Shown here: one piece after another, positions 1 through 64,000 of the stretch
How the letters are laid out: each line of letters starts with the position of its first letter
How positions within the stretch are numbered: position 1 is the stretch's first letter
NCBI GenBank assembly: GCA_963575745.1
Contig: CAUYUJ010000225.1
Coordinates: 868,001-932,000, forward strand
Direction: 5' to 3'
Length of the DNA stretch: 64,000 nucleotides
Source: Prorocentrum cordatum
Taxonomy: Eukaryota
Notes under the pieces: generated by a model
What the model saw: the letters and a program-made list of their open reading frames with translations, nothing else
The model's database searches: none
What the model was told of the DNA's origin: nothing
Translations under genes and position numbers: made by a program

Positions 1-270
1 GAAGCCCATATGAAAACACATGGTTTTGGTTCAAGGGCGAAAGACATACAAAACCATGGTTCTGGCTCCCAGACGAGAAGAAACCATGTAAAATCACATG
101 GTTTGGGCTCAAGGGCGACAGGAATCCGTGTAACATCAAATGGTGTCGCTTCAAGGGCGAACGGAACTCATGTAAACCACATGTTTTGAGCTCGCGGGCG
201 AAGGGATCCCAGGAAAAAACACATGGCTTCGTCTCACGAGCGAAATAAAAACGCATGGTGTGGGCCCATG
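1..270. repeat. Degenerate ~42-bp minisatellite (family S42a)
   Basis: Units like aaacacatggttttgggctcaagggcga..acccatgt recur at ~42-nt spacing. The same family recurs at ~2575-2870, ~3590-3680 and ~4770-4900. Confidence 0.75.
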
Positions 271-779
271 GGCGACAATCCGCCGATCTGGTGTGTGAGT
301 TCCCCGGAAGCCTCAAAGAGCTTGATGGAAGTTAGCGACTCAAAATGAAAAACTCTTGCTTCACTCGGGAGGTGGGTGCCAGGGTGGCTCTGTCGGGGAA
401 TGGGGGTGGGGTGGGGTAGGCGCCCTGGGCCCTGGGGAGGGGAGGGGGTCGGGGTTTCCTCGGAACTCCTGGGCCCTGGGAAAGGTGGAGGGAGCCTTTT
501 GAGGGCTTCGTGGGCAGTCTTGAAGCCCGCGTGGTTTGTTTTGACCCGCTCTTGGGACGGTTTGGGGCATTTCTTGGGCCGTCTTGGAGCGTGGAAGCGC
601 GAGAAAACGAGGACGCCGAAATCCTTTCAAAATTGAGGGGAGATGGGCGATTTTAAATTCTGTGGGCTCCAACCCGGAGGCCTCGTGGACGTGTGGAGGT
701 TCTGCCGACTTGCCCAGGCCCTCCTGGCAGAGGCCCAGGGCCTCTGGAGCCCTGCACAATCGCTGAACGATCGGGCGAA

Positions 780-2150
780 GACGCCCAAGATGGCCTCCAC
801 GACGGCCGAAAAAGCGCCCAAGACGTTCCAAAGAGGCCTCCAAGAGCACCCCCAAGATAGGCAAAATCAAATCTTCACCGGAAAACCAACAGTTTTAGTA
901 TAACATACGACTTCTCGGCCTTCACGGCGTCCAAGAAGGCCCAAAGGGCCCCCAAGACCGCCCCGAGACGACCCAAGAGGCCCCCAAGAGGGCCCCAACA
1001 CGGCCCAAGAGGGCCCCAAGACGGCCCAAGAGGCGCCCAAGACGACCCAAGAGAGCTACAAGACTGCCCCAAGAGGGGCCAGAGAGGGGGAGCCAGACCG
1101 ACGATTCGAGCCTTCCGCCTCAAGATGCCACCAGCCCCAAGAGGCCCACAAGAGGCCCCAAGAGGCCCCCCAGAGACCCTAAGACGCCCCAAGAGGTCCC
1201 AAAACGGCCCCCAAGAGCCTTCAACATTGCCTCCGACAGGCCCCCGAGAGGCCTCCCAAGACATCCCAACGAACATTCATGAGGCCTATGACACATAACC
1301 CAGTCACTGTGGCGGAATCATTAGGTCCGCCGCCCCTGTGGTCTTGCCACAGGGGTGCCTGGCGTGCTCGACCCTATACGGCTTGGTTTGGGTGCTTTCC
1401 CCAAAGAACTCCCCATGGGGCTTCGGCCGATCCCGCGGGCCGCCCAAAAGGCTGCCGAAAATGCCCGGGTGGTTGCCCAAATCGCCTCCAAGACGAACAA
1501 GATGGCCCCAGATGGCCTCCAAGACGGCCGAGATGGCCTCCAAGGTCGCCCAAGATGGTCCAAGATGGCCTCCAAGACGGCCCGAGAGGTTCCAAGATGT
1601 CTCTAAGTCTGCCCAAGAAGCCTCCAAGACGGCCCAAGAGGCCCCTAAAAGGCCTCCAAGACGGTCCAAGAGGCCTCCAAGAGGTCCTCCAGGAGGGCCC
1701 GAGGATGCCAAAATCATAGAGGTTCTGTAAGTGTTTGAACGATTTGGGCATTTGCTTCTTTTCGGCCTTCCGACGGAGGCTCCCAAGATCGTCCCCAAAG
1801 CGCCCAAGAGGCCTCCAAAACGGCCCCATGATAGCCCAAGAAGCCCCCAAGACGGCCTACGGCCCAGAGGGAGGCCCAAGAAGGCCAAAGAGGCCTCCAT
1901 GACGGTCAAGATGGCCTCCAAGACGGCCCTGAAACACCCCTCGAGGGCCCCAAGGCGGTCCAGAGGCCCCCAAGACGGCTCCCGACGGCATCAGGCGGCC
2001 CAGGAACGCCCTAAGACTGCCAAAGAGGCCCCGAACAAGCTCCCAACGGCCTCCAAGAGGCCGAAGGAGACCCCCAAGAGGCCTCCAAGAAACTCCCAGG
2101 AAGCTCCCAGGAGCCCCCAAGAGCGCCACAAGAAGCTCCCAAGAGGTCTA
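780..2150. repeat. CCAAGA/GGCCCCAAGA low-complexity dispersed repeat family
   Basis: Dense ccaaga/ggcccaagagg motifs. Related tracts lie at ~2960-3530, ~21060-21360, ~35080-35610 and ~43220-43900. The Pro/Arg/Gly-rich ORFs in all frames are repeat artefacts. Confidence 0.75.
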
Positions 2151-2574
2151 CTCCTCCTCCTCCTGTTCCTCCTATTCCTCTTCCTCCCCCTCCTCCTCCT
2201 CCTCGTCCTCCTCCTCCTCCTTCTCCTCCTCCTCCCTTTCCATTGTTCTAATCATCCTCCTCTTCCTCACGTGTTCCCCGAATGGTTTCAACGACGGCTG
2301 GGGGACCATATGGTCCGATGGCTTGGCCCAACTCTAGCCCAACTTTCGGCCACACAGGCGCTTTCAATAAGGCAGGGGGTGGCGGTGATTCGCCATAGGC
2401 GTCTTCAATAATGCCCACAAAACCCAACTCAACCCCCGCAACAAAAAATAAGCACACGTGCCAAACTGACCGGATGAAAGCTCCAAATAACCCCAAGGGC
2501 CGCCAAGGTGCTTTTACCACGACTGTAAATCCGCTAGGAGCGTCCTGCATCGGCGGCACAGGCCGAAGGCCACT

Positions 2575-2870
2575 ACAATAACCCATGTAGAAACACATGG
2601 TTTGTGAGTTCTCACGCGGAATAGACCCATGTAAACACACCTGCTTCGCGCTCACGGACGAAAGGAATCCATACAAACAAACATGGTTTGCGCTCGCGGG
2701 CGAACGGACACCAAGTAAAAACATGCGGTTTGGGCTCAATGGCGAAAGGATCCATGGCTCCCAGGCGAGGGGACCAATCTGAAAAAGACATGGTTTTGGC
2801 TCAAGGGCAACTGGAACCTAAGTAGAAGCACGTGGTTTGCGCTCACGGGCCAAACGAACCCATGTTTGCG
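2575..2870. repeat. Second tract of the ~42-bp S42a minisatellite
   Basis: acccatgtagaaacacatggtttg... units at ~42-nt spacing; contains TTTTGGCTCAAG at 2794-2805. Confidence 0.7.
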
Positions 2871-3789
2871 AACCCCCGCTTGCCAGGGGTGGGAAAGCGT
2901 GTGAGATGATTGGCTGTCCCCCTCCCCCGTTCTCTCCTTCCAAAGGTCAAACGAGACGTTCCAAGACTGTTCCGTGGCCTCAGAGACGTTCCAAGACTGT
3001 TCCGAATCGCCGAACGATTGGCCCAAGACGCATACGATGGCTCCAAGACGCCCCAAGACGCCTTCGAGATGCCGCCCCAAGAGAGGCCAAAAAGCCTTCC
3101 CAAGCGGGCCCCGAGAGGCAAACATCACTGATGTTATGAAGGTGTTTCATTGCTTCTGGGGTTATTGTCTTCTCGACAGACCGCCCCAAGACTGCACCAG
3201 AGGCCCCTACGAGGGCCCCAGGACGGCCCAAGAGGATTCCAAGGCGGCCCAAAGAGGGGCCCAAGACGGCCAACGATCGCCCCAAGGGGACCCCAAGAGA
3301 GGCCAAGAGGGAGAACACAACCGAAAATACTATCTTTTGGCACCAAGGGGCTCCCCAAAGGCCCCAGCGGCCCACAAGAGGCCCCCAACGAGTCCGAAGA
3401 GGCCCAAAATAGGCACCAAAGCACCCCCCAAGACGCTTCAAATCTGCCTCCGAGAAGCTCCACCAGGCCCCCAAAAAGCTCCCAAGGCGCCCACCAGAGT
3501 CCCCAGATAGTGCCCAAGAAGCCCACGACGACGCCTCAACTGTGTACTCCCCTCCTCTTCTGGGTGTCGGCGGAATGGCGTAAGCATACTGGGTAACAGC
3601 ACGTGGTTTTGGTTCAAGGGCGAAAGAAACCGATGTAGGGATACGTGCGTTGAGCTCACGTGCGAAACGAACCCATGTATTTAGTTTTCTTCGAGCGACC
3701 CCCACCGACACCTTAAGCGTTTGTTCCCGACGGCGTGCGGTTGGCTAATTGGTAGAACGCTGCGCGCGGGGCCCTGTGGCCTTGGCCAT

Positions 3790-4550
3790 GTTAGGACATG
3801 CTATGTTCTATCAGGTTATGCTGTAGCGTGCTCTGTTACGTGATGCTGTCGACGGCTCAGCTCAGTACAATAAGGTATGATACGGTATGGCCATATGTCT
3901 TGCTACGTCCTGTTATGTCGTGGTACTCCTCCCCACCACGGAACACCTGCCACGTCTGGATTCATAAACGGTTCAAACGTGCTTCATGTGGTCACGCTCT
4001 TTCATGTTATGCTATATTCTGTCCTGGTCTGTTCTCGACGGGCCGACGTGACGCCTGTGAGGTTAGATGCGTCGGCTGTTATGGTGACCATCTTCACGGA
4101 CATGTTTCTCTTCTGACTGAATATGTTATTGTATGCTCAACGCTGTCACCATATGCGTTGAGAGGCTATGGTATGATCTGCTATGTGGCACTGTTTTATG
4201 ACACAATGTGTTATACTAAATCATGTTATAATATGCTCTGACCCGTGATGCTGTTGTCAGCTCGGCTCTATATCTTGAACTATGATATGCTCTGCTAGTA
4301 TGTTTCTCTCCGCTCCGCTGTCGTGCTATCATATGCCCTGAGATGCTGCCATGCTATGATCTGCTGTCGTGTTACGATATGTTTGTGATGCTGTGCCATT
4401 GTCAGGAAATTATGTGTTATGTCAAGATGTGTTATGCTATGTTCATTATGTTATGTTTTGCTGTTCTGTGTAGTCTTCTGTTCTGTCATGTTATGTTTTG
4501 GAATGTTATGTGATGCTATGCTATGCTCTACTTCATCATGATATTGATAT
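3790..4550. repeat. Degenerate AT-richer pentanucleotide (ATGCT/ATGTT/GTGCT) simple repeat
   Basis: Runs such as tgttatgctatg and atgctatgctatgct; AT-richer than the flanks. Confidence 0.65.
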
Positions 4551-4554
4551 GTGT

Positions 4555-4720
4555 GGGACACCCGGGAATCTCGGGGATCATCGGGACAGCTTGGGGTCTG
4601 GCGGCCGCGGTATGCAGGGTGGGGTTGGCCGGGCGCGAGGCGGGACACCCGGGATTCTCGGGGATCATCGGGACAACTCGGGGTCTGGCGGCCGCGGTAT
4701 GCAGGGTGGGGTTGGCCGGG
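4555..4720. repeat. Two near-identical ~79-bp direct repeats (period 87)
   Basis: gggacacccggga(a/t)tctcggggatcatcgggaca...ggggttggccggg at 4555 and 4642. Confidence 0.85.
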
Positions 4721-5296
4721 GGGTCTGTTCTTGAAATCTAGCAACCCCAACTTGTCGGGTGGGGACAAAAACACACGGCTTGGGCTCACGAGCCAAAGGG
4801 ACCAATGCAAACACACATGGATTGAGCTCACAGGCGACCGGAACCCATGTGAAAAGTGAAGACACATGGCTTCGGCCCACTGGCGACAGGACCCCAGGTA
4901 ACAGCATGCGCTTCGCCTGTAGACATCCTCAACACATCGTCATGTCAGATATCTGCACGGGCGACCTCAGGCGCTTCTTCAAACAGGCGTTTCGCTCGAG
5001 ACATCCTCGAACATTCTGCGCGCAGCACGCGCCATCCGCGCGGGCACGCGCAAATTCAATTTTTCATGTTCAGAGGAATTTGATTAGCATTTCAACGCAC
5101 CCCTCACGAGGATTCTGCGCAAAACGCTCCGCACCCTCTTTTGCAAAACAACCGTTTCGCTAGAGAAATCCTCAACTAATTCTTCGCTGGCCCTACTCGA
5201 CCCCGTTATTCACCGTTGAAAACTCGCCGGCCCTACGCAAGTCGAGGCTGGAGGGAGAACATCTAAAAGATAACCCTGGGCTGGCGCCCTTTCCGG

Positions 5297-7870
5297 GACA
5301 TGATCGACCCATGAAATGCTGAGTGTATCGATCTGAATTTACCGTGCCAAGGGCTGTGGTGCTGTGCTGTGCCGTGCTGCACTGCGATATGCCATGCCGC
5401 GATTGTGCTCTATAGCGTTGTGGATCGAGTCCTCCTTAGTATTCGAATACTGACCGAACTGATCTGGATCTTACAGTAAACTCAAGCTGCCTGAGCACAG
5501 AATAGCCGCCTCAGAGCTAGTTGAAGTGGAAACGCAGAGGACGTTCAATCAACTCGACCTCAAAACCGAATCAGCTTCGACAAGGAACGACACGACACGG
5601 TGCACAGGCTCACGGACGCGCCACTGGATGTGCCAGGGGCGCAGTAGGGGATGCGCCAGGGGACGTGTCAGGGGACGCATCAGGGGACGTGCCCTGGACG
5701 TGTCAGGGATCTGCCACTGGATGTGCCAAAGCGCGTGACATGGGGCGGCCAGAGGACGTCATGCCAAGGGATGTTGCAAGGGGCCCGCCACGGAACGGGC
5801 AGGGGAAACGCCTGGGGACGAGCAATGAAACGCGACAGAGGACGAGCCAGGGAACGTGTCACGCCGAGTGGCGTGCTAGGGGACGTGCCAGGGCACGTCA
5901 CGCCAGAACGTCGCAAGGGACGCACCAGGGGACGCGCCAGGGCGCCAGGGGACGCCCCACGGGCGGCCGGGGTTGGACTGCGATGCACTCTACTGCGACA
6001 AGCGGTTCGCTCGAGACATCCTAAACAAATCCGCATGGTAGACATCCGCCTGGGCGACCCGGACACGTGAAAACAAGCGTCTCGCTCGAGACGATCTCAG
6101 CACCTCCTCATCCTAGACATCCGCCTGGGCGACCTGGACACGCGAAAACAAGCGTTTCGCTCAAGACATCCTCAACAAATCCTCATTTTAGACATCCGCC
6201 TGGACGACCTGGAAACGTGAAAACAACGGTTTCGCTCAACAGATCCTCCACATCATCATGCTAGACATCCGCCTGGGCGATCTGGACACGTGAAACCAAG
6301 CGTGTGTCTCTCTCTAAAGACATAATCAACAAATCCTCATGCTAGACATCCGCCTGGGCGATCTGGACACGTGAAACCAAGCGTTTCGCTCAACAGATCC
6401 TCAACAAATCCTCACGTTAGATATCCGCATGGGCGACCTGGGCACGTCAAAACAAGCGGTTTGCTCAACACATCCTCATGCTAGGCATCCGCCTGGGCGA
6501 CCTGGACACGTGAAAGCAAGCGCCTCACTCGAGACATCCTCAACAAATCCTCACGTTAGACATCCGCCTGGGCGACCTGGGCGAGTCAAAACAAGCGTTT
6601 GGTTCGAGACCTTGTCAACACATCATCATGCTAAGCATCCGCCTGAGCGACCTGGACACGTAAAATCATGATCGACCCACGAACCCAGAAAGGAATATGG
6701 AAGTGTAAGGCATGGCAACGTTTTCAAAAACACCTGATTGAGCGACGGGCAATTGCAATGCTGAGTGTACCGTTCTTGATGCACCGTGCAGAAGGCTGTG
6801 CTGTGCTGCGCCGTGCTGAATTGCGATGTGCCATGCCGCGATTGTGCTCTATAGCGTCGTGGGTAGAGTCCTCCTTTACATCCGAGTCCTGACCGAACTG
6901 ATCTGGATCTTAAGCTCGAGCTGCCTGAGCACATAGTAGCTGCCCCAGGGCTAAATCTTTTTTTCCAGGGGACATGCCAGGAGGACGCGCCGCGGAACGT
7001 CCCACGGGACGCGCCAGAGCACATGCCAGGGGACGTGCCATGGGGACGCAACGCGGGAAGTGCCAAGGGGACGCGCTGCGGACTGTGCCAATGGACGTGC
7101 CACGGGAAGTGCCAGGGGACGCGTCGCGCGACGTGCCAGGGGGACTCGTCACGGGACGCGCCACGGAACGCGCCAAGTTGCAATGCTGAATGTACCGATC
7201 TTGATGTACAGTGCAGAAGGCTGTGCTGTGCTGCGCCGTGCTGAATTGCGATGTGCCGTGCCGCGATCGTGCTCTATAGTGTTGTGGATCGAGTCCTCCT
7301 TTGCATCCGAGGTCTGACCGAACTGATCTGGATCTTAGCTCGAGCTGCCTGAGCACATAGTAGCTGCCCCAGGGCTAAATCTTTTTTTCAGGGGGACATG
7401 CTAGGAGGACGCGGCGACGCGCCGGGGGACATGCCAGGGGACGTGCCATGGGGACGCAAAGCGGGACGTGCCAAGGGGACGCGCTACGGACTGCGCCAAT
7501 GGACGTGCCACGGGACGTGCCAGGGGACGCGCCACGCGACGTGCCAGGGGGACTCGCCACGGGACGCGCCACGGAACGTGCCAAGGAACGTGCCAAATTG
7601 CAATGCTCCCATGACAAGTCATCCCCAAGAGTCAATTCCGCCGGCCCTACGCGACCTCGTTCTTTACGCAGAATAATCCCGCCAACTCTATACAAGTTGA
7701 GGCCGGGGAGAACCCCCTAAAAAAAAACCTGGGCCCACGCCCCTTCCGGGAACATGATCGACCCACGAACCCGGAAAAGGAATATAGAAATGTAACGCAT
7801 GGCAACGTTATCAAAGACACCTGATTGGTTGACGGGCAATTGCAATGCTGAGTGTAACGATCTTGATGTA
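5297..7870. mobile_element. Composite non-autonomous dispersed element (Helentron/HINE-like), head-to-tail copies; interrupted at 7870 and resuming at 17323
   Basis: Fixed left end (AA)CATGATCGACCCACGAACCCGGAAAGG, internal ~330-420-bp units, a 75-bp minisatellite (aaaacaagcgtttcgctcgagacatcctcaacacatcctcatgctagacatccgcctgggcgacctggacacgtg) and a fixed right end CCCTGGGCCCACGCCCTTTCCGGGAA. The class assignment is inference. Confidence 0.6.
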
Positions 7871-8229
7871 GAGGGTGCGCCGCTGGATCTCCCCAAGGGG
7901 AGGGGGGGGGGGGGGACCCCCTCCCCTCCCCCCCCCCCCCCGATCCGTTGTCGGGGACCCCCCCCCCTCTCCCCCTTCCCCGATCCGTCGTCGGGGACCC
8001 CCCTCCCCCCCTTGCCCCGATCCGTCGTCGGAGACCCCTCCCCTCTTTCAAAAAGGGGGGGGCCGACCCCCCCCCCCTCCCCCCCTTTGGCCGCACCCCC
8101 CCCCCCCCTCCCCCCTTTTCGCCACGCCGCCCCCTGACTCCGGAACCGACCCCCGCCACCACTACGCCTAGTCCTCACCCTAACCCAAACTCCTAACCCT
8201 AACCCCAACCACTAACCCCAGCCCCAAAG

Positions 8230-9505
8230 AGTACTCACTACTCATCACTCACTACCCACTACTGACTACTCGCTATTCGCTACTCACTTCTCACTGCCCC
8301 CTACTCACTACTCACGACTCACTACTCACAATCCACTACTCACTACCCACCACCCACTATTCGCTACTCGCTACTCCCTATTCAATACTCACTACTCACT
8401 CCTCACTACCCACTACTCAGTACTGACTACTCACTAAGCACTACTCACTACTCACTAATCACTACTCATTGCCCACTACCCACTAATCCACTACTCACTA
8501 CTCACTCCTCATTGCCCGCAAATCACTACTCACTACCCACTACTCGCTACTCGCTACTTCCTACTCCCTAGACAATACTGACTACACAGTACTCAGTACT
8601 CACTACTCGCTACTCCCATACTCGCTACTCAATACACACTACTCACCCCCCGCTACTCACTACACACTACTCACTATTCACTACTCCCTACTCACTAGTC
8701 ACCACAGAGTCTCTAATCACTAGTCACAGGTTACTAGTCACTAGTCACTAGTCACTAACTACTCTCTACCCGGTACGCACTACTCACTAATCGCTACTCA
8801 CGACCTACTGGTCGCTACCCACTTCGTACTACTCACTGCTCACTACTCCCAACTCCCTACCCACTACTCACAACTCACTACTCACTACTCGCTATTCCCT
8901 AGTCGTTACTCACTCATCACTACCCACTACTCACTACTGACTACTCACACTACTCACTACGCCCTACTAGCTACTCACTACTCACTACTCGCTACTCCCT
9001 ACTCGCTACTCACTACCCACAGCCACTAACCACTACTGTCTATTCATCACTACTAACTACTTACTACTCACTACGCACTACGTACTACTCAGTACTCACT
9101 ACTCACTGCTCACTACTCACTATTCACTATTCACTACTCGCTACTCTCTACTCACTACTCACTACTCACTACTCACTACTCACTACTCACTACGCACTAC
9201 GCACTACCCACTACTCACTACTCACTAATACCACCCACTACTCACTACCCACTACTCACTACCCACTACTCATTACTCCCTACTCCCTACTCAGTATTCA
9301 CTACTCACTACTCGCTACTCACTACTCACTACTCACTACTCGCCACTCACTACTCACTTCTCAGTACACACTACTCACTACTCACTACTCACTACTCACT
9401 ACTCCCAACTCCCTACTCCCTACTCCTTACTCGCAACTCACTACCCACGACCCACTACCCAATACTCACTATTCACTACGCACTAACTCACTACTCACTA
9501 CTCAC
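8230..9505. repeat. Degenerate heptamer satellite (CTACTCA)n
   Basis: Tandem actactc/ctactca units, preceded by degenerate CCCTAA-like units at ~8165-8225. Confidence 0.9.
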
Positions 9506-9894
9506 CACTCCCTCCTCCCAACTCCGTACTCCCTACACACCTTCTCTGGCGCAGAAACGAGAAGCGAGAGAGGCCCCCCCTCCCCGGCGCCCTTTCCGGC
9601 GCTGGGACCAATCCCAACCAATGCGAAAAGCAAACTGGGCCCAATCCCAACCATCTTGGGATAGCCCCACAATAGGATTTTAATTGTAGAGAAGCCCAAG
9701 ACGACTGCGAAGACCAAGTGACACTCCTTATGTCAACGCAGAGGATCTGGAAGCCATCATGCGTGCTCGAGTTGGAATTGGTCTCAGTTTTTGGTCTGCG
9801 CACGAGCACTACGTTAAGATGAGCAAGAGGGCACCGGAGCGTAAGCAAAAACGCACCGAATTGCATCGATTCCGAAATATGCAAATTGGTCCTC

Positions 9895-12830
<2,936 letters not shown>

Positions 12831-13371
12831 CGTAGTTGTAGTCGTAGTCGTAGTGGTGGTCGTGGTCGTAGTCGCAGTAGTAGTGGTAGTAATGGTACGC
12901 AAAAATGCAATCCGCGAGCGGGCGGGCCCCTCGGCATGTGAGATGGCGCACGCCTGTAGGCCAACCAACAAACCAACCAACCAGCTAGGCAGGCAACCAA
13001 CCGGCCAACCAGCCAGCGAGCCAACCAAGCAGCCAACCAGCCAAAGAACCAGCCAGCCAGCCAACCAGGCCACCAACCAACTGCCAACCAGTTACGAGGG
13101 GGCGGAGCGTGCCGAGAGGCATCTCTGAATAGAACTGGCGGTGGCGGCGCGCAAAAATGCAATCCGAGAGCGGGTTTTTGTTCGCCACGGCGGCGAGCGG
13201 TTGTCCACGCGGGCAGCTGCAAGGCATCCAGAGCCTGCCGTGGGATACTGGCCTGCCGTGGGATACTAGCCCCCTCTGCTGCCGGGGATGCGTGCAAACG
13301 CGCCGAGCATCCCGTTTCCCCCTGCATCCCGGTGTTCTGGTTGTACAACATGTGAAGAGCCGTAAACTCTC

Positions 13372-13725
13372 GGAGGAATCCAAAGGAATTCCGAAGGAGG
13401 AATCCAAAGGAATTCCGAAGGAGGAATCCAAAGGAATTCCGAAGAATTCCGAAGGAACCCTAAGGAATTCCAAAGGAATCCTGAGGAATTCCGAAAGCAT
13501 CCTGAGGAATTCCGAAAGCATCCTAAGGAATTCCGAAGGAATCGGAAGGAATTCCAAAGGAATCGTAAGGAATTCCGAAGGAGTCCTAAAGAATTCCGAA
13601 GGAGTCCTAAAGAATCCTGAGGAATTTCGAAGGAGTCCCAAAGAATCCTGAAGAATTCCGAAGGAGTCCTAAAGAATCCTGAGGAATTCCGACGAATTCG
13701 AAGGGATCCGGAGGAATTCCGAAGA
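13372..13725. repeat. ~21-bp GAATTC-containing tandem repeat (second copy at ~16650-17000)
   Basis: Units such as ggaattccgaaggaatcctaa repeat about every 21 nt. Confidence 0.85.
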
Positions 13726-14254
13726 TCCCATCCGTGGTTGGAATTGGTATCATTTTTGGTTGGGTTGGGATTGGTCTCATTTGTGGTTGGAATTGGTCTC
13801 GTTTCTGGTTGCAATTCGCTACGAACGGTTGGAATTGGGACAAGTCGGTTGTAATTCGTTCCATTTCAGGGTTCGACGCCCCCCCCCTTTCAGCGCCAAG
13901 GGGGGGGGTCCGGACCGCATGTGGGCCCAATCCCAACCCACTGGGCCCAATCCCAACCAACTGGGATCAATCCCAACCAATGCGAAAAGCAAGCTGGGCC
14001 CAATCCCAACCATCTTGGGATAGCCCCACAATAGGATTTTAATTGTAGAGAAGCCCAAGACGACTGCGAAGACCAAGTGACACTCCTTATGTCAACGCAG
14101 AGGATCTGGAAGCCATCATGCGTGCTCGAGTTGGAATTGGTCTCAGTTTTTGGTCTGCGCACGAGCACTACGTTAAGATGAGCAAGAGGGCACCGGAGCG
14201 TAAGCAAAAACGCACCGAATTGCATCGATTCCGAAATATGCAAATTGGTCCTCC

Positions 14255-14284
14255 TAGTACTAGTACTAGTACTAGTACTAGTAC

Positions 14285-14347
<63 letters not shown>

Positions 14348-14528
14348 TAGTAGTAATAGTAGTAAGTAGTAGTATTAGTAGAAGTAGTAGAAGTAGTACT
14401 AGTAGTGGAAGTAGTAGTAGTAGTAGTAGTAGTAGTTGTAGTAGTGGTGGTAGCAGTAAGACATCGTAATCGTAGTCGTAGTGGTCGTAGTAGTAGTCGT
14501 AGTAGTAGTAGTAGTAGTAGTAGTAGTC

Positions 14529-14562
<34 letters not shown>

Positions 14563-14681
14563 CCGTACTAGTAATAGTAGTAGTAGTAGTAGTAGCAGTA
14601 GTAGTAGTAGTAGTAGTAGTAGTACTGGTAGTAGTAGTAGAAGTACTAGTAGTAGTAGTAGTAGTAGTAGTCGTGGTCGTA

Positions 14682-14729
<48 letters not shown>

Positions 14730-14780
14730 ATACTCGTAGTAGTAGTGAAATAAATAGCAATTGTAGTAGCAATAGTAGTG

Positions 14781-14836
<56 letters not shown>

Positions 14837-15034
14837 CGTAGTAGTAGTAGTAGTGGTAGTAGTAGTAGTAGCGGTGCTAGTAGTAGTCGTAGTAGGAGTA
14901 GTCGTAGTCATAGTCGTCGTTGTAGTAGTCTTAATCGTAAGAAATGGTAGTAGTGGTAGTCGTAGTAGCAGTAGTAGTAGTAGCAGTAGTCGTAGTAGTC
15001 GTAAACGGTGTCGTAGTCGCAGTCGTAATCGTAA

Positions 15035-15066
<32 letters not shown>

Positions 15067-15111
15067 ATAATAGTAGTAGTAGTAGTAGTAATAGTGGTAG
15101 TAGTAGTAGCC

Positions 15112-15143
<32 letters not shown>

Positions 15144-15702
15144 CGTCGTCGTCGTCGTCGTCGTAGTCGTACTAGTCGTAGCACTAGTTGTAGTAGTAGT
15201 CGTAGTAGAATTCGTAATATCATTAATAGGAAGAGTAGTAGTCGTAGTCGTAACAATAGTAGTAGTAATAGAAACAGGAGTAGTAGTCGTAATAGTAGTA
15301 GTCGTCTTAGTAGCCGCAGCAGTCGTAACAGTAGTAGTAGTAGTAGTAGTAGCAGTAGCAGTAGCAATATTAGTAATACTCGTAGTAGTAGTGAAATAAA
15401 TAGTAATAGTAGTAGCAGTAGTAGTAGTAGTAGTAGTAGTAGTAGCGGTAGTAGTAGTAGTAGTAGTAGTAGTAGGAGTAGTGGTGGTAGTAGTAGCCGC
15501 AGTAGAAGTAGTTGTAGTCGTAGGCATGGTTGCAATAATACTAGTCGTAATAATGATTGTAGTAGTAGTAGTCGTAGTAGTAGTAGTAGTGGCACTAGAA
15601 GTAGCAGTAGCAGTAGTAGTAGTAGAAGTAGTAGTAGTAGTAGCAGTAGTAGTCGTAGTCGGTGTCGTAGTCGTAATCGTGGTAGTAGCTGTAGTAGTAG
15701 TT

Positions 15703-15736
<34 letters not shown>

Positions 15737-15855
15737 CACTAGTGGTAGTAGTCATACGGGTCGTAGTACTGGTAGTAGTGGTAGTAGTAGGAGTAGTAGT
15801 AGTAGTAGTAGTAGGCGTCGTAGTAGAATGCGTAATGGTAGTATATGTATTCGTG

Positions 15856-15888
<33 letters not shown>

Positions 15889-15919
15889 ATAGTAGTAGTA
15901 GTAGTAGTAATTGTAATAA

Positions 15920-15954
<35 letters not shown>

Positions 15955-16033
15955 ATAGAAGTAGTGGTAGTACTAGTAGTAGTAGTAGTAGCAGTAGTAG
16001 TACTGGTGGTGGTGGTGGTAGTACTGGTAAGTG

Positions 16034-16066
<33 letters not shown>

Positions 16067-16070
16067 ATAC

Positions 16071-16103
<33 letters not shown>

Positions 16104-16105
16104 CA
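14255..16105. repeat. Second (TAG)n degenerate array, paralogous to part of 9895-12830
   Basis: Shares the same interruptions, e.g. gtcttaatcgtaagaaatggtag and gaattcgtaatatcattaataggaag. Confidence 0.9.
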
Positions 16106-17322
16106 ACCGTAGTTGTAGTCGTAGTCGTAGTGGTGGTCGTGGTCGTAGTCGCAGTAGTAGTGGTAGTAATGGTACGCAAAAATGCAATCCGCGAGCGGGC
16201 GGGCCCCTCGGCATGTGAGATGGCGCACGCCTGTAGGCCAACCAACAAACCAACCAACCAGCTAGGCAGGCAACCAACCGGCCAACCAGCCAGCGAGCCA
16301 ACCAAGCAGCCAACCAGCCAAAGAACCAGCCAGCCAGCCAACCAGGCCACCAACCAACTGCCAACCAGTTACGAGGGGGCGGAGCGTGCCGAGAGGCATC
16401 TCTGAATAGAACTGGCGGTGGCGGCGCGCAAAAATGCAATCCGAGAGCGGGTTTTTGTTCGCCACGGCGGCGAGCGGTTGTCCACGCGGGCAGCTGCAAG
16501 GTATCCAGAGCCTGCCGTGGGATACTAGCCTGCCGTGGGATACTAGCCGCCTCTGCTGCCGGGGATGCGTGCAAACGCGCCGAGCATCCCGCTTCCCCCT
16601 GCATCCCGGTGTTCTGGTTGTACAACATGTGAAGAGCCGTAAACTCTCGGAGGAATCCAAAGGAATTCCGAAGGAGGAATCCAAAGGAATTCCGAAGGAG
16701 GAATCCAAAGGAATTCCGAAGAATTCCGAAGGAACCCTAAGGAATTCCAAAGGAATCCTGAGGAATTCCGAAAGCATCCTGCGGAATTCCGAAAGCATCC
16801 TAAGGAATTCCGAAGGAATCGTAAGGAATTCCGAAGGAATCGTAAGGAATTCCGAGGGAGTCCTAAAGAATTCCGAAGGAGTCCTAAAGAATCCTGAGGA
16901 ATTCCGAAGGAGTCCCAAAGAATCCTGAGGAATTCCGAAGGAGTCCTAAAGAATCCTGAGGAATTCCGACGAATTCGAAGGGATCCGGAGGAATTCCGAA
17001 GATCCCATCCGTGGTTGGAATTGGTCTCATTTTTGGTTGGGTTGGGATTGGTCTCATTTGTGGTTGGAATTGGTCTCGTTTCTGGTTGCAATTCGCTCCG
17101 AACGGTTGGAATTGGGACTAGTCGGTTGTAATTCGTTCCATTTCGGGTCCGGACCCCCCCCCCTTCAAGGGAGGGGGGAAGGGGGGTTTTGGACCCCCCC
17201 CCCTTAAGGGGGGAATGGGGGGGGGCTCCGGACCCCCCCCCCTCCTTGAAGGGGGGGGGGGGGGGTTTCTAGACCCCCCCCCACCCTTTAGTGTATTCAG
17301 GGAGATCCACTGGCACACTTTC

Positions 17323-20300
17323 CTTGATGTACCGTGCCGAGGGCTGTGCTGTGCTGCACCGTGATGAATTGCGATGTGCCATGCCGCGATTGTGCTCTAT
17401 AGCGTCGTGGATCGAGTCCTCCTTTGCATCCGAGTCCTGACCGAACTGATCTGGATCTTAAGCTCGAGCTGCCCGAACACATAGTAGCTGCCCCAGAGCT
17501 AATTGACAGGGGGACATGCCAGGAGGACCCGCCGCGAAAGTTCTGCAAAAAAAGCGTTTCGCTCGAGACATCCTCGCAGCGGCTCGCTCGAGACATCCTC
17601 AAGACCTGGGCGCGTGAAAACAAGCATTTCACCTGAGACATCCTCTGAATTCTGGTCCAAACGAAAATGCTTACTTTACCCTGTGTTTTCCCGATCGGAA
17701 TTTCAAAAACAACAGCGTTTCGCTCGGGACATCCTCAAAGCTTAGTTCTGCCGGCTCTACGCGACCTTGATATGTACCGCCAATAATTCCGCCGGCACTA
17801 CGCCCGTCGATTCCAAGGGCAGACTCCTAAAAGACAACCCTGGGCCCACGCCCTTTCCGGGAACTGGCGTCTCTCTCTCTCTCTCGAGAGAGAGAGAGAG
17901 AGAGAACAACAAAAAAAAATCCTCAACAAATCCTCGTGTTAGACATTCGCCTGGGCGACCTGGACATGTGAAACCAAGCGTTTCGCTCAACACATCCTTA
18001 ACACGTCTTCATGCTAGACATCCGCCTGGGCGACCTGGACGCGCGAAAACAAGCGTCTCTCTCTCTCTCTCTCGAGAGAGAGAGAGAGAGACATCCTCGA
18101 CACATCCTGATGCTAGACATCTGCCTGGGCAACCTGGAGACGTGAAACCAAGCGTCTCGCTCGAGACATCCTCAAGACCTGGGCACTTGACAACAAGCAT
18201 CTCACCTGAGACATCCTCTGAATTCTGGCCCCCAGGACAGGAACGACCTATAGCACAAAACAAACGTTTCGCTCGAGACATCCTCAACACACTATGAAAA
18301 ACAAGCGTTTCGTTCGAGACATCCGCAACAAACAACATGATCGGCCCACGAACCCGGAAAGGAAGATAGAAATGTAACGCATGGCAACGTTTTCAAAGAC
18401 ACCTGATTGGGTGACGGGCCAAGTTGCAATGCTGAGTGTCTCGATCTTGATGTACCCTGCCGAAGTCTGTGATGTGCTGCGCCGTGCTGAATTGCTATGT
18501 GCCATGCCGCGATTGTGCTCTATAGCGTCGTGGATCGAGTCCTCCTTTGCATCCGAGTCCTGACCGAACTGATCTGGATCTTAAGCTCGAGCTGCCTGAG
18601 CACATAGTAGCTGCCCCAGAGCTAATTGACAAGGGGACATGCCAGGAGGACGCGCCGCGGAACGTACCAAGGGACGCGCCAAGCGGCGTGCCAGGGGACG
18701 TGCCATGGGGTCGCACCGCGGGACGTGCCAAGGGGACGCGCTACGGAACGTGTTGGGGACAAGCGTTTCGCTCGAGACATCCTGTCAACATCCTCATGCT
18801 AGACATCCGCCTGAGCGACCTGGGCATGTGAAACCAAGCGTTTCGCTCAAGACATCCTCAACACATTCTCATGCTAGACATCCGCCTGGGCGAACTGGAC
18901 ACGTGAAAACAAGTGGTTCGCTCGAGACATCACTTGAAAACAAGCGTATCTCTCGAGACATTCTCAACACATCCTCATGCTTGGCATCCGCCTGGGCAAC
19001 CTGGACACGTGCAAACAAGCATCTCGATCGAGACTTCCTCAACACATCCTCATGCTGGACATCCGCCTGGGCGACGAGGACGCGTGAAACCAAGCGTCTC
19101 GCTCGAGACATCCTCAACAAATCCTGGCGCTAGACCTCTGCCTGGGCAACCTGGAGGCGTGAAACCAAGCGTCTCGCTCGAGACATCCTCAAGACCTGGG
19201 CACGTGAAAACAAGCATTTCACTTGAGAGATCCTCGGAATTCTGGCCCCCCAGGAGAGGACAATCTATAACACATAACAAGCGTTTCGCTCGAGACATCC
19301 TCAACAAATTCAGAAAAACAAGCGTTTCGCTCGAGACATCCTAAAATTAGTTCCGCCGGCCCTGGGCGACCTTGTTATTTATCGCAAGATAATTCCGCTG
19401 GCCCTACAGCCGCCGAAACCGGGGGTAAACATACTAAAAGAGAACCCTGGTCCCCTGCCCTTTCCGGGAAAAAAGCTTACATCACCCTGTGTTTTATCGA
19501 CTGGACTTTCAAAAACCAGCGTTTCGCTAGGGACATCCCCAAAAGTCAATCCCGCCCGCCCTACGCGACCTCGTTATTTATCGCAGAATAATACCGCCAG
19601 CTCTATACAAGTTGAGGCAGGGGGGACCCCCCTAAAAAACAAACCTGGGCCCACGCCCTTTCCGGGAACATGATCGACCCACGAACCCGGAAAGGAAGAT
19701 AGAAATGTAACGCATGGCAGCGTTTTCAAAGACACCTGATTGGGTGACGGGTACATGCAATGCTGAGTGTACCGATCTTGATGTACCGTGCCGAAGTCTG
19801 TGCTGTGCTGCGCCGAGCTGAATTGCTATGTGCCATGCCGCGATTGTGCTCTATAGCGTTGTGGATCGAGTCCTCCTTTGCATCCGAGTCCTGACCGAAC
19901 TGATCTGGATCTTAAGCTCGAGCTGCCTGAACACATAGCTGCCCCAGAGCTAATTGACAGGGGGACATGCCAGGAGGACGCGCCGCGGAACGCCTCAAGG
20001 GACGCGCCAAGCGGCGTGCCAGGGGACGAGCCATGGGGACGCACCGCGGGACGTGCCAAGGGGACGCGCTACGGAACGTGCTGGGGACAAGCGTTTCGCT
20101 CGAGACATCCTGTCAACATCCTCATGCTAGACATCCGCCTGAGCGACCTGGACACGTGAAAACAAGCGTTTCGCTCAACACATCCTCAACACACTCTCAT
20201 GCTAGACATCCGCCAGGGCGAACTGGACACGTGAAAACAAGTGGTTCGCTCGAGACATCCTCGACACATCTTCATGTGAGACGTCCGCCTGGGTGACCTG

Positions 20301-20982
20301 GGCACGTGAAAACAAGCGTTTCGCTCGAGACGTTTTCAACACCTCCTCATTCTAGACATCCGCCTGGGCGACCTGGACACGTGAAAGCAAACGTCTCGCT
20401 CGAGACATCCTCAACACATCTTCATGTTAGACATCCGCCTGGGCGACCTGGACACGTGAAAGCAAGCGTATCTCTCGAGACATTCTCAACACATCCTCAT
20501 GCTTGGCATCCGCCTGGGCAACCTGGACACGTGCAAACAAGCATCTCGATCGAGACTTCCTCAACACGACATCCGCCTGGGTGACGAGGACGCGTGAAAC
20601 CAAGCGTCTCGCTCGAGACATTCTCAACGAATCATCATGCTAGACATCTGTCTGGGCAACCTGGACGCGTGAAACCAAGCGTCTCGCTCGAGACATCCTC
20701 AAGACCTGGGCACGTGAAAACAAACATTTCACTTGAGAGATCCTCGGGATTCTGGCCCCCAGGAGAGGACAATCTATAACACAAAACAAGCGTTTCGCTC
20801 GAGAGGTCCTCAACAAATTCTGAAAAACAAGCGTTTCGCTCGAGACATCCTCAAACATTGTTCCGCCGGCCCTAGGCGACCTCGTTATTCATCGCAAAAT
20901 AATTCCGCCGGCCCTACAGCCGTCGAAACCAGGGGTAAACAGCTAAAAGAAAACACTGGGCCCCCGCCCTTTCCGGGAAAAA
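17323..20982. mobile_element. Continuation of the HINE-like composite repeat array
   Basis: Same internal units and 75-bp minisatellite. Left ends at ~18334 and ~19667; right-end motif GCCCTTTCCGGGAA at ~17850, ~19457, ~19655 and ~20966. Confidence 0.65.
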
Positions 20983-21585
20983 ACATTGCTTGTTCCTTGG
21001 GTGTTTGAATTATTTTGGCGTTTCCGCATTTTGGGAATCTCGGGGGCTCATGACGGCCACAGTAGCCTCCAAGATGGTCCCCATGCGGCCCACGAGGGCT
21101 CCAAGACGGCCCAAGAGCACCCCAAGATAGCTCAAAGAGGCCCTTAAGACAGTCCAAGAGGCCCTGAAGACGGCTCAGGACGACCCCAAGAGAGCCCCAA
21201 GGCGGCCCCGAGATACCCCCAAGACGGCCTCCGACGGGGCCAGACGGTGCAAAAGCGCCCCAAGACGGCCCAAGACGCCCCCACGAGCCTCCAAAGAGGC
21301 GCCCAAGGACCCCAAAGGCCTCCAGGAAGCCTCCAAGAGGCCCCCATGAGGCCCCCAGGAGTCCACGCAACGACGACTGGACTGTGCGTGGTCCGGACGT
21401 GCACACCGGGAAGCGAAAGGAATACTCTGCATACTAGTCTGGCGATCAAGGCTCTGCTTACTGGATGGCGGCAAGCATCTGCACTGCCTCTGCACGGCGC
21501 TCTGCACAGGATCGGCGGGTGAGATAAAGGGATGCACATTAGACACGCCAAGGCGCCATGCAATTGGTGGTACAGCAGTCACAGT

Positions 21586-21659
21586 GCCCTCCTCCTCCTA
21601 CTCCTCCTCCTCCTCCTTCTTATGCTCCTCCCTCTGCTCCTCCTCCTCCTCCTCCTCCT

Positions 21660-21744
<85 letters not shown>

Positions 21745-22311
21745 GTCATCATCATCATCATCGTCATCATCATCAGAAGCAGCAGCACCATCATCATCGT
21801 CATCATCATCAGCAGCATCAGCATCAGCATCAACAGCAGCATCATCACCACCACCATCACCACCATCACCATCATCATCGTCATCAGCAGCAGCAGCAGC
21901 AGTATCAGCATTGTCATCATCCTCCTGACCCTCATCCTTATCCTCATCCTCATCCTCATCCTCATCATCATGGTCAGCATCATCAGCATCGTCAGCAGCA
22001 GCAGCAGAAACAGCAGCAGCATCAACATCATTATCATCGTCATTGTCATAATCATCGTCCTCGTCATCACCATCACCATCACCGTAACCGTCGCCAGCAT
22101 CACCACCATCATCATCAGCAGCAGCAGCATCCTGATCCGCATCCTCCTCATCATCACTATCACCATCATCACCATCATCACCAGCATCCCCATCAGCATC
22201 ATTATCACACTCATCACACTCAGCATCACCATCATCATAATCATCATCATGATCATCATTATCACAATCGTAATCATCATCATCATCCTCATCATCATTA
22301 TCACAATCGTC

Positions 22312-22357
<46 letters not shown>

Positions 22358-22985
22358 CCATCATCATCGTATGATCATCGGCATTAGCATCATCATCCCC
22401 ATCATCATTAGCATCATCATCACAATCATCGTCATCATCATCATTACCATTATCCCGCTCCTCCTTCTCCTCCTACATGTCTGAAGCTGGTGGCCCGAAG
22501 GTCGCAGGCAGCAGCCTTTGTGCAGCCGACAGGCAGACAATCCAGGAGGAGGCGGAGGACGAGGAGGAGGAGGAGGAGGAGGAGGAGGAGGAGGAGGAGG
22601 AGGAGGAGGAGGAGGAGGAGGGAGGGGAGGAGGAGGAGGAGGAGGGGGGAGGAGGAGGAGGAGGAGGAGGAGGAGGAGGAGGAGGAGGAGGAGGAGGAGG
22701 AGGAGGAGGAGAGGAGGAGGAGAGGAGGAGGAGGAGGAGGAGGAGGAGGAGGAGGAGGGGGGTCCGCGCGAGCGGGGGACGTGCCGCCCTCGCCCGAAAG
22801 CTCTGGGCACACTGCGCTCGGAAATAGCTGGCTCGGCCCCGTGCGAGGACGGGAGCCGCTGGCTCGGCGCGGGCGAGGCGCGGTGCCGCCGCCGGAGACA
22901 GGGCCGTGGAGCTCAGCGGGCAGGCGGGGCCTCCTCCTCCTCCTCCTCCTCCTCCTCCTCCTCCTCCTCCTCCTCCTCCTCCCCG
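21586..22985. repeat. (CCT)n / (CAT,CAG)n / (GGA)n microsatellite cluster
   Basis: Visible triplet runs; the poly-I/H/M/E/R ORFs are artefacts. Confidence 0.9.
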
Positions 22986-23236
22986 CCGTCTGGCCCGCTG
23001 TGGCACTTCTCGCCCAGCCCTCCGGGCCAGCCACGGGCCGGCACCCCCCAGGGGCATGTCGGCAAACGGCTCGGGAGGATCGTTCCCGAGGAAGAGGAGA
23101 GAGGAAGAGGAGCACCACCAGCACTACTACTGCAAGTGCGCTGCGCATGCTCATGCACACCTGATGTCCACGTCTAACGGGGCCTTCCCCTCTTGAGACC
23201 CCACCCGCTGGCCTTTGGAGCTGCGTCCAGGGTTAG

Positions 23237-26200
23237 AAACATGATCGACCCACGAACCCGGAAAGGAAGATATAAACGTAGGGCATGGCAGCATTTTCAA
23301 GACACTTGTTTGGGCGACGGGCAATTACAACGTTGAATGTATCGATCTTGACGTACCGTGCCATGGGCTGTGCTGTGCTGCACTGCGCTGAATTGCAATG
23401 TGCCATGCCGCGATTGTGCTCTATAGCGTTATGGATCGAGTCCCCCTTTGCATCCGGGTCCTTAACCGAACTGACTGATCTGGATCTTCAACTCGAGCTG
23501 CCTGAGCACACAGTAGCTGCCCCAGAGCAAATTGACAGGGGGACACGCCAGGGGGACGCCCCGCGGACCGTCCCAAGGGACGCGCCAAGGGTCGTGCCAG
23601 GGGACGTGCCATGGGGACACACCGCGGGACGTGCCAAAAGGACGCGCTACGGAACGTGCCACTGCACATGCCACGGGACGCGCCAGGGGACGCGCCGCGC
23701 GACGTGCCAGGGGGACTCGCCACGGGACGCGCCACGGAACGTGCCAAAGAACGTGCCAAAATGGAAGGCTGAATGCATCGATCTTGATGTACCGTGCCAA
23801 GGGCTGTGCTGTGCTGCGCCGTGCTGAATTGCGATGTGCCATGCCGCGGTTGTGCTCTATAGCGTCGTGGATCGAGTCCTCCTTTGCATCCGAGTCCTGA
23901 CCGAACTGATCTGGATCTTAAACTCGAGCTGCCTGAGCACATAGTAGCTGGCCCAGAGCTAGTTGACATGGAAACGTGCGGGACGTTCAATCAACTCGAC
24001 CTCAAAATCCGACTCGGCTCCGAAAAGGAACGACACGAAACGGGGCGCAGGCTCACGGACGCGCCACATGATGTGCCAGGGGCGCATTAGAGGATGCGCC
24101 AGGGGGCGTGTCAGGATGCGCCAGGGGGCGTGTCAGGGACGTGCCCTCGACGTGTCAAGGACCTGCCACGAGACGTGCCAAGGCGCGTGCCATGGGGCGG
24201 CTAGAGGACGTCACGCCAAGGGAAATTGCAAGGGGCGCGCCACGGAACGGGCAGGGGAAACGCCTGGGGGCGAGCCAGGAAACGCGACAAAAGGACGAGC
24301 CAGGGAACGTGCCACGCCGAGTGGCGTGCTAGGGGACGTGCCAGGACACGTCACGCCAGAACGTCGCAAGGGACGCGCCAGGGGACGCACCAACGCGCCA
24401 GGCGACGCCCCACGGACGGGCGGGGTTGGACTGCGATGCACTTTACCGCGACAAGCGTTTCGCTCGAGGCATCCTCAACACATCCTCATGTTAGACATCC
24501 GCCTGGGCGACCTGGAAACGTGAAAACAAGCGTCCCGCTCGAGACTTCCTCAACACACCCTCATGTTATACATCCGCATGGGCAACCTGGACACGTGAAA
24601 CCAAGCGTCTCGATGGAGACATCCTCAACACCTCCTCATGCTAGACATCTGCCAGGGCAACCTGGACGCGTGAAAACAAGCGTTTCGCTCGAGACATCCT
24701 GTCCACATCCTCATGCTAGACATCCGCCTGGGCGACCTGGACACGTGAAAACAAGCGTTTCGCTCGACACATCCTCAACACATCCTCATGCTAGACATCC
24801 GTCTGGGCGAACTGGACAAATGAAAACAAGTGGCTCCCTCGAGACATCCTAGACACGTCTTCCTGTCAGACGTCCGCCTGGGTAACGTGAACACGTAAAA
24901 ACCTTATCGGCCCACGAACCCAGAAAAGAATCTAGAAACGTAGGGCATGGGAACGTGTCAAAGACACCTGATTGGTCGACGGGCAAATGCAATGCTGAAT
25001 GCATCGATCTTGATGTACCGTGCCGAAGGCTGTGCTGTGCTGCGCCGTGCTGAATTGCGATGTGCCATGCTGCGGGTGTGCTCTATAGCGTTGTGGTCGA
25101 GTCCTCCTTTGCATCCCAGTCCTGACCGAACTGATCTGGATCGTGAGCTTGAGCTGCCTCAGCACATAGTAGCTGCCCCAAAGCTAATTGACAGGGGGAC
25201 ATGCCAGCAGGACGCGCCGCGGAACGTCCCAAGGGACGCGCCAAGCGACGTGCCAGGGGACGTGCCACGGGGACACACCGCGGGACGTGCCAAGGGGACG
25301 CGCTACGGAACGTGCCACTGGACGTGCCACCGGACGCGCCAGGGGACGCGCCGCGCGAAGTGCCAGGGGGACTCGCCACGGGACGCGCCACAGAACGTAC
25401 AAGGTTGCAATGCTGAGTGTGCCGATCTTGATGTACCATGCCGAGGGCTGTGCTGTGCTGCGCCGTGCTGAATTGCGATGTGCCATGCCGCGATTGTGCT
25501 CTATAGCGTTGTGGATCGAGTCCTCATTTACATCCGAGTCCTGACCGAACTGATCTGGATCTTAAGCTCGAGCTGCCTGAGCACATAGTAGCTGCCCCAG
25601 AGCGAATTGACACTGGGACATGCCAGGAGGTCCCGCCGCGAAACGTCCCAAGGGACGCGCCAGGCGACGCGACGTGCCAGGGGACGTGCCATGGGGACGC
25701 ACCGCGGGACGTGCCAAGGGGACGCGCTACGTAACGTGCCACTGGACGTGCCACGGGACGTGCCAGGGGATGCGCCGCGCGGCGTGCCAGGGTGACTCGC
25801 CACGGGACGCGCCACGGAATGTGCCAGGGAATGTGCCAGGTTGCAATGCTGAGTGTATCGATCTTGACGTACCGTGCCGAGGGCTGTGCTGTGCATGGGC
25901 GACCTGGACACGTTCAAACAAGCGCTTCGCTCAAGACGTTCTCAACACATCCTCATGCTAGACATCTGTCTGGGAAACCTGGACACGTGCAAACAAGCGT
26001 CTCGATCGAGATTTCCTCAACACATCCTCATGCTAGACATCCGCCTGAGCGACCTGGACGCGTGAAACCAAGCGTCTCGCTCGAGATATCCTCAACAAAT
26101 CATCATGCTAGACATATGTCTGGGCAACCTGGACGCGTGAAACCAAGCGTCTCGCTCAAGACATCCTCAAGACCTGGGCACGTGAAAACAAGCATTTCAC

Positions 26201-27090
26201 TTGAGAGATTCTCTGAATTCTGGTCCCCAAGAAAAAACCTTCTATAACACAAAACATGCGTTTCGCACGAGACATCCTCAACACATTCGGGCAACACAAG
26301 CGTCTCGCTCGTGACATTCTCAAACTTTCATTCGCCGGCCCTACTCGACCTCGTTATTCATCGCAGATTAAATTCGCCGGCCCTACAGCCGTCGAGGCTG
26401 CGGGGGAAACCCCTAGAAGAGAGAACCCTGGGCCCACGCCCTTTCCGGGAACAAGCGTTTCGGTCGAGACGTTCTCAACTGCTCCTCATGCTAGACATCC
26501 GCCTGGGCGACCTGGACACATGAAAGTAAACGTCTCGCTCGAGACATCCTCGGCACATCTTCATGTCAGCCATCCACCTGGGCGACCTGGAAACGTTAAA
26601 ACAAGCGCTTCGCTCAAGACGTTCTCAACACATCCTCATGCTAGACATCTGTCTGGGCAACCTGGACACGTGCAAACAAGCGTCTCGATCGAGATTTCCT
26701 CAACAAATCCTCATGCTAGACATCCGCCTGAGCGACATGGACGCGTAACCAAGCGTCTCGCTCGAGATATCCTCAACAAATCATCATGCTAGACATATGT
26801 CTGGGCAACCTGGACGCGTGAAACCAAGCGTCTCGCTCGATCTGGGCAAATGAAAACAAGCATTTCACCAGGAGAGGAACAATCTATAACACAAAACAAG
26901 CGTTTCGCTCGAGAGATCCTCAACAAATTCGGAGAACAACAAGCGTTTCCCTCGAGACATCTTCGAATTCTTAATTCGCCGGCCCTACGCGACCTGGATA
27001 TTTACCGAAAATAAATCCGCCAGCCCTGCAGCCGTCGATTCTGGGGGGAACCCTCTAAAATAGAACCGTGGGCTCACGCCCTTTCCGGAC
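23237..27090. mobile_element. HINE-like composite repeat array
   Basis: Starts aaacatgatcgacccacgaacccggaaagg, contains several internal units and 75-bp arrays, ends gggctcacgccctttccgga. Confidence 0.65.
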
Positions 27091-27416
27091 ACAAAAAGCC
27101 CGTGATGCGAATCTGCACGCCCGTGGTGCTGCATCTGGAGCTAAGGAACAAGAGGATGTCTCTGGAGGTCCCAAGAAGTTCCAGAAGGTTTCTGGAAATC
27201 CCTGACTGGCTCTGGAGGTCTCCAGCGGCCTCTGGAGATGGAGGAAGTGGGGGAGTGACGGAGCCATGGGCTCCGGGAAGTGACACGGCACTCTCCCGAG
27301 ACAACCGATCGCCCCCGTCTCCCAAGGGGAGGGGGAGAGGGGGAGCGCACCCGCAGGTGCGAAGCACGCGAAACGGGCAAGGGCTAGGGTTGAGTCGGGC
27401 GTGTCCCCCTACATGA

Positions 27417-27514
27417 GAAGGCGAAAACCCACCCCCACCCCCAGTCCCGGCCCCTTGAATCGCCGGCTCGGGGATGGGCTACGGGACTGGGGGTGGGGGT
27501 GGGTTTTCGCCTTC
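27417..27514. repeat. Perfect 33-bp inverted repeat with 32-nt spacer
   Basis: gaaggcgaaaacccacccccacccccagtcccg (27417-27449) is the exact reverse complement of 27482-27514. Confidence 0.95.
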
Positions 27515-27540
27515 GGACTACAAGGAGATGCTCGATGAAA

Positions 27541-28747
27541 AACATGATCGACCCACGAACCCGGAAAGGAATATAGAAATGTAAGGCATTGCAACATTTC
27601 AAAGACACCTGATTGGGCGACGGGCACATGCAATGCTGAATGTATCGATGATGATGTACCGTGCCGAGGGTTGTGCTGTGCTACGCCGTGCTGAACTGCG
27701 ATGTGCCATGCCGCGATTGTGCTCTATATAGCGTTGTGGATCGAGTCCTCCCTGGCATCCGAGTCGCCACCGAACTGATCTGGAGCGTAAGCTCGAAATG
27801 CCTGAGCAGATGGTAGCTGCCCCAGAACTAATCGACAGACGGAACATGCCAGGAGGTCGCGCCGCGGAACGTCCCAAGGGACGCGCCAAGCGACGTGCCA
27901 GGGGACGTGCCATGGGCACGCACCGCGGGACGTGCCAAGGGGACGCGCTACGGAACGTGCCAATGGACGTGCACCGCGCGACGTGCCAGGGGGACTCGGC
28001 ACGGGACGTGCCAGGTGGACTCGCCACGGAACGCGCCAAGGAACGTGCCAAGGTGCATAGTTGAGTGTATCGATCTTGATGTACCGTGCCGACGGCTGTG
28101 CTGTGCTGGGCCGTGCTGAACTGCGATGTGCCATGCCGCGGTTGTGCTCTATATAGCGTTGTGGATCGAGTCCTCCCTGGCATCCGAGTCCTCACCGAAC
28201 TGATCTGGATCGTAAGTTCGAGCTGCCTGAGCTCAAGACGTTGTCAGCACATCCTCGTGCTAGACATCCGCCTGGGCAACCTGGACACGTGCAAGCAAGC
28301 GTCTCGCTCGAGACATCCTCAACAAGTGCTCATGCTAGACATCCGCCTGGGCGACTTGGACACGTGAAAACAAGCCTCTGGTTCGAGACATCCTCAACAA
28401 ATCCTCATGCTAGACATCTGTCTGGGCCACCTGGAGGCGTGAAACCAAGCGTCTCGCTCGAGACATCCTCAAGACCTGGGCACGTGAAAACAAGCCATCC
28501 ACTTGAGAGATCCTCAGAATTCACGTCCCCAGGAGAGGACACTCTATAACACAAAACAAGCGTTTCGCTCGAGACATCCTCAACACATTCTGAAAAAAAC
28601 AAGCGCTTCGCTCGAGACATCCTCAAATCTTAATTCGCCGGCCCTACGCGACCTCGTTATTTATCGCAAAAGAAATTCGCCGGCCCTACAGCCGTCAAAA
28701 CCAGGGGTAAACCTACTAAAAGAACCCTGGGCCGCCCTTTCTGGGAA
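27541..28747. mobile_element. Single complete HINE-like copy
   Basis: Left end aacatgatcgacccacgaacccggaaagg; right end ccctgggccgccctttctgggaa. Confidence 0.65.
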
Positions 28748-29196
28748 TTCCGACTACACGGGGATGCTCGATGAAAAATGAAAGTAGCCAGACAATGCCC
28801 CAGAATGGCAAATACTCGAAAAACAATCCCCCGACCATTTTTTGACTGTCTTTGGATATTCCCCCTGCAGAGCAACAGGCCCAGCTTCAGACCAGGGCCC
28901 ACCCAGAGTCGCCCCCGGGGCCGGGCTCCCCCGGGAACGCTCCGGGGCGCTCCTCGGTGACCCGTCCCCAGAGCACCCTGAACCCTCACCACCACCACCA
29001 CCACCCCCTGGCCCAAATCACGGCGGACCTATCTCGTGTACCCGACCTCGGGCGCAACGCCCCAACGATGGGTGCGGCGACCGAGCCAGGGCTGCCGTCC
29101 CGCTAACACCCCGCGTGGGGGGTGCAGGCGGTGACGCGCGCTGTCCCCGAACAGGCCAGCCTGGGCGTTGAACCCCAAGGGCGGGCGGGTGAGGCA

Positions 29197-30440
29197 GAAC
29201 ATGATCGACCCACGAACCCGGAAAGGAACCTAGAAATGTAAGGCATGACAGCGTTTCAAAGACACCTGGTTGGGCGACGGGCAAACGCAGTGCTGAGTGC
29301 ATCGATCTCGATGTACGGTGCTGAGGGCTGTGCTGTGCAGCGCCGCGCTGAACTGCGATGTGCCATGCCGCGATTGTGCTCTATACAGCGTTGTGGATCG
29401 AGTCCTCCCTGGCATCCGAGTCCTGACCAAACTGATCTGGATCTTGAGCTCGAGCTGCCTCAGCACATAGTAGCTGCCCCAGGGCTAATTGACAGGGGGA
29501 CATGCCAGGAGGTCGCGCCGCGGAACGTCCCAAGGGACGCGCCAAGCGACGTGCCAAGGGACGCGCCACGGGGACGCACCGCGGGACGTGCCGAGGGGAC
29601 GCGCTACGGAACGTGCCAATGGACGTGCCACGGGACGTGCCAGGGGACGCGCCGCGCGACGTGCCAGGGGGACTCGCCACGGGACGCGCCACGGAACGTG
29701 CCAGGTTGCAATGCTGAGTGTGCCGATCTTGATGTACCGTGCCGAGGGCTGTGCTGTGCTGCGCCGTGCTGAACTGCGATGTGCCATGCCGCGATTGTGC
29801 TCTATAGCGTTGCTGATCGAGTCCTCCTTTGCATCCGAGTCCTGACCGAACTGATATGGATCTTAAGCTCGAGCTGCCTCAGCACATAGTAGCTGCCCCA
29901 GAGCTAATTAACAGGGGAACATGCCAGGAGGTCGCGCCGCGGAACGTCCCAAGGGACGCGCCAGGCGACGTGCCAAGGGACGTGCCACGGGGACGCACCG
30001 CGGGACGTGCCGAGGAGACGCGCTACGGAACGTGCCAATGGACGTGCCACGGGACGTGCCAGGGGACGCGCCGCGCGACGTGCCAGGGGGACTCGCAACG
30101 GAATGTGCCAGGTTGCAATGCTGAGTGTATCGATCTTGCTGTACCGCGCCGAGGGCTGTGCTGTGCTGCGCCGTGCTGAACTGCGATGTGCCATGCCGCG
30201 ATTGTGCTCTATAGCGTTGCTGATCGAGTCCTCCTTTGCATCCGAGTCCTGACCAAACTGATCTGGATCTTAAGCTCGAGCTGCCTCAGCACAGAATAGC
30301 TGCCCCAGAGCTAATTGACAGGGGGACATGCCAGGAGGACGCGCCGCGGAACGTCCCAAGGGACGCGCCAGGCGACGTGCCAAGGGACGTGCCACGGGGA
30401 CGCACCGCGGGACGTGCCGAGGGGACGCGCTACGGAACGT
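29197..30440. mobile_element. HINE-like copy with about three tandem internal ~410-bp units
   Basis: Left end gaacatgatcgacccacgaacccggaaagg followed by repeats of the (c)aatgctgagtgt...gagctaattgacagggggacatgccagg unit. Confidence 0.65.
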
Positions 30441-30459
30441 GAAAGTGCGTGGCCCTTGC

Positions 30460-30905
30460 AAATTACGCAGGGTCCGCGCTCCCACTGCCGCGATCCCTCG
30501 TACATTACATTGAGGTCGCGCTCCCAGGGCCCCGACCCCTTGTAAATTACGCTGCGTCCGCGCTCCCAGGGCCACGATCCCTCGTAAATTACATTGAGGT
30601 CGCGCTCCCAGGGCCCCGACCCCTTGTAAATTACGCTGCGTCCGCGCTCCCAGGGCCACGACCCCTCGTAAATTACACTGCGTCCGAGCCCCCAGGGCCC
30701 CGATCCATTGTATTTTACGCTGCGCCCGCGCTCCAAGGGCTACGATCCATAGAAAATTACATTGCGTCCGAGCCCCAAGGCCCCGACCCCTCGTAAATTA
30801 CGCTGCGCCCGCGCTCAGAGGGCCACGATCCCTTGCAAATTACGCGTGGTCCGCGCTCCACGCCACGATCTCCCGTAGATTACGCCGCGTCTGCGCTCCC
30901 AGGGC
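30460..30905. repeat. 42-bp minisatellite (S42b)
   Basis: Unit gtaaattacgctgcgtccgcgctcccagggccacgatccctc, e.g. at 30542 and 30584. Confidence 0.85.
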
Positions 30906-31371
30906 CTCCTGGGGCATGCTGGGGCGCCCAGGTCTTTCAAGTTTTGCAAAACAAGCGTTTCGCTCGAGACATCCTAGATTTTTTGGCGCGGGGGGCGCAT
31001 CATCCTCGAGCGGGCACGCAAAATTTCACCTGGATTTTTATTAAAGAAAACGGGGGCCCGCGGACCCTGTCATTTACCGAGGATCCGAGATGGGGGGTCG
31101 ACTTCTCTCGAGCGGGCACGCACGAAACGCACTTTCCGCGCCGAATTCGACTTCACTTACTTTTAAATCGAGGACAACGGGGGTCTGCGGACCCCGTTAT
31201 GTATTAAGGATCCGAGGTGGGGGGTCGACTTTCCTCGAGCGGGCACGCGCGAAACGCATCCTTTGCATGCCGAATTGGACTTGATCGCGTTTCCTATCGA
31301 GCGGAACTCCGCCGGCCTCCCTCAAGTCAAAACCGAAGGTAAACCAACTGGGCTGGAGCCCTGGGCCGGAG

Positions 31372-31392
31372 CCCTAAACCCTAAACCCTAAA
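31372..31392 (-). repeat. Interstitial telomere-type repeat (TTTAGGG)x3
   Basis: ccctaaa x3 on the plus strand; TTTAGGG is the established dinoflagellate/plant telomere repeat. Confidence 0.8.
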
Positions 31393-32094
31393 TCTCTATA
31401 ATCTCTATTATTAATAAACCCTAAATGCTGCAAAACCGGCCGCTATGCAAACCGGCCTCCATCCTATGCAAAAAACACCATTTCCTGATCATGCGCTCTG
31501 AAAACGATGTTTTTTACAATGGATCGTGACCGGGTCTATCCGCGGGCCCGGCTGATCCCTGTCAAAAAACAGTATATCCTGATCATGCGCATCGAATTTA
31601 TCAGAATCCTATGTTTTTTCATACGTTTCGTGCCCAACCCGGGTCGCGGGCCGGGATGCGTACCGGAGTTTTATATGGGAAAAAACACTATAAACTCAAA
31701 TCCTGCTCTTGCAAGATGTGTCCATGCTCATATTCCATTGCAAAAAATACGACAAAGTGCACACGCGCGCGGCGGCCCCGTATGCGTACCGGAGTTTTAT
31801 ATTGTAAAACATATTATAAACTGAAGATTCTGTTTTTGCAAGATGTGTGCATGGTACTATTCCATTGCGAAAAATACGACAAAGTGCACAAGCGCGCGGC
31901 GGCCGCGCGATCATGGCCAACTCCTTTGGAAATTGTGATGTTTTCTTTCAGCAGTGGTGCTATGCGACAGCCACGCTAGAGGCTGCGGTTATCCAGATGT
32001 TGTGGAACTCGCCTTTGTGCTAATCTATGTTATGCTGGCATAGCATACGAGAGGCGTTGCATAGCAAAGCGCGTTGAGGTCGGGCGAACCCTAG

Positions 32095-32550
32095 AGTCCG
32101 CCCGACCCGAACCGACCCGCTTGTTAGGGTTCACGCGTGTCAAGTGCATACGCACCATACTTTAATGTCCCGCCCGCCCGACCCGACCCGCCCGTTAGGG
32201 TCCGCCCGACCCGACCCGACCGCCCCGTTAGGGTCCGCCCACCCGACCCGATCCGACCCGCCCGTCAGGGTTCACGCGTGTCAAGTGCACACGCACCATA
32301 CTTTAATGCCCCGCCCGCCCGACCCGACCCGCCCGCTAGGGTCCGCCCGACCCGACCCGACCCGCCCGTTAGGGTCCGCCCGCCCGACCCGACCCGCTTG
32401 TTAGGGTTCACGCGTGTCAAGTGTACACGCACCATACTTGAATGTCCCGCCCTCCCGACCCAACCCGCCCGTTAGGGTCCGCCCGACCTGACCCGACCCG
32501 CCCGTTAGGGTCCGCCCGCCCGACCCGACCCGACCCGCCCGTTAGGGTCT
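32095..32550. repeat. cccga/TTAGGG-containing minisatellite
   Basis: Units cccgacccgacccgcccgttagggtccg within three larger repeats containing gttcacgcgtgtcaagtg. Confidence 0.85.
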
Positions 32551-32749
32551 CCGCGCGCGCGCGCGGCCGCCGCCTCTTTGCTAAGCGCTTGCTCCCAGGC
32601 TTGCTATGGTATGCTATGCTATGCTACAACCACGGTATAACATGAGAGGAGAGATGATCTTTATGTGGGGGTGGAGATGCGGGGGGGATTGATAGCCACC
32701 GCAGGTGAATGCCTATGCAGGTAGGTATTCCTGGCCTTGCCCTGTTAGA

Positions 32750-32784
32750 CCCTAAACCCTAAACCCTAAACCCTAAACCCTAAA
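32750..32784 (-). repeat. Interstitial telomere-type repeat (TTTAGGG)x5
   Basis: ccctaaa x5 on the plus strand. Confidence 0.9.
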
Positions 32785-33039
32785 GAGAACCCTGGGCCGG
32801 AGCCCTCTCCGGGAAAAAACCCACACCTCGCATCCATCGTCACACCATTTACACATTACCCATGGCACACACACACACATCCCGTTGTGTTCGATGTGGC
32901 TTCGCAGGACGGGCACCGTTCGAGCACCGGGTCACGCGCTCGAACGCGATGCCAACCCTCGGCGTCGGTCAGAGCTGTCCGTCGTCTGCCAGTGCTCTGT
33001 GGGAAGTCTGTCAAGGGTCGGTCTGTGGGCTGTCAGGCG

Positions 33040-33660
33040 GCTGTCAGTAATCCGTCAGTGGTCTGTCAGTGGTCTGTCAGTGATCTGTCAGAGGACTGTC
33101 AGTGGTCTGGAAGTGGTTTGCCAACGGTCTGTCAGTGTCTGTCAGTGTCTGTCAGTGGTCTGTCAGTGGTCTGTCAGTGGGACGGGTCGAAGTACGTTGT
33201 GGTCCCACGCATGCCTCGTACTTTGACCCCCCCCCTGACAGACACTGACAGACACTGAAAGACACTGACAGACACTGACAGACACTGACAGACCACTGAC
33301 AGACCACTGACAGGTCACGGCCAGACCACGGCCAAACCACGGACAGGCCACTTACAGACCACTGACAGACCACTGACAGGCAACTGACAGACCACTCACA
33401 GACCACTCACAGACCACTCACAGGCTTCGGACAGACAGTGACAGACAACTGACAGCCCACTGACCGACCGCTGACAGACCGCTGAGAGACCACTGACAGA
33501 CCACCGACAGGCCACGGATAGGCCACTGACAGTCCACTGACAGTTCACTGCCAGTTCACTGCCAGCTCGCTGACAGGCCACTGACAGACCACTGACAGCT
33601 CACTGACGGACCACTGACAGCCCGCTGACAGCTAGGCCACTGACAGGCCACTGACAGCAT
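33040..33660. repeat. 10-11-bp minisatellite in two inverted arms (foldback-like)
   Basis: (ggtctgtcagt)n at ~33040-33180, ~55-bp spacer, then (actgacagacc)n at ~33235-33660. Confidence 0.85.
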
Positions 33661-34442
33661 CTCGCAGCCACCCGCGATGGGCGGGGGGGGAGGCGAGGGG
33701 GAGGCGAGGGGGAGGCGAGGGGGCACGTCGGAGACGCTCGGAGGGGCCCAAGTCGACCCCCACGATTGGCCTAATAACATACAGCGTTCTACGCTCTGGT
33801 CCCACCCCAGGGCAAGGGATAGGCAAGGACTCGCCGCCCAAAAGAGATGGCATCGTTCGTGTGGGAAACGGTCGGTGCACCTCGTCACCGCGAAGGCCCT
33901 TCCCTACCATCATCCCCGCCCAATCGACTGGCATGTGCAATTGGGTTGGTATCCCAGGGCGAACGGGCACAAAGGCTCCATGGGACTCATGACCCACATG
34001 GCCCCGCCTCTCAACCAAATGTACAATGCCCGTGCCTGAAAGTATCAAGCGCGGAGCATGGCACCAGTGTCACGGGCGGAGCTGAACGACACGACTCCTG
34101 GCAAGGTGCCGAGGAGCAGAAACACGAGCGCAAGCAGCCAGCATGATTGTCACTGGTCGTAACGCCGTTCGTTTAACGAGCAGTTGACTGTAACAGTGTC
34201 TCCGCGGCGCAGGGCCGAGCACCAGGATACGGCACCCAGCAGAGCAATAAAACTGTACCCCGCCGCGGGGTGGAGGGGGAGGGGAGGAGGAAGGAGGAGG
34301 AGGGAGGAAAAGGAGGAGGAGGAGGAGGAGAAGGCGGGCATGTACTCGAGGAGCGACATAAGCAAAGCAACTATACGGAGCGATTTAAATATGATCGTAG
34401 CACATGAATGAGTGAATCTAAATATTTTCGGCACCACAACTT

Positions 34443-36459
34443 TCATCCGTCGTCGGTCCTCGCCCGCGACACGCAGGTGTCCAGGATGGTTTCCAGGCCG
34501 CGCCGCAGGAACGTGCTGCCCTGCGAGTGCGTGCCGAAGTAGCCAGAGCGCGCCGGCAGCGGGCGCGGGACGGGCGTGCAGGCGCGCGCCGCGGCCTCGC
34601 TGGCGGCCAGGAGCGCATGCGTTCGGCGCTCAGCCACCTCGCTGCTCACCCTCAGGATGTAGCCGCGCAGCTCCATGAGGCGCAGGACGGCCGAGCTGAG
34701 CGTGCCCAGGCTGCAGTACTGCGCGAAAAGGTGTTGGTGCCAAGTCCGAAGGGGGCAAGTCTCGTCCTCGACCCAGCAATGCGCCAGGAAGATGAGGGTA
34801 ACTAAAACGTTACCTATCTCGTTCGAAGTCATGTTGGGCCCTGTGGCCGCGTACGTGTCTGGGAAATCCGCCACCGTGACGTGTGCATGTTGAGGCGTGG
34901 AAGAATGCCAAGGGCTGTCTGGTAGGGCTCCTGTATCCTGATACGGGACGCCCCTCTCCTACTAGCATCTCTTTGCATGCACCGTCCCCCCTCCCGAGGC
35001 AACGATCCCTCGCACAAATAATTCCGCGCTCCCGCGGCCACGATCCCTGTCAAAAACGATGAACCCGCGTCCCGAGCTTCCAAGACGTCCCATGCAGGCA
35101 ACCAGCGACACCAAGATGGCCCCAGATTCCTCGAAGACGGCTGAATATGGCTTCAAGACAAGACGGCCCAAGATGCCTCCAAGAGGTCCCAAACGGGCTA
35201 CAAAAGAGGACCTCCAACATGATCCTCAGAAACTAAAAAATGATGTCGCTTTGGTGTTTGAATGATTTTCGCATTGTCGCATGTTCGGGCTTCCGCCAGC
35301 TCAAGACAGCCCAATACGGCCCAAGAGACCCCCAAGATGGCCCAAAAGTACTCACGATGGCCCAAGAGGCATCCAAGACGGCCCCAAGAGGGCCTCCCGT
35401 GGGACACCAAGACGGCCTTAGAAGGTCTTTCGACGGCCCAAGACAGCCTCACGACGGCCCCCAGGCACCCACCATACTGCCAAGAGGGCCCCAAGACTGC
35501 CCAAGAGAACCCCAAGACGGCGTAAGGCGGCTCCAAGACGGCCCAAGAGGACCCGAAGGGACTCCCAAGACGGCCGCACAGGAGGCCAAGACAGCCCCAA
35601 GACGTCCCAAATGAGTTCCATGAGAGCGCCTCAAATAGTGAAGACGTAAGGTGTCAAGTGTGACGGCGTTCCTCCTCTTCCCCCTGCTCCTGCTCCTCCT
35701 CCTCCTCCTCATCATCATCATAATCCTCGTAACCATCCTGATCATCATCATCATCAGCATCATCATCATGATCAGCATCATCATCATTATTATAATCATG
35801 GTCATCATCATCAGCAGCAGCATGATCATCATCAGCAGCATCATCACCATCATCATAATCACAATCATACTCACAATCATCAACACCATCATTAACATCA
35901 TCATCAGCATCATCATAATCATCAACATCCTCATCAGCACCACCATCATCATCAGCATCATCAGCATCGTCAGCATCATCATCATCAGTATCAGCATCAT
36001 CACCAGCATCATCGCCATGATCATCATCATCATCAGCAGCACCATCATCATCATCCTCGTCGTCATCATCATCCTCCTCGCCACAATCATCATCATCATC
36101 ATCGTCGTCATCATCCTCTGCATATCAAATTCATCATCATCACCATCATCAGCATCACCATCGTCGTCATCACCATCACCATCACCATCACCGTCACCAT
36201 CAACATATTCATAAACCTTACTCACCAGTGCCATCATCACGATCATCAGCAGCATCAACATCACCATCACCATCACCATCATCATCATCACCGCAATCAT
36301 AATCATCATCATAATCATCATCATCATCATCATCATCATCACAATAACCACAATCATCATCACCATCACCACAAGCATCAGCATCATCATCAGCATCATC
36401 ACGATCATCATCAGCATCATCATCATCATATTCATCTTCATCATCACCATCACCATCAC

Positions 36460-36510
<51 letters not shown>

Positions 36511-37256
36511 TATCATCAGCATCATCATCATCATCAACAACAACATCATGACGGCTCTCTCCTCCGACGAGTGACAACCCCAAATGCTGGGCTGCGACGG
36601 CAGCGGCATTGCCGCAGGCAGCTGGATAAATACTGGCGTGCGCGAGCATCAGGCAAATGTCCTCTTCAGAGTACTGGCAGGAACGCAGAAAACGCAGCGT
36701 GCGCAGCAGCAGCATCACGGACTCGCCCGACGCGTCGGCTGCCTTCGCCAACACCAGGAAGCAGTCCACCACGCCTGCGTCCTTGAGAAGCAACGATACG
36801 GGGGGACTGGCTCAGGAGGGGGGGGACATCGACCTGGAATCTGCGACACAATCGCCGATTGATCGGCGATCGGCCTCCGCTGGCGAATCCGCACGTTCCA
36901 GGGCGGGGTGGGGCTCTCAGACCCCTCTCGGCAATCCATGGGCGACGGGAGGTCGATGCCTTCCCCCCTGAGCCTGTCCCTCCCCGATCGTTGCCCCTGA
37001 AGTCCTGGGCCCGGCACGCGCGCCTGCTGCCGTTGGCGCGGCGTCCCGGCGCGAGGCTGCTCCGCAGCCCGCCCTGCGCCGCGCCGCCGCGCTCCGCGCC
37101 CAGCAGGCTGCTGCGGGCGGACAGCGAGCTGCCGGCGGGGCTGGGGACGCTGCGGCTGCAGGTGCCCACCGTGTTCGGCTCGGTGCTGAGGGTGATGACC
37201 GTGGAGCCGCCCTCGTCGGCTGCACGCAAGAGTGACCCGACTAGCCTCGACGACAT
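34443..37256 (-). CDS. Putative cyclin-like protein, three exons (37256-37005, 36781-36626, 34865-34443), ~276 aa
   Basis: Joined in frame it reads MSSRLVG...CRAQ|DAGVVDCFLVL...CQYSEEDICLMLAHASIY|FPDTY...EIGNVLVTLIFLAHCWVEDETCPLRTWHQHLFAQYCSLGTLSSAVLRLMELRGYILRVS...*. The LAHxxxxDxxxxxxxW and LxxxxLxLxxLxxYxLxVS spacing resembles the Pho80/cyclin-P-type cyclin box (inference, no search run). Intron 2 has non-canonical ends, so the copy may be a pseudogene. Confidence 0.65.
34866..36625 (-). other. Predicted intron 2 or insertion in the cyclin-like gene (1760 nt, non-canonical ends, AT duplication)
   Basis: Minus strand ATT T-AT [CCAGCTGCC...GGTGGCGG] AT-TTC CCA GAC. Removing the bracket plus one AT gives I-Y-F-P-D in frame. 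Contains CCAAGA repeats and a long (CAT)n at ~35710-36550. Confidence 0.55.
36782..37004 (-). mobile_element. Predicted intron 1 of the cyclin-like gene: GA-AG intron formed by a ~221-bp TIR element (introner-like)
   Basis: Minus strand CAG|GA CTTCAGGGGCAACGATC...GTATCGTTGCTTCTCAAG|GAC, with ~53-bp imperfect TIRs and a GA duplication; splicing keeps the frame (AQ|DAG). Confidence 0.8.
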
Positions 37257-37497
37257 GAACCTCAAAAGTGCGCTGCGCCATGTGTTAGTACTGCATATTT
37301 GATGTTCTGAGTACGGGTGGCCCTGCGTGCGAAATATTTACTGGCGCCCACGCTCCAACGTCGGTCGTCGCGGAACTTCGTAGTAGCGCTGGGCCACACA
37401 GCGTTTCGCCCTGCTCCGACATTGACGGGGGCGACCTTGAATGGGCGAAAGGGGGCGACATTGAAGTGGCGCGTCAACCACCTTTGAGATTAATTAT

Positions 37498-37675
37498 GTC
37501 GAGGGTTGTAGGCAAGAGTGACCATCGATGCGCGGCTTTGGGGGGTCGCAAGGTGGCCAAACCCAAGCACCCAGGCTACTGCAAATTATCGCCTCGCATT
37601 CAACGATCGGGGGACCCCAATCGGCCCGCACCAAAGATCACTCTGGCGAAGGGCCACCCTTACGGGTAGTCGACC
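37498..37675. mobile_element. Degenerate ~175-bp MITE-like element (paralogue of 55031-55199)
   Basis: Shares aagagtgacc..tgcgcggcttt..ggccaaacc..gggaccc..cccgcaccaaa..tcactc..gcgaa.gg.cac.cttacg..agtcga with the 55-kb copy. Confidence 0.6.
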
Positions 37676-38089
37676 TCGGCGCTGGGGGGCACGTCCGCAA
37701 GCCTGTAGGCCATCGCCTTCGGGGTGACGCTCCTCAGCCTTGGCCCCCGCGGACGGGGAGCTGCGGCGACGCCTGGTCGAGCATGCCGAAGGTGTCCGTC
37801 CTCGACGGCCCTGGCATCTGCTGCGGCCAGATGGCCGGCAGCGACGAGCCGCCTGTCACGGGACTTTTCCGCGTCCCCAGGCCCCCAACGTCGTGCTTCT
37901 TTTCATGACGTGGACCCTCAGCGGCCTGGACCCATTTCCCAGGACCAGTTGATCATCCCGAGTCGTTTCTTGATGGTCCCGAGGGCTGGCAAAGGCTCCC
38001 AAAGGTCGAAAATAGCCCAAAACCAGAATGTCATGGTTTGTGCATGACCTGGGGGGGTCTGGGTCTTCGCCCCTGAGATCCGACGTTGC

Positions 38090-38640
38090 GAAACATTATT
38101 CACCCACGAATCCAGACAGTAATTTAGAAACGCAAGGCATGGCTACGATTTCAAGACACCTGGTTGGGCGACAGGCAATTGCAATGCTCAAGGTATCGAT
38201 CGTAATGTACCGGGCCAAGGGTTGTGCTGTGCTGTGCCGTGCTATACTGAGATATGTTATGCCGCTATTGTGCTCTATAGTGTTGATCAAGTCTCCCGTG
38301 GCATCCGACTCCTGACCAAACTGATCTAGATCCCAAGCTTGAGCTGCCTGAGCGCATAGCTGGCCCAGAGCTGGCTGCAGTCGATACCGGTGGAAGCTCA
38401 ATCAGCTCGAGCTCAAGATCCGACTGAGCTCTGAGGAGGGACGAGACAACACGGAGCGCAAGGCGCATAGACGCGCCACGGAATGTGCCAGGAGCGCATT
38501 GGAGATGCGCCAGGGGACGTGCCAGGGGACGTGGCAAGGGACGCGCCACGGAACGGGCAGGGAAAGCGCCAGGGGACAAGCCAGGGAACGCGACAGAGGA
38601 CGAGCCAAGGGACGCGCCGAGGGGGAAGGGGCATACAGCG
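38090..38640. mobile_element. Old, diverged HINE-like copy
   Basis: aacattattcacccacgaatccag resembles the left end; a degraded internal unit follows. Confidence 0.55.
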
Positions 38641-38659
38641 TCCCGTTCTGGGTCGTTAA

Positions 38660-39810
38660 AACCATATGTTTTCACGCTTGTCCTGCTCTGGGGCGTGAGG
38701 AACCCATGTGTTTTCATGCTTCTCCCGCTCTGGGGCGTTGGGAACCATGTGTTATCACGCTTATCCCGCACTGGGGCGTTAGGAACACACGTGGGGTCAC
38801 CCTTGTCCCGCCGGGAGAAATTGGGAACACACGTGTGTTCACGCTTGTCCCGCCCTGGGGCGTTAGGGACCCAAGTGTTTTCGCGCCTGTCCCGCTCTGG
38901 GGCGTTAGGAACCCACGTGTTGTCACTCTTGTCCCGCTCTGGAGCGTTGGGAACCCATGTGCTTTTAGCTTGTCCCGCTCTGAAGCGTTAGGAATCATGT
39001 GTGTTCACGCTTGCCCCGCACTGGGAAATTAGGAACCCACGTGCTATCACGCTTGTGCCGCTCTGGGGCGTTGGGAACGATGTGTTTTCACGCTTGTCCC
39101 GCTCTGGGGCGTAGCAAGCCATATGTTTTCTCGCTTGTCCCGCTCTGGGGCGTTAGGAACCCACTTGCTTTCACGCTTGTCCCCATGTGTATTCCCGCTT
39201 GTCCCGCTCCGGGGCGTTAGGAACCCAAATGTTTTCACGCTTGCCCGCCTTGGGGCGCTAGAAATCTACGTCCTTAACTATTGTCCCGCTCTTGAGCGTG
39301 AGGAACCCGCGTGTTTTCACACTTGCCCCGCTCTGGGGCGTTGGGAACCATGTGTTTTCACGGTTGTCCCGCTCTGGGGCGCTGGGAGCAATGTGTTTTC
39401 ACGGTTGTCCCGCTCTGGGGCGCTAGGGACCAACATGTTTTCAAGCTTGTCCCGCTCTGGGGCGTTAGGAACCTACGTGTTGTCACGCTTGTCCCGCTCT
39501 GGGGCGCTAGGAACCTACATGTTTTCACGCTTGCCCCGCTCTGAAGCGTTAGGAACCCATCTGTTGTCACGCTTGTCCCGCTCTGAGGCGTTAGGAACTA
39601 CGGTGTGGGCATTGGATAAGGAACCCCTAGATGAGGAATCGAGGGTCTTGAAGCCAGTGGAACCCAAATCGTGGATCGGCCGTGGACATCACAGCCGCCC
39701 TCATTGGACAAGGAATCCTCTAGGGTCTGGCGCCTCCTGGGACAGTTCCTTAACAAACGCCTCCACCGTATGTGTTTTCACGCCTGTCCCGCTCTTGGGC
39801 GTGAGGAACC
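38660..39810. repeat. ~42-bp minisatellite (S42c)
   Basis: Unit gttttcacgcttgtcccgctctggggcgttaggaacccatgt repeated more than 20 times at 41-42-nt spacing. Confidence 0.9.
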
Positions 39811-40329
39811 TATGAAGGGGAACTGGGACACACAAATAAATATACACAAGTAAACATTACCCCCACCCATATTTTCCCATATTTTCTGGGTTTCTGTCTT
39901 CCCCCCCACTTCCCATATTTTCCCATATTTTCTGGGGGATCGACGATTAATTGTGTCTGTGTGCTTTTTCCTCTCCTTGACCTATGTGCTTCCGCGCGCT
40001 TCTGCACTCCCAAGGCTACCTGGGCATCCGGGGGTGCCGAAGCCCCTCCAGTTCTTTGCAGAACTAGCGTTTCGCTCGAGCCATCCTCTCGCCGTCTTCG
40101 CGCAGGACGCGCCGTCCTCGAGCCGGCATACAACGAATCAACATCTGCCGATGTTCTACAAATTTGTGGAGCCTCCAGACCTCGCCATTCACTGAGGACT
40201 CGGCGCGAAACGCCGTGCTCCCTTCTGTTCCGAAGGAAAACGAGAGGTCTGCGGACCCCGTTATGAATCGAGGATCCGAGATGGGATGCGCAATTTCCCA
40301 GGGCGACCGCAACCTGGAACCGCTCTTGC

Positions 40330-40720
40330 TGCTGAACCGATATGCCGATACATCGGTTTACGTCGCGCTGGTTTGTGCGAGCCGATATGCCAATAAACCC
40401 AAATCGGATACTGGCGTGAGGAACACGATACGCCGATACACCGATCCAATATACCGGCCCCGTGGAACTGATATGCCGACATGCCGATATGGCTATCGCT
40501 GCGGGCGCCCCGCAGCTTCGGCATATCGGCCTGTCGGCGTATCGGCTCGGTAGGCCGAATTCCTGGATCGGTGCATCGGCATATCGACATGGGAGAACCG
40601 AAAACATAAATCGGCCTATCGGCGTATCCGATTGCCCGAGCCGAATTCCTGGAACGGTGTATCGGCATATCGGATCAACAACGCCGATTCGCTACATCGG
40701 CATATCGGCGTATCGGCCCG
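40330..40720. repeat. CCGATATG / CATATCGG short-motif repeat in both orientations (related tract 53640-54365)
   Basis: ccgatatgccgata units followed by tatcggcatatcgg units. Confidence 0.7.
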
Positions 40721-42331
40721 GGCGCGACGATCGGTTTCGCATCTGTGAGGGGCCCTGTGGAAAGGGCCCCGACGCGTTTGTGGAACGAGCCCTGGGATTG
40801 CGTGCAGGAGTTCTGGGGTCGCGGGCCTCGACGACGGCCCAGAAGCCAGGCTCGTGGGCGCAGATTCTTCTCAGGATGCCACAGGAGGCTCCAACAGGCT
40901 CCAGGAGGCCCCAGGAGACCACATGAGGTCCCAGGAGGCATCAGGAGGCCACAGAAAGATTCAAGAGGCCACAGGATGTCCCAAGAGGCTCCAGGAGGCC
41001 CCAGGAAGCTCCAGAAGGCCTCCGGAAACCACAGGTGGCCCCAGGAGGCAACAGGAAGTGCCAGGAGGCCTCGGAAGGCAACAGGAGGCCCCGAGAGGCC
41101 CCAGGAGCAGGAGGCCTCAGAAGGCAACAGGAGTGGCTCCAATCCCATGTGTTTTACGTATGCTCCTATCGATTGGGCCTCACCTGGAGCACGATTCTTT
41201 GATGTTCTACGTATGTTTCTATATATTGTCCTTCTCCTGTGTAAGCAATCCTACTTGTTTTACTTTTGTTCCTATATATTGGGCCTCTCCTGGGGCACGA
41301 GTCCTTGGTGTTTTACGTGTGTTCCTGTAGACCCATATACAATATTACCTTTAAAAAAGGATGCACATATGGGGAGCTCCACGCAGTGAGTAATTCTGAA
41401 AATGTTGAATTTCTGCTTCCGGCGCCCGGGAGGCCTCCCGGGCCGATTCCGACGCCCCAGGCCGGCGCCCGAGCTGGCGCCCGGGCCAGACGCCCGAGCC
41501 GGCGCCCAGGCCAGAGCCCGGGCCGGGTCCGGAGCCGGTTCCGGCTGGCGCCGGAAAATCGAGTTCCGAGGCGGCGCCGAAGAAAGGCCATTCCAGTACA
41601 AATTTTTGTTCTGAAAATGCTGAATTTCTGCTTCTGGCGCCCAGGAGTTAGGTTTTCGCCGGCAATTTTTCCCAAAATGCTGCTCTCGCTGCAGCGCCGG
41701 CCTCATTTTCGGGCCCCGCTCGTTCCAAATCGTGCTCTCGCTGCAGCGCTGGCCTCATTTCCGTGCTTCCGCTCGTTCCGAATCGTGCTCCCGCTGCAGC
41801 GCTGGCCTCATTTCCGCGCTTCCGCTCGTTTCGACTCGTGCTCCCGCTGCAGCGCTGGCGTCATTTCCCGTGCCATGCCACGGCATGCAATGCAATGCTA
41901 GGTTGATACTACGCTTCGCGGTGCTCTTCTACGCCATGCCCCATGCCATGCCGTGCTCTACAATGCATCGCGTACCCTTTCGGGATCATCGCCCTGCTTG
42001 ACATCCGACTGTGCGAGTAGAGAGGGAATCTGCGCCATGGTAAGGGATGGGAGCGAGGGGTAGGATGTCAGATATGACGCGAGCGCACCTAGCTTGTCCT
42101 CCTCCCCCTTCCACTCTTCCTCCTCCCTCCTCCTCCTCCTCCTTCTCCTCCTCTTACTCCTCCTCCTCCTCCTCCTCCTCCACCTCCTCCTCCTCCTCCT
42201 CTTCCTCCTCCTCCTCCTCCTCCTCCTCCTCCTCCTCCTCCTCCATCCCTCCCCTCCTCCTCCTCCTCTCCTCCACCTCCTCTCCTCCTCCGTCCTCCTC
42301 CTCCTCCTCATCTCCTCCTCCTCCTCCGCCG

Positions 42332-42424
<93 letters not shown>

Positions 42425-42524
42425 NNNNNNNNNNNNNNNNNNNNNNNNNNNNNNNNNNNNNNNNNNNNNNNNNNNNNNNNNNNNNNNNNNNNNNNNNNNN
42501 NNNNNNNNNNNNNNNNNNNNNNNN
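42425..42524. other. Assembly gap (100 N) between (CAT)n and (CCT)n microsatellites
   Basis: Run of N; contiguity across it is not shown by the sequence. Confidence 1.
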
Positions 42525-44319
42525 CCTCCTCCTCCTCCTCCTCCTCCTCCTCCTCCTCGTCCTCCTCCTCCTCCTCCTCTTCCTGTTCCTCCTCCTCCCT
42601 GGTCCTCACTCCTCTTCCTGTTCCTCCTCCTCCCTGGTCCTCACTCCTCCTCACTCCTCCTCCTCCTCACTGGTCACTTCTTCCTGCTCCTCCTCCTCAC
42701 TCCCCACTCCCCGTCCTCCCTCTCCTCGTCCCCCTTCTTGGCCCTTGCCGCGGCTGATGCTGCGCCGACTGGCGACCCGCTGGCTGGGGGAAATCGACGA
42801 CCTCTTAGATGGTTCAATATAGACCAAGGAGGAGGAGGAGGAGGAGGAGGAGGAGGAGGGGGAGGAGGAGGAGGAGGAGGAGGGAGGAGGAGGAGGAGGA
42901 GGAGGTAGGAGGGGGAGGGAGGAGGAAGGAGGAGGAGGAGGAGGAGGAGGAGGAGGAGGGGGGAGGGGGAGGAGGAGGGGGATCCCCCTCCTCCAATATT
43001 GCTCAACGTGGCTTCCAGAATGCCCGAGGAAGCCCCAAGACGGATCCACCACGGGCCCGAGTGGCCACGGGGCGTCCCCGGGAGGCCCCCCAGCAGGGCA
43101 ACACTCTTCAAACACGTAAGGGCATGCATCCTCCTCCTCCTCCTTCTCCTCCTCCTCCTCCTCCTCCTCCTGCCTTCTCTCGTATTCGTGCCCGACTGGC
43201 TGCTGAGCTTTGAAGGTGGCCCCAAGATTGCCCAGGAGGGCCCTCAGAGACGCCCAAGATGCCCACGAGTGCGGCCCCTTGAGCGCCCAAGAACCCCCAA
43301 TAGCGCCTCAAGGGCCCCCAAGACCCGACACTGGTGGAACCTGAGGGGTGCGCCTACTTAAGTCCCGCCCCCCGTTGGACAGACGGAAAAACAACAAGCA
43401 ACAAACGGGCGCTGAGCATATTTTTTCTGGGGTCATGTTTGGGGAAACTGTTTCCCCAAGCGGTCTCCAATATAGCCCCAGATGCTTGAGGGTTGCCTCC
43501 AGGTTGGCGCTATGTGGCCCGAATTGCTCAAGATGGCCTCGATGATGTCTGCAAGGAGACCCCACGATGGGATGGCCCACGAGATGGGCCCAAGTGGCCA
43601 CGGAGAATCCCAAGCAGGCCGGAAAAAGGGCCAAAGGACAGCAATCGAGGGGCAGTGCAAGATTGCCCCAAAATGGCCCCAAGAGGTCCTCGAGAGATCC
43701 AAGAAGCCTCGCGACGCTCCCAAGAGGCGCCCAAGAAGCCCGAAGAGGCCCCAAGGAGCCCGCTAGAGGCCACCAACCGGCCCCCAAGAGCCCCAGGGCA
43801 TACTAGAGGCACCCAAGACGCCCCAAGAGGCCCCCCCGGCCGCCGAGAGAATCCCCAGGCGCCCCGAGAAGGTCCAAGCCGCGCCTGAGAGGTATCCCAA
43901 GATACTCCGAGAGACATCCGGGAGGCCTCTGGCCCTTCTGCTCGCTCTCTTGCCCCTCTTCCCCATCATCTGCATTTTCCTCCTCCTACTCCCTCCTCCA
44001 TCAATCATGCCACCCACTTTCGAATGAAAGCGGTTGCCCCCCTCTTTGCTCAAGGGCTCCCAACTTCGCGCTTCGCGCGAAGCGCGAATAACCTCGCGCT
44101 CTCGCGCCCCCACCCAAAGGGAGGAAAGGAGGACGAGGAGGAGAGGGAGAAAGAACGAGGACCGCGAAGCGCGAATAACTTCGCGCCCTCGAGGGCGCCC
44201 TTGTTTGCTCCTACATGTCTCTGACCACCTAGCGCACCTGGGCATCGCTTTCGGACGGGCTGGCGGCATGCTCGACCGTGCGACCCCCCCCCTGGCCGCC
44301 CTCGAGCCCCCAGAGGGCC

Positions 44320-45350
44320 CCAGGGCTCGTTCCACCGGGCCGCCGTCGCGGCTCCTGAGCTCCAGGGCTCGCTCCACTGAGCCCCCAGAGGGCCGCAGGG
44401 CTCGTGCCGCTGGGCCCCCGTCGTGGCCCCCGAGCCTCAGAACTCGCTCCACTGGGCCCCCAGAGGGCCGCAAGGCTCCTTCCCCACTGGGCCGCCGCCA
44501 TGGCCCTCTCCGGCCCCCAAAGGGACGCAGGGCTCGTTCAACTGGGCCCCCCAGAGGGCCCCCCTGGACCACACAGGGCCGCAGGGCTCGTTCCACTGGG
44601 CCGCCGTCGTGGCCCCCGAACCTCAAGGCTCGTTCCACTGGGCCCCCGGACGGCCGCAGGGCTCGTTCCACTGGGCCGCCGTCGTCGCTCCCGAGCCCCA
44701 GGGCTCGTTCCACTGGGCCCCCAGAAGGCCGCAGGGCTCGTCCCGTTGGGCGGCCGTCGGACCCCCATGGCTGCCGTCGGGCCCCCAGAGAGCCGCCAGG
44801 CTCGTTCCACTGGGCCGCCGGCGTGGCCCCCAAGCCTCCAAGCTCGTTCCACTGGGCCCCCAGAGGGCTCGCTCCACTGGGCCGCCGTCATGGTCCTCCC
44901 TGGCCCCCACAGGGACGCAGGGCTCGTTCCACCCAGCCGCAGTCGAGCCCCCTGGAGGTCTCGTTCCTCTGGGCCGCCGTGGTGGCTCCCGAGCCTCAAA
45001 GCTCGTTCCACTGGGCCCCCAGAGGGCCGCAGGGCTCGTTCCACTGGGCCCCCGTCGTGGCTCCCGAGCCCCAGGGGTCGTTCCACTGGGCCTCCAAGAG
45101 GACCGAAGGGCTCGTTCCATTGAGCGGCCGTCGGACCCCCTGGCTCCCAGAGCCCCCCTGGCTCCCAGAGCCCCCCTGTCAGCCGTCGGGCTCCCAGAGG
45201 GCCGCAGGGCTCGTTCCACTGGGCCGCCATCGTGGCTCCCGAGCCCCAAAGCTCGTTCCACTGGGCCCCTGGAGGGCCGCGGGGCTCGTTCCACTGGGCC
45301 GCCGTCGTGGCCCCCCGGCCCCCGCAAGACCGCAGGGTTTGTTCCATTGG
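44320..45350. repeat. GGCTCGTTCCACTGGGCC minisatellite with alternating 42 + 33-bp subunits (degenerate related tract at ~52440-52990)
   Basis: Core motif at 44584, 44626, 44659 and onward. Confidence 0.85.
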
Positions 45351-46541
45351 GCGGCCGTCGCGCCCCCCGGAACCGCCTGGCCCCCGTTGGGCGAGATTCC
45401 TCGAGGAACTTCGATGCCCAGGAATCGCTCCACCGAGGGTGGGAGTGGGAGACTGGGTTCGCTGCTTCTCTGCAGAGGCAACCCCGAAGGGCCGACGGGG
45501 AAGCGTATGCTTCTGTACAAGAGGACAGAGCATCGCAGGCGCGGGAGAAGCCAGTCCAAGCAGGCATTTGTTCGCCTCGGCCTTAGGGCGGCGCATGAAC
45601 GCAGCTCAGAAGACGCTCCAGAAGTTGAGCGCAGCCAGTAAGCGGGAACGCGCGGCGAAGGATCTGCGGGCCGTCGCGCGGGAAATGCGCAGCGGCGCGT
45701 CCGCTTTGAGTCGCGCCCACGACGACGGCAGCCCATGGGCCGCGACGACGGCGGCCACAGAGCCTCTGGAGGGACCAGTGCGGCCTCGGATGCCCTGGTT
45801 GTTGGAGCAAACAGTGACAGCTTGGAGGCAGCACTTCGATGACGAGCAGATTGCGTACATGCTGCAGCCGACGAAAAATCAACGCAGGGGCGAGGGGACA
45901 CGGGAGGATGGCGAGCCCCCTCCTCCTCCTCCTCCTCTCCTCCTCCTCCTCCGCCTCCCGTTTCCTCTTCCTCTCCTCTTTCCTCCTCCTCCTCCTCTCC
46001 TCCTCCTCCTCTTCCCCCCCCACCTCCCCTCCTCCTCCTCCCTCCTCTCCTCCCTCCTCCTCCTCCTCCTCCTTCCTCATCCTCCTCCGCCTCCCCTCCT
46101 CCCCTCCTTCCTCCTCCTCCTCCTCCTCCTCCTCCTCCTTTTCCTCCTCCTCTCTCCTCCTCCTCCTCCTCCTCCTCTCCTCCGTCCTCCTCCTCCTCCT
46201 CACCCCTCTGTTTCCTATCCATCCTCCTCGTTCCTCACCCCTTTTTCTTCCTTCCCTGAAGGCCCCCCCCCCCCCCCTTCCCTCCCCACCCTTCCTTCCT
46301 GAAGAGGGGGGGGGGGCTGCGAGGAGGATGAGGACGTGGAGGAGGAGGAGGAGGAGGAGGAGGAGGAGGAGGAGGAGGAGGACGAGGAGGAGGAGAAGGA
46401 GGAGGAGGAGGAGGAGGAGGAGGAGGAGGAGGAGGAGAAGGAGGAAGAGGGGGGGGAAGAGGGAAGGAGGGAAGGAGAGAGGGCAGGAGGAGGAGGAGGA
46501 GCGAACGTCGCCTGAGAGGGCGCGTCTGTCTGTGAGCCGCG

Positions 46542-49500
46542 CTACGGCGCGCCGGCCCCGCCCGACAGATCAGCGGGCAGCGCCAGTGCACGGCGAGCGG
46601 CTGCAACGGCGGTCGTCTGCTTGCTGTAGGTCATTGGGACGTCGTGGTCCTTCGTGAGGTGGTAAGTCCTGCTAGCCACGGAGAACCTGGCGATGCTGTT
46701 CGGGATGCCGTTCTCGCCATGGAACGGCTCGGTCAGCTCGGGGAGGCCGAGCCTCGTCATGTTGGTGCTCAGCTGGCCGCGCGGGAAGCTCAGCTGGTGC
46801 CACGTCCGTTCACATACTAAGTAGTGCTGGATGTTGTCGTCGGCGTGCAGGCACCCGAAGTGGCACGGGCGCTGGGTCGGGATCACGTGCGTCCTGTGCG
46901 AAGTCGTCCACGCGCCCGTGAGGACCTTGAAGGCGCTCCACAGCCTGGAGGGCGGCATGGTCGCGAGGTGGGTGCGGAGGCGCATCCACCGAGCGGGGAG
47001 ATCATCAGGAACTTGCTGGACTTGATGGGGATCACGATGTGAGTCAGCGTCGGCAGGTGGGTCTTCGGTGCCCATGTCGTCGTCGTCGCGGCGAATGTCG
47101 TCAGGGTCGGCGTCGGGCTCCAGCAGAGGCAGGATGTGAGCAATCCAGCGGCGTCCGGCACGGTGTTGGGCGGCCTCGTGGCTGAGCAACGAGGTGCGAC
47201 TGCGTGGCGATCGGCTGCGTGGCGACTCGCCCTGGGCTTCTGGGCGGGCCAGGCGGCGCTCCAGGAGAATGCGTCCAGGGCCGCCCACGCTTGATTGCAC
47301 ATGTCGACAGCGATGCGGCGTCGTTGGGTGTGGGTGGTGTACAACGGCTGGAACAGGTCGGTGCTGAGTAGCTCGTACAAGGAGGTGACGCACCACGGCC
47401 TCCAGTCCTCTTGGCGGTTGATGCGTCGGTCGTTCGTCGGGCGGTCAGGCAGCCAGTGCGCGGACCACGAGCGCGCCCTGTTCAGAAGGCGCTCTTGGGC
47501 TCGTTCAGCTTCACGTCGCGGTCCAGATGGCGGTCATCGTGTAAGTTGGCGGGCAGGGTCCAGCGTAGGATACCACGCGATGAGGCGGCGCTTGACGGTG
47601 CCAGGCATGGTGTCGACGTAGAGCTGCTCGTCCAGCGACTTCATGTAGGCTTTCTGCGGCGCATCTTGGCAGTATTGCGGTGTTGATGGCGATCGCGTTG
47701 TTGAGATAGGCGAGAGGCGTGGCGTTGAAGGATGGCTATCCTGCTCTCGCGGTGCGCTTGTGGATGGCGATCACGGCGGCTCGCGCGCGGGGCCAGGGCC
47801 CAGCCGTGCGCGTCAGGCGCTCGAGACGTGATCCTTCGCAGTCGGCGAAGAAGGTGGAGTGGATGACGCCCTCGAAGCGCTGGACGATGGCGGTCTTGAT
47901 CTCCCAGCAGTCGTTGCACCGCGCGGCTTGCAGTGCAGTGGTGACGGGAAGCTGGTCGCATGCGGTGTCGCAAAGTTCGCGATGTGCGCGTCTCCACTCT
48001 GTCACAGTGGTAGACGCCGTTCTCAAGAGAGTGGCGGCCAGGTAGTTCTCGATGCCAATGGGGGCCTCCACGTTCGTCCAGAGCGACATCGCGAGGACGT
48101 CGGACGTGGCGAAGCTGGAGGGGGCGACGCGCAGCAGCCTGTTGATGGCCTGCAGCTCCTTCTGCAGGACGCCCTCGGGCGGTTCGAAGAGCTGGGCGAC
48201 GTAGCCCAGGCGCGTGGCAGCGGCGACGTTGTACAGCTTGATGCTTTGCTGGATGGGGGCGCGCGAGGCAGCGAGCTTCTCCGCGCGATCCCACCACTTC
48301 ACTGCGGGGCCACGCCATTGGTCAGCAAGCGTGGCGCCTGGGCCCACGTAGATGCCAAGGTAGCGGGCTTTGGACTCAATCTTGAAGTTGAACCATGGGG
48401 CGTGAGCAGCCGCGAGGACGCGTCGCATCTCGGCTACGAGGTCTTGCGATGGGAGGGCCCAAATCGGGACGACGACGCACTTCTTGGCCTGGAGCTGGAG
48501 GCCTGCTAGGGTCGCGGCTGCGATCATGCGGGGGCGAGCGCGCTGATGTCGGCCAGCCCGGCGAGAATGATGCCGAGGTCGTCGACGCCGGTGTTGATGA
48601 GCCCGCGGTGGATGGCGTTGAGCTCGCGGCTGATGGCGACGATGACGGGGTCGAAGGCGAGCGGCCAGATCGCGCCGCTTAAGGGCCACCCCTGAGCAAC
48701 GCCCGACGCAGCGATCAGGAGTCGGCGACGTTCTCCCCCCAAATCGAGAAACTAGGCGGGCCAGAAGTAGCATGCCTGGATCAAGCGCATCACGCGGCCG
48801 CGGATGCCCCAGCGCCCGAGAACGTTCCACATCCACTGGTGGCCGGGGCCGGGGAATGCGGCTGCGATATCCATGGTGACGAAGACGGGCATGTCGGAGG
48901 ATGCGGATGGGGAAAGGCTGTGTCGACGCGCGGTGGCGTCCACGATGACGACGTTGTTCAAAAACTGGCGGCCGTTGACGAAGCCCTGCTGCTCGGGGGG
49001 CGTCTGGGCTGCAAGGGCGCGGGGCTGGCGGTTGGCAGCGGGCGCCAGCAGCTTCGCGTCCGAGCTCTTCATTGCAAGCGGGCAAAGGCAATCAGGGAAG
49101 CGCGTGCACTCCGCATTGCCAGATGGCTCGTCGCCTGTCGGCAACATGGCCATGAGAGAGAAGTTCAGGTCGTGCGGGATGTTGTGAATGGCAGCGATGT
49201 CGTAGCATGCGTCAGCGAGGGAGTCGAAGCTGTCGGGAGCGCGGAGCCAAGCTCGGTATGGAAGTCCGCCAGGGCCAGGGGCTGAATCCCCAGCGAGGCG
49301 CGCTGCTTTCTCAAGCGCCTGCCCATCGGGGAGTGATAATTCTGCTCGCTGGCGCCGGGGGAATACAGAGTCGAGGTAGTCGGTGAGACGCTTCTCGCCC
49401 GCGTGCTTCTCGGCGAACACAAGGGCCCAGTGACGCATGACGGCCTGGTGCATGGCGGCAGGGTCTGTCACTACGTTGGACGAGTTGCCGACAGCGATCT

Positions 49501-50940
49501 TGATGCCAGTCAGCACGAGGCGCTTGGAAAACAGCTTCCGGAGTTCACCGCGGTAGCCTTCTCGCGTGGGGCGCTGGCGCTACTTCTGGCCGAGGGGAAC
49601 GTTGTTGGCGGCAATGGCAGCTCGCGAGCGGGCAGCTGAGAGTGCTTTGCGCTCATCGCTGAGGCTGGCGTGCGTGGTGTCAGCAGTCGTGGTAAACAAT
49701 GCCATGTCGTTGATGCTGACCGTGTTGCCGTCGATCTTCAGGTGAGGGTGCCCGATCTCGGCGTTCTCGATCAGCATCTTCGCGAGAGGGACATTCTGGC
49801 ACCAGACTGCAAGGGCGATGCTGCGCAACGCAATGGCGCGAGTCTCCTTGGAGGCGCTCGCAGTCTGGGACTTCAGCTCGGACTTCAGTCTTGGCGAGCG
49901 CATCGCGCGCCCGGGCGGCTGCGACTTGCACCGCGACCTTGAAAGCGCGCCATCTAACAATCGGAGTGAGCGGCGTCACGTCGATGGTGGCGAGGATCTT
50001 TTCGATGATGCTTGTAGTGATCCGCGTCGGCGATGTAGGCGGGGACGCCACGCTCGGCGGCTGGCTTGGCTTGCGGCGGCGGACGCGGAGGCGCGTGATC
50101 TTGCGGTCGCTAATCGGGCCCCTGGCGTTCTCGAGGGGGGCGTCGTCGGCGACGTAAATGGCCCCCATGGGAGGCGCGAGGTGGCTCGGCAGGTTGATCA
50201 AGCAGCGGTCGATCGTTGATTCACTCATGTTGCCCGCGGCTCTGCGCGTCGTAGACGTGGAGGTGATCTCGATCATGTCGCGAAACAGCGAGCGCCAAAA
50301 GACAGGATGGCACTGGTATCTCTGCGCAGCGGTGGTGTCGGAGTCGACGGGGGCATTGAATGACTTCCGGGGGAACTCGGACACGTTGAAGTCACGCACG
50401 ACCATGAAGAGGCGGCGTTGAGGCTGTTCGTCAGCATGCTGCCGAAGTACTTGCCATTGGTCGCGGAGGTGGGGACGGTCGGCTGGCGAGAAGCCGTAGT
50501 TGTGGACGTTGAGGATGGTGCCTTCGCACTGGAGGCTGGCATCCGTGACGCGCAGCCAAGCGGCGCGGCCGTGGATGACGACCTCGAACCTGGTATGAGG
50601 CCGTTGTTCAGGTGGTAGCTGTTGCTCTCTCTCTTGTCGCACGGGACGAGGAAGCCGATGCCGCCGGCGTTGGCAACGGGCACATCGTTGGCGATCGCGG
50701 GCGAGTGGAACGGTTTGCACGGGTGCTGGGTCGAATTGGCTAGGAGAATGAGGTCGCCAAGGGATCCATGCGTTTCTTGAACAGCGAGAAGAGCGCGTTG
50801 GCAAAGGCAAGTGGAAGCACGCGACGTTTGTCTTCGCGGCGCTGGTCAGATTGCCCCAGGGGAGCTCGGGTTTTCCAGAAAGCAACGTTGAGGCCGTCCT
50901 GAGAAGGCTGCAGGAGCCACGGGCTCCAGCGGTGGCTAAA
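46542..50940 (-). pseudogene. Element A ORF2: APE endonuclease + reverse transcriptase + C-terminal CCHC; several frameshifts and stops
   Basis: APE: AFWKTRA, GGIGFLV, LNVHNYG, VRDFNV, STIDRCL, ISDRK. RT: SAPGPGGLPY, QQGFVNGRQF, MDIAAAFP, GVAQGWPLSG, GVDDLG, RYLGIYVG. C-terminal CHFGC..DNIQHYLVC; stop TAG at 46542-46544. Confidence 0.9.
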
Positions 50941-51975
50941 GTCACTGCGCAGCCGCGAGGGCGTCCGCGAAGTTGGAGGCGAACTCGGCGTTGATCTGTC
51001 GCTGCTCGTCGTCGGTGAAGCCGCGGTCCATGGCAGCGTTGGACCACTGGATCCCGGTGGGTTCGTCAGCATGGGCGCCGATGAGCAATCGAACAAGAGC
51101 GGCCCCACGATTAGCAATGTAGCCAAGAGTTCTGTGCGCGCGGAGGTCGGCGTCGGGGATGGCGTTCTGCATGATTTTGGCGAGGCGTTTGAGTTGCACT
51201 TCTGTGCGGACGGCTTTCGGGCTTTTGCCTGCTGAAACAAATAGAGGGATATGCACACCATTGCCCAGAGTGATAGTAAAACTGCGCCATTCTTGTTTCC
51301 GTTGCGTAGAGCACTGTGAAGACGCTGAGCACGTGGTTCTGCCACGACGATGCCGCCGCTGACCTGGGACGAGTGACGCTTGGCGGGGCTGGCGGTGTTG
51401 AAGATGACAATGTCTTTGGTGATTTCGGCTTTGGCAAACCATTCTGCGAGGGCGCGCTCGAGCTCGGGCTGGTTGAACTCCTGTGGGCTGCTGCGCCCGA
51501 ACGTTGTGGGGTCGGGGTCCCTGTCCCGCGTGCCAAGGCCCTCGAGGTTGAGCGCGGGTGCCCGTGCTTCTGCGGCTGTGACGATGGCTTCAAGCTTTGC
51601 GACGCTGGTTCTGAGTTCGACATTCTGCTTCTCGAAGTCGTTGGTGCGCTGCGTGACGCTGTGGATGCTGCGCTCCGTGGCTTCGTGACGTTGGTTGAGC
51701 TCGGACGTGATCTTCGTGATGGACGAGAGGAAGTCTTGGCTGGCTTGTGCTGTGACAGCACGTGCTGTGGCTTCGAACTTGGCGCTGGCGTCGGCGATTT
51801 GGGCGGCCATGGTCTCCTCCAGCTGCTTGTGAACGTGAGCGGCTAGGTCATGCACTGCGAGCTTCGCTGCACCGTCATGCCATGGATCTTGTTGACGTTT
51901 GCCACAGTCGAGATCCTGTCCGTTGGGGAGGAAAGCGAGTGGTCCTGCCGCTTGTGGAAAAGCGTGCGTTCCCAT
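50936..51975 (-). pseudogene. Element A ORF1 (coiled coil + L1-ORF1p-like domain), frameshift near 51300
   Basis: Heptad-rich segment ELNQRHEATERSIHSVTQRTNDFEKQNVELRTSVAKLE and C-terminal LFVSAGKS..RTEVQLKRL align with element B ORF1 (LFISPDKN..RREVQCKKL). Start uncertain (ATG 51975 or 52152). Premature TGA at 50942-50944, just before CTT TAG. Confidence 0.75.
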
Positions 51976-52152
51976 GGAAATACAATGGCCCACGCCAGCC
52001 ACCCAATATCGCGCGTGAAGGCTGCTGCAGGCGATTGTAGAGCCGAATATGAAGCTCAACCAGCAGGGCAGCTGGAAGGCGTGGCGTGGGAAATGGGTCC
52101 TTAGCTGTCCCTGGACCAAGGGTCTCCGTGCTCTGCCACGGGGCGAAGTCAT

Positions 52153-52174
52153 CTTGAGCCAAAATGGCTACGAA
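52153..52174 (-). other. Genomic copy of the dinoflagellate spliced leader (21/22 match) at the 5' end of element A
   Basis: Minus strand TTCGTAGCCATTTTGGCTCAAG vs DCCGTAGCCATTTTGGCTCAAG; abuts the TSD. Confidence 0.93.
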
Positions 52175-55030
52175 AGGGCAGGAGGAGGAGGAGGAGGGGG
52201 AAGAGGAGGAGGAGGAGGAGGAGGAGGAGGAGGAGGAGGAGGAGGAGGAGGGGAGGAGGGAGGAGAGGAGGGCGGGAGGGAGGAGAGGGGAGGGGAGGGG
52301 AGGGGAGGGGGGAGGGAGGGAGGGGTGATGGAGGGAGGATGGAGAGAAGGAGGGAGGGGGGGGACGAGGAGGGACGAGGATAGGGGGAGGTAGAGGGACA
52401 ATGACCTCGAGATGTGCCACTTCTCGCCGTTGGGGGGGGCTGCAGGGCTGGTTCAACTGGTTCGCCGCCCAGGCCTCGTTCCAACGGGCTTCCGTCGGGA
52501 TCCGCGAGCCGCACGGATCGTTCAGGCCGCAGGACTCGTTTCACAGGGGTCCCGCAAAGTTCGTTCTACAAAGAGGCCCCAGGCCTCGTTCCATTGGGTG
52601 CCCGTCAAGGCAGGGGGCTGCGGGGCTCGTTCCACGGGGGGGCTCGTTCCACAGGGGGACCGGAAGGCTGGGCCCACCGTTGTTCCTGTCTGGGTCCACG
52701 AGCTTCAGGGCACGTTCCACAGAGGCCACAGGGCTTGTTCCATAGGGGTGGGCTGGTTCCACAGAAGGGCCCCCAGGCATGTTCCACTGGCCTCGTGAGG
52801 CCCGCGAGCGCCAACGCTGTTTCGCAAAAGGCCGCGAGGCTCGCTCCACGACGGGGCTCACCGATGGCCGCGGAGGTCGCTTCACTGAGGCTCCAGGGCG
52901 CTCGGCCGCGAGGCTCGTTCCACTGGGGTCGGAGGTCCGCAGAGACCTCCGTGGACTCGAGCGAGTGGCTCTTCGGCTCGCTCCACAGGGACTCTTCTCG
53001 GGGGCCGTGGGTCTCGTGGGGGGCCGGCGAGGCCACGCGAACTCCTGCCGAAGCATGCGGGCCACCGCGGAAGGCCTTGTGAGCATCGTTCGTGAACGGT
53101 CTGGAGAGGATGCTCTTTCGGTCGCGTCCGCGAGCGAGGAGCGCAGGCGGAGACAGAAGCTGTCCGGGGCACGGAAGCAAACCTAATTAGCTGCAGGGCG
53201 CAGAACAGGCCGGCCGGGCCAGGTCGCACAGCGGCCGCTGGGGCCTGGAGAGGATGCGCGCAGCGTCAAGAACTCAACATGGCAACGTCCTGTTTGAACT
53301 CGTCGAGCGTGAGTTTCTTTAAACGCCGCAGCAGCTGGAGTGCGAGCCCAACCCACAATCGGACGAGCAGTGGAGGTATCATGTCGCCTGTGCCCATATA
53401 ACTACGGTTACCCCGCTGTTCCAAAGTGTTCTCCAAGATGGTTCAAGACAGCTCGATCTTATCCTGATCTTGTTCTTTAACCGCTGCGGCTCGCCCCCCC
53501 TTCCACATTCTCCAGCAATGGCCTGCGCCACTTGAACAGAAGGAAACACAATTGAAAATTCATCCTCCTACGCTCTCTCACCATCACTATTTCCCCCCCC
53601 CCGTTCTCCTCTGCATCTGCCCTCCGCGTGCACCAGAGAGCCGATAAGCCAATGCACCAATATGCCGCTCAAGCATATCGGCGCGAAGGAACCAATAAAC
53701 CGATACGCCAATATTTCAATATGCTGTTCACGCCTATCCACTCCAACCTACTCACTCCCCCTCCTCCTCCCCCCCTCCTCCTGCTCCTCCTTCTCCGCAA
53801 CTTCAGCACATGGGTCAGTGTACCAATGTGCCGCTCGAACCTATCCGCGCGAACAAACCAACAAGCCGATACACCGATCTACTAATGTGCCGTTCAAGCG
53901 TATCCCCTCCATATCCCCTCCCTTTCCAGAACGGGACCGGTACGCCGATGCGCCGATATTCCGATATGCCGATATGCCGATACGCAGATCGCGGCAGTCA
54001 GCGCCCTGGCACCAATATGCCGATAAGCTACTAATGCGCTGTTCAAGCCTACCCCCTCCATATCCCCTCCCTTCCCTGAACGGGACCGGTGCGCCGATAC
54101 GCCGATATGATACACCGATATACCGATATGCCGATATGCCGATACACCGATCGCGGCAGTGAGCGCCCTGGCACCAATAGGCCGATAAGCCGATATGCCA
54201 CATTGCACGAAATCTGCATATAGGCATATCGGCGCAACGGCGCCGATACATCGAATCGGCACATCGGCATATCGGCTCGGCGACGCCAAAATGCGAAATC
54301 GGCACGTTGGTGTATCGGCTCCGCTGCGCCGAAAAGGTACACGGGTGCATCGGCGTATCGGCTCAGCAGCAGGGGCGGTTGCTCCATGCGGCCACCCTCC
54401 GCTCTCCTCTGGAGGGCACGCGCGAAGCGCCTTTGGAATATACAAACGTGACTGCACCTCGTTGTTTTATCGAGCGGAAATCTGCACGCCCTGCGCGAAC
54501 TTGGTTGCAGGGGGGACCTCGTGAACTACGAGAGGAACCCTGAGCCCAAGCCCTCTGCAGGGAAAATGGCGGCATCGCGGAAAATCACGATCGGCCCCCA
54601 AACCCACCTGCTCTGCAACATGAGTCGTTCGGGATCGCGCTGTGATGGTCCTGGGGCCCGCCGACATCGGCACCCCGCCCCCAGGAGATCAGCGACGTGC
54701 AAGGACGGGCGCCAGCAGCCCCGCTGGGCGCACGCCTCTGGCCTCCAGTGGGATGGAAGAAGGTGGAGCTCGGAATCGTGGAGGCGCTGAAGGTCGTGCC
54801 CTAGGCCCTGGTGGCGGAGGTCATGGACAGGCCCGCAAAACTACGTGCATAACTTTAACCGAAGAAAGGTGTAAACTAATGCGCTTCGCCGTCGGAGGCG
54901 CCTGCCCCAGGGCGGCTGGAAAATTTATACCCTGACGTGCCACCCTATAGGGATGCAAACTCTCTAGCCGCCCCTGGACGGGCGCCCCCGGATACGGAAC
55001 AGTTTATCTCGTACCGTTCGCCCGCTAGTG

Positions 55031-55199
55031 TTGACCCTGGGTAAGAGTGACCTTTGGTGCGCGGCTTTTTGGAGGGCGCGGGGGGCCAAACCTGGGTGCG
55101 CAAGCCGCTGCTCCTGCTTCGTGTTCAGCCATCTAGGGACCCATCTGCGCCCGCACCAAAATCTCACTCCAGCGAAAGGTCACTCTTACGCCAAGTCGA
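55031..55199. mobile_element. ~170-bp MITE-like element
   Basis: Perfect 15-bp inverted repeat gtaagagtgaccttt (55041-55055) / aaaggtcactcttac (55175-55189); paralogue at ~37500. Confidence 0.65.
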
Positions 55200-56788
55200 T
55201 CGTAAGTACGCGGCTCGCAAGACTGCCCGGTGTGAAACATGATCGACCCACGAACCAGGAAAGGAATATAGAAATGTAACGCATGGCAGCGTTTTCAAAG
55301 ACACCTGATTGGGTGACGGGCACATGCAATGCTGAGTGTATCGATCTTGATGTACCCTGCCGAGGGCTGTGCTGTGCTGCGCCGTGCTGAATTGCGATGT
55401 GCCATGCCGCGATTGTGCTCTGTATATAGCGTCGTGGATCGAGTCCTCCTTTGCATCCGAGTCCTGACCGAACTGATCTGGATCTTAAGCTCGAGCTGCC
55501 TGAACACATAGTAGCTGCCCCAGAGCTAATTGACAAGGGGACGTGCCAGGAGGACGCGCCGCGAAACGTCTCAAGGGACGCGCCAGGCGACGTGCCAGGG
55601 GACGTGCCATGGGGTCGCACCGCGGGACGTGCCAAGGAGACGCGCTACGGAACGTGCCAATGGATGTGCCACGGGATGTGCCAGGGGACGCGCCACGCGA
55701 CGTGCGAGGGGGACTCGCCAAGGGACGCCCCACGGAACGTGCCAAGGAACGTGCCAAATTGCAATGCTGAGTGTATCGATCTTGATGTACCCTGCCGAGG
55801 GCTGTGCTGTGCTGCGCCCTGCTGAATTGCGACGTGCCACGCCGAGATTGTGCTCTATAGCGTCGTGGATCGAGTCCTCCTTTGCATCCGAGTCCTGACC
55901 GAACTGATATGGATCTTAAGCTCGAGCTGCCTGAATACATAGTAGCTGCCCCAGAGCTAATTGACAAAAGGACGTGCCAGGAGGACGCGCCGCGGAACGT
56001 CTCAATGGACGCGCCAGGCGACGTGCCAGGGGACGTGCCATGGGGACGCACCGCGGGACGTGCCAAGGGGACGCGCTACGGAACGTGCTGGGGACAAGCG
56101 TTTCGCTCGAGACATCCTGTCAAAGTTCTCATGCTAGACATCCGCCTGAACGACCTGGACACGAGAAAACAAACGCTTCGCTCAACACATCCTCAACACA
56201 TTCTCATGCTAGACATCCGCCTGGGCGACCTGGACACGTGAAAACAAGTGGTTCGCTCGAGACATCATCAACACACCTTCATGTGAAACGTCCGCCTGGG
56301 TGACGTGGGCACGTGAAAACAAGCGTTTCGCTCGAGACGTTTTCAACACCTCCGCATTCTAGACATCCGCCTGGGCGACCTGTACACGTGAAAGCAAACG
56401 TATCGCTCGAGACATCATCAACGCATCCTCTTGTTAGAGATCCGCCTGGGCGACCTGGACACGTGAAACCAAGACACGTGGAAACAAGCGTATCTCTCGA
56501 GACATTCTCAACACATCCTCATGCTAGGCATCCGCCTGGGCAACCTGGACACGCGCGAACAAGCGTCTCGCTCGAGACTTCCTCAACACATCTTCATGCT
56601 AGACATCCGCCTGGGCGACGAAGGCGCGTGAAACCACGCGTCTCGCTGGAGACGTCCTCAACAAATCCTGGCGCTAGACCTCTGCCAGGGCAACCTGGAG
56701 GCGTGAAACCAAGCGTCTCGCTCGAGACATCCTCAATACCTGGGCACGTCGCTCGTACAAATGGGCGCCACAAGGGTCTCGAGAGAGC

Positions 56789-59700
56789 CTACAGCGCACG
56801 AGGTGCATCGACGAGCGCCATCGCTGCCAGTCGAATGTGAAAGGGGATACGTGCTCATCCCAACCTCCGCTGGGCGAGACCGAACACGCATGGAATTGTA
56901 ACAAGGAGAAGCAAGAACCATCGACCCCACTTGCACGATGGTCGGCGCCCCGTCCAGCCCGAGTCTGGCCGCGACGCTCTCCGAAGCGCCCGCAAGACCA
57001 GCGACGCTCCGCGACCAAAGAATAGGGCATCGAAGGTAATGAGCGAAGGTGTCGCGCTGATGCGCGCACCCGCACTCGACAAGACAGTCACTCATACCCG
57101 CATGGACGCGCAGCCTCGCGGAGGTGAGCCAGCCCCCACAAAGAATCTTTACAACCGCCGACTGCCACGCGGGAGAGAGGGGCTCCAGCAGGGCTCAGAG
57201 CGGAGGCCATGGGGTCCCTCGGATGAGGGGCCAATCACGTCTGGAGCCGCCCCTCGATGGCGAGGTGGAAAGAATCGGGAAAAAGAGCAGCACGGAGCGA
57301 GGAGGCAAGAACACGCTGAAGCTTGAATCGCGAGTGACTGGCGACGGCGGCGGCGCGAGCCTCATTCACTTTTAGACGTGCCTGCGTCGCAGGACCATGC
57401 AGCACACTGTCCACTGGCTGCGCCCCAGGTGGTGGGCGGCGGGCGAAGTCGTGAGCGGCCCTGTCCAGCTACTGAACCGTGGGCCGCAGCTTCCAGAACG
57501 GCGGAGATAGCCACCCCCGTCCAACGTCGAGCAGCGAGCCGTGGGAGCACGCCTCTTCTTGTAACCATCCAATAAGGAATCGCCAGTTAGTCACCGTTTC
57601 CTCCGCCGACCTCATTCATGAGTATAGCCGTGCCACGCGGCATCATAGACATGGGGCGGATGTGCGACCAGTTGGCTAGCGAGAAGATGTCGGCACGAGA
57701 CAAACATTGCGGCGGCAGATGCCACACCTTATGCAGCGCTCAAGACTCCCGCGCCAATGAGACCTTAGGCGTAGGATACTGTTGTTGTAAATGCCCCATG
57801 ACTGGCAACACGTACATGTTATAGATGTCAGTGGCTGTGGACACTGGAGCACCCGACTTGGCGAGCTCCAGCACACGCAACGACCACTTCGCAGCCACCT
57901 TGCGCCAGATACTGCGCTCGTCCGCCGCGGGGCCCACCTGCGCACCCAAGTATCCCCCAGAGTCAGCGATCTTCATGGACGCCCATGGAGGCACGTGCTC
58001 CATAAGCCATTGACGAGTCTCCTTTTCCATCACCGAAGAAAATTCACCCTCAAGCGGAATGATGACGCACTTGCGAAATTTGAGCCCGAGGCCCCCGAGG
58101 GCGTCTGCAGCACGGAAGACACGAAACATATCCTTCAAAAGAGAACGGCGTTGCAGCGTCGCCCCAACATCGTCGGCACAAACACCGACCGCCGAGCGGC
58201 CACATGAGTGAAGCAGAACCTGCATCGCCTGCACGAAAGGGTTCATCGCGATAGCCCAGAGCGCCCCACTGGATGGGCACCCCTGAGCCCAGCAAAAAGA
58301 AATGCACAAGACGTGCTGCTGCAAGCCAGCGGCCTGCACGCATGCCGTCGGCAACCATTGCAGCGAGGCGAGCAACGCGAAGATGCCATCCTCAACCCCC
58401 GCGCGCGAGAGCGACTTGAGAAGCCAGTCGTTCTCCAGGGACGGAAAGGCGCCCCCAAAGTCGTGCAACGCCATAACAGGATGCGCATCTTTACGCTGGA
58501 AGCCACATGCCCCCGCAACTGTGTCCAACAATGTGATATTGTTAAGAAAGTTTCTGCCGACCAGGAAGCCCCTCTGAGCCGCGGGAGAGGTCGCCGCCGC
58601 CGTCCGTGTGAGCTTCATGTTGAAAGCACTCGCCACAAGTTTACAATCAGATTTTTTCAGCGCCAACGCTCTCGTAGTAGATGCCGACCTGAAGGCCCCA
58701 GCGGCGTCGCCCGGGTCCTCCCCCCCCTTTGGTAAGAAAGCCATGAGATGCTCATTCCAGTCCGTCGGCGGTGGAAGACCAGCAGCCAGCTCGACGGCGA
58801 TCTCCTCCAGCGACTGCATGCCCAATGACGACCTGCGCCACGCCTCATACGGTAACCCGTCGGGCCCAGGAGCCGATGGCCGAGCACGACGAGCCGCCTC
58901 CATAAGTCGAGCAGCCGCCGGGGGGAGCACCTCGGAGAAATCAAACTGGGTGCCAAACTTCTCAAGATACTTATCCGAAAGCTGCGCCCAGTTGGAGCAC
59001 CTCGGCTTGTGCTGAAACACGGGGCCCCAGTGGCGACGCAGCTCTGTGACCATGTCTTTCTGCGAGTCCACCACTTCACCATCGCCAGGGAGACGGATAC
59101 CTTGAAGCTTGAGCGCCCGAGCAAAGGGAGTCCACAGCGATGCCCTCCTGCGCAGGGCACGACGTTGTGCATTAATGAATGAGAAGGAAGCTGCATCGGG
59201 TTTAGCACGAGCCTCACGCTGTGCGAGCGCCGCCTCCCGCTCCTCTGAGAAGGCCTGCTGCTCGAGAGTGACAGCACGAGCAAAAGCGATGGTGTCACGT
59301 AGCTCCACTAAGTCCCCAACCACACACACATGCTCGCGAGCAAGAGCCGATGAAGACAGGAGACGCCTCGCAAGTCGCGAATCATCTCTCCACACCGCAC
59401 GAGCCATAGAGCGAAAGACCATTAGTCTCGCTTCCGTCGACTGAGGGTTGCGAACCAATCGAGAACGCACCATCCGAGCGGCCTCCTTCATTATATTCTC
59501 AGTGACCCTCCGCTTGGACGCCGAGGTGAGAGAGTGCCAGTCCACTTCCGACGCCATATTCTTGATGAGCCGAGCATAGTCGGGATCCTGAAAGATAAAC
59601 GATGGAATACGCTGAGTGTCTGGACGCGGCGCCGGCCGCGGCGCCAGAGTAAGCAAGACAGGGGAGTGATCGCTGATGCCCTTCTCGAAGAGAAACCCGG

Positions 59701-60505
59701 GAAAGTCTGGAGTAGAGACCGACATAGTCCATTGAATGGCTTCCCAGCTCTGAGACGATACAAAGACACGGTCAATGTGCGTCAACTTCGGTTGTTGCCC
59801 CTCCTGCGCGACGTAGCGGGTGGGCATCTCATTGTCCACTTCGAGGAGCAAAGCAAATATACGTTTCCATTCAGCTTCAGCCACATGCGGCGCAACGTCC
59901 GAGACAGGCCTGCGACGGTCGATCTCGGGAGCGCGCGGATACATAGGCAGAGCAGCGTAGATATTGAAGTCCCCCAAGAAAATGATAGAAATCCTGTCGG
60001 GCGCCGCGTTTGCGGGCGCCGCGTCTCGAGCGACCCTCTGCCGAAGCGATTGCACCTGTTGTCTCGATATGTTATAATTGTGAACATTGTAAATAACCGT
60101 GGACGCCACAGGACAAGAGTCGTGACTGAAACTAGAAATGCGAAGCCTCTGAATCCTTCCTGGCACCAGCTCCTCATGCCAGAACCTTGCCCGCTGATGG
60201 GCTCCACTCTGAGAACATGGAATGATAATCGACACACCACCAGTATGTCGCTGCGTGCCAACAGAAGAGAAAGCAATATGTAGGATGTGGAGCTTGAACA
60301 TGTCCTGCTGAAGCTCCACCTCCGTAGCGCGGACCTCTTACAGTGCCATGATCGTGCCCCTCGAGAGAAACTGAGACAAGTACTTAATGGTGTGCTGACG
60401 TGTGTGCAGGTCGTGATGCAACAAAGCTCGAGTGTTCCACGTTGCGAACGAAAGCGGGGCCTTCAGCTCACTGGGCGCCTTCCACGGGGCAAAGCGGCGG
60501 CTAAA
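56789..60505 (-). pseudogene. Element B ORF2: APE endonuclease + reverse transcriptase + CCHC; nonsense codons at 60338-60340 and 57740-57742 plus distal frameshifts
   Basis: ATWNTRAL, IMAL*EV (probable LQE with CAA>TAA), GGVSII, YNVHNY, LGDFNI, THIDRVF, ISDHSPV; SAPGPDGLPY, QRGFLVGRNF, HDFGGAFPS, AQGCPSSG, VCADDVG, GYLGAQVG; CLVECGC..DTFAHYLRC. Probable stop TAG at 56789-56791. Confidence 0.92.
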
Positions 60506-61715
60506 GACTCCACGCGACCTTCTCGGATTCACCGAAGAGGCTGTTGAAGGCAGCGACCATGGCATCCTTGTCTAAACCAGCATCATTGATAAGACGATAA
60601 TTCCACTCCAGGGAAGACGCCTGCGTGGGGTCATCTGGGACGAGGATGCGGACGGCTGGGGTCGACGCCCGATATACAACTCCCTGAGATCGGTCGGCCC
60701 GCCATCGACCAGGAAGGTTGGTGCTCTTGACGAGCTCGAAAAGCTTTTTGCACTGAACCTCGCGGCGGATATGTTGCCCGTTCTTGTCTGGACTGATGAA
60801 GAGCTCATGCGCCTGCGACTCGGCATCGCGGGCCTCGAACCTGCGCCATCCTCCACCGCCTGGCAGCTTGAGTGCCTTGTGAGCGTGGACAACATGCTTC
60901 GAAGCCAGCCCAGGCGCACCTTTGAACGCGACCACAAATCGCCGAGAAGGAGAATCACCCACAACATGCCACTGATCATCCTTGAAGCCAGCGGCCTCCA
61001 GCCAGGGAAGAACAGCCTCTTTGACACTGGAAGCAGAGACCGCAGCCTTAGCAGAAGCCACGAAGCAGGTGCGACTAGGCTCCCGCGTGAAGCCCGCGAC
61101 GTCGGCGTAGTCCGACTGCGGGGCGGCCTGCTCACAAAGATGGAGAGTGTGCCTGAGACGATCCATTTCGGCTGCCATTTTGTGATGAGCCTGCTCCAGC
61201 GACGTTTGCCTCTGGTTGAGCTCCCGATGACGAAGGGCAGTCTCCTCGTGCTTGGCCTCCTGCTGCGCCGCAAACTTGCGAAGCGCCGAAGCCGTTTTGT
61301 CCGCCAGCTGGGTGGCCAGAGCAGACGTAGTGTTATTGACAGAGGAAAGGAAATCAACCTTGAAATCCGCCACCAAAGCTTCCAACTCGAACCCGCACAC
61401 GAATGCGTTGGGGTCGAGGGCGACTGGGGTGGCGGTGCCGCCAGTGTTGTTGTCGGTCTCGCCAGGCTTGTTAGTAGCATCCCACGGGTCGCAGGCCTGC
61501 AAGGGATCGACAGGACCTGCAGCCCCAAGACCATCCACCAGCACGTCGGCGTCACTGCCGTCCTCGTCACGGGTCTTGGTGCGCTTGCCCTCAGGGGTGT
61601 CCGTAGGAGACCTTTCACTGGCTGCAGCAGGGGCCCGTTGCGGGCGTCTGGACTTGCGACGGGCAACCCTCTGAGAGCCAGCAGGCTGAGAAGCAGCAAC
61701 AGAATTGGAAGCCAT
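60501..61715 (-). CDS. Element B ORF1, intact 404 aa (basic N-terminus, coiled coil, L1-ORF1p-like RNA-binding region)
   Basis: Open from ATG 61715 to TAG 60501-60503. Lies 5' of the APE-RT ORF, has a heptad-rich middle and is homologous to element A ORF1. Domain identity is inference. Confidence 0.85.
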   Translation of the reverse strand: MASNSVAASQPAGSQRVARRKSRRPQRAPAAASERSPTDTPEGKRTKTRDEDGSDADVLVDGLGAAGPVDPLQACDPWDATNKPGETDNNTGGTATPVALDPNAFVCGFELEALVADFKVDFLSSVNNTTSALATQLADKTASALRKFAAQQEAKHEETALRHRELNQRQTSLEQAHHKMAAEMDRLRHTLHLCEQAAPQSDYADVAGFTREPSRTCFVASAKAAVSASSVKEAVLPWLEAAGFKDDQWHVVGDSPSRRFVVAFKGAPGLASKHVVHAHKALKLPGGGGWRRFEARDAESQAHELFISPDKNGQHIRREVQCKKLFELVKSTNLPGRWRADRSQGVVYRASTPAVRILVPDDPTQASSLEWNYRLINDAGLDKDAMVAAFNSLFGESEKVAWSL

Positions 61716-61882
61716 GACTGCGGGTACAGGGTGCACAGGGAACGAGACGTGACTGACAAGTCAGGAGGCGCTGGCCTCAGCACAGTCGTTAGATATGAGA
61801 TAGCAGCTACGCCCGTGAGAGGCGCACGTGAGATACCGTGGGCCGCGCCTCCCACGGACAAGTCTGAGCGAAACACTTCGGA

Positions 61883-61918
61883 CTTGAGCCAAAATGGCTT
61901 GAGCCAAAATGGCTACGG
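61883..61918 (-). other. Tandem DinoSL (61898-61918) + relict SL (61883-61897) at the 5' end of element B
   Basis: Minus strand CCGTAGCCATTTTGGCTCAAG-CCATTTTGGCTCAAG, exact matches; abuts the TSD. Confidence 0.97.
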
Positions 61919-62259
61919 CTCAATACCTGGGCACGTGAAAACAAGCATTTCACTTGAGAGATCCTCTGAACTCTGGTCCCCAGGAGAGGACAATCTATAA
62001 GACAAAACAAGCGTTTCGCTCGAGACATCCTCAACAAATTCTGAAAAACAAGCGTTTCGCTAGAGACATCCTCAATTTTTAATTCCCCAGCCCTACGCGA
62101 CCTCGTTATTTATCGCAAAAGAAATTCGCCGGCCCATCAGCCGTCAAAACCGGGGGTAAACCTCTAAAAGAGAACCCTGGGCCTGTGCCCTTTCCGGGAA
62201 AAAGCGGCAACGGACTTGTCGGCCCGCCAGGGTGCACGGCGCGCGCCCTCTTCCTTGCG

Positions 62260-62852
62260 GAGGAGGGAGGGAGGGAGGAGGGAGGAGGGAGGGAGGGAGG
62301 AGGGGAGGAGGGAGGACAGAGGAGGAGGGGGGAGGGAGGAGGGAGGAGGGAGGAGGGAGGGAGGGAGGAGGGAGGGAGGGAGGAAGGAGGAGGAGGCAGG
62401 AGGGCGGAAGGGAGGGGAGGGAAGGAGGGAGGGAGGAGGAGGCAGGAGGAGGAGGAGGAGAGGAGGAGGAGGAGGAGAGAGGAGGAGGAGAGGAGGAGGA
62501 GGAGGAGGAGGAGGAGGAGGAGGAGGAGAGGAGGAGGAGGAGGAGGAGGAGGAGGAGGAGGAGGAGGGAGAGGAGGAGGAGGAGGAGGAGGAGGAGGAGG
62601 AAGAAGAGGCGGAGGAGGAGGAGGGAGGAGGAGGAGGAGGAGGAGGAGAAGGAGAAGGAGGAGCAGGAGGAGGAGGAGGAGGAGGAGGAGGAGGAGGAGG
62701 GGAGGAGGAGGAGGAGGAGGAGGAAGAAGGAAGGAGGGAGGAGGAGGAGGGAGGAGGAGGAGGAGGAGGAGGAGGAGAAGGAGGAGGGGAGGAGGAGGAG
62801 GAGGATGGGGAGGAGGGAGGGGAGGGAGAAGGAGGGAGGAGGGAGGAGGAGG
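62260..62852. repeat. (GGA/GGGA)n purine microsatellite
   Basis: Visible run; similar tracts at ~45920-46500, ~52180-52390 and ~63815-64000. Confidence 0.95.
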
Positions 62853-63353
62853 ACCCCGAGCGCTTCGGGAACGTCTTCGGCCCTCGCCGGCCTGCCCTCA
62901 CGCTCGGGGGCTCGACGCCCCGCTCCCCGGGCGCCGCGTCCGGGCGGCGCGCTGCGGGCCGAGCGCCCGTCGACGCGGCCGCCGGGCGCCGCCGCCCTCA
63001 CGGAGCCCCTGCCGGCCGCCGCGGAGGAGCTCCGGCGGGACGGGGCCATGCGCACGGGAACGAACAACGACACAAACCCAGATCGGGCGTTGGCAGAACT
63101 GGGTGTAGTGGGACCTGTCTTAGTGATGTGTGCTGGGGAAGGCCCACCCCCCCCCCCCGCCCAAGTCCACTGACCGGAACTGCCGCCACCCGAGAAACGC
63201 CAGCTACGGCAGACCTGGTTTAGGGATTCCAGTCCATATTTTGGGCTTCGGGGCCCAATCACTAACCGGCTCCCATTAACCGGGGTCGAGCGGGGGGGCG
63301 TCTCCCCGGCCGGCGGCCTCCTTCTCCAGCGGGGGGGGAGGGCGCGGCGTTCC

Positions 63354-63412
63354 GACGCCGCCGCCGACGAGAACGACGACGACGCCGACGACGACGCCGA
63401 CGCCGACGCCGA

Positions 63413-63450
<38 letters not shown>

Positions 63451-63473
63451 CCGACGACGACGACGCCGACGCC
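63354..63473. repeat. (GACGCC)n / (GAC)n simple repeat
   Basis: cgacgccgacgccgacg run. Confidence 0.9.
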
Positions 63474-64000
63474 CCCTGGCGCTGAGGCCCCCGATCCGAG
63501 GAGTCCGCGCGGACCTCCGAAAGTTGCTGTTCGTGTCGTGGTTTGCTCCCTGGATGCGGGCCAGGGCGCCGCCGCCGAGCGCGGCCCAGCCCCTGGGCCG
63601 CTGGAGCCCGAGCGGCTCCTGCGCGGCCTCCTGCGGGGCTTCTGGCCCGCCCGCGGCCAGCTGGGCCGATGGGGGTCGTGGGTGGAGCTTGGCACGGGGC
63701 ACGGAGCGAGCGCGAGGGATGCGCCGATTGTGGGCGCGGCGCCTCCGTGCGGACGCCAACGCGGGGGCCGTCGGTGGAGCTCCTCGTGGGGCACGAGGCG
63801 TGCGCTGGGTTCGCCTCCTCCTCCTCCTCCTCCTCCTCCTCCTCCTCCTTCTCCTCCTCCTCCTCCTCGTCTCCGGTTCGCCTCCTCCCTCTCCTCCTCC
63901 TCCTCCTCCTCTCCTCTCCTCCTCCTCCTCCTCCTCCTCCTCCACCTCCTTCCTCCTCCTTCCTCTCCTCCTCTCCTCTCCTCCTCTTCCTCCTCCTCCT

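What the first reader, a model, noticed from the sequence alone, without database searches (positions are those of the whole stretch)
36782..37004. Intron 1 of the cyclin-like gene is a TIR element: GA donor from the TSD, AG acceptor from the TIR
Seen: the 5' arm cttcaggggcaacgatcggggagggacaggctcaggggggaaggcatcgacct matches the reverse complement of the 3' arm cttgagaagcaacgatacggggggactggctcaggaggg..gacatcgacct, and the element is flanked by GA...GA. Removing GA plus the element restores CAG GAC in frame. Established: introner elements create introns this way, and dinoflagellates tolerate GA donors. Inference: 2-bp TSD insertions are one route to the GA-AG introns of this lineage.
Basis: partly seen in the sequence, partly recalled or inferred. 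Interest (0 to 1): 0.7.

Follow-up and report, generated by a model that had tools for sequence, protein, structure and literature searches.

The report
Transposon-made intron in algal cyclin gene
A small hairpin-shaped mobile element sits inside a cyclin-like gene of a dinoflagellate-type alga and is cut out of the message exactly as an intron, an ordinary example of a way of making introns already described in these algae.

Summary
Mostly confirmed, and ordinary. 36782-37004 (minus strand) has 53/54-nt inverted arms (44 of 52 aligned bases; fold z -6.1). Assembled contigs from 2 of 4 runs laid lack exactly these 223 nt. Of six equivalent cuts only GA..AG is a dinoflagellate splice pair. It is phase 0, before an Asp found in 28 of 34 relatives. 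The protein family has a cyclin fold.

Two corrections. It is not intron 1: a 463-nt GT-AG intron with inverted ends lies upstream. The 2-bp duplication is not shown: the boundary repeat is 5 nt (AGGAC), and 2-bp and 4-bp readings both keep the arms in register. The GA donor comes from the target copy in both readings; the AG comes wholly from the arm only in the 2-bp reading.

Other copies are only hinted at by diverged partial RNA matches; no genome was held. The 2-bp/GA/carried-AG route already has a tentative published precedent (Symbiodinium KB8 fam3, PMC12130899 Dataset S2). This scan noted similar introners elsewhere in this genome, none resembling this one by sequence.

Odder: the next intron (34866-36625) has no GT/GC/GA..AG cut.

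The parts
36782..37004 (-). 223-nt phase-0 intron, GA..AG, made of a TIR element plus one copy of the target duplication
   Evidence: joint 36778->37002 skipping 223 nt in X2 and X7 contigs; six equivalent cuts, only this one GA..AG
36950..37002 (-). 5' inverted arm, 53 nt (starts at 37001 if the duplication is 4 bp)
36782..36835 (-). 3' inverted arm, 54 nt, ending in the acceptor AG
37002..37006 (-). upstream copy of the 5-nt boundary repeat AGGAC; the donor GA is 37004-37003
   Evidence: ('both' = 5)
36779..36783 (-). downstream copy of the boundary repeat; exonic GAC (Asp codon) at 36781-36779
   Evidence: Asp in 28 of 34 relatives
36851..36870 (.). internal 20-nt near-palindrome of the element (18 of 20)
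   Evidence: self-BLAST; stem
37005..37211 (-). exon upstream of the intron, 207 nt
   Evidence: X2 and X7 pieces 37002-37210
36626..36781 (-). exon downstream of the intron, 156 nt, start of the conserved cyclin-fold region
   Evidence: pieces start at 36626 in X2, X7, X18 and loose ends at 36626 in X23; alignment
37212..37674 (-). preceding intron, 463 nt, GT..AG, with 24-nt imperfect inverted ends (18 of 24) and a 3- or 5-nt boundary duplication
   Evidence: joint in 4 of 4 runs
37675..37852 (-). further upstream exon; 5' edge inferred from an AG at 37854-37853
   Evidence: pieces 37674-37855 in X2, X7, X18
34866..36625 (-). following intron, 1760 nt, with a CAT-repeat core; possible cuts only CC..AT, TC..GA, AT..GG
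   Evidence: loose ends at 36626 in X23 (3 reads) and X18 match the start of the last exon
34443..34865 (-). last coding exon with stop codon
   Evidence: 369 relatives at E up to 0.001

Best explanation
A non-autonomous cut-and-paste (MITE-like) element of about 220 nt inserted into coding sequence at CAG|GAC, just before a conserved Asp codon, and duplicated a few target bases.

Steps:
- Element with terminal inverted arms: shown.
- Exact removal from the mRNA: shown in 2 of 4 runs.
- Cut at GA..AG: inferred, as the only one of six equivalent cuts that dinoflagellate spliceosomes are known to use.
- Donor GA supplied by the upstream target copy: inferred; true for a 2-bp (GA) or a 4-bp (GGAC) duplication.
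- Acceptor AG from the arm tip (2-bp reading) or from the element's last A plus a target G (4-bp reading): unresolved.
- Mobilisation by a transposase in trans: inferred from established MITE and introner biology.

Intron length equals element plus one duplication, so the protein is restored without a scar. My odds on the duplication length within this model: 2 bp about 0.5, 4 bp about 0.35, longer or off-register about 0.15.
For: Arms far above chance and flush with the intron ends. Exact 223-nt skip in contigs of two studies. No row of 34 relatives lacks residues at the junction except those that start later; Asp145 is in 28 of 34, and 2 of 34 carry an insert there. Partial, diverged matches inside the element in 3 of 4 runs suggest other copies: 4 of 4 X23 reads differ at 36842, 3 reads leave the element at 36850 into other sequence, and an X2 contig matches 36852-36915 with 9 differences. 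Same architecture as published dinoflagellate introners, where GA donors are enriched in young introns (preprint 10.1101/2020.10.14.339549).
Against: No second full copy and no empty site were seen: no genome held, none in the window (only the two arms match exactly, 4 matches against 2.99 expected), none in metagenome or viral scans, none in the scan's notes. Arms are only about 80% alike, so the insertion is not fresh. No raw read crossed the junction in X23. The kind of X2 and X7 is not on record; RNA is inferred because they lack both introns. The partial matches could partly be unspliced RNA of another allele; 41 loose-end rows and 41 piece rows were not shown.
Confidence: 0.82

Rival explanations
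1. Same element, but a 4-bp duplication (GGAC): the element runs TT..AA, the donor is target positions 2-3, and the acceptor is the element's last A plus the target's first G. This is a sub-case of the best explanation that contradicts the first reader's title.
For: Perfect 4-nt repeat with arms in register, 12 of 16 tip bases. 4-nt duplications are the length named for Symbiodinium and for P. glacialis classes 4, 5, 13 and 14, and splice sites spanning the element/TSD boundary are described for classes 9, 12 and 13.
Against: Needs the outer G and C of the target to be complementary by chance, which makes the apparent CTT/AAG tip. The 2-bp reading has the longer perfect tip (3 against 2 bases).
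Confidence: 0.28
2. Both splice sites come from a longer duplication (AGGA or AGGAC; P. glacialis class 14 or 12 type), and the arms are slightly asymmetric at the tips.
For: The boundary repeat is 5 nt and perfect; AGGH-type duplications are described.
Against: Puts the arms 1-2 nt out of register: 3-4 of 16 tip bases ungapped against 12-13. The upstream AG is also explained by the usual exon end.
Confidence: 0.1
3. An older intron whose sequence was later replaced or filled by a foldback repeat; the short boundary repeat only reflects the AG|G..AG|G habit of dinoflagellate splice sites.
For: Conserved exonic bases at the splice sites and AGG acceptors are general in dinoflagellates. No empty site was seen.
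Against: The arm runs to the last base of the intron and starts at base 3, leaving no room for older intron sequence.
Confidence: 0.07
4. The skip is a reverse-transcriptase jump across a strong hairpin between short direct repeats, not splicing.
For: Very stable hairpin and a 5-nt repeat; such artefacts are in print (PMC2923612, search listing only). No raw junction read in X23.
Against: No contig holds the unspliced form (depth 0 at 36780-36834 in X2, X7, X18); exon depth is flat across the joint; retention breaks the frame; one cut is a standard dinoflagellate pair.
Confidence: 0.03

Closest known systems
Symbiodinium sp. KB8 introner fam3 (Gozashti et al. 2025, PMC12130899, Dataset S2; row read)
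   Different: About 120 nt against 221; hAT-like end hits; the authors themselves query the 2-bp call. Sequence was not compared.
Introner-like elements of Symbiodinium and P. glacialis classes 4/5 (Roy et al., bioRxiv 10.1101/2020.10.14.339549; parts 1-3 of 4 read, figures not held)
   Same: Inverted repeat ending at the 3' splice site, donor from the direct repeat, GA donors enriched among young introns, phase 0.
   Different: Those have a 4-nt GHNN duplication and CT at +5/+6. Here CT is at +3/+4 and the +1..+4 tetramer differs by one base (GACT/GACG, 2 of 16 tip bases), so it is not that class.
Introner elements of Prorocentrum cordatum (Dougan et al. 2023, PMC10666404; passages and supplement passages)
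   Same: GC-rich dinoflagellate with 23.8% GA donors and inverted-repeat introns in 2.4% of introns. The scan's notes name this species for the genome; I did not test that.
   Different: That survey only pattern-matched 8-20 nt inverted and 3-5 nt direct repeats; no families or TSD classes appear in the passages read.
Amoebophrya introner elements / non-canonical introns (Farhat et al. 2021, PMC7789003; passages)
   Same: Hairpin-forming introns with inverted and short direct repeats at the boundaries; closest match for the neighbouring intron 34866-36625.
   Different: The target intron has a usable GA..AG cut and much longer arms.

Membership tests
Introner (TIR/MITE type) | Element spans the intron from boundary to boundary and is spliced out exactly | tested here: met
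   (2 of 4 runs)
Introner (TIR/MITE type) | Terminal inverted repeats | tested here: met
   44 of 52 aligned bases; 0 of 1000 and 0 of 200 shuffles
Introner (TIR/MITE type) | Target site duplication of defined length that varies between insertions | tested here: inconclusive
   2 and 4 bp both in register; one copy only
Introner (TIR/MITE type) | Several sequence-similar introns at non-homologous positions | tested here: inconclusive
   partial diverged matches in 3 of 4 runs; no full copy; no genome
Introner (TIR/MITE type) | Intron absent from orthologues (recent gain) | not testable with these tools
   relatives are held as proteins without DNA
Introner (TIR/MITE type) | Cognate autonomous transposase element | not testable with these tools
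   no genome held
Symbiodinium / P. glacialis class 4-5 ILE | 4-nt GHNN duplication at intron +1..+4 with CT at +5/+6 | tested here: not met
   +5/+6 are TC; that reading gives 2 of 16 tip bases
P. glacialis class 12/14 ILE | AGGH or NAGGH duplication giving both splice sites, arms in register inside it | tested here: inconclusive
   AGGA and AGGAC repeats exist but the arms fall 1-2 nt out of register
Amoebophrya-type non-canonical introner | No usable standard splice pair | tested here: not met
   GA..AG cut exists for the target; the feature is met by the neighbour 34866-36625
Cyclin fold (host gene) | Cyclin-box helical fold | tested here: met
   model of relative P0003 from a 100-row alignment, pLDDT 81.7; ranks 1-19 of 48,161 chains are cyclins or cyclin-like CDK activators, Z 10.7-8.1, rmsd 2.6-4.9 over 104-139 residues. 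Z is middling for a helical protein; Foldseek E only 0.2
Cyclin fold (host gene) | Pfam cyclin domain by sequence; CDK binding | tested here: inconclusive
   no cyclin family in 3 exon pieces or 20 relatives; PDB profile search found no cyclin; binding not tested

The most novel reading that the evidence does not exclude
All three RNA-supported introns of this gene derive from inverted-repeat elements, and their removal is positioned by pairing of the intron tips rather than by end dinucleotides. GA..AG at the target is then incidental. The neighbouring 1760-nt intron (only CC..AT, TC..GA or AT..GG possible, 2-nt AT repeat, 10-bp paired tips) would be removed by the same structure-guided route in a free-living dinoflagellate, with 2-bp-duplicating families feeding both canonical and non-canonical introns.
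Probability: 0.15. Interest if true: 0.7.

Novelty: new member of a known kind. Interest (0 to 1): 0.2.

Why it matters
On its own it is one more RNA-supported dinoflagellate introner. If a family shows a true 2-bp duplication, it would firm up a route to GA-AG introns that is so far a queried row in a supplement, and it would point to a transposase class other than those with 3-8 nt duplications. The neighbouring intron without standard ends matters more: gene finders cannot model it, and it bears on how dinoflagellate spliceosomes choose boundaries.

Tried and rejected
Searches that found nothing useful:
- Whole genome: none held.
- Other copies in the window: none beyond chance.
- Metagenome scan with a both-arm pattern: 0. 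A 20-nt inner pattern gave 11 loci, all with only 20-32 nt of likeness; taken as chance.
- Viral contigs: 0.
- Translated element as a protein query: 1 candidate, none scored.
- Last exon against longer proteins in the word-indexed database: 0 of 896 candidates; the exhaustive search then found 369.
- Rfam over 34400-38300: 5 sub-threshold snoRNA matches, all in the CAT array, none in the element.
- Scan notes by sequence for the element and for both neighbouring introns: 0 windows each.
- Supplement files 3 and 7 of PMC12130899 were the wrong datasets. In file 8 I saw 35 of 78 Polarella rows and one part of the Symbiodinium rows; 'Prorocentrum' occurs 0 times.

Readings rejected:
- A micro-exon rescuing standard ends for the downstream intron: motif absent from the window.
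- 'Intron 1'.
- The Symbiodinium 4-nt GHNN+CT class.

Of 24 listed runs only 4 were laid; the small-share runs are no evidence. The preprint's figures and supplements, which may give TSD lengths for classes not stated in the text read, were not seen.

Full report
Setting. The window is repeat-rich eukaryote-type DNA (GC mostly 0.54-0.62) with one host gene on the minus strand near 34.4-37.9 kb. No whole genome is held. The scan's notes call the genome Prorocentrum cordatum; I did not test this, though the published GC of 59.7% fits (PMC10666404, passage).

The observation. Between exon end CAG (37005) and GAC (36781) lie 223 nt beginning GA and ending AG. The arms 36950-37002 and 36782-36835 align with 44 identities, 8 mismatches and 3 gap positions. 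The local score is 64, against at most 44 in 1000 shuffles, and the RNA folds at -123 kcal/mol, z -6.09. Removal keeps the frame; retention shifts it.

RNA. Of 24 runs listed, none held half of the words of 36600-37300, which fits exon-only sequence. I laid 4 on 36560-38200. Contigs of X2 and X7, two studies, skip exactly 223 nt. X23 raw reads (about 12 in 100 read) and X18 did not cover this joint. The kind of X2 and X7 is not on record; I infer RNA because they lack both introns. Five letters fit either side, giving six equivalent cuts: TT..AC, CT..GA, AC..GG, GA..AG, GG..AA, AG..CA. Only GA..AG is a known dinoflagellate pair, so the cut itself is inferred.

Intron number. An upstream exon (37675-~37852) is joined through a 463-nt GT..AG intron in 4 of 4 runs, one of them by a single raw read. 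The target is therefore at least the second intron, probably the third.

Host protein. The last exon has 369 relatives. Among the 34 of the top 40 that are 150 aa or longer, the Asp just after the junction is in 28, and 2 rows carry an insert there. So the exonic GAC is most likely target sequence older than the insertion. Pfam names no cyclin. A model of relative P0003 (pLDDT 81.7) gives cyclins or cyclin-like CDK activators at ranks 1-19 of 48,161 chains, Z 10.7-8.1, with weak Foldseek support (E 0.2). 'Cyclin-like' is fair as a fold statement.

Target duplication. The boundary repeat is AGGAC, not just GA. Tip identity over 16 nt for each reading: GA 13, GGAC 12, a 6-nt repeat with one mismatch 11, AGGA 3, AGGAC 4, GACT/GACG 2. 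Every reading gives the same mRNA, so RNA cannot decide. The donor GA lies in the target copy in all perfect readings that fit. The acceptor is wholly from the arm only at 2 bp; at 4 bp it is element A plus target G. Published practice calls TSDs from families of at least 15 (PMC9860276, methods passage).

Other copies. None in the window, metagenomes, viral contigs, protein space or the scan's notes. In one search, 3 of 4 runs show partial depth inside the element: 4 of 4 X23 reads differ at 36842, 3 reads leave at 36850 into other sequence (agreement 0.75), and an X2 contig matches 64 nt with 9 differences. This hints at a family but shows no second intron; some reads could be an unspliced allele, and 41 rows of two tables were not shown.

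Mechanism. Most likely (0.82) a MITE-like element inserted at a proto-splice site AG|GAC. The upstream target copy supplied a GA donor tolerated by this lineage, the element end supplied all or half of the AG, and intron = element + one duplication leaves no scar. The hairpin may help by bringing the ends together (inference). Rivals: 4-bp geometry (sub-case, 0.28), longer off-register duplication (0.1), older intron overwritten (0.07), reverse-transcriptase jump (0.03).

What is known. Roy et al. (preprint 10.1101/2020.10.14.339549; parts 1-3 of 4; figures not held) describe this architecture with 3-, 4-, 5- and 8-nt duplications and report GA donors as typical of young introns. Dataset S2 of PMC12130899 lists Symbiodinium KB8 fam3 with a queried 2-bp TSD, GA in 7 of 9, donor co-opted and acceptor carried; CCMP2456 fam3 has an automated 2-bp call. 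PMC10666404 reports 23.8% GA donors and introner-like ends in 2.4% of introns. PMC7789003 and the review PMC11282704 were read as passages. The scan has noted several similar introners on other pieces of this genome (unchecked notes).

Neighbours. The upstream intron also has inverted ends (18 of 24; 30-nt tip duplex beaten by 4 of 1000 random pairs) and a 3- or 5-nt duplication. The downstream intron 34866-36625 is odd. Loose ends at 36626 in X23 (3 reads) and X18 continue into the last exon, X2 and X7 pieces also stop at 36626, and relatives read Tyr 34 of 34, Phe 32 of 34 without a gap. Yet its only cuts are CC..AT, TC..GA and AT..GG, and no micro-exon motif was found. Its tips pair weakly (12-nt duplex matched by 15 of 1000 random pairs, not significant at 20 or 30 nt). 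The last exon lay outside the laid stretch, so this junction rests on loose ends; an assembly error or another allele is not excluded. Two paper searches listed no paper whose title concerns non-canonical introns in Prorocentrum; I did not read the listed papers for this.

Verdict. A real, RNA-supported TIR-element intron; a new member of a known kind; 2-bp duplication unproven and already foreshadowed in print. Interest 0.2.

Noticed in passing
window 34866-36625 (-): 1760-nt intron whose RNA-implied junction allows only CC..AT, TC..GA or AT..GG; 2-nt AT boundary repeat, 10-bp imperfect tip pairing, CAT-repeat core. Candidate non-canonical intron; assembly error or allele not excluded.
   Followed up: partly
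window 37212-37674 (-): 463-nt GT-AG intron with 24-nt inverted ends and GAG or CGAGG duplication, like P. glacialis class 12 geometry; joint in 4 of 4 runs.
   Followed up: partly
window 37590-37677: The 5' end of that intron is matched by many diverged contigs in all four runs (summed depth up to 1165 in X2): a common transcribed repeat; related sequence near 55040-55200.
   Followed up: no
A GC-rich minus-strand stretch with an ATG at about 62855-63050 is an untested candidate.
   Followed up: no
window 37034 and 37153: X7 contig has a 3-nt in-frame insertion and one substitution in the exon relative to the window: strain or allele difference.
   Followed up: no
window ~46500-52200 and ~57400-61930 (-): Two non-LTR retrotransposon-like elements (endonuclease/reverse-transcriptase-type reading frames judged by eye); the second ends in a tandem 16-nt repeat that also occurs once near 52158.
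   Followed up: no
window 42426-42525: 100-N scaffold gap between a CAT array and a CCT array, upstream of the gene.
   Followed up: no
P0001-P0150: Large protein family with no Pfam name but a cyclin fold nearest cyclin Y, cyclin A/B and Pho80.
   Followed up: partly

What the first reader, a model, noticed from the sequence alone, without database searches (positions are those of the whole stretch)
46502..61918. A LINE lineage whose integrated 5' end is the host spliced leader
Seen: two independent, divergent APE-RT retrotransposons each start precisely with a DinoSL immediately inside the TSD (A: 52153-52174; B: 61898-61918). Established: DinoSL is added to mRNAs by trans-splicing, and SL relics in genomic DNA mark reverse-transcribed mRNAs. 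Inference: the transposition intermediate is a mature, SL-capped mRNA copied to its very 5' end. Such an element may not need the internal promoter or self-cleaving ribozyme other LINEs use to define a 5' end, and could be cut out of read-through transcripts by host trans-splicing. This differs from SLACS/CRE/NeSL elements, which insert into SL-RNA genes. These RTs are also candidates for the machinery behind dinoflagellate SL-bearing retrogenes.
Basis: partly seen in the sequence, partly recalled or inferred. Interest (0 to 1): 0.92.

Follow-up and report, generated by a model that had tools for sequence, protein, structure and literature searches.

The report
Dinoflagellate LINEs that begin with spliced leader
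Two decayed jumping genes of the LINE type in this dinoflagellate DNA each start exactly with the host's 22-base spliced leader just inside their insertion scars, and distant relatives from other samples do the same, so these elements copy themselves from ordinary trans-spliced messenger RNA.

Summary
Element A (46502-52174) and element B (56750-61918) both lie on the minus strand. Each is a full-length but decayed ORF1 + APE/RT non-LTR retrotransposon. Exact target-site duplications of 22 bp and 18 bp bound them. Their first bases are the dinoflagellate spliced leader (DinoSL), and B also carries a 15-nt SL relic. These three SL copies are the only ones in the 64 kb window.

A and B share no nucleotide similarity and are about 32-35% identical in ORF2. 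They belong to a very large, diverse clade.

In 69 metagenomic loci encoding relatives, all 16 SL copies lie on the RT strand. Nine of the 16 loci with at least 1 kb upstream of ORF2 have an SL 1.0-1.7 kb upstream. None of the other seven shows a complete ORF1. Three of these loci also show TSDs abutting the SL.

The flanks are satellites or microsatellites, not SL-RNA genes.

Best reading: the element mRNA is trans-spliced like any dinoflagellate mRNA and is copied to its cap by target-primed reverse transcription. The relics show that parental transcripts began upstream of an already integrated SL, which means read-through transcription followed by re-splicing.

I found no explicit prior description. 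I rate it a new variant of a known kind, moderately to highly interesting.

The parts
46480..46501 (.). Element A target-site duplication, copy at the element's 3' side (AGGGCAGGAGGAGGAGGAGGAG)
   Evidence: Identical 22-mer at 52175-52196, seen. It lies in a GGA-rich microsatellite.
46502..52174 (-). Element A, a full-length (5673 bp) but frameshifted non-LTR retrotransposon
   Evidence: Bounded by the TSD. ORF1 and ORF2 homology to B and to database relatives runs from about 51289 to 46650 in shifting frames.
46650..50836 (-). A ORF2 remnants: APE with the LLAVQETHG motif, RT, and a C-terminal Cys/His region, with several frameshifts
   Evidence: tblastn segments 50836-50645, 50606-50385, 49891-48533, 48518-47940 and 46967-46650 fall in frames -1/-3. 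Identity to B ORF2 is 32-35%.
50743..52152 (-). A 5' region with ORF1 remnants. An ATG directly follows the SL. The ORF1 C-terminal domain homology at 51023-51289 is in another frame.
   Evidence: WA_orf1 vs WB_orf1 at 1.7e-4; L002 ORF1 vs WA at 6.6e-8.
52153..52174 (-). A spliced leader, 22 nt (T-TCGTAGCCATTTTGGCTCAAG), with one C>T change at SL position 2
   Evidence: It abuts the TSD with no extra base.
52175..52196 (.). Element A target-site duplication, copy at the element's 5' side
56094..56736 (.). 75-bp-period satellite, the insertion target of B
   Evidence: TRF finds 8.4 copies. The reconstructed empty site CCTGGGCACGT|GAAAACAAGC matches the unit consensus CCTGGACACGTGAAAACAAGCG.
56732..56749 (.). 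Element B target-site duplication, copy at the element's 3' side (CTCAATACCTGGGCACGT)
   Evidence: An exact 18-mer found only here and at 61919-61936.
56750..61918 (-). Element B, a full-length (5169 bp) non-LTR retrotransposon with no poly(A) at its 3' end (ends ...TTGTACGAGCG)
56886..60565 (-). B ORF2 (APE + RT + C-terminal Cys/His region). The ATG at 60565 overlaps the end of ORF1. Defects: an in-frame stop at 60338-60340 in place of the Q of the LQEVHG motif, a stop at 57740-57742, and at least 2 frameshifts before the C-terminus.
   Evidence: Pfam RVT_1 at 3.7e-9 and Exo_endo_phos at 6.7e-4.
60501..61715 (-). B ORF1, intact, 404 aa: disordered N-terminus, long helix, RRM-like domain and C-terminal domain
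   Evidence: Homologous ORF1s occur in 7 metagenomic loci. AF2 model has pLDDT 68 overall and 80-94 for residues 211-320. The top Foldseek PDB hit is the human LINE-1 ORF1p trimer 2ykp, E 4.1e-4, TM 0.16/0.28.
61716..61882 (-). B 5' UTR (167 nt)
61883..61897 (-). B SL relic (CCATTTTGGCTCAAG, SL positions 8-22)
61898..61918 (-). B spliced leader (CCGTAGCCATTTTGGCTCAAG, exact). SL base 1 may be the G at 61919.
61919..61936 (.). Element B target-site duplication, copy at the element's 5' side

Best explanation
A and B are two old, now defective, full-length copies of two different families within one large dinoflagellate clade of APE-type LINEs. Each has an L1-ORF1p-like ORF1 and an ORF2 with APE, RT and a C-terminal Cys/His motif.

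Proposed cycle:
1. The element is transcribed as part of a longer host read-through transcript (inferred).
2. The host trans-splicing machinery adds the 22-nt DinoSL. The acceptor is either the AG at the 3' end of the already integrated SL, which regenerates a single SL as in A, or the internal AG of CCGTAG, which leaves SL + a 15-nt relic as in B. The structures are shown; the splicing step follows the established relic model.
3. ORF1p and ORF2p are translated from the SL-capped RNA (inferred).
4. ORF2p nicks a target, and target-primed reverse transcription copies the RNA to its very 5' end. The new copy therefore starts with the SL immediately inside a 17-30 bp TSD (structure shown).

The integrated SL thus serves both as the element's defined 5' terminus and as a portable trans-splice acceptor. 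Under this reading no internal promoter or 5' ribozyme is needed.
For: SL placement. The SL lies at the first base inside exact TSDs in A and B. These are the only SL copies in the 64 kb window.

Independence of A and B. They share no nucleotide similarity and 32-35% ORF2 identity. The clade has 4214 HMMER hits at E<=1e-3 and 232 at E<=1e-30, mostly about 30% identical.

Relatives. In 69 metagenomic loci (267,653 bp), 12 loci hold 16 SL copies, all 16 on the RT strand and 0 on the other. Nine of the 16 loci with at least 1 kb upstream of ORF2 have the SL 1056-1707 bp upstream of the predicted ORF2 start. Seven of those nine have an intact ORF1 starting 87-285 nt after the SL. An eighth, L069, has ORF1 homology broken across frames, and L051 has no recognisable ORF1. 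None of the 7 SL-negative loci retains a complete ORF1, and none has a degenerate SL at up to 5 edits. L012 holds a tenth SL-headed element, with 58% ORF1 identity to L015 downstream of its SL.

Further TSDs abutting the SL. L020 matches 25 of 25, L032 29 of 30 and L069 16 of 17.

Relics. SL + relic structures occur in B, L008 and L013, and in degenerate form in L051 and L012.

Different junctions. The sequence right after the SL differs between families, as expected if the SL is joined by splicing.

TSD length. TSDs of 17-30 bp fit APE-LINE integration, not integrase.
Against: No RNA evidence was obtained. Trans-splicing of element RNA and read-through transcription are inferred from DNA alone.

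Neither A nor B has a poly(A) tail at the 3' junction. The template was therefore either not copied from its poly(A) tail or was not polyadenylated.

The family-level count comes from distant relatives (25-32% identity) in other organisms' contigs, not from copies of families A and B in this genome.

Three of the five TSDs (A, L020, L032) are low-complexity repeats. In 6 of the 9 SL-positive loci no TSD was found; most of those contigs end near or before the expected 3' end.

Both window copies are dead, with stops and frameshifts, so activity of SL-headed copies is shown only by the relics.

No host genes could be recognised around A and B: 87 other ORFs of at least 150 aa gave no meaningful Pfam hit. 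Co-orientation with a host transcription unit is therefore untested.
Confidence: 0.85

Rival explanations
1. SL-headed copies are dead-end processed copies. The true master elements would carry their own promoter and 5' sequence upstream of a trans-splice acceptor. The SL-headed copies seen here would then be by-products that cannot propagate.
For: Both window copies are defective. Processed retrocopies are usually dead on arrival, as stated generally in passages of PMC12014239.
Against: SL + relic structures in B, L008 and L013 show that an SL-headed copy was transcribed, re-spliced and re-inserted at least once more. Among the 16 loci with at least 1 kb upstream of ORF2, none showed a complete ORF1 preceded by anything other than an SL.
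Confidence: 0.09
2. The SL was added by RT template switching. At the end of reverse transcription, the RT would jump from the LINE RNA onto an SL RNA or another mRNA's 5' end, as in U6/L1 chimeras (recalled). The element RNA itself would not have been trans-spliced.
For: LINE RTs are known to switch templates (recalled, not from a call). One locus, L013, has an irregular SL-SL junction.
Against: The junction is always the exact 3' end of the SL exon (…CTCAAG), with no SL-intron sequence. Relics are cut exactly at the internal AG, as the splicing model predicts. The pattern recurs in 12 independent element 5' ends.
Confidence: 0.04
3. These are SL-RNA-gene-specific insertions, like SLACS/CRE/NeSL. 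The SL would then be part of the disrupted target gene.
For: Only the presence of the SL sequence next to a non-LTR element.
Against: The SL lies inside the TSD. The flanks are GGA microsatellite, a 75-bp satellite and (TA)n repeats. No GT or intron follows the SL, and no SL half lies at the 3' flank. The endonuclease is APE-type. Rfam finds nothing.
Confidence: 0.01
4. The integrated SL acts as a core promoter (its TTTT/TTTG motifs, as proposed for retrogenes in PMC5585692). Transcription would start at the SL, with no need for read-through.
For: The proposal appears in passages of PMC5585692.
Against: A relic made of SL positions 8-22 requires that the pre-mRNA contained the AG at positions 6-7 plus upstream sequence. 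Transcription must therefore have begun upstream of the integrated SL in the parents of B, L008 and L013.
Confidence: 0.01

Closest known systems
DinoSL-relic retrogenes ('recycled' processed cDNAs; Slamovits & Keeling 2008 as cited in PMC6050394 and PMC3942190; Song et al. 2017, PMC5585692)
   Same: A genomic SL sits at the 5' end of a retro-copied transcript. The truncated 15-nt relic arises from re-splicing at the SL's internal AG. Multiple rounds occur.
   Different: Here the SL-tagged unit is itself the autonomous APE/RT element, and it is seen with clean TSDs directly abutting the SL. The passages I read treat RT-encoding 'retrogenes' only as a GO enrichment ('RNA-dependent DNA replication'). 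They call the responsible RT unknown and suggest Ty1/copia.
SymbioLINE / LINEs of Symbiodiniaceae (de Mendoza et al. 2018, PMC5890265)
   Same: Dinoflagellate LINEs with ORF1 upstream of an Exo_endo_phos + RT ORF2. Many divergent lineages exist.
   Different: ORF1 here is an L1-ORF1p-like RNA-binding type, not a DNMT. The paper contains no occurrence of 'spliced leader' or 'DinoSL'. I could not compare sequences directly.
SLACS / CRE / CZAR (trypanosomatids) and NeSL-1 (nematodes), recalled and not from a call
   Same: Non-LTR retrotransposons physically associated with spliced-leader sequence.
   Different: Those elements insert site-specifically into SL-RNA genes using a restriction-like endonuclease. 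Here the SL is part of the element's own cDNA, inside the TSD, at unrelated targets, and the endonuclease is APE-type.
L1 (internal 5'-UTR promoter) and R2 / L1Tc (5' self-cleaving HDV-like ribozyme), recalled and not from a call
   Same: The problem solved is the same: defining a 5' end that is carried along in each new copy. The ORF1p fold (coiled coil, RRM, CTD) and APE+RT ORF2 are as in L1.
   Different: The 5' end appears to be defined by host SL trans-splicing. There is no poly(A) tail at the 3' junction.

Membership tests
Non-LTR (LINE) retrotransposon, APE type | Reverse transcriptase domain of the non-LTR type | tested here: met
   Pfam RVT_1 at 3.7e-9 and 37 bits, above the 29.6 cut-off. 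Best PDB sequence hits are human L1 ORF2p at 6.3e-6 and R2 at 3e-5.
Non-LTR (LINE) retrotransposon, APE type | N-terminal apurinic/apyrimidinic-like endonuclease | tested here: inconclusive
   Exo_endo_phos at E 6.7e-4 and 19.9 bits, below the 24.5 cut-off. Alignment with relatives shows GDFN and SDH columns invariant and an LQEVHG motif, which in B is L*EV with a stop. A is QETHG.
Non-LTR (LINE) retrotransposon, APE type | Variable-length target-site duplications and 5'-truncated copies | tested here: met
   TSDs of 22, 18, 25, 30 and 17 bp. Relatives L046, L061, L017 and L018 lack 5' parts.
Non-LTR (LINE) retrotransposon, APE type | 3' poly(A) or simple-repeat tail | tested here: not met
   A ends ...GACGTTCG and B ends ...TACGAGCG directly at the TSD. 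Some relatives end next to (TA)n or short A runs. Not all LINE clades have tails (recalled).
L1 clade specifically | ORF1p with coiled coil + RRM + CTD | tested here: inconclusive
   The AF2 model shows helix 108-197 and an RRM-like fold plus CTD at 217-394. The top Foldseek hit is the L1 ORF1p trimer at E 4.1e-4 and prob 0.99, but TM is only 0.16/0.28. No Pfam hit.
L1 clade specifically | RT phylogeny placing it within L1 | not testable with these tools
   No reference set of LINE clades was available. PDB hits to L1 and R2 are too close in E-value to discriminate.
SL-RNA-gene-specific elements (SLACS/CRE/NeSL) | Insertion at a fixed site in an SL-RNA gene, so the SL lies outside the TSD and belongs to the target | tested here: not met
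   The SL lies inside the TSD. The flanks are a microsatellite and a satellite. Rfam gives 0 hits.
SL-RNA-gene-specific elements (SLACS/CRE/NeSL) | Restriction-enzyme-like endonuclease C-terminal to RT (recalled) | tested here: not met
   The endonuclease homology is N-terminal and APE-like. The C-terminus holds only a Cys/His motif.
Dinoflagellate SL-tagged retrocopies | A DNA-encoded DinoSL at the 5' end, with relics truncated at the internal AG | tested here: met
   A has a 22-nt SL. B has an SL + 15-nt relic. The same is seen in L008 and L013.

The most novel reading that the evidence does not exclude
An entire, very large dinoflagellate LINE clade is promoterless and depends on the host in an unusual way. 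Each copy is excised from host read-through transcripts by SL trans-splicing. The integrated SL, which ends in AG and contains an internal AG, acts as a self-renewing, portable 3' splice acceptor that also fixes the element's 5' end. The same ORF2p machinery, acting in trans on other SL-capped mRNAs, would be the long-sought source of the roughly 20-25% of dinoflagellate genes that carry SL relics.
Probability: 0.4. Interest if true: 0.85.

Novelty: new variant of a known kind. Interest (0 to 1): 0.66.

Why it matters
Dinoflagellate genomes are shaped by massive retroposition of SL-tagged mRNAs. The passages I read say the responsible reverse transcriptase is unknown and lean towards Ty1/copia (PMC5585692, PMC6050394, PMC3942190).

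The autonomous APE-LINEs described here carry the SL at their first base inside long, variable TSDs. This shows directly that LINE-type target-primed reverse transcription copies SL-capped RNA to its 5' end in these organisms. It also gives concrete candidate proteins, namely ORF1p and ORF2p of this clade.

The question becomes testable. One can compare TSD lengths, nick-site motifs and 3' ends of SL-retrogenes with those of these LINEs. It also suggests a way for a LINE to define and regenerate its 5' end without an internal promoter or ribozyme.

Tried and rejected
- Whole-genome copy census: not possible, because no genome is held.
- Sequencing runs: the look-up of sequencing runs listed one DNA holder (share 0.23) and no RNA holder. 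No read-level evidence was therefore obtained.
- Earlier scan notes: none for this genome or these words.
- Protein Atlas: two requests did not complete.
- Viral-contig scan with the ORF2 alignment: 12 pattern matches, none confirmed.
- Word-indexed protein search: only 4 hits. The full HMMER search was needed.
- Pfam on ORF1: 0 hits for the B ORF1 and only scattered single-member weak hits among the 8 members.
- Pfam on 87 other window ORFs of at least 150 aa: nothing meaningful, so host-gene orientation around A and B could not be assessed.
- Pfam on ORFs behind the non-LINE SLs in L016 and L020: nothing.
- TSD search: failed for L002, L008, L013, L015, L025 and L051.
- SL-RNA gene target hypothesis: rejected.
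- RT clade placement: not attempted, for lack of reference sequences.
- One literature query was rejected for a syntax reason and not re-sent.
Full report
OBSERVATION

The dinoflagellate spliced leader (DinoSL; the motif is also given in PMC8045281) occurs three times in the 64 kb window, all on the minus strand. The sites are 52153-52173 (1 mismatch), 61898-61918 (exact) and an overlapping truncated copy at 61883-61897. Shuffles give 0 expected matches.

Element A. On the minus strand it reads TSD | T-TCGTAGCCATTTTGGCTCAAG | ATGACT. The 22-bp direct repeat AGGGCAGGAGGAGGAGGAGGAG sits at 46480-46501 and 52175-52196, so the element is 46502-52174 (5673 bp). The full 22-nt leader abuts the repeat with no extra base.

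Element B. It reads ACGTGCCCAGGTATTGAG | CCGTAGCCATTTTGGCTCAAG | CCATTTTGGCTCAAG | TCCGAAG. The 18-bp repeat CTCAATACCTGGGCACGT occurs only at 56732-56749 and 61919-61936, so the element is 56750-61918 (5169 bp). B sits in a 75-bp satellite (56094-56736, 8.4 copies). Joining its flanks with one repeat copy restores the satellite unit. A sits in a GGA-rich microsatellite.

WHAT THE ELEMENTS ENCODE

B has the following parts, all on the minus strand:
- A 167-nt 5' UTR.
- An intact 404-aa ORF1 (61715-60504).
- An ORF2 starting at 60565 that overlaps the end of ORF1.

The B ORF2 matches Pfam RVT_1 at 3.7e-9 and, below the Pfam cut-off, Exo_endo_phos at 6.7e-4. It has an in-frame stop where relatives have the Q of LQEVHG, another stop at 57740, and at least two frameshifts. 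After these, homology to relatives continues to about 56886, close to the 3' end.

A is more decayed. ORF1 and ORF2 homology run through shifting frames from about 51289 to 46650. A and B share no blastn similarity and 32-35% ORF2 identity, so they represent two families.

HMMER against 1.84 billion representatives finds 4214 relatives at E<=1e-3 and 232 at E<=1e-30, mostly near 30% identity. The best solved relatives by sequence are human L1 ORF2p (6.3e-6) and R2 (3e-5).

ORF1 has no Pfam match but is conserved among relatives. An AlphaFold2 model (pLDDT 68 overall, 80-94 for residues 211-320) shows a disordered N-terminus, a 90-residue helix, and an RRM-like domain plus C-terminal domain. 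Its top Foldseek hit in the PDB is the human LINE-1 ORF1p trimer, at E 4.1e-4 and prob 0.99 but with low TM of 0.16/0.28.

Neither element has a poly(A) tail at its 3' junction.

IS THE SL 5' END GENERAL?

No genome is held for this window, so I used relatives instead. A scan of metagenome contigs with a 16-sequence ORF2 alignment returned 69 loci totalling 267,653 bp.

- Twelve loci hold 16 SL copies (up to 3 mismatches). All 16 are on the RT strand and none on the other.
- Fifty-three loci have less than 1 kb upstream of the predicted ORF2 start and cannot be scored.
- Of the 16 loci that can be scored, 9 have an SL 1056-1707 bp upstream of the predicted ORF2 start: L002, L008, L013, L015, L020, L025, L032, L051 and L069.
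- Seven of these 9 have an intact ORF1 starting 87-285 nt after the SL. In L069 the ORF1 homology is split across frames. L051 shows no recognisable ORF1.
- None of the 7 negatives retains a complete ORF1. L010 and L064 are cut by the contig end inside ORF1. L017 and L018 keep only the C-terminal part. L046 and L061 start within ORF2. L038 has an inverted ORF1 fragment. None has a degenerate SL at up to 5 edits. Two matches at 6 edits in L017 are at chance level, 0.8 per 4 kb.
- In L012 an SL downstream of one element's 3' end is followed by an ORF1 58% identical to that of L015. This is a tenth SL-headed element, in tandem.

Three loci also show direct repeats that end at the SL (1 nt before it in L069). 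These are L020 (25/25, an AT repeat ending ATT, element 4532-9775), L032 (29/30) and L069 (16/17). For the other six no repeat was found, and five of those contigs end near or before the expected 3' end.

The bases following the SL differ between families. L008 and L013 carry SL + relic(s), like B.

MECHANISM

Shown:
- Complete leaders at the first base inside 17-30 bp duplications.
- APE + RT coding capacity.
- Relics cut at SL position 7/8.
- Recurrence across families that are 20-35% identical in ORF1.

Inferred:
- Element RNA is trans-spliced like other dinoflagellate mRNAs. Universal SL addition is stated in PMC6050394 and PMC11453091 (passages).
- The RNA is then copied to its cap by target-primed reverse transcription.

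A relic of SL positions 8-22 behind a new SL means the parental pre-mRNA contained the AG of CCGTAG in the parent's integrated SL. Transcription must therefore have begun upstream of the element, that is, by read-through rather than from an internal promoter. Because the leader also ends in AG, splicing at that site would regenerate a single SL (as in A, L002, L015, L020 and L025). This point is my inference.

The lack of poly(A) suggests that reverse transcription starts at a defined 3' end rather than on a tail.

RIVALS

- SL-RNA-gene targeting (SLACS/CRE/NeSL, recalled) is excluded. The SL is inside the duplication, the flanks are unrelated repeats, no GT or intron follows, and Rfam finds nothing.
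- Template switching onto SL RNA does not explain the exact exon-end junctions or the AG-cut relics.
- The idea that SL-headed copies are dead ends is contradicted by the relics and by the absence of any longer 5' form among the 16 scorable loci. It cannot be fully excluded without a census in the source genome.
- The SL-as-promoter proposal (PMC5585692) does not fit relic formation.

LITERATURE

Four full-text searches, and the passages I read in the papers below, gave no description of a LINE whose 5' end is the SL inside a TSD.

- PMC5585692, PMC6050394 and PMC3942190 state that the RT behind retroposition is unknown and propose Ty1/copia, or presume LINEs.
- PMC5585692 notes that the GO term 'RNA-dependent DNA replication' is enriched among SL-tagged retrogenes. 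This probably reflects elements of this kind (my inference; its supplements were not examined).
- PMC5890265 describes Symbiodinium LINEs without any occurrence of 'spliced leader' or 'DinoSL'.
- I also read passages of PMC12014239, PMC11453091, PMC8045281, PMC3229502, PMC7789003 and PMC7245778.
- Slamovits & Keeling 2008, SLACS/CRE/NeSL, and the L1 promoter and R2/L1Tc ribozymes are cited from recall or second hand.

VERDICT

RNA-level proof, a same-genome census and the link to retrogene formation remain open.

The result is a predictable consequence of universal trans-splicing, yet I found it nowhere described explicitly. It bears directly on an open question, namely which machinery makes SL-tagged retrogenes. 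I rate it a new variant of a known kind, with interest about 0.66.

Noticed in passing
L015 173, L020 4532, L025 612, L032 8132, L031 2523, L016 5509, L012 2382, L002 118: In the metagenomic relatives the DNA just 5' of the SL is very often a (TA)n or TA-rich microsatellite. This suggests a target preference for TA repeats, or insertion into the tail of another copy. The window elements instead sit in (GGA)n and in a 75-bp satellite.
   Followed up: partly
L012 1353-2402; L016 3521-5529; L031 664-2543: Head-to-tail arrangement: the 3' end of one LINE, a short TA repeat, then an SL heading the next unit. In L012 the next unit is a LINE of the L015 family. L016 and L031 share similar sequence on both sides of the SL and may be the same locus in two assemblies.
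   Followed up: partly
L020 1815-3817: A roughly 2-kb SL-headed insert with no RT or ORF1 homology and no Pfam hit. It is flanked by CGGGGTCGA (9 bp exact; 11 bp if the first CC of the SL is counted). It is a candidate SL-tagged retrocopy or non-autonomous element with a TPRT-like duplication.
   Followed up: partly
L016 5830-7323: The SL at 5509 heads a 497-aa ORF with a Cys-rich N-terminus, a helical middle and a poly-Q run. It has no Pfam hit and no similarity to the clade's ORF1. It may be another element's ORF1 or a retrogene.
   Followed up: partly
L020, L025, L032, L069, L013 (second copy): The SL variant CCGTATCC (G>T at the internal AG) recurs in the loci from one contig set. This variant lacks the internal acceptor AG, and these loci show single SLs without the 15-nt relic.
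   Followed up: no
L020 4553-4600 vs L032 8153-8200: The first 50 nt or so after the SL are clearly similar (GTACTGTG..TACCGAATG...CCTACCAGGGGGTGGGCC), although the ORF1 proteins are only about 35% identical. This may be a conserved 5'-UTR signal.
   Followed up: no
window 8232-16168: Very large microsatellites: (TACTCAC)n of about 187 copies at 8232-9540, (TAG)n of about 996 copies at 9896-12891, and about 637 copies at 14255-16168. They cause extreme GC skew.
   Followed up: partly
window 46300-46501, 52175-52400, 62259-62600: Long GGA/GGAG-rich microsatellites recur around both elements. The high-GC stretch at 44-46 kb gives long ORFs in all frames, with no meaningful Pfam hit (one weak sub-threshold UBA_HYPK match at 43766-44887).
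   Followed up: no
window 42425-42524: A run of 100 N, an assembly gap.
   Followed up: no
window 60501-60565: In B, the ORF2 ATG lies 64 nt upstream of the ORF1 stop in another frame. The overlapping ORF1/ORF2 suggests reinitiation or another non-canonical ORF2 translation mechanism.
   Followed up: no

What the first reader, a model, noticed from the sequence alone, without database searches (positions are those of the whole stretch)
60500..60506. Conserved CTT-TAG-C at the ORF1/ORF2 junction: candidate programmed +1 frameshift (element B)
Seen: B ORF1 ends ...TGG AGT CTT TAG C and ORF2 runs in the +1 frame as TTT AGC CGC CGC TTT GCC CCG TGG (FSRRFAPW) into the APE motif ATWN, with no in-frame ATG between the stop and that motif. 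Element A has the same heptamer and the homologous peptide FSHRWSPW, and ORF2 similarity between the two starts at that Phe. Established: CUU-stop-C is the +1 shifty-stop of bacterial prfB (CUU UGA C), where peptidyl-tRNA-Leu re-pairs on UUU; Ty1 also shifts +1 at CUU. Inference: ORF2 is made as an ORF1-ORF2 fusion by +1 frameshifting. I do not know of this being described for LINEs or dinoflagellates. An alternative is initiation at the overlapping ATG at 60565.
Basis: partly seen in the sequence, partly recalled or inferred. Interest (0 to 1): 0.9.

Follow-up and report, generated by a model that had tools for sequence, protein, structure and literature searches.

The report
Shifty stop joining two retrotransposon genes
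In a family of dinoflagellate jumping genes (LINEs), the first gene always ends at a slippery codon followed by a stop, one base out of step with the second gene, which suggests ribosomes slip forward one base there to make the reverse transcriptase.

Summary
On the minus strand, ORF1 of a full-length LINE (element B) ends TGG AGT CTT TAG C (60506-60500). The APE+RT ORF2 follows in the +1 frame, with no ATG before its first catalytic motif. Decayed element A has the same heptamer at 50941-50935.

I fetched 12 related metagenomic loci by their APE motifs, not by the junction. All 14 junctions (about 11 lineages, 42% or less ORF2 identity) share these features:
- A homologous ORF1 stops 49-64 nt before the APE Trp.
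- ORF2 is in the +1 frame.
- No ATG lies between the stop and that Trp.

CTT itself is not invariant. The last sense codon is CTT, TTT, GTT, ATT, TCC, CCC or GGG. All have identical second and third bases (background 0.29). Six of the seven are the RF2/antizyme +1 shift codons. C follows the stop in 8 of 11 lineages. Substitution periodicity switches frame at the stop, and ORF2-frame ATG positions are not conserved.

Best reading (about 0.6): an antizyme/RF2-like programmed +1 frameshift makes an ORF1-ORF2 fusion. No RNA or protein evidence exists. Rivals are AUG-independent termination-reinitiation and entry into the ORF2 frame further upstream. That frame is unexpectedly free of stops across most of ORF1, which I cannot explain.

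The parts
61919..61936 (-). 5' copy of an 18-bp target-site duplication (ACGTGCCCAGGTATTGAG) flanking element B
   Evidence: The sequence was read. Four X1 contigs join 56731 to 61919, with 18 letters that fit both sides.
61883..61918 (-). Dinoflagellate spliced-leader (DinoSL) relics at B's 5' end: one 21-nt copy followed by a 15-nt partial copy
   Evidence: One search found 3 matches in the window against 0.02 expected. The sequence was read. The DinoSL sequence is as printed in PMC6050394.
60504..61715 (-). ORF1 of element B, 404 codons from the first ATG after the spliced leader. It has no Pfam family and is homologous to the ORF1 of the metagenomic relatives.
   Evidence: (B against L002, E=2e-21).
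60507..60515 (-). GCG TGG AGT, the conserved ORF1 tail (Ala-Trp-Ser) just 5' of the shift codon. Trp-Ser is kept in 6 lineages with Ser encoded as AGT, TCG, TCT or TCC.
60500..60506 (-). CTT TAG C, the proposed +1 shifty stop (P-site CUU, A-site UAG, then C)
57743..60505 (-). ORF2 of element B in the +1 frame (APE endonuclease plus reverse transcriptase). It is interrupted by a private TAA at 60340-60338 and closes early at 57742-57740.
   Evidence: RVT_1 scores 37 bits against a cut-off of 29.6; Exo_endo_phos scores 19.9 against 24.5. Also.
60563..60565 (-).
   Evidence: Its position is not conserved in relatives.
60572..60574 (-). TAG in the ORF2 frame upstream of the junction, the only +1-frame stop within B's ORF1. 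It is probably private to this copy.
   Evidence: Relative P0158 reads Trp at this place.
56732..56749 (-). 3' copy of the 18-bp target-site duplication. Element B itself is 61918-56750.
50935..50941 (-). CTT TAG C at the ORF1/ORF2 junction of decayed element A, preceded by TGA at 50944-50942
52153..52168 (-). DinoSL relic at the 5' end of element A

Best explanation
Elements A and B belong to a widespread family of dinoflagellate non-LTR retrotransposons. Their mRNA carries the spliced leader at its 5' end.

Proposed mechanism: ribosomes start at the ORF1 AUG. Most terminate at the ORF1 stop and release ORF1 protein. A fraction slip one base forward while the last sense codon is in the P site and the stop codon, usually followed by C, is in the A site. 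In B, peptidyl-tRNA-Leu re-pairs from CUU to UUU, AGC is read next, and an ORF1-ORF2 fusion (...VAWSL-SRRFAPW...) is made. The shift rate would then set the ORF1 to ORF2 ratio, as Gag to Gag-Pol is set in Ty elements.

Shown: the anatomy, the family-wide conservation of register, stop position and slippery last codon, and the switch of coding frame at the stop. Inferred: that ribosomes really shift there, how often they do, and that a fusion protein exists. The conserved Trp-Ser tail and the G-rich block just 5' of the site may act as a stimulator. That is speculation.
For: 1. Twelve of 12 metagenomic relatives were fetched by APE peptide patterns, so blind to the junction. Together with A and B they give 14 of 14 junctions with a long or homologous ORF1 stopping 49-64 nt before the APE Trp, ORF2 in the +1 frame, and no ATG between stop and Trp.

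2. Last sense codons are CTT (A, B), TTT (L005/6), GTT (L007), ATT (L003), TCC (L002/8, L004, L011), CCC (L009/10) and GGG (L001, L012).
- All have identical second and third bases, so two or three anticodon pairs survive a +1 slip onto the stop's U.
- Such codons make up 0.29 of ORF1 codons. The chance that all are of this type is 1.4e-6 for 11 lineages, 1.9e-4 for 7 distinct codons and 0.025 for only 3 independent states.

3. Six of the 7 codons are the known shifty-stop codons. UCC, CCC, UUU, AUU and GUU before UGA are natural antizyme sites, and CUU-UGA is the RF2 site and works as well as wild type in COS-7 cells (PMC1874602, passages). These 6 codons make up 0.112 of ORF1 codons. Nine of 11 lineages use one (P=1.2e-7 if independent).

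4. C follows the stop in 8 of 11 lineages, against 0.28 C at ORF2 third positions (P=0.003).

5. In three pairs of close relatives, substitutions fall mainly at ORF1 third positions up to the stop and at ORF2 third positions after it. The two changes between L005 and L006 in the last 40 nt are silent in ORF1 and change the ORF2-frame residue.

6. Trp-Ser before the last codon is kept with Ser encoded as AGT, TCG, TCT or TCC, while the ORF2-frame residue there varies (V, R, R, L, P). So the ORF1 frame is the selected frame right up to the shift codon.

7. A block around the stop is invariant at nucleotide level: -27 to +5 in L005/L006 and -16 to +4 in L009/L010, a pair that differs at about a third of aligned positions.

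8. ORF2-frame ATGs lie 17 to 248 nt upstream of the stop, without a conserved position.
Against: - There is no direct evidence. No RNA run was available and no proteomic or ribosome-profiling data were used.
- The sample is 14 junctions in about 11 lineages, and these are not independent. With only three independent states (TT, CC, GG) the slippery-codon pattern has P of about 0.025.
- The pattern can also be read as an ORF2-frame residue (Phe, Pro or Gly) followed by Asn, Ser, Asp or Arg. ORF2-frame similarity (S-G-x-F-S/N) extends a few codons upstream of the stop in several homologues.
- GGG is not in the list of antizyme sites that I read.
- The stop here is mostly UAA or UAG, not the UGA of RF2 and antizyme.
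- No consistent stable 3' structure was found: z-scores ran from -2.3 to +1.0 in 11 folds, and only L002 stood out.
- Five lineages (B, L001, L002/8, L005/6, L010) do have an ORF2-frame ATG within 70 nt upstream of the stop.
- The ORF2 frame is almost free of stops across all of ORF1 in most lineages. A shift at the very end of ORF1 does not explain this, and it hints at other routes into that frame.
- A and B themselves are dead copies.
Confidence: 0.6

Rival explanations
1. Termination-reinitiation. Ribosomes finish ORF1, and the small subunit stays on the mRNA and restarts a few codons away in the ORF2 frame without needing an AUG. This has been proposed for human L1 ORF2. ORF2 protein would then be separate from ORF1 protein.
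For: The ORF1 stop keeps its place close to the start of ORF2 coding in 14 of 14 junctions. A nucleotide block around the stop is conserved and could be a tethering signal. No conserved AUG is needed under this model. The Atkins review states that for mammalian LINE ORF2 a novel AUG-independent initiation is considered more likely than bypassing (PMC5009743, passage). Re-initiation was offered alongside +1 frameshifting for Paramecium LINEs (PMC5405496).
Against: This model puts no constraint on the last ORF1 codon. Yet all 14 are slippery codons, and 6 of 7 codon types match the known +1 shifty-stop set. It also does not require the +1 register, which is invariant. The excess of C after the stop, a weak termination context (recalled), fits frameshifting better.
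Confidence: 0.17
2. ORF2 is entered upstream of the stop. One route is ordinary initiation at an ORF2-frame AUG, either the one at 60565 or, by leaky scanning, an early one inside ORF1. Another is scattered +1 slips within ORF1. Either gives an ORF2 protein with a long N-terminal extension of no fixed sequence. The shifty stop would then be at most one of several on-ramps.
For: +1-frame stops within ORF1 are far below the codon-shuffle expectation. Observed against expected: L001 0/10.7, L004 0/5.0, L005 0/5.0, L006 1/6.8, L009 1/6.3, L010 3/10.5, L012 4/17.9, B 1/6.1, all with p of 0.006 or less. The +1 frame of ORF2 in the same loci has 1.3-4.4 stops per 100 codons, near expectation. B's single stop is Trp in a relative. 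In B, L004, L010 and L012 the second AUG after the spliced leader is in the ORF2 frame.
Against: - L002 and L008 have 6 and 5 +1-frame stops in ORF1 (not depleted) yet keep the shifty stop. L012's second AUG opens only 14 codons.
- Substitution periodicity shows no ORF2-frame constraint upstream of the stop.
- ORF2-frame ATG positions are not conserved.
- +1-frame ATGs should be commoner than third-frame ATGs from codon make-up alone (my reasoning, not tested), so 4 of 5 is not significant.
- ORF1 AUGs mostly have a purine at -3 and G at +4.
- This model explains neither the fixed stop position nor the slippery last codon.
Confidence: 0.15
3. No function. A and B are dead copies, and the shared heptamer is inherited or coincidental sequence without a role in translation.
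For: B's ORF2 has a premature TAA and closes early. A is riddled with frameshifts and has a TGA before CTT. CTTTAGC is not over-represented in the window: 2 found against 5.9 expected.
Against: The arrangement is kept in relatives with 42% or less ORF2 identity, whose ORF1 and ORF2 show purifying selection. The last codon changes only among slippery codons. B's TAA is private to this copy.
Confidence: 0.04

Closest known systems
Bacterial release factor 2 gene (prfB) frameshift site CUU UGA C
   Same: B and A have the same P-site codon (CUU), a stop in the A site and C after it. The +1 slip onto UUU is the same. A G-rich stretch lies a few bases upstream.
   Different: The stop is UAG rather than UGA. 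The host is a eukaryote, so the Shine-Dalgarno stimulator of prfB cannot apply. There is no autoregulation by a release factor. The frameshift joins two long ORFs of a mobile element. In relatives CUU is replaced by other codons.
Eukaryotic ornithine decarboxylase antizyme +1 frameshift (UCC UGA U and variants)
   Same: The shift is at the last sense codon before the ORF1 stop. The family's codon repertoire (UCC, CCC, UUU, AUU, GUU) matches the natural antizyme sites listed in PMC1874602. The site codon has turned over repeatedly while the site stays in place. Conserved sequence lies 5' of the site.
   Different: The stop is UAA or UAG in 13 of 14 junctions and UGA in only one. I found no 3' pseudoknot or stable stem. 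Nothing suggests polyamine sensing. The gene products are unrelated to antizyme.
Yeast Ty1 and Ty3 LTR retrotransposons (+1 frameshift, Gag to Gag-Pol)
   Same: A mobile element uses a +1 shift to make a small amount of a structural-protein/polymerase fusion. Ty1 also shifts at CUU (PMC7175516 and PMC5911963, passages; the Ty1 heptamer itself is recalled).
   Different: Ty elements shift at a rare sense codon inside an overlap, not at a stop. They are LTR elements with a protease that cuts the fusion. No protease domain was detected in this ORF2 (only RVT_1 and Exo_endo_phos).
Paramecium LINE groups 1 and 2
   Same: These are alveolate APE+RT LINEs with ORF2 in the +1 frame. [quoted passage not shown]
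   Different: The passages I read name no shift site and show no slippery-codon conservation. I did not open that paper's supplements. The host and LINE clade are different.
Human L1 and Dictyostelium TRE5-A/TRE3-A
   Same: These are bicistronic LINEs whose ORF2 lacks conventional initiation. For L1 an AUG-independent initiation is proposed (PMC5009743). TRE5-A and TRE3-A are said to need a frameshift (PMC5911963).
   Different: L1 has a spacer between its ORFs and is not thought to frameshift. The TRE shift is -1, not +1.

Membership tests
Non-LTR retrotransposon (LINE) with APE endonuclease and reverse transcriptase | Reverse transcriptase domain in ORF2 | tested here: met
   RVT_1 scores 37 bits against a cut-off of 29.6. 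There are 4268 homologues at E of 0.001 or less.
Non-LTR retrotransposon (LINE) with APE endonuclease and reverse transcriptase | N-terminal APE (Exo_endo_phos) domain with catalytic residues | tested here: met
   The Pfam hit on the part after the TAA is below cut-off (19.9 against 24.5). In the alignment with 8 homologues, the columns W23 N24 E57 D179 N181 S278 D279 H280 are invariant.
Non-LTR retrotransposon (LINE) with APE endonuclease and reverse transcriptase | Insertion flanked by a target-site duplication, without LTRs | tested here: met
   An 18-bp direct repeat lies at 61936-61919 and 56749-56732. Four X1 contigs join the two flanks without the element.
Programmed +1 ribosomal frameshift at a shifty stop (RF2/antizyme type) | The downstream ORF is in the +1 frame, abuts the ORF1 stop, and has no start codon of its own before essential residues | tested here: met
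   This holds in 14 of 14 junctions. No ATG lies between the stop and the APE Trp.
Programmed +1 ribosomal frameshift at a shifty stop (RF2/antizyme type) | The P-site codon allows tRNA re-pairing in the +1 frame and is conserved as such | tested here: met
   All 7 codon types have identical second and third bases, followed by the U of the stop. Six of the 7 are in the published antizyme/RF2 set.
Programmed +1 ribosomal frameshift at a shifty stop (RF2/antizyme type) | The stop codon directly 3' of the shift codon is conserved in place | tested here: met
   The stop is TAA, TAG or TGA at the homologous place in 14 of 14 junctions. C follows it in 8 of 11 lineages.
Programmed +1 ribosomal frameshift at a shifty stop (RF2/antizyme type) | Purifying selection switches frame at the site | tested here: met
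   The periodicity of substitutions switches at the stop in 3 of 3 close pairs.
Programmed +1 ribosomal frameshift at a shifty stop (RF2/antizyme type) | Stimulatory element 5' or 3' of the site | tested here: inconclusive
   A conserved 5' block and the Trp-Ser tail are present but their role is unknown. No consistent 3' structure was found in 11 folds.
Programmed +1 ribosomal frameshift at a shifty stop (RF2/antizyme type) | A trans-frame protein product is demonstrated | not testable with these tools
   No RNA holder was listed. No proteomic data were accessible.

The most novel reading that the evidence does not exclude
This dinoflagellate LINE family makes its reverse transcriptase only as an ORF1-ORF2 fusion. 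The fusion arises by an antizyme-like +1 shifty stop that has been kept while its slippery codon turned over. In addition, the whole of ORF1 has been cleared of +1-frame stop codons, so that ribosomes entering that frame anywhere (early slips, collisions behind the paused ribosome, or +1-frame AUGs) still reach ORF2. That would be a distributed route into ORF2, with the shifty stop as the last and main on-ramp.
Probability: 0.2. Interest if true: 0.85.

Novelty: new variant of a known kind. Interest (0 to 1): 0.72.

Why it matters
How LINEs translate their second ORF is a long-standing open question, and only a few elements have been studied by experiment. This family has a compact junction with a natural series of site variants (CUU, UUU, GUU, AUU, UCC, CCC, GGG; UAA, UAG, UGA). 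That makes the question directly testable with reporters and with junction-peptide searches in existing Prorocentrum proteomes.

If confirmed, three things would follow:
- It would be a LINE counterpart of Gag-Pol frameshifting.
- It would extend the antizyme/RF2 type of shifty stop to mobile elements and to dinoflagellates. Reviews describe dinoflagellate gene control as mostly post-transcriptional (abstract of PMC12787238 in the listing).
- It would give annotators of dinoflagellate genomes a rule for joining LINE ORF1 and ORF2 correctly, instead of inventing introns or start codons.

My searches found no paper describing a frameshift site in a dinoflagellate LINE, or a shifty-stop site in any LINE. 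The library covers only open-access papers and preprints.

Tried and rejected
- Whole genome: none is held for this window.
- Earlier findings of this scan: three look-ups returned nothing.
- Sequencing runs: 'no RNA holder listed', so expression could not be examined. The four laid runs are contigs only. They showed that the TAA at 60340 is private and that an empty site exists. The table is cut (2109 rows not shown) and gives no contig sequences, so it cannot say whether the heptamer varies among copies.
- Word-indexed protein search with ORF2: 4 hits, all distant.
The start codons of those gene models therefore stay unknown, and at least one 'M' is a GTG (P0018 against L001).
- Nine-sequence APE alignment: too divergent for the locus finder, so I used a 4-sequence alignment.
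More relatives exist that I could not fetch.
- Scans of prokaryotic genomes and viral contigs: 78 and 74 pattern matches, with 0 relatives.
- 3' RNA structure: 11 folds of +4 to +103 gave z-scores from -2.3 to +1.0 and no shared structure. I rejected this as a general stimulator but did not test pseudoknots.
- Transcriptional slippage: rejected by inspection, because B has only T3 and the TCC sites only C2 before the stop.
- Second AUG in the ORF2 frame: seen in 4 of 5 elements with a defined 5' end. I judged this not significant, since +1-frame ATGs should be commoner than third-frame ATGs from codon make-up alone (my reasoning, not tested).
- First repeat scan: it returned only a period-9/12 array near 9.8-10.9 kb and was of no use here.
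Full report
**What is there.** The finding lies on the minus strand. Element B is a complete LINE insertion spanning 61918-56750.
- It is flanked by an 18-bp target-site duplication at 61936-61919 and 56749-56732. Four contigs of run X1 join the two flanks without the element.
- Its 5' end carries a 21-nt DinoSL relic followed by a second, partial copy. The DinoSL sequence is as printed in PMC6050394 (passages). So the template RNA was trans-spliced, probably in two successive rounds, and the host is a dinoflagellate.
- A protein 81-91% identical to B carries the source name Prorocentrum cordatum.
- ORF1 starts at the first ATG after the leader (61715), has no Pfam family and ends GCG TGG AGT CTT TAG C.
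- ORF2 (APE plus RVT_1) follows in the +1 frame from TTT at 60505.

**State of the two copies.** B is not intact.
- Its TAA at 60340-60338 sits where all 8 aligned homologues have Gln, and all 4 covering X1 contigs read the equivalent of CAA.
- Its ORF2 frame closes at 57742-57740, although homologues run on. I judged this by eye.

Element A has a DinoSL relic at 52168-52153 and its junction at 50941-50935. It is heavily decayed and has a TGA one codon before CTT. A and B share only 25-35% protein identity.

**Is it more than chance?** The heptamer count is not: 2 in the window against 5.9 expected. CTT makes up 2.1% of ORF1 codons, so sharing CTT TAG C at the stop of two such distant elements is unlikely without common descent or constraint.

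**Relatives.** An exhaustive profile search found 4268 ORF2 homologues at E of 0.001 or less. To get DNA, I searched metagenome contigs with an alignment of four APE domains.
- The tool used two peptide patterns inside the APE domain, so the choice of loci was blind to the junction.
- Four of them (L002, L004, L010, L012) carry a DinoSL relic upstream of ORF1.
- ORF1 is homologous across the set (for example B against L002, E=2e-21; alignment).
- Lineages share 42% or less identity over the first 260 ORF2 residues, apart from three close pairs.

**The junction in 14 of 14.** In every locus, and in A and B, the frame to which ORF2 is +1 stops 49-64 nt before the Trp of the first APE motif, and no ATG lies in between. 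In 11 of the 12 loci that frame is a long ORF (131-663 codons, some cut by contig ends). L011 and A have decayed ORF1s but keep the junction.

| Junction | Last codon, stop, next base |
|---|---|
| B, A | CTT TAG C |
| L005, L006 | TTT TAA C |
| L007 | GTT TGA C |
| L003 | ATT TAG A |
| L004, L011 | TCC TAA C |
| L002, L008 | TCC TAA T |
| L009, L010 | CCC TAA C |
| L001, L012 | GGG TAA C |

So the register and the place of the stop are invariant, but CTT is not.

**The last codon is always slippery.** All seven codon types have identical second and third bases followed by the U of the stop, so a tRNA slipping +1 keeps two or three pairs.
- Such codons are 0.29 of ORF1 codons. The chance that all are of this type is 1.4e-6 for 11 lineages, 1.9e-4 for 7 codon types and 0.025 if only TT, CC and GG count as independent.
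- Six of the seven are the published shifty-stop codons. UCC, CCC, UUU, AUU and GUU before UGA are natural antizyme sites that arose repeatedly. CUU-UGA, the RF2 site, works as well as the wild-type site in COS-7 cells (PMC1874602, passages).
- These six make up 0.112 of ORF1 codons. Nine of 11 lineages use one (P=1.2e-7 if independent).
- GGG is not in the list I read.
- C follows the stop in 8 of 11 lineages, against 0.28 expected (P=0.003).

**Where the coding frame changes.**
- In the pairs L005/L006, L002/L008 and L009/L010, substitutions fall mainly at ORF1 third positions in every 150-nt bin up to the stop, and at ORF2 third positions after it.
- The two differences between L005 and L006 in the last 40 nt are silent in ORF1 and change the ORF2-frame residue.
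- In six lineages ORF1 ends Trp-Ser-x-stop or Trp-Ser-stop, with Ser encoded as AGT, TCG, TCT or TCC, while the ORF2-frame residue at that place varies (V, R, R, L, P). So the ORF1 frame is selected up to the shift codon, and ORF2-frame conservation (...APW, then WN.R) begins right after the stop.
- A block around the stop is invariant at nucleotide level even in the divergent pair L009/L010.
- ORF2-frame ATGs lie 17 to 248 nt upstream of the stop, with no conserved position.
- Eleven further homologues known only as proteins show Phe, Pro or Gly followed by Ser or Asn at the matching place. This fits a codon with identical first and second bases ending in U, followed by AGY or AAY. I picked these out by eye, so this is weak evidence.

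**Mechanism.** The best reading is a programmed +1 frameshift of the antizyme/RF2 kind at the ORF1 stop, giving an ORF1-ORF2 fusion. I put this at about 0.6. What is shown is comparative; the shift itself is inferred. I found no shared 3' structure. The conserved Trp-Ser tail and G-rich block are candidate 5' stimulators only.

**Rivals.**
- AUG-independent termination-reinitiation, as discussed for mammalian L1 (PMC5009743), explains the fixed stop but not the slippery codons or the fixed +1 register.
- Initiation at the ATG at 60565 is not supported by conservation.
- 'No function' is contradicted by the family-wide pattern.

**An unexplained extra.** The ORF2 frame is nearly free of stops across the whole of ORF1.

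| Locus | +1-frame stops in ORF1, observed / expected from codon shuffles |
|---|---|
| L001 | 0 / 10.7 |
| L004 | 0 / 5.0 |
| L005 | 0 / 5.0 |
| L006 | 1 / 6.8 |
| L009 | 1 / 6.3 |
| L010 | 3 / 10.5 |
| L012 | 4 / 17.9 |
| B | 1 / 6.1 |

- All of these have p of 0.006 or less. L003 and L007 have 0 but are short. L002 and L008 are not depleted (6/7.9 and 5/5.1).
- In the same loci, the +1 frame of ORF2 has 1.3-4.4 stops per 100 codons, close to expectation.
- B's single stop (TAG at 60574-60572) is Trp in a 77%-identical transcript-derived peptide. That peptide reads from ORF1 into the ORF2 frame after an indel and continues into ...GVFSRRFAPWKAP.
- A shift at the end of ORF1 does not need this. 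It may mean that ribosomes also reach ORF2 from further upstream. I keep that as a rival or complement at about 0.15.

**Prior work.**
- A +1 frameshift or re-initiation was suggested for Paramecium LINEs (PMC5405496).
- A -1 frameshift is stated for Dictyostelium TRE5-A and TRE3-A (PMC5911963).
- +1 frameshifting is established for Ty1-Ty4 (PMC7175516).
- Searches found no description of a frameshift site in a dinoflagellate LINE, or of a shifty stop in any LINE. The library is open-access only, and I did not open the supplements of the Paramecium paper.

**Verdict.** I rate it a new variant of a known kind, with interest 0.72.

Noticed in passing
window 60504-61912 (-); loci L001, L004, L005, L006, L009, L010, L012: The ORF2 (+1) frame is almost free of stop codons across the whole of ORF1, far below codon-shuffle expectation. 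The +1 frame of ORF2 in the same elements is not depleted. No amino-acid constraint is visible in that frame, and I have no explanation.
   Followed up: partly
window 61883-61918 (-) and 52153-52168 (-); L002 29-43, L004 16-30, L010 11-25, L012 625-639: DinoSL relics sit at the 5' ends of the LINEs, in tandem in B. So the LINE mRNA is itself trans-spliced, and B's lineage went through at least two rounds of retroposition.
   Followed up: partly
window 56732-56749 and 61919-61936: An 18-bp target-site duplication flanks B. Four contigs of run X1 join 56731 to 61919 without the element, which may be an empty site or a paralogous repeat copy.
   Followed up: partly
protein P0014 (source name Prorocentrum cordatum), matching window about 60470-61240 (-): A public gene model fuses ORF1 (...EARDAESQA) directly to ORF2 (PSELKAPLSFATWN...). 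It skips the ORF1 tail and the junction. This could be an annotation intron invented to bridge the frames, a deletion copy, or real splicing.
   Followed up: no
protein P0158 (EukProt label Pyramimonas sp.): A transcript-derived peptide 77% identical to B's ORF1 is filed under a green alga. This could be dinoflagellate contamination of that transcriptome or a shared element. It shows that such elements are transcribed somewhere.
   Followed up: no
window 54900-57000 and 61593-62000: Contig depth in run X1 reaches thousands to tens of thousands here, against about 30-60 over the LINE body. There are many internal joints, so B is inserted into or beside a very high-copy repeat.
   Followed up: no
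window 9760-10900: A long array of period-9 to period-12 direct repeats lies here, with open reading frames on both strands. The region is low-complexity.
   Followed up: no
window 42425-42524: A run of 100 N marks an assembly gap.
   Followed up: no
window 50942-50944 (-): In element A a TGA sits where relatives have the conserved Trp codon before the last ORF1 codon. This is probably a TGG to TGA decay mutation.
   Followed up: no
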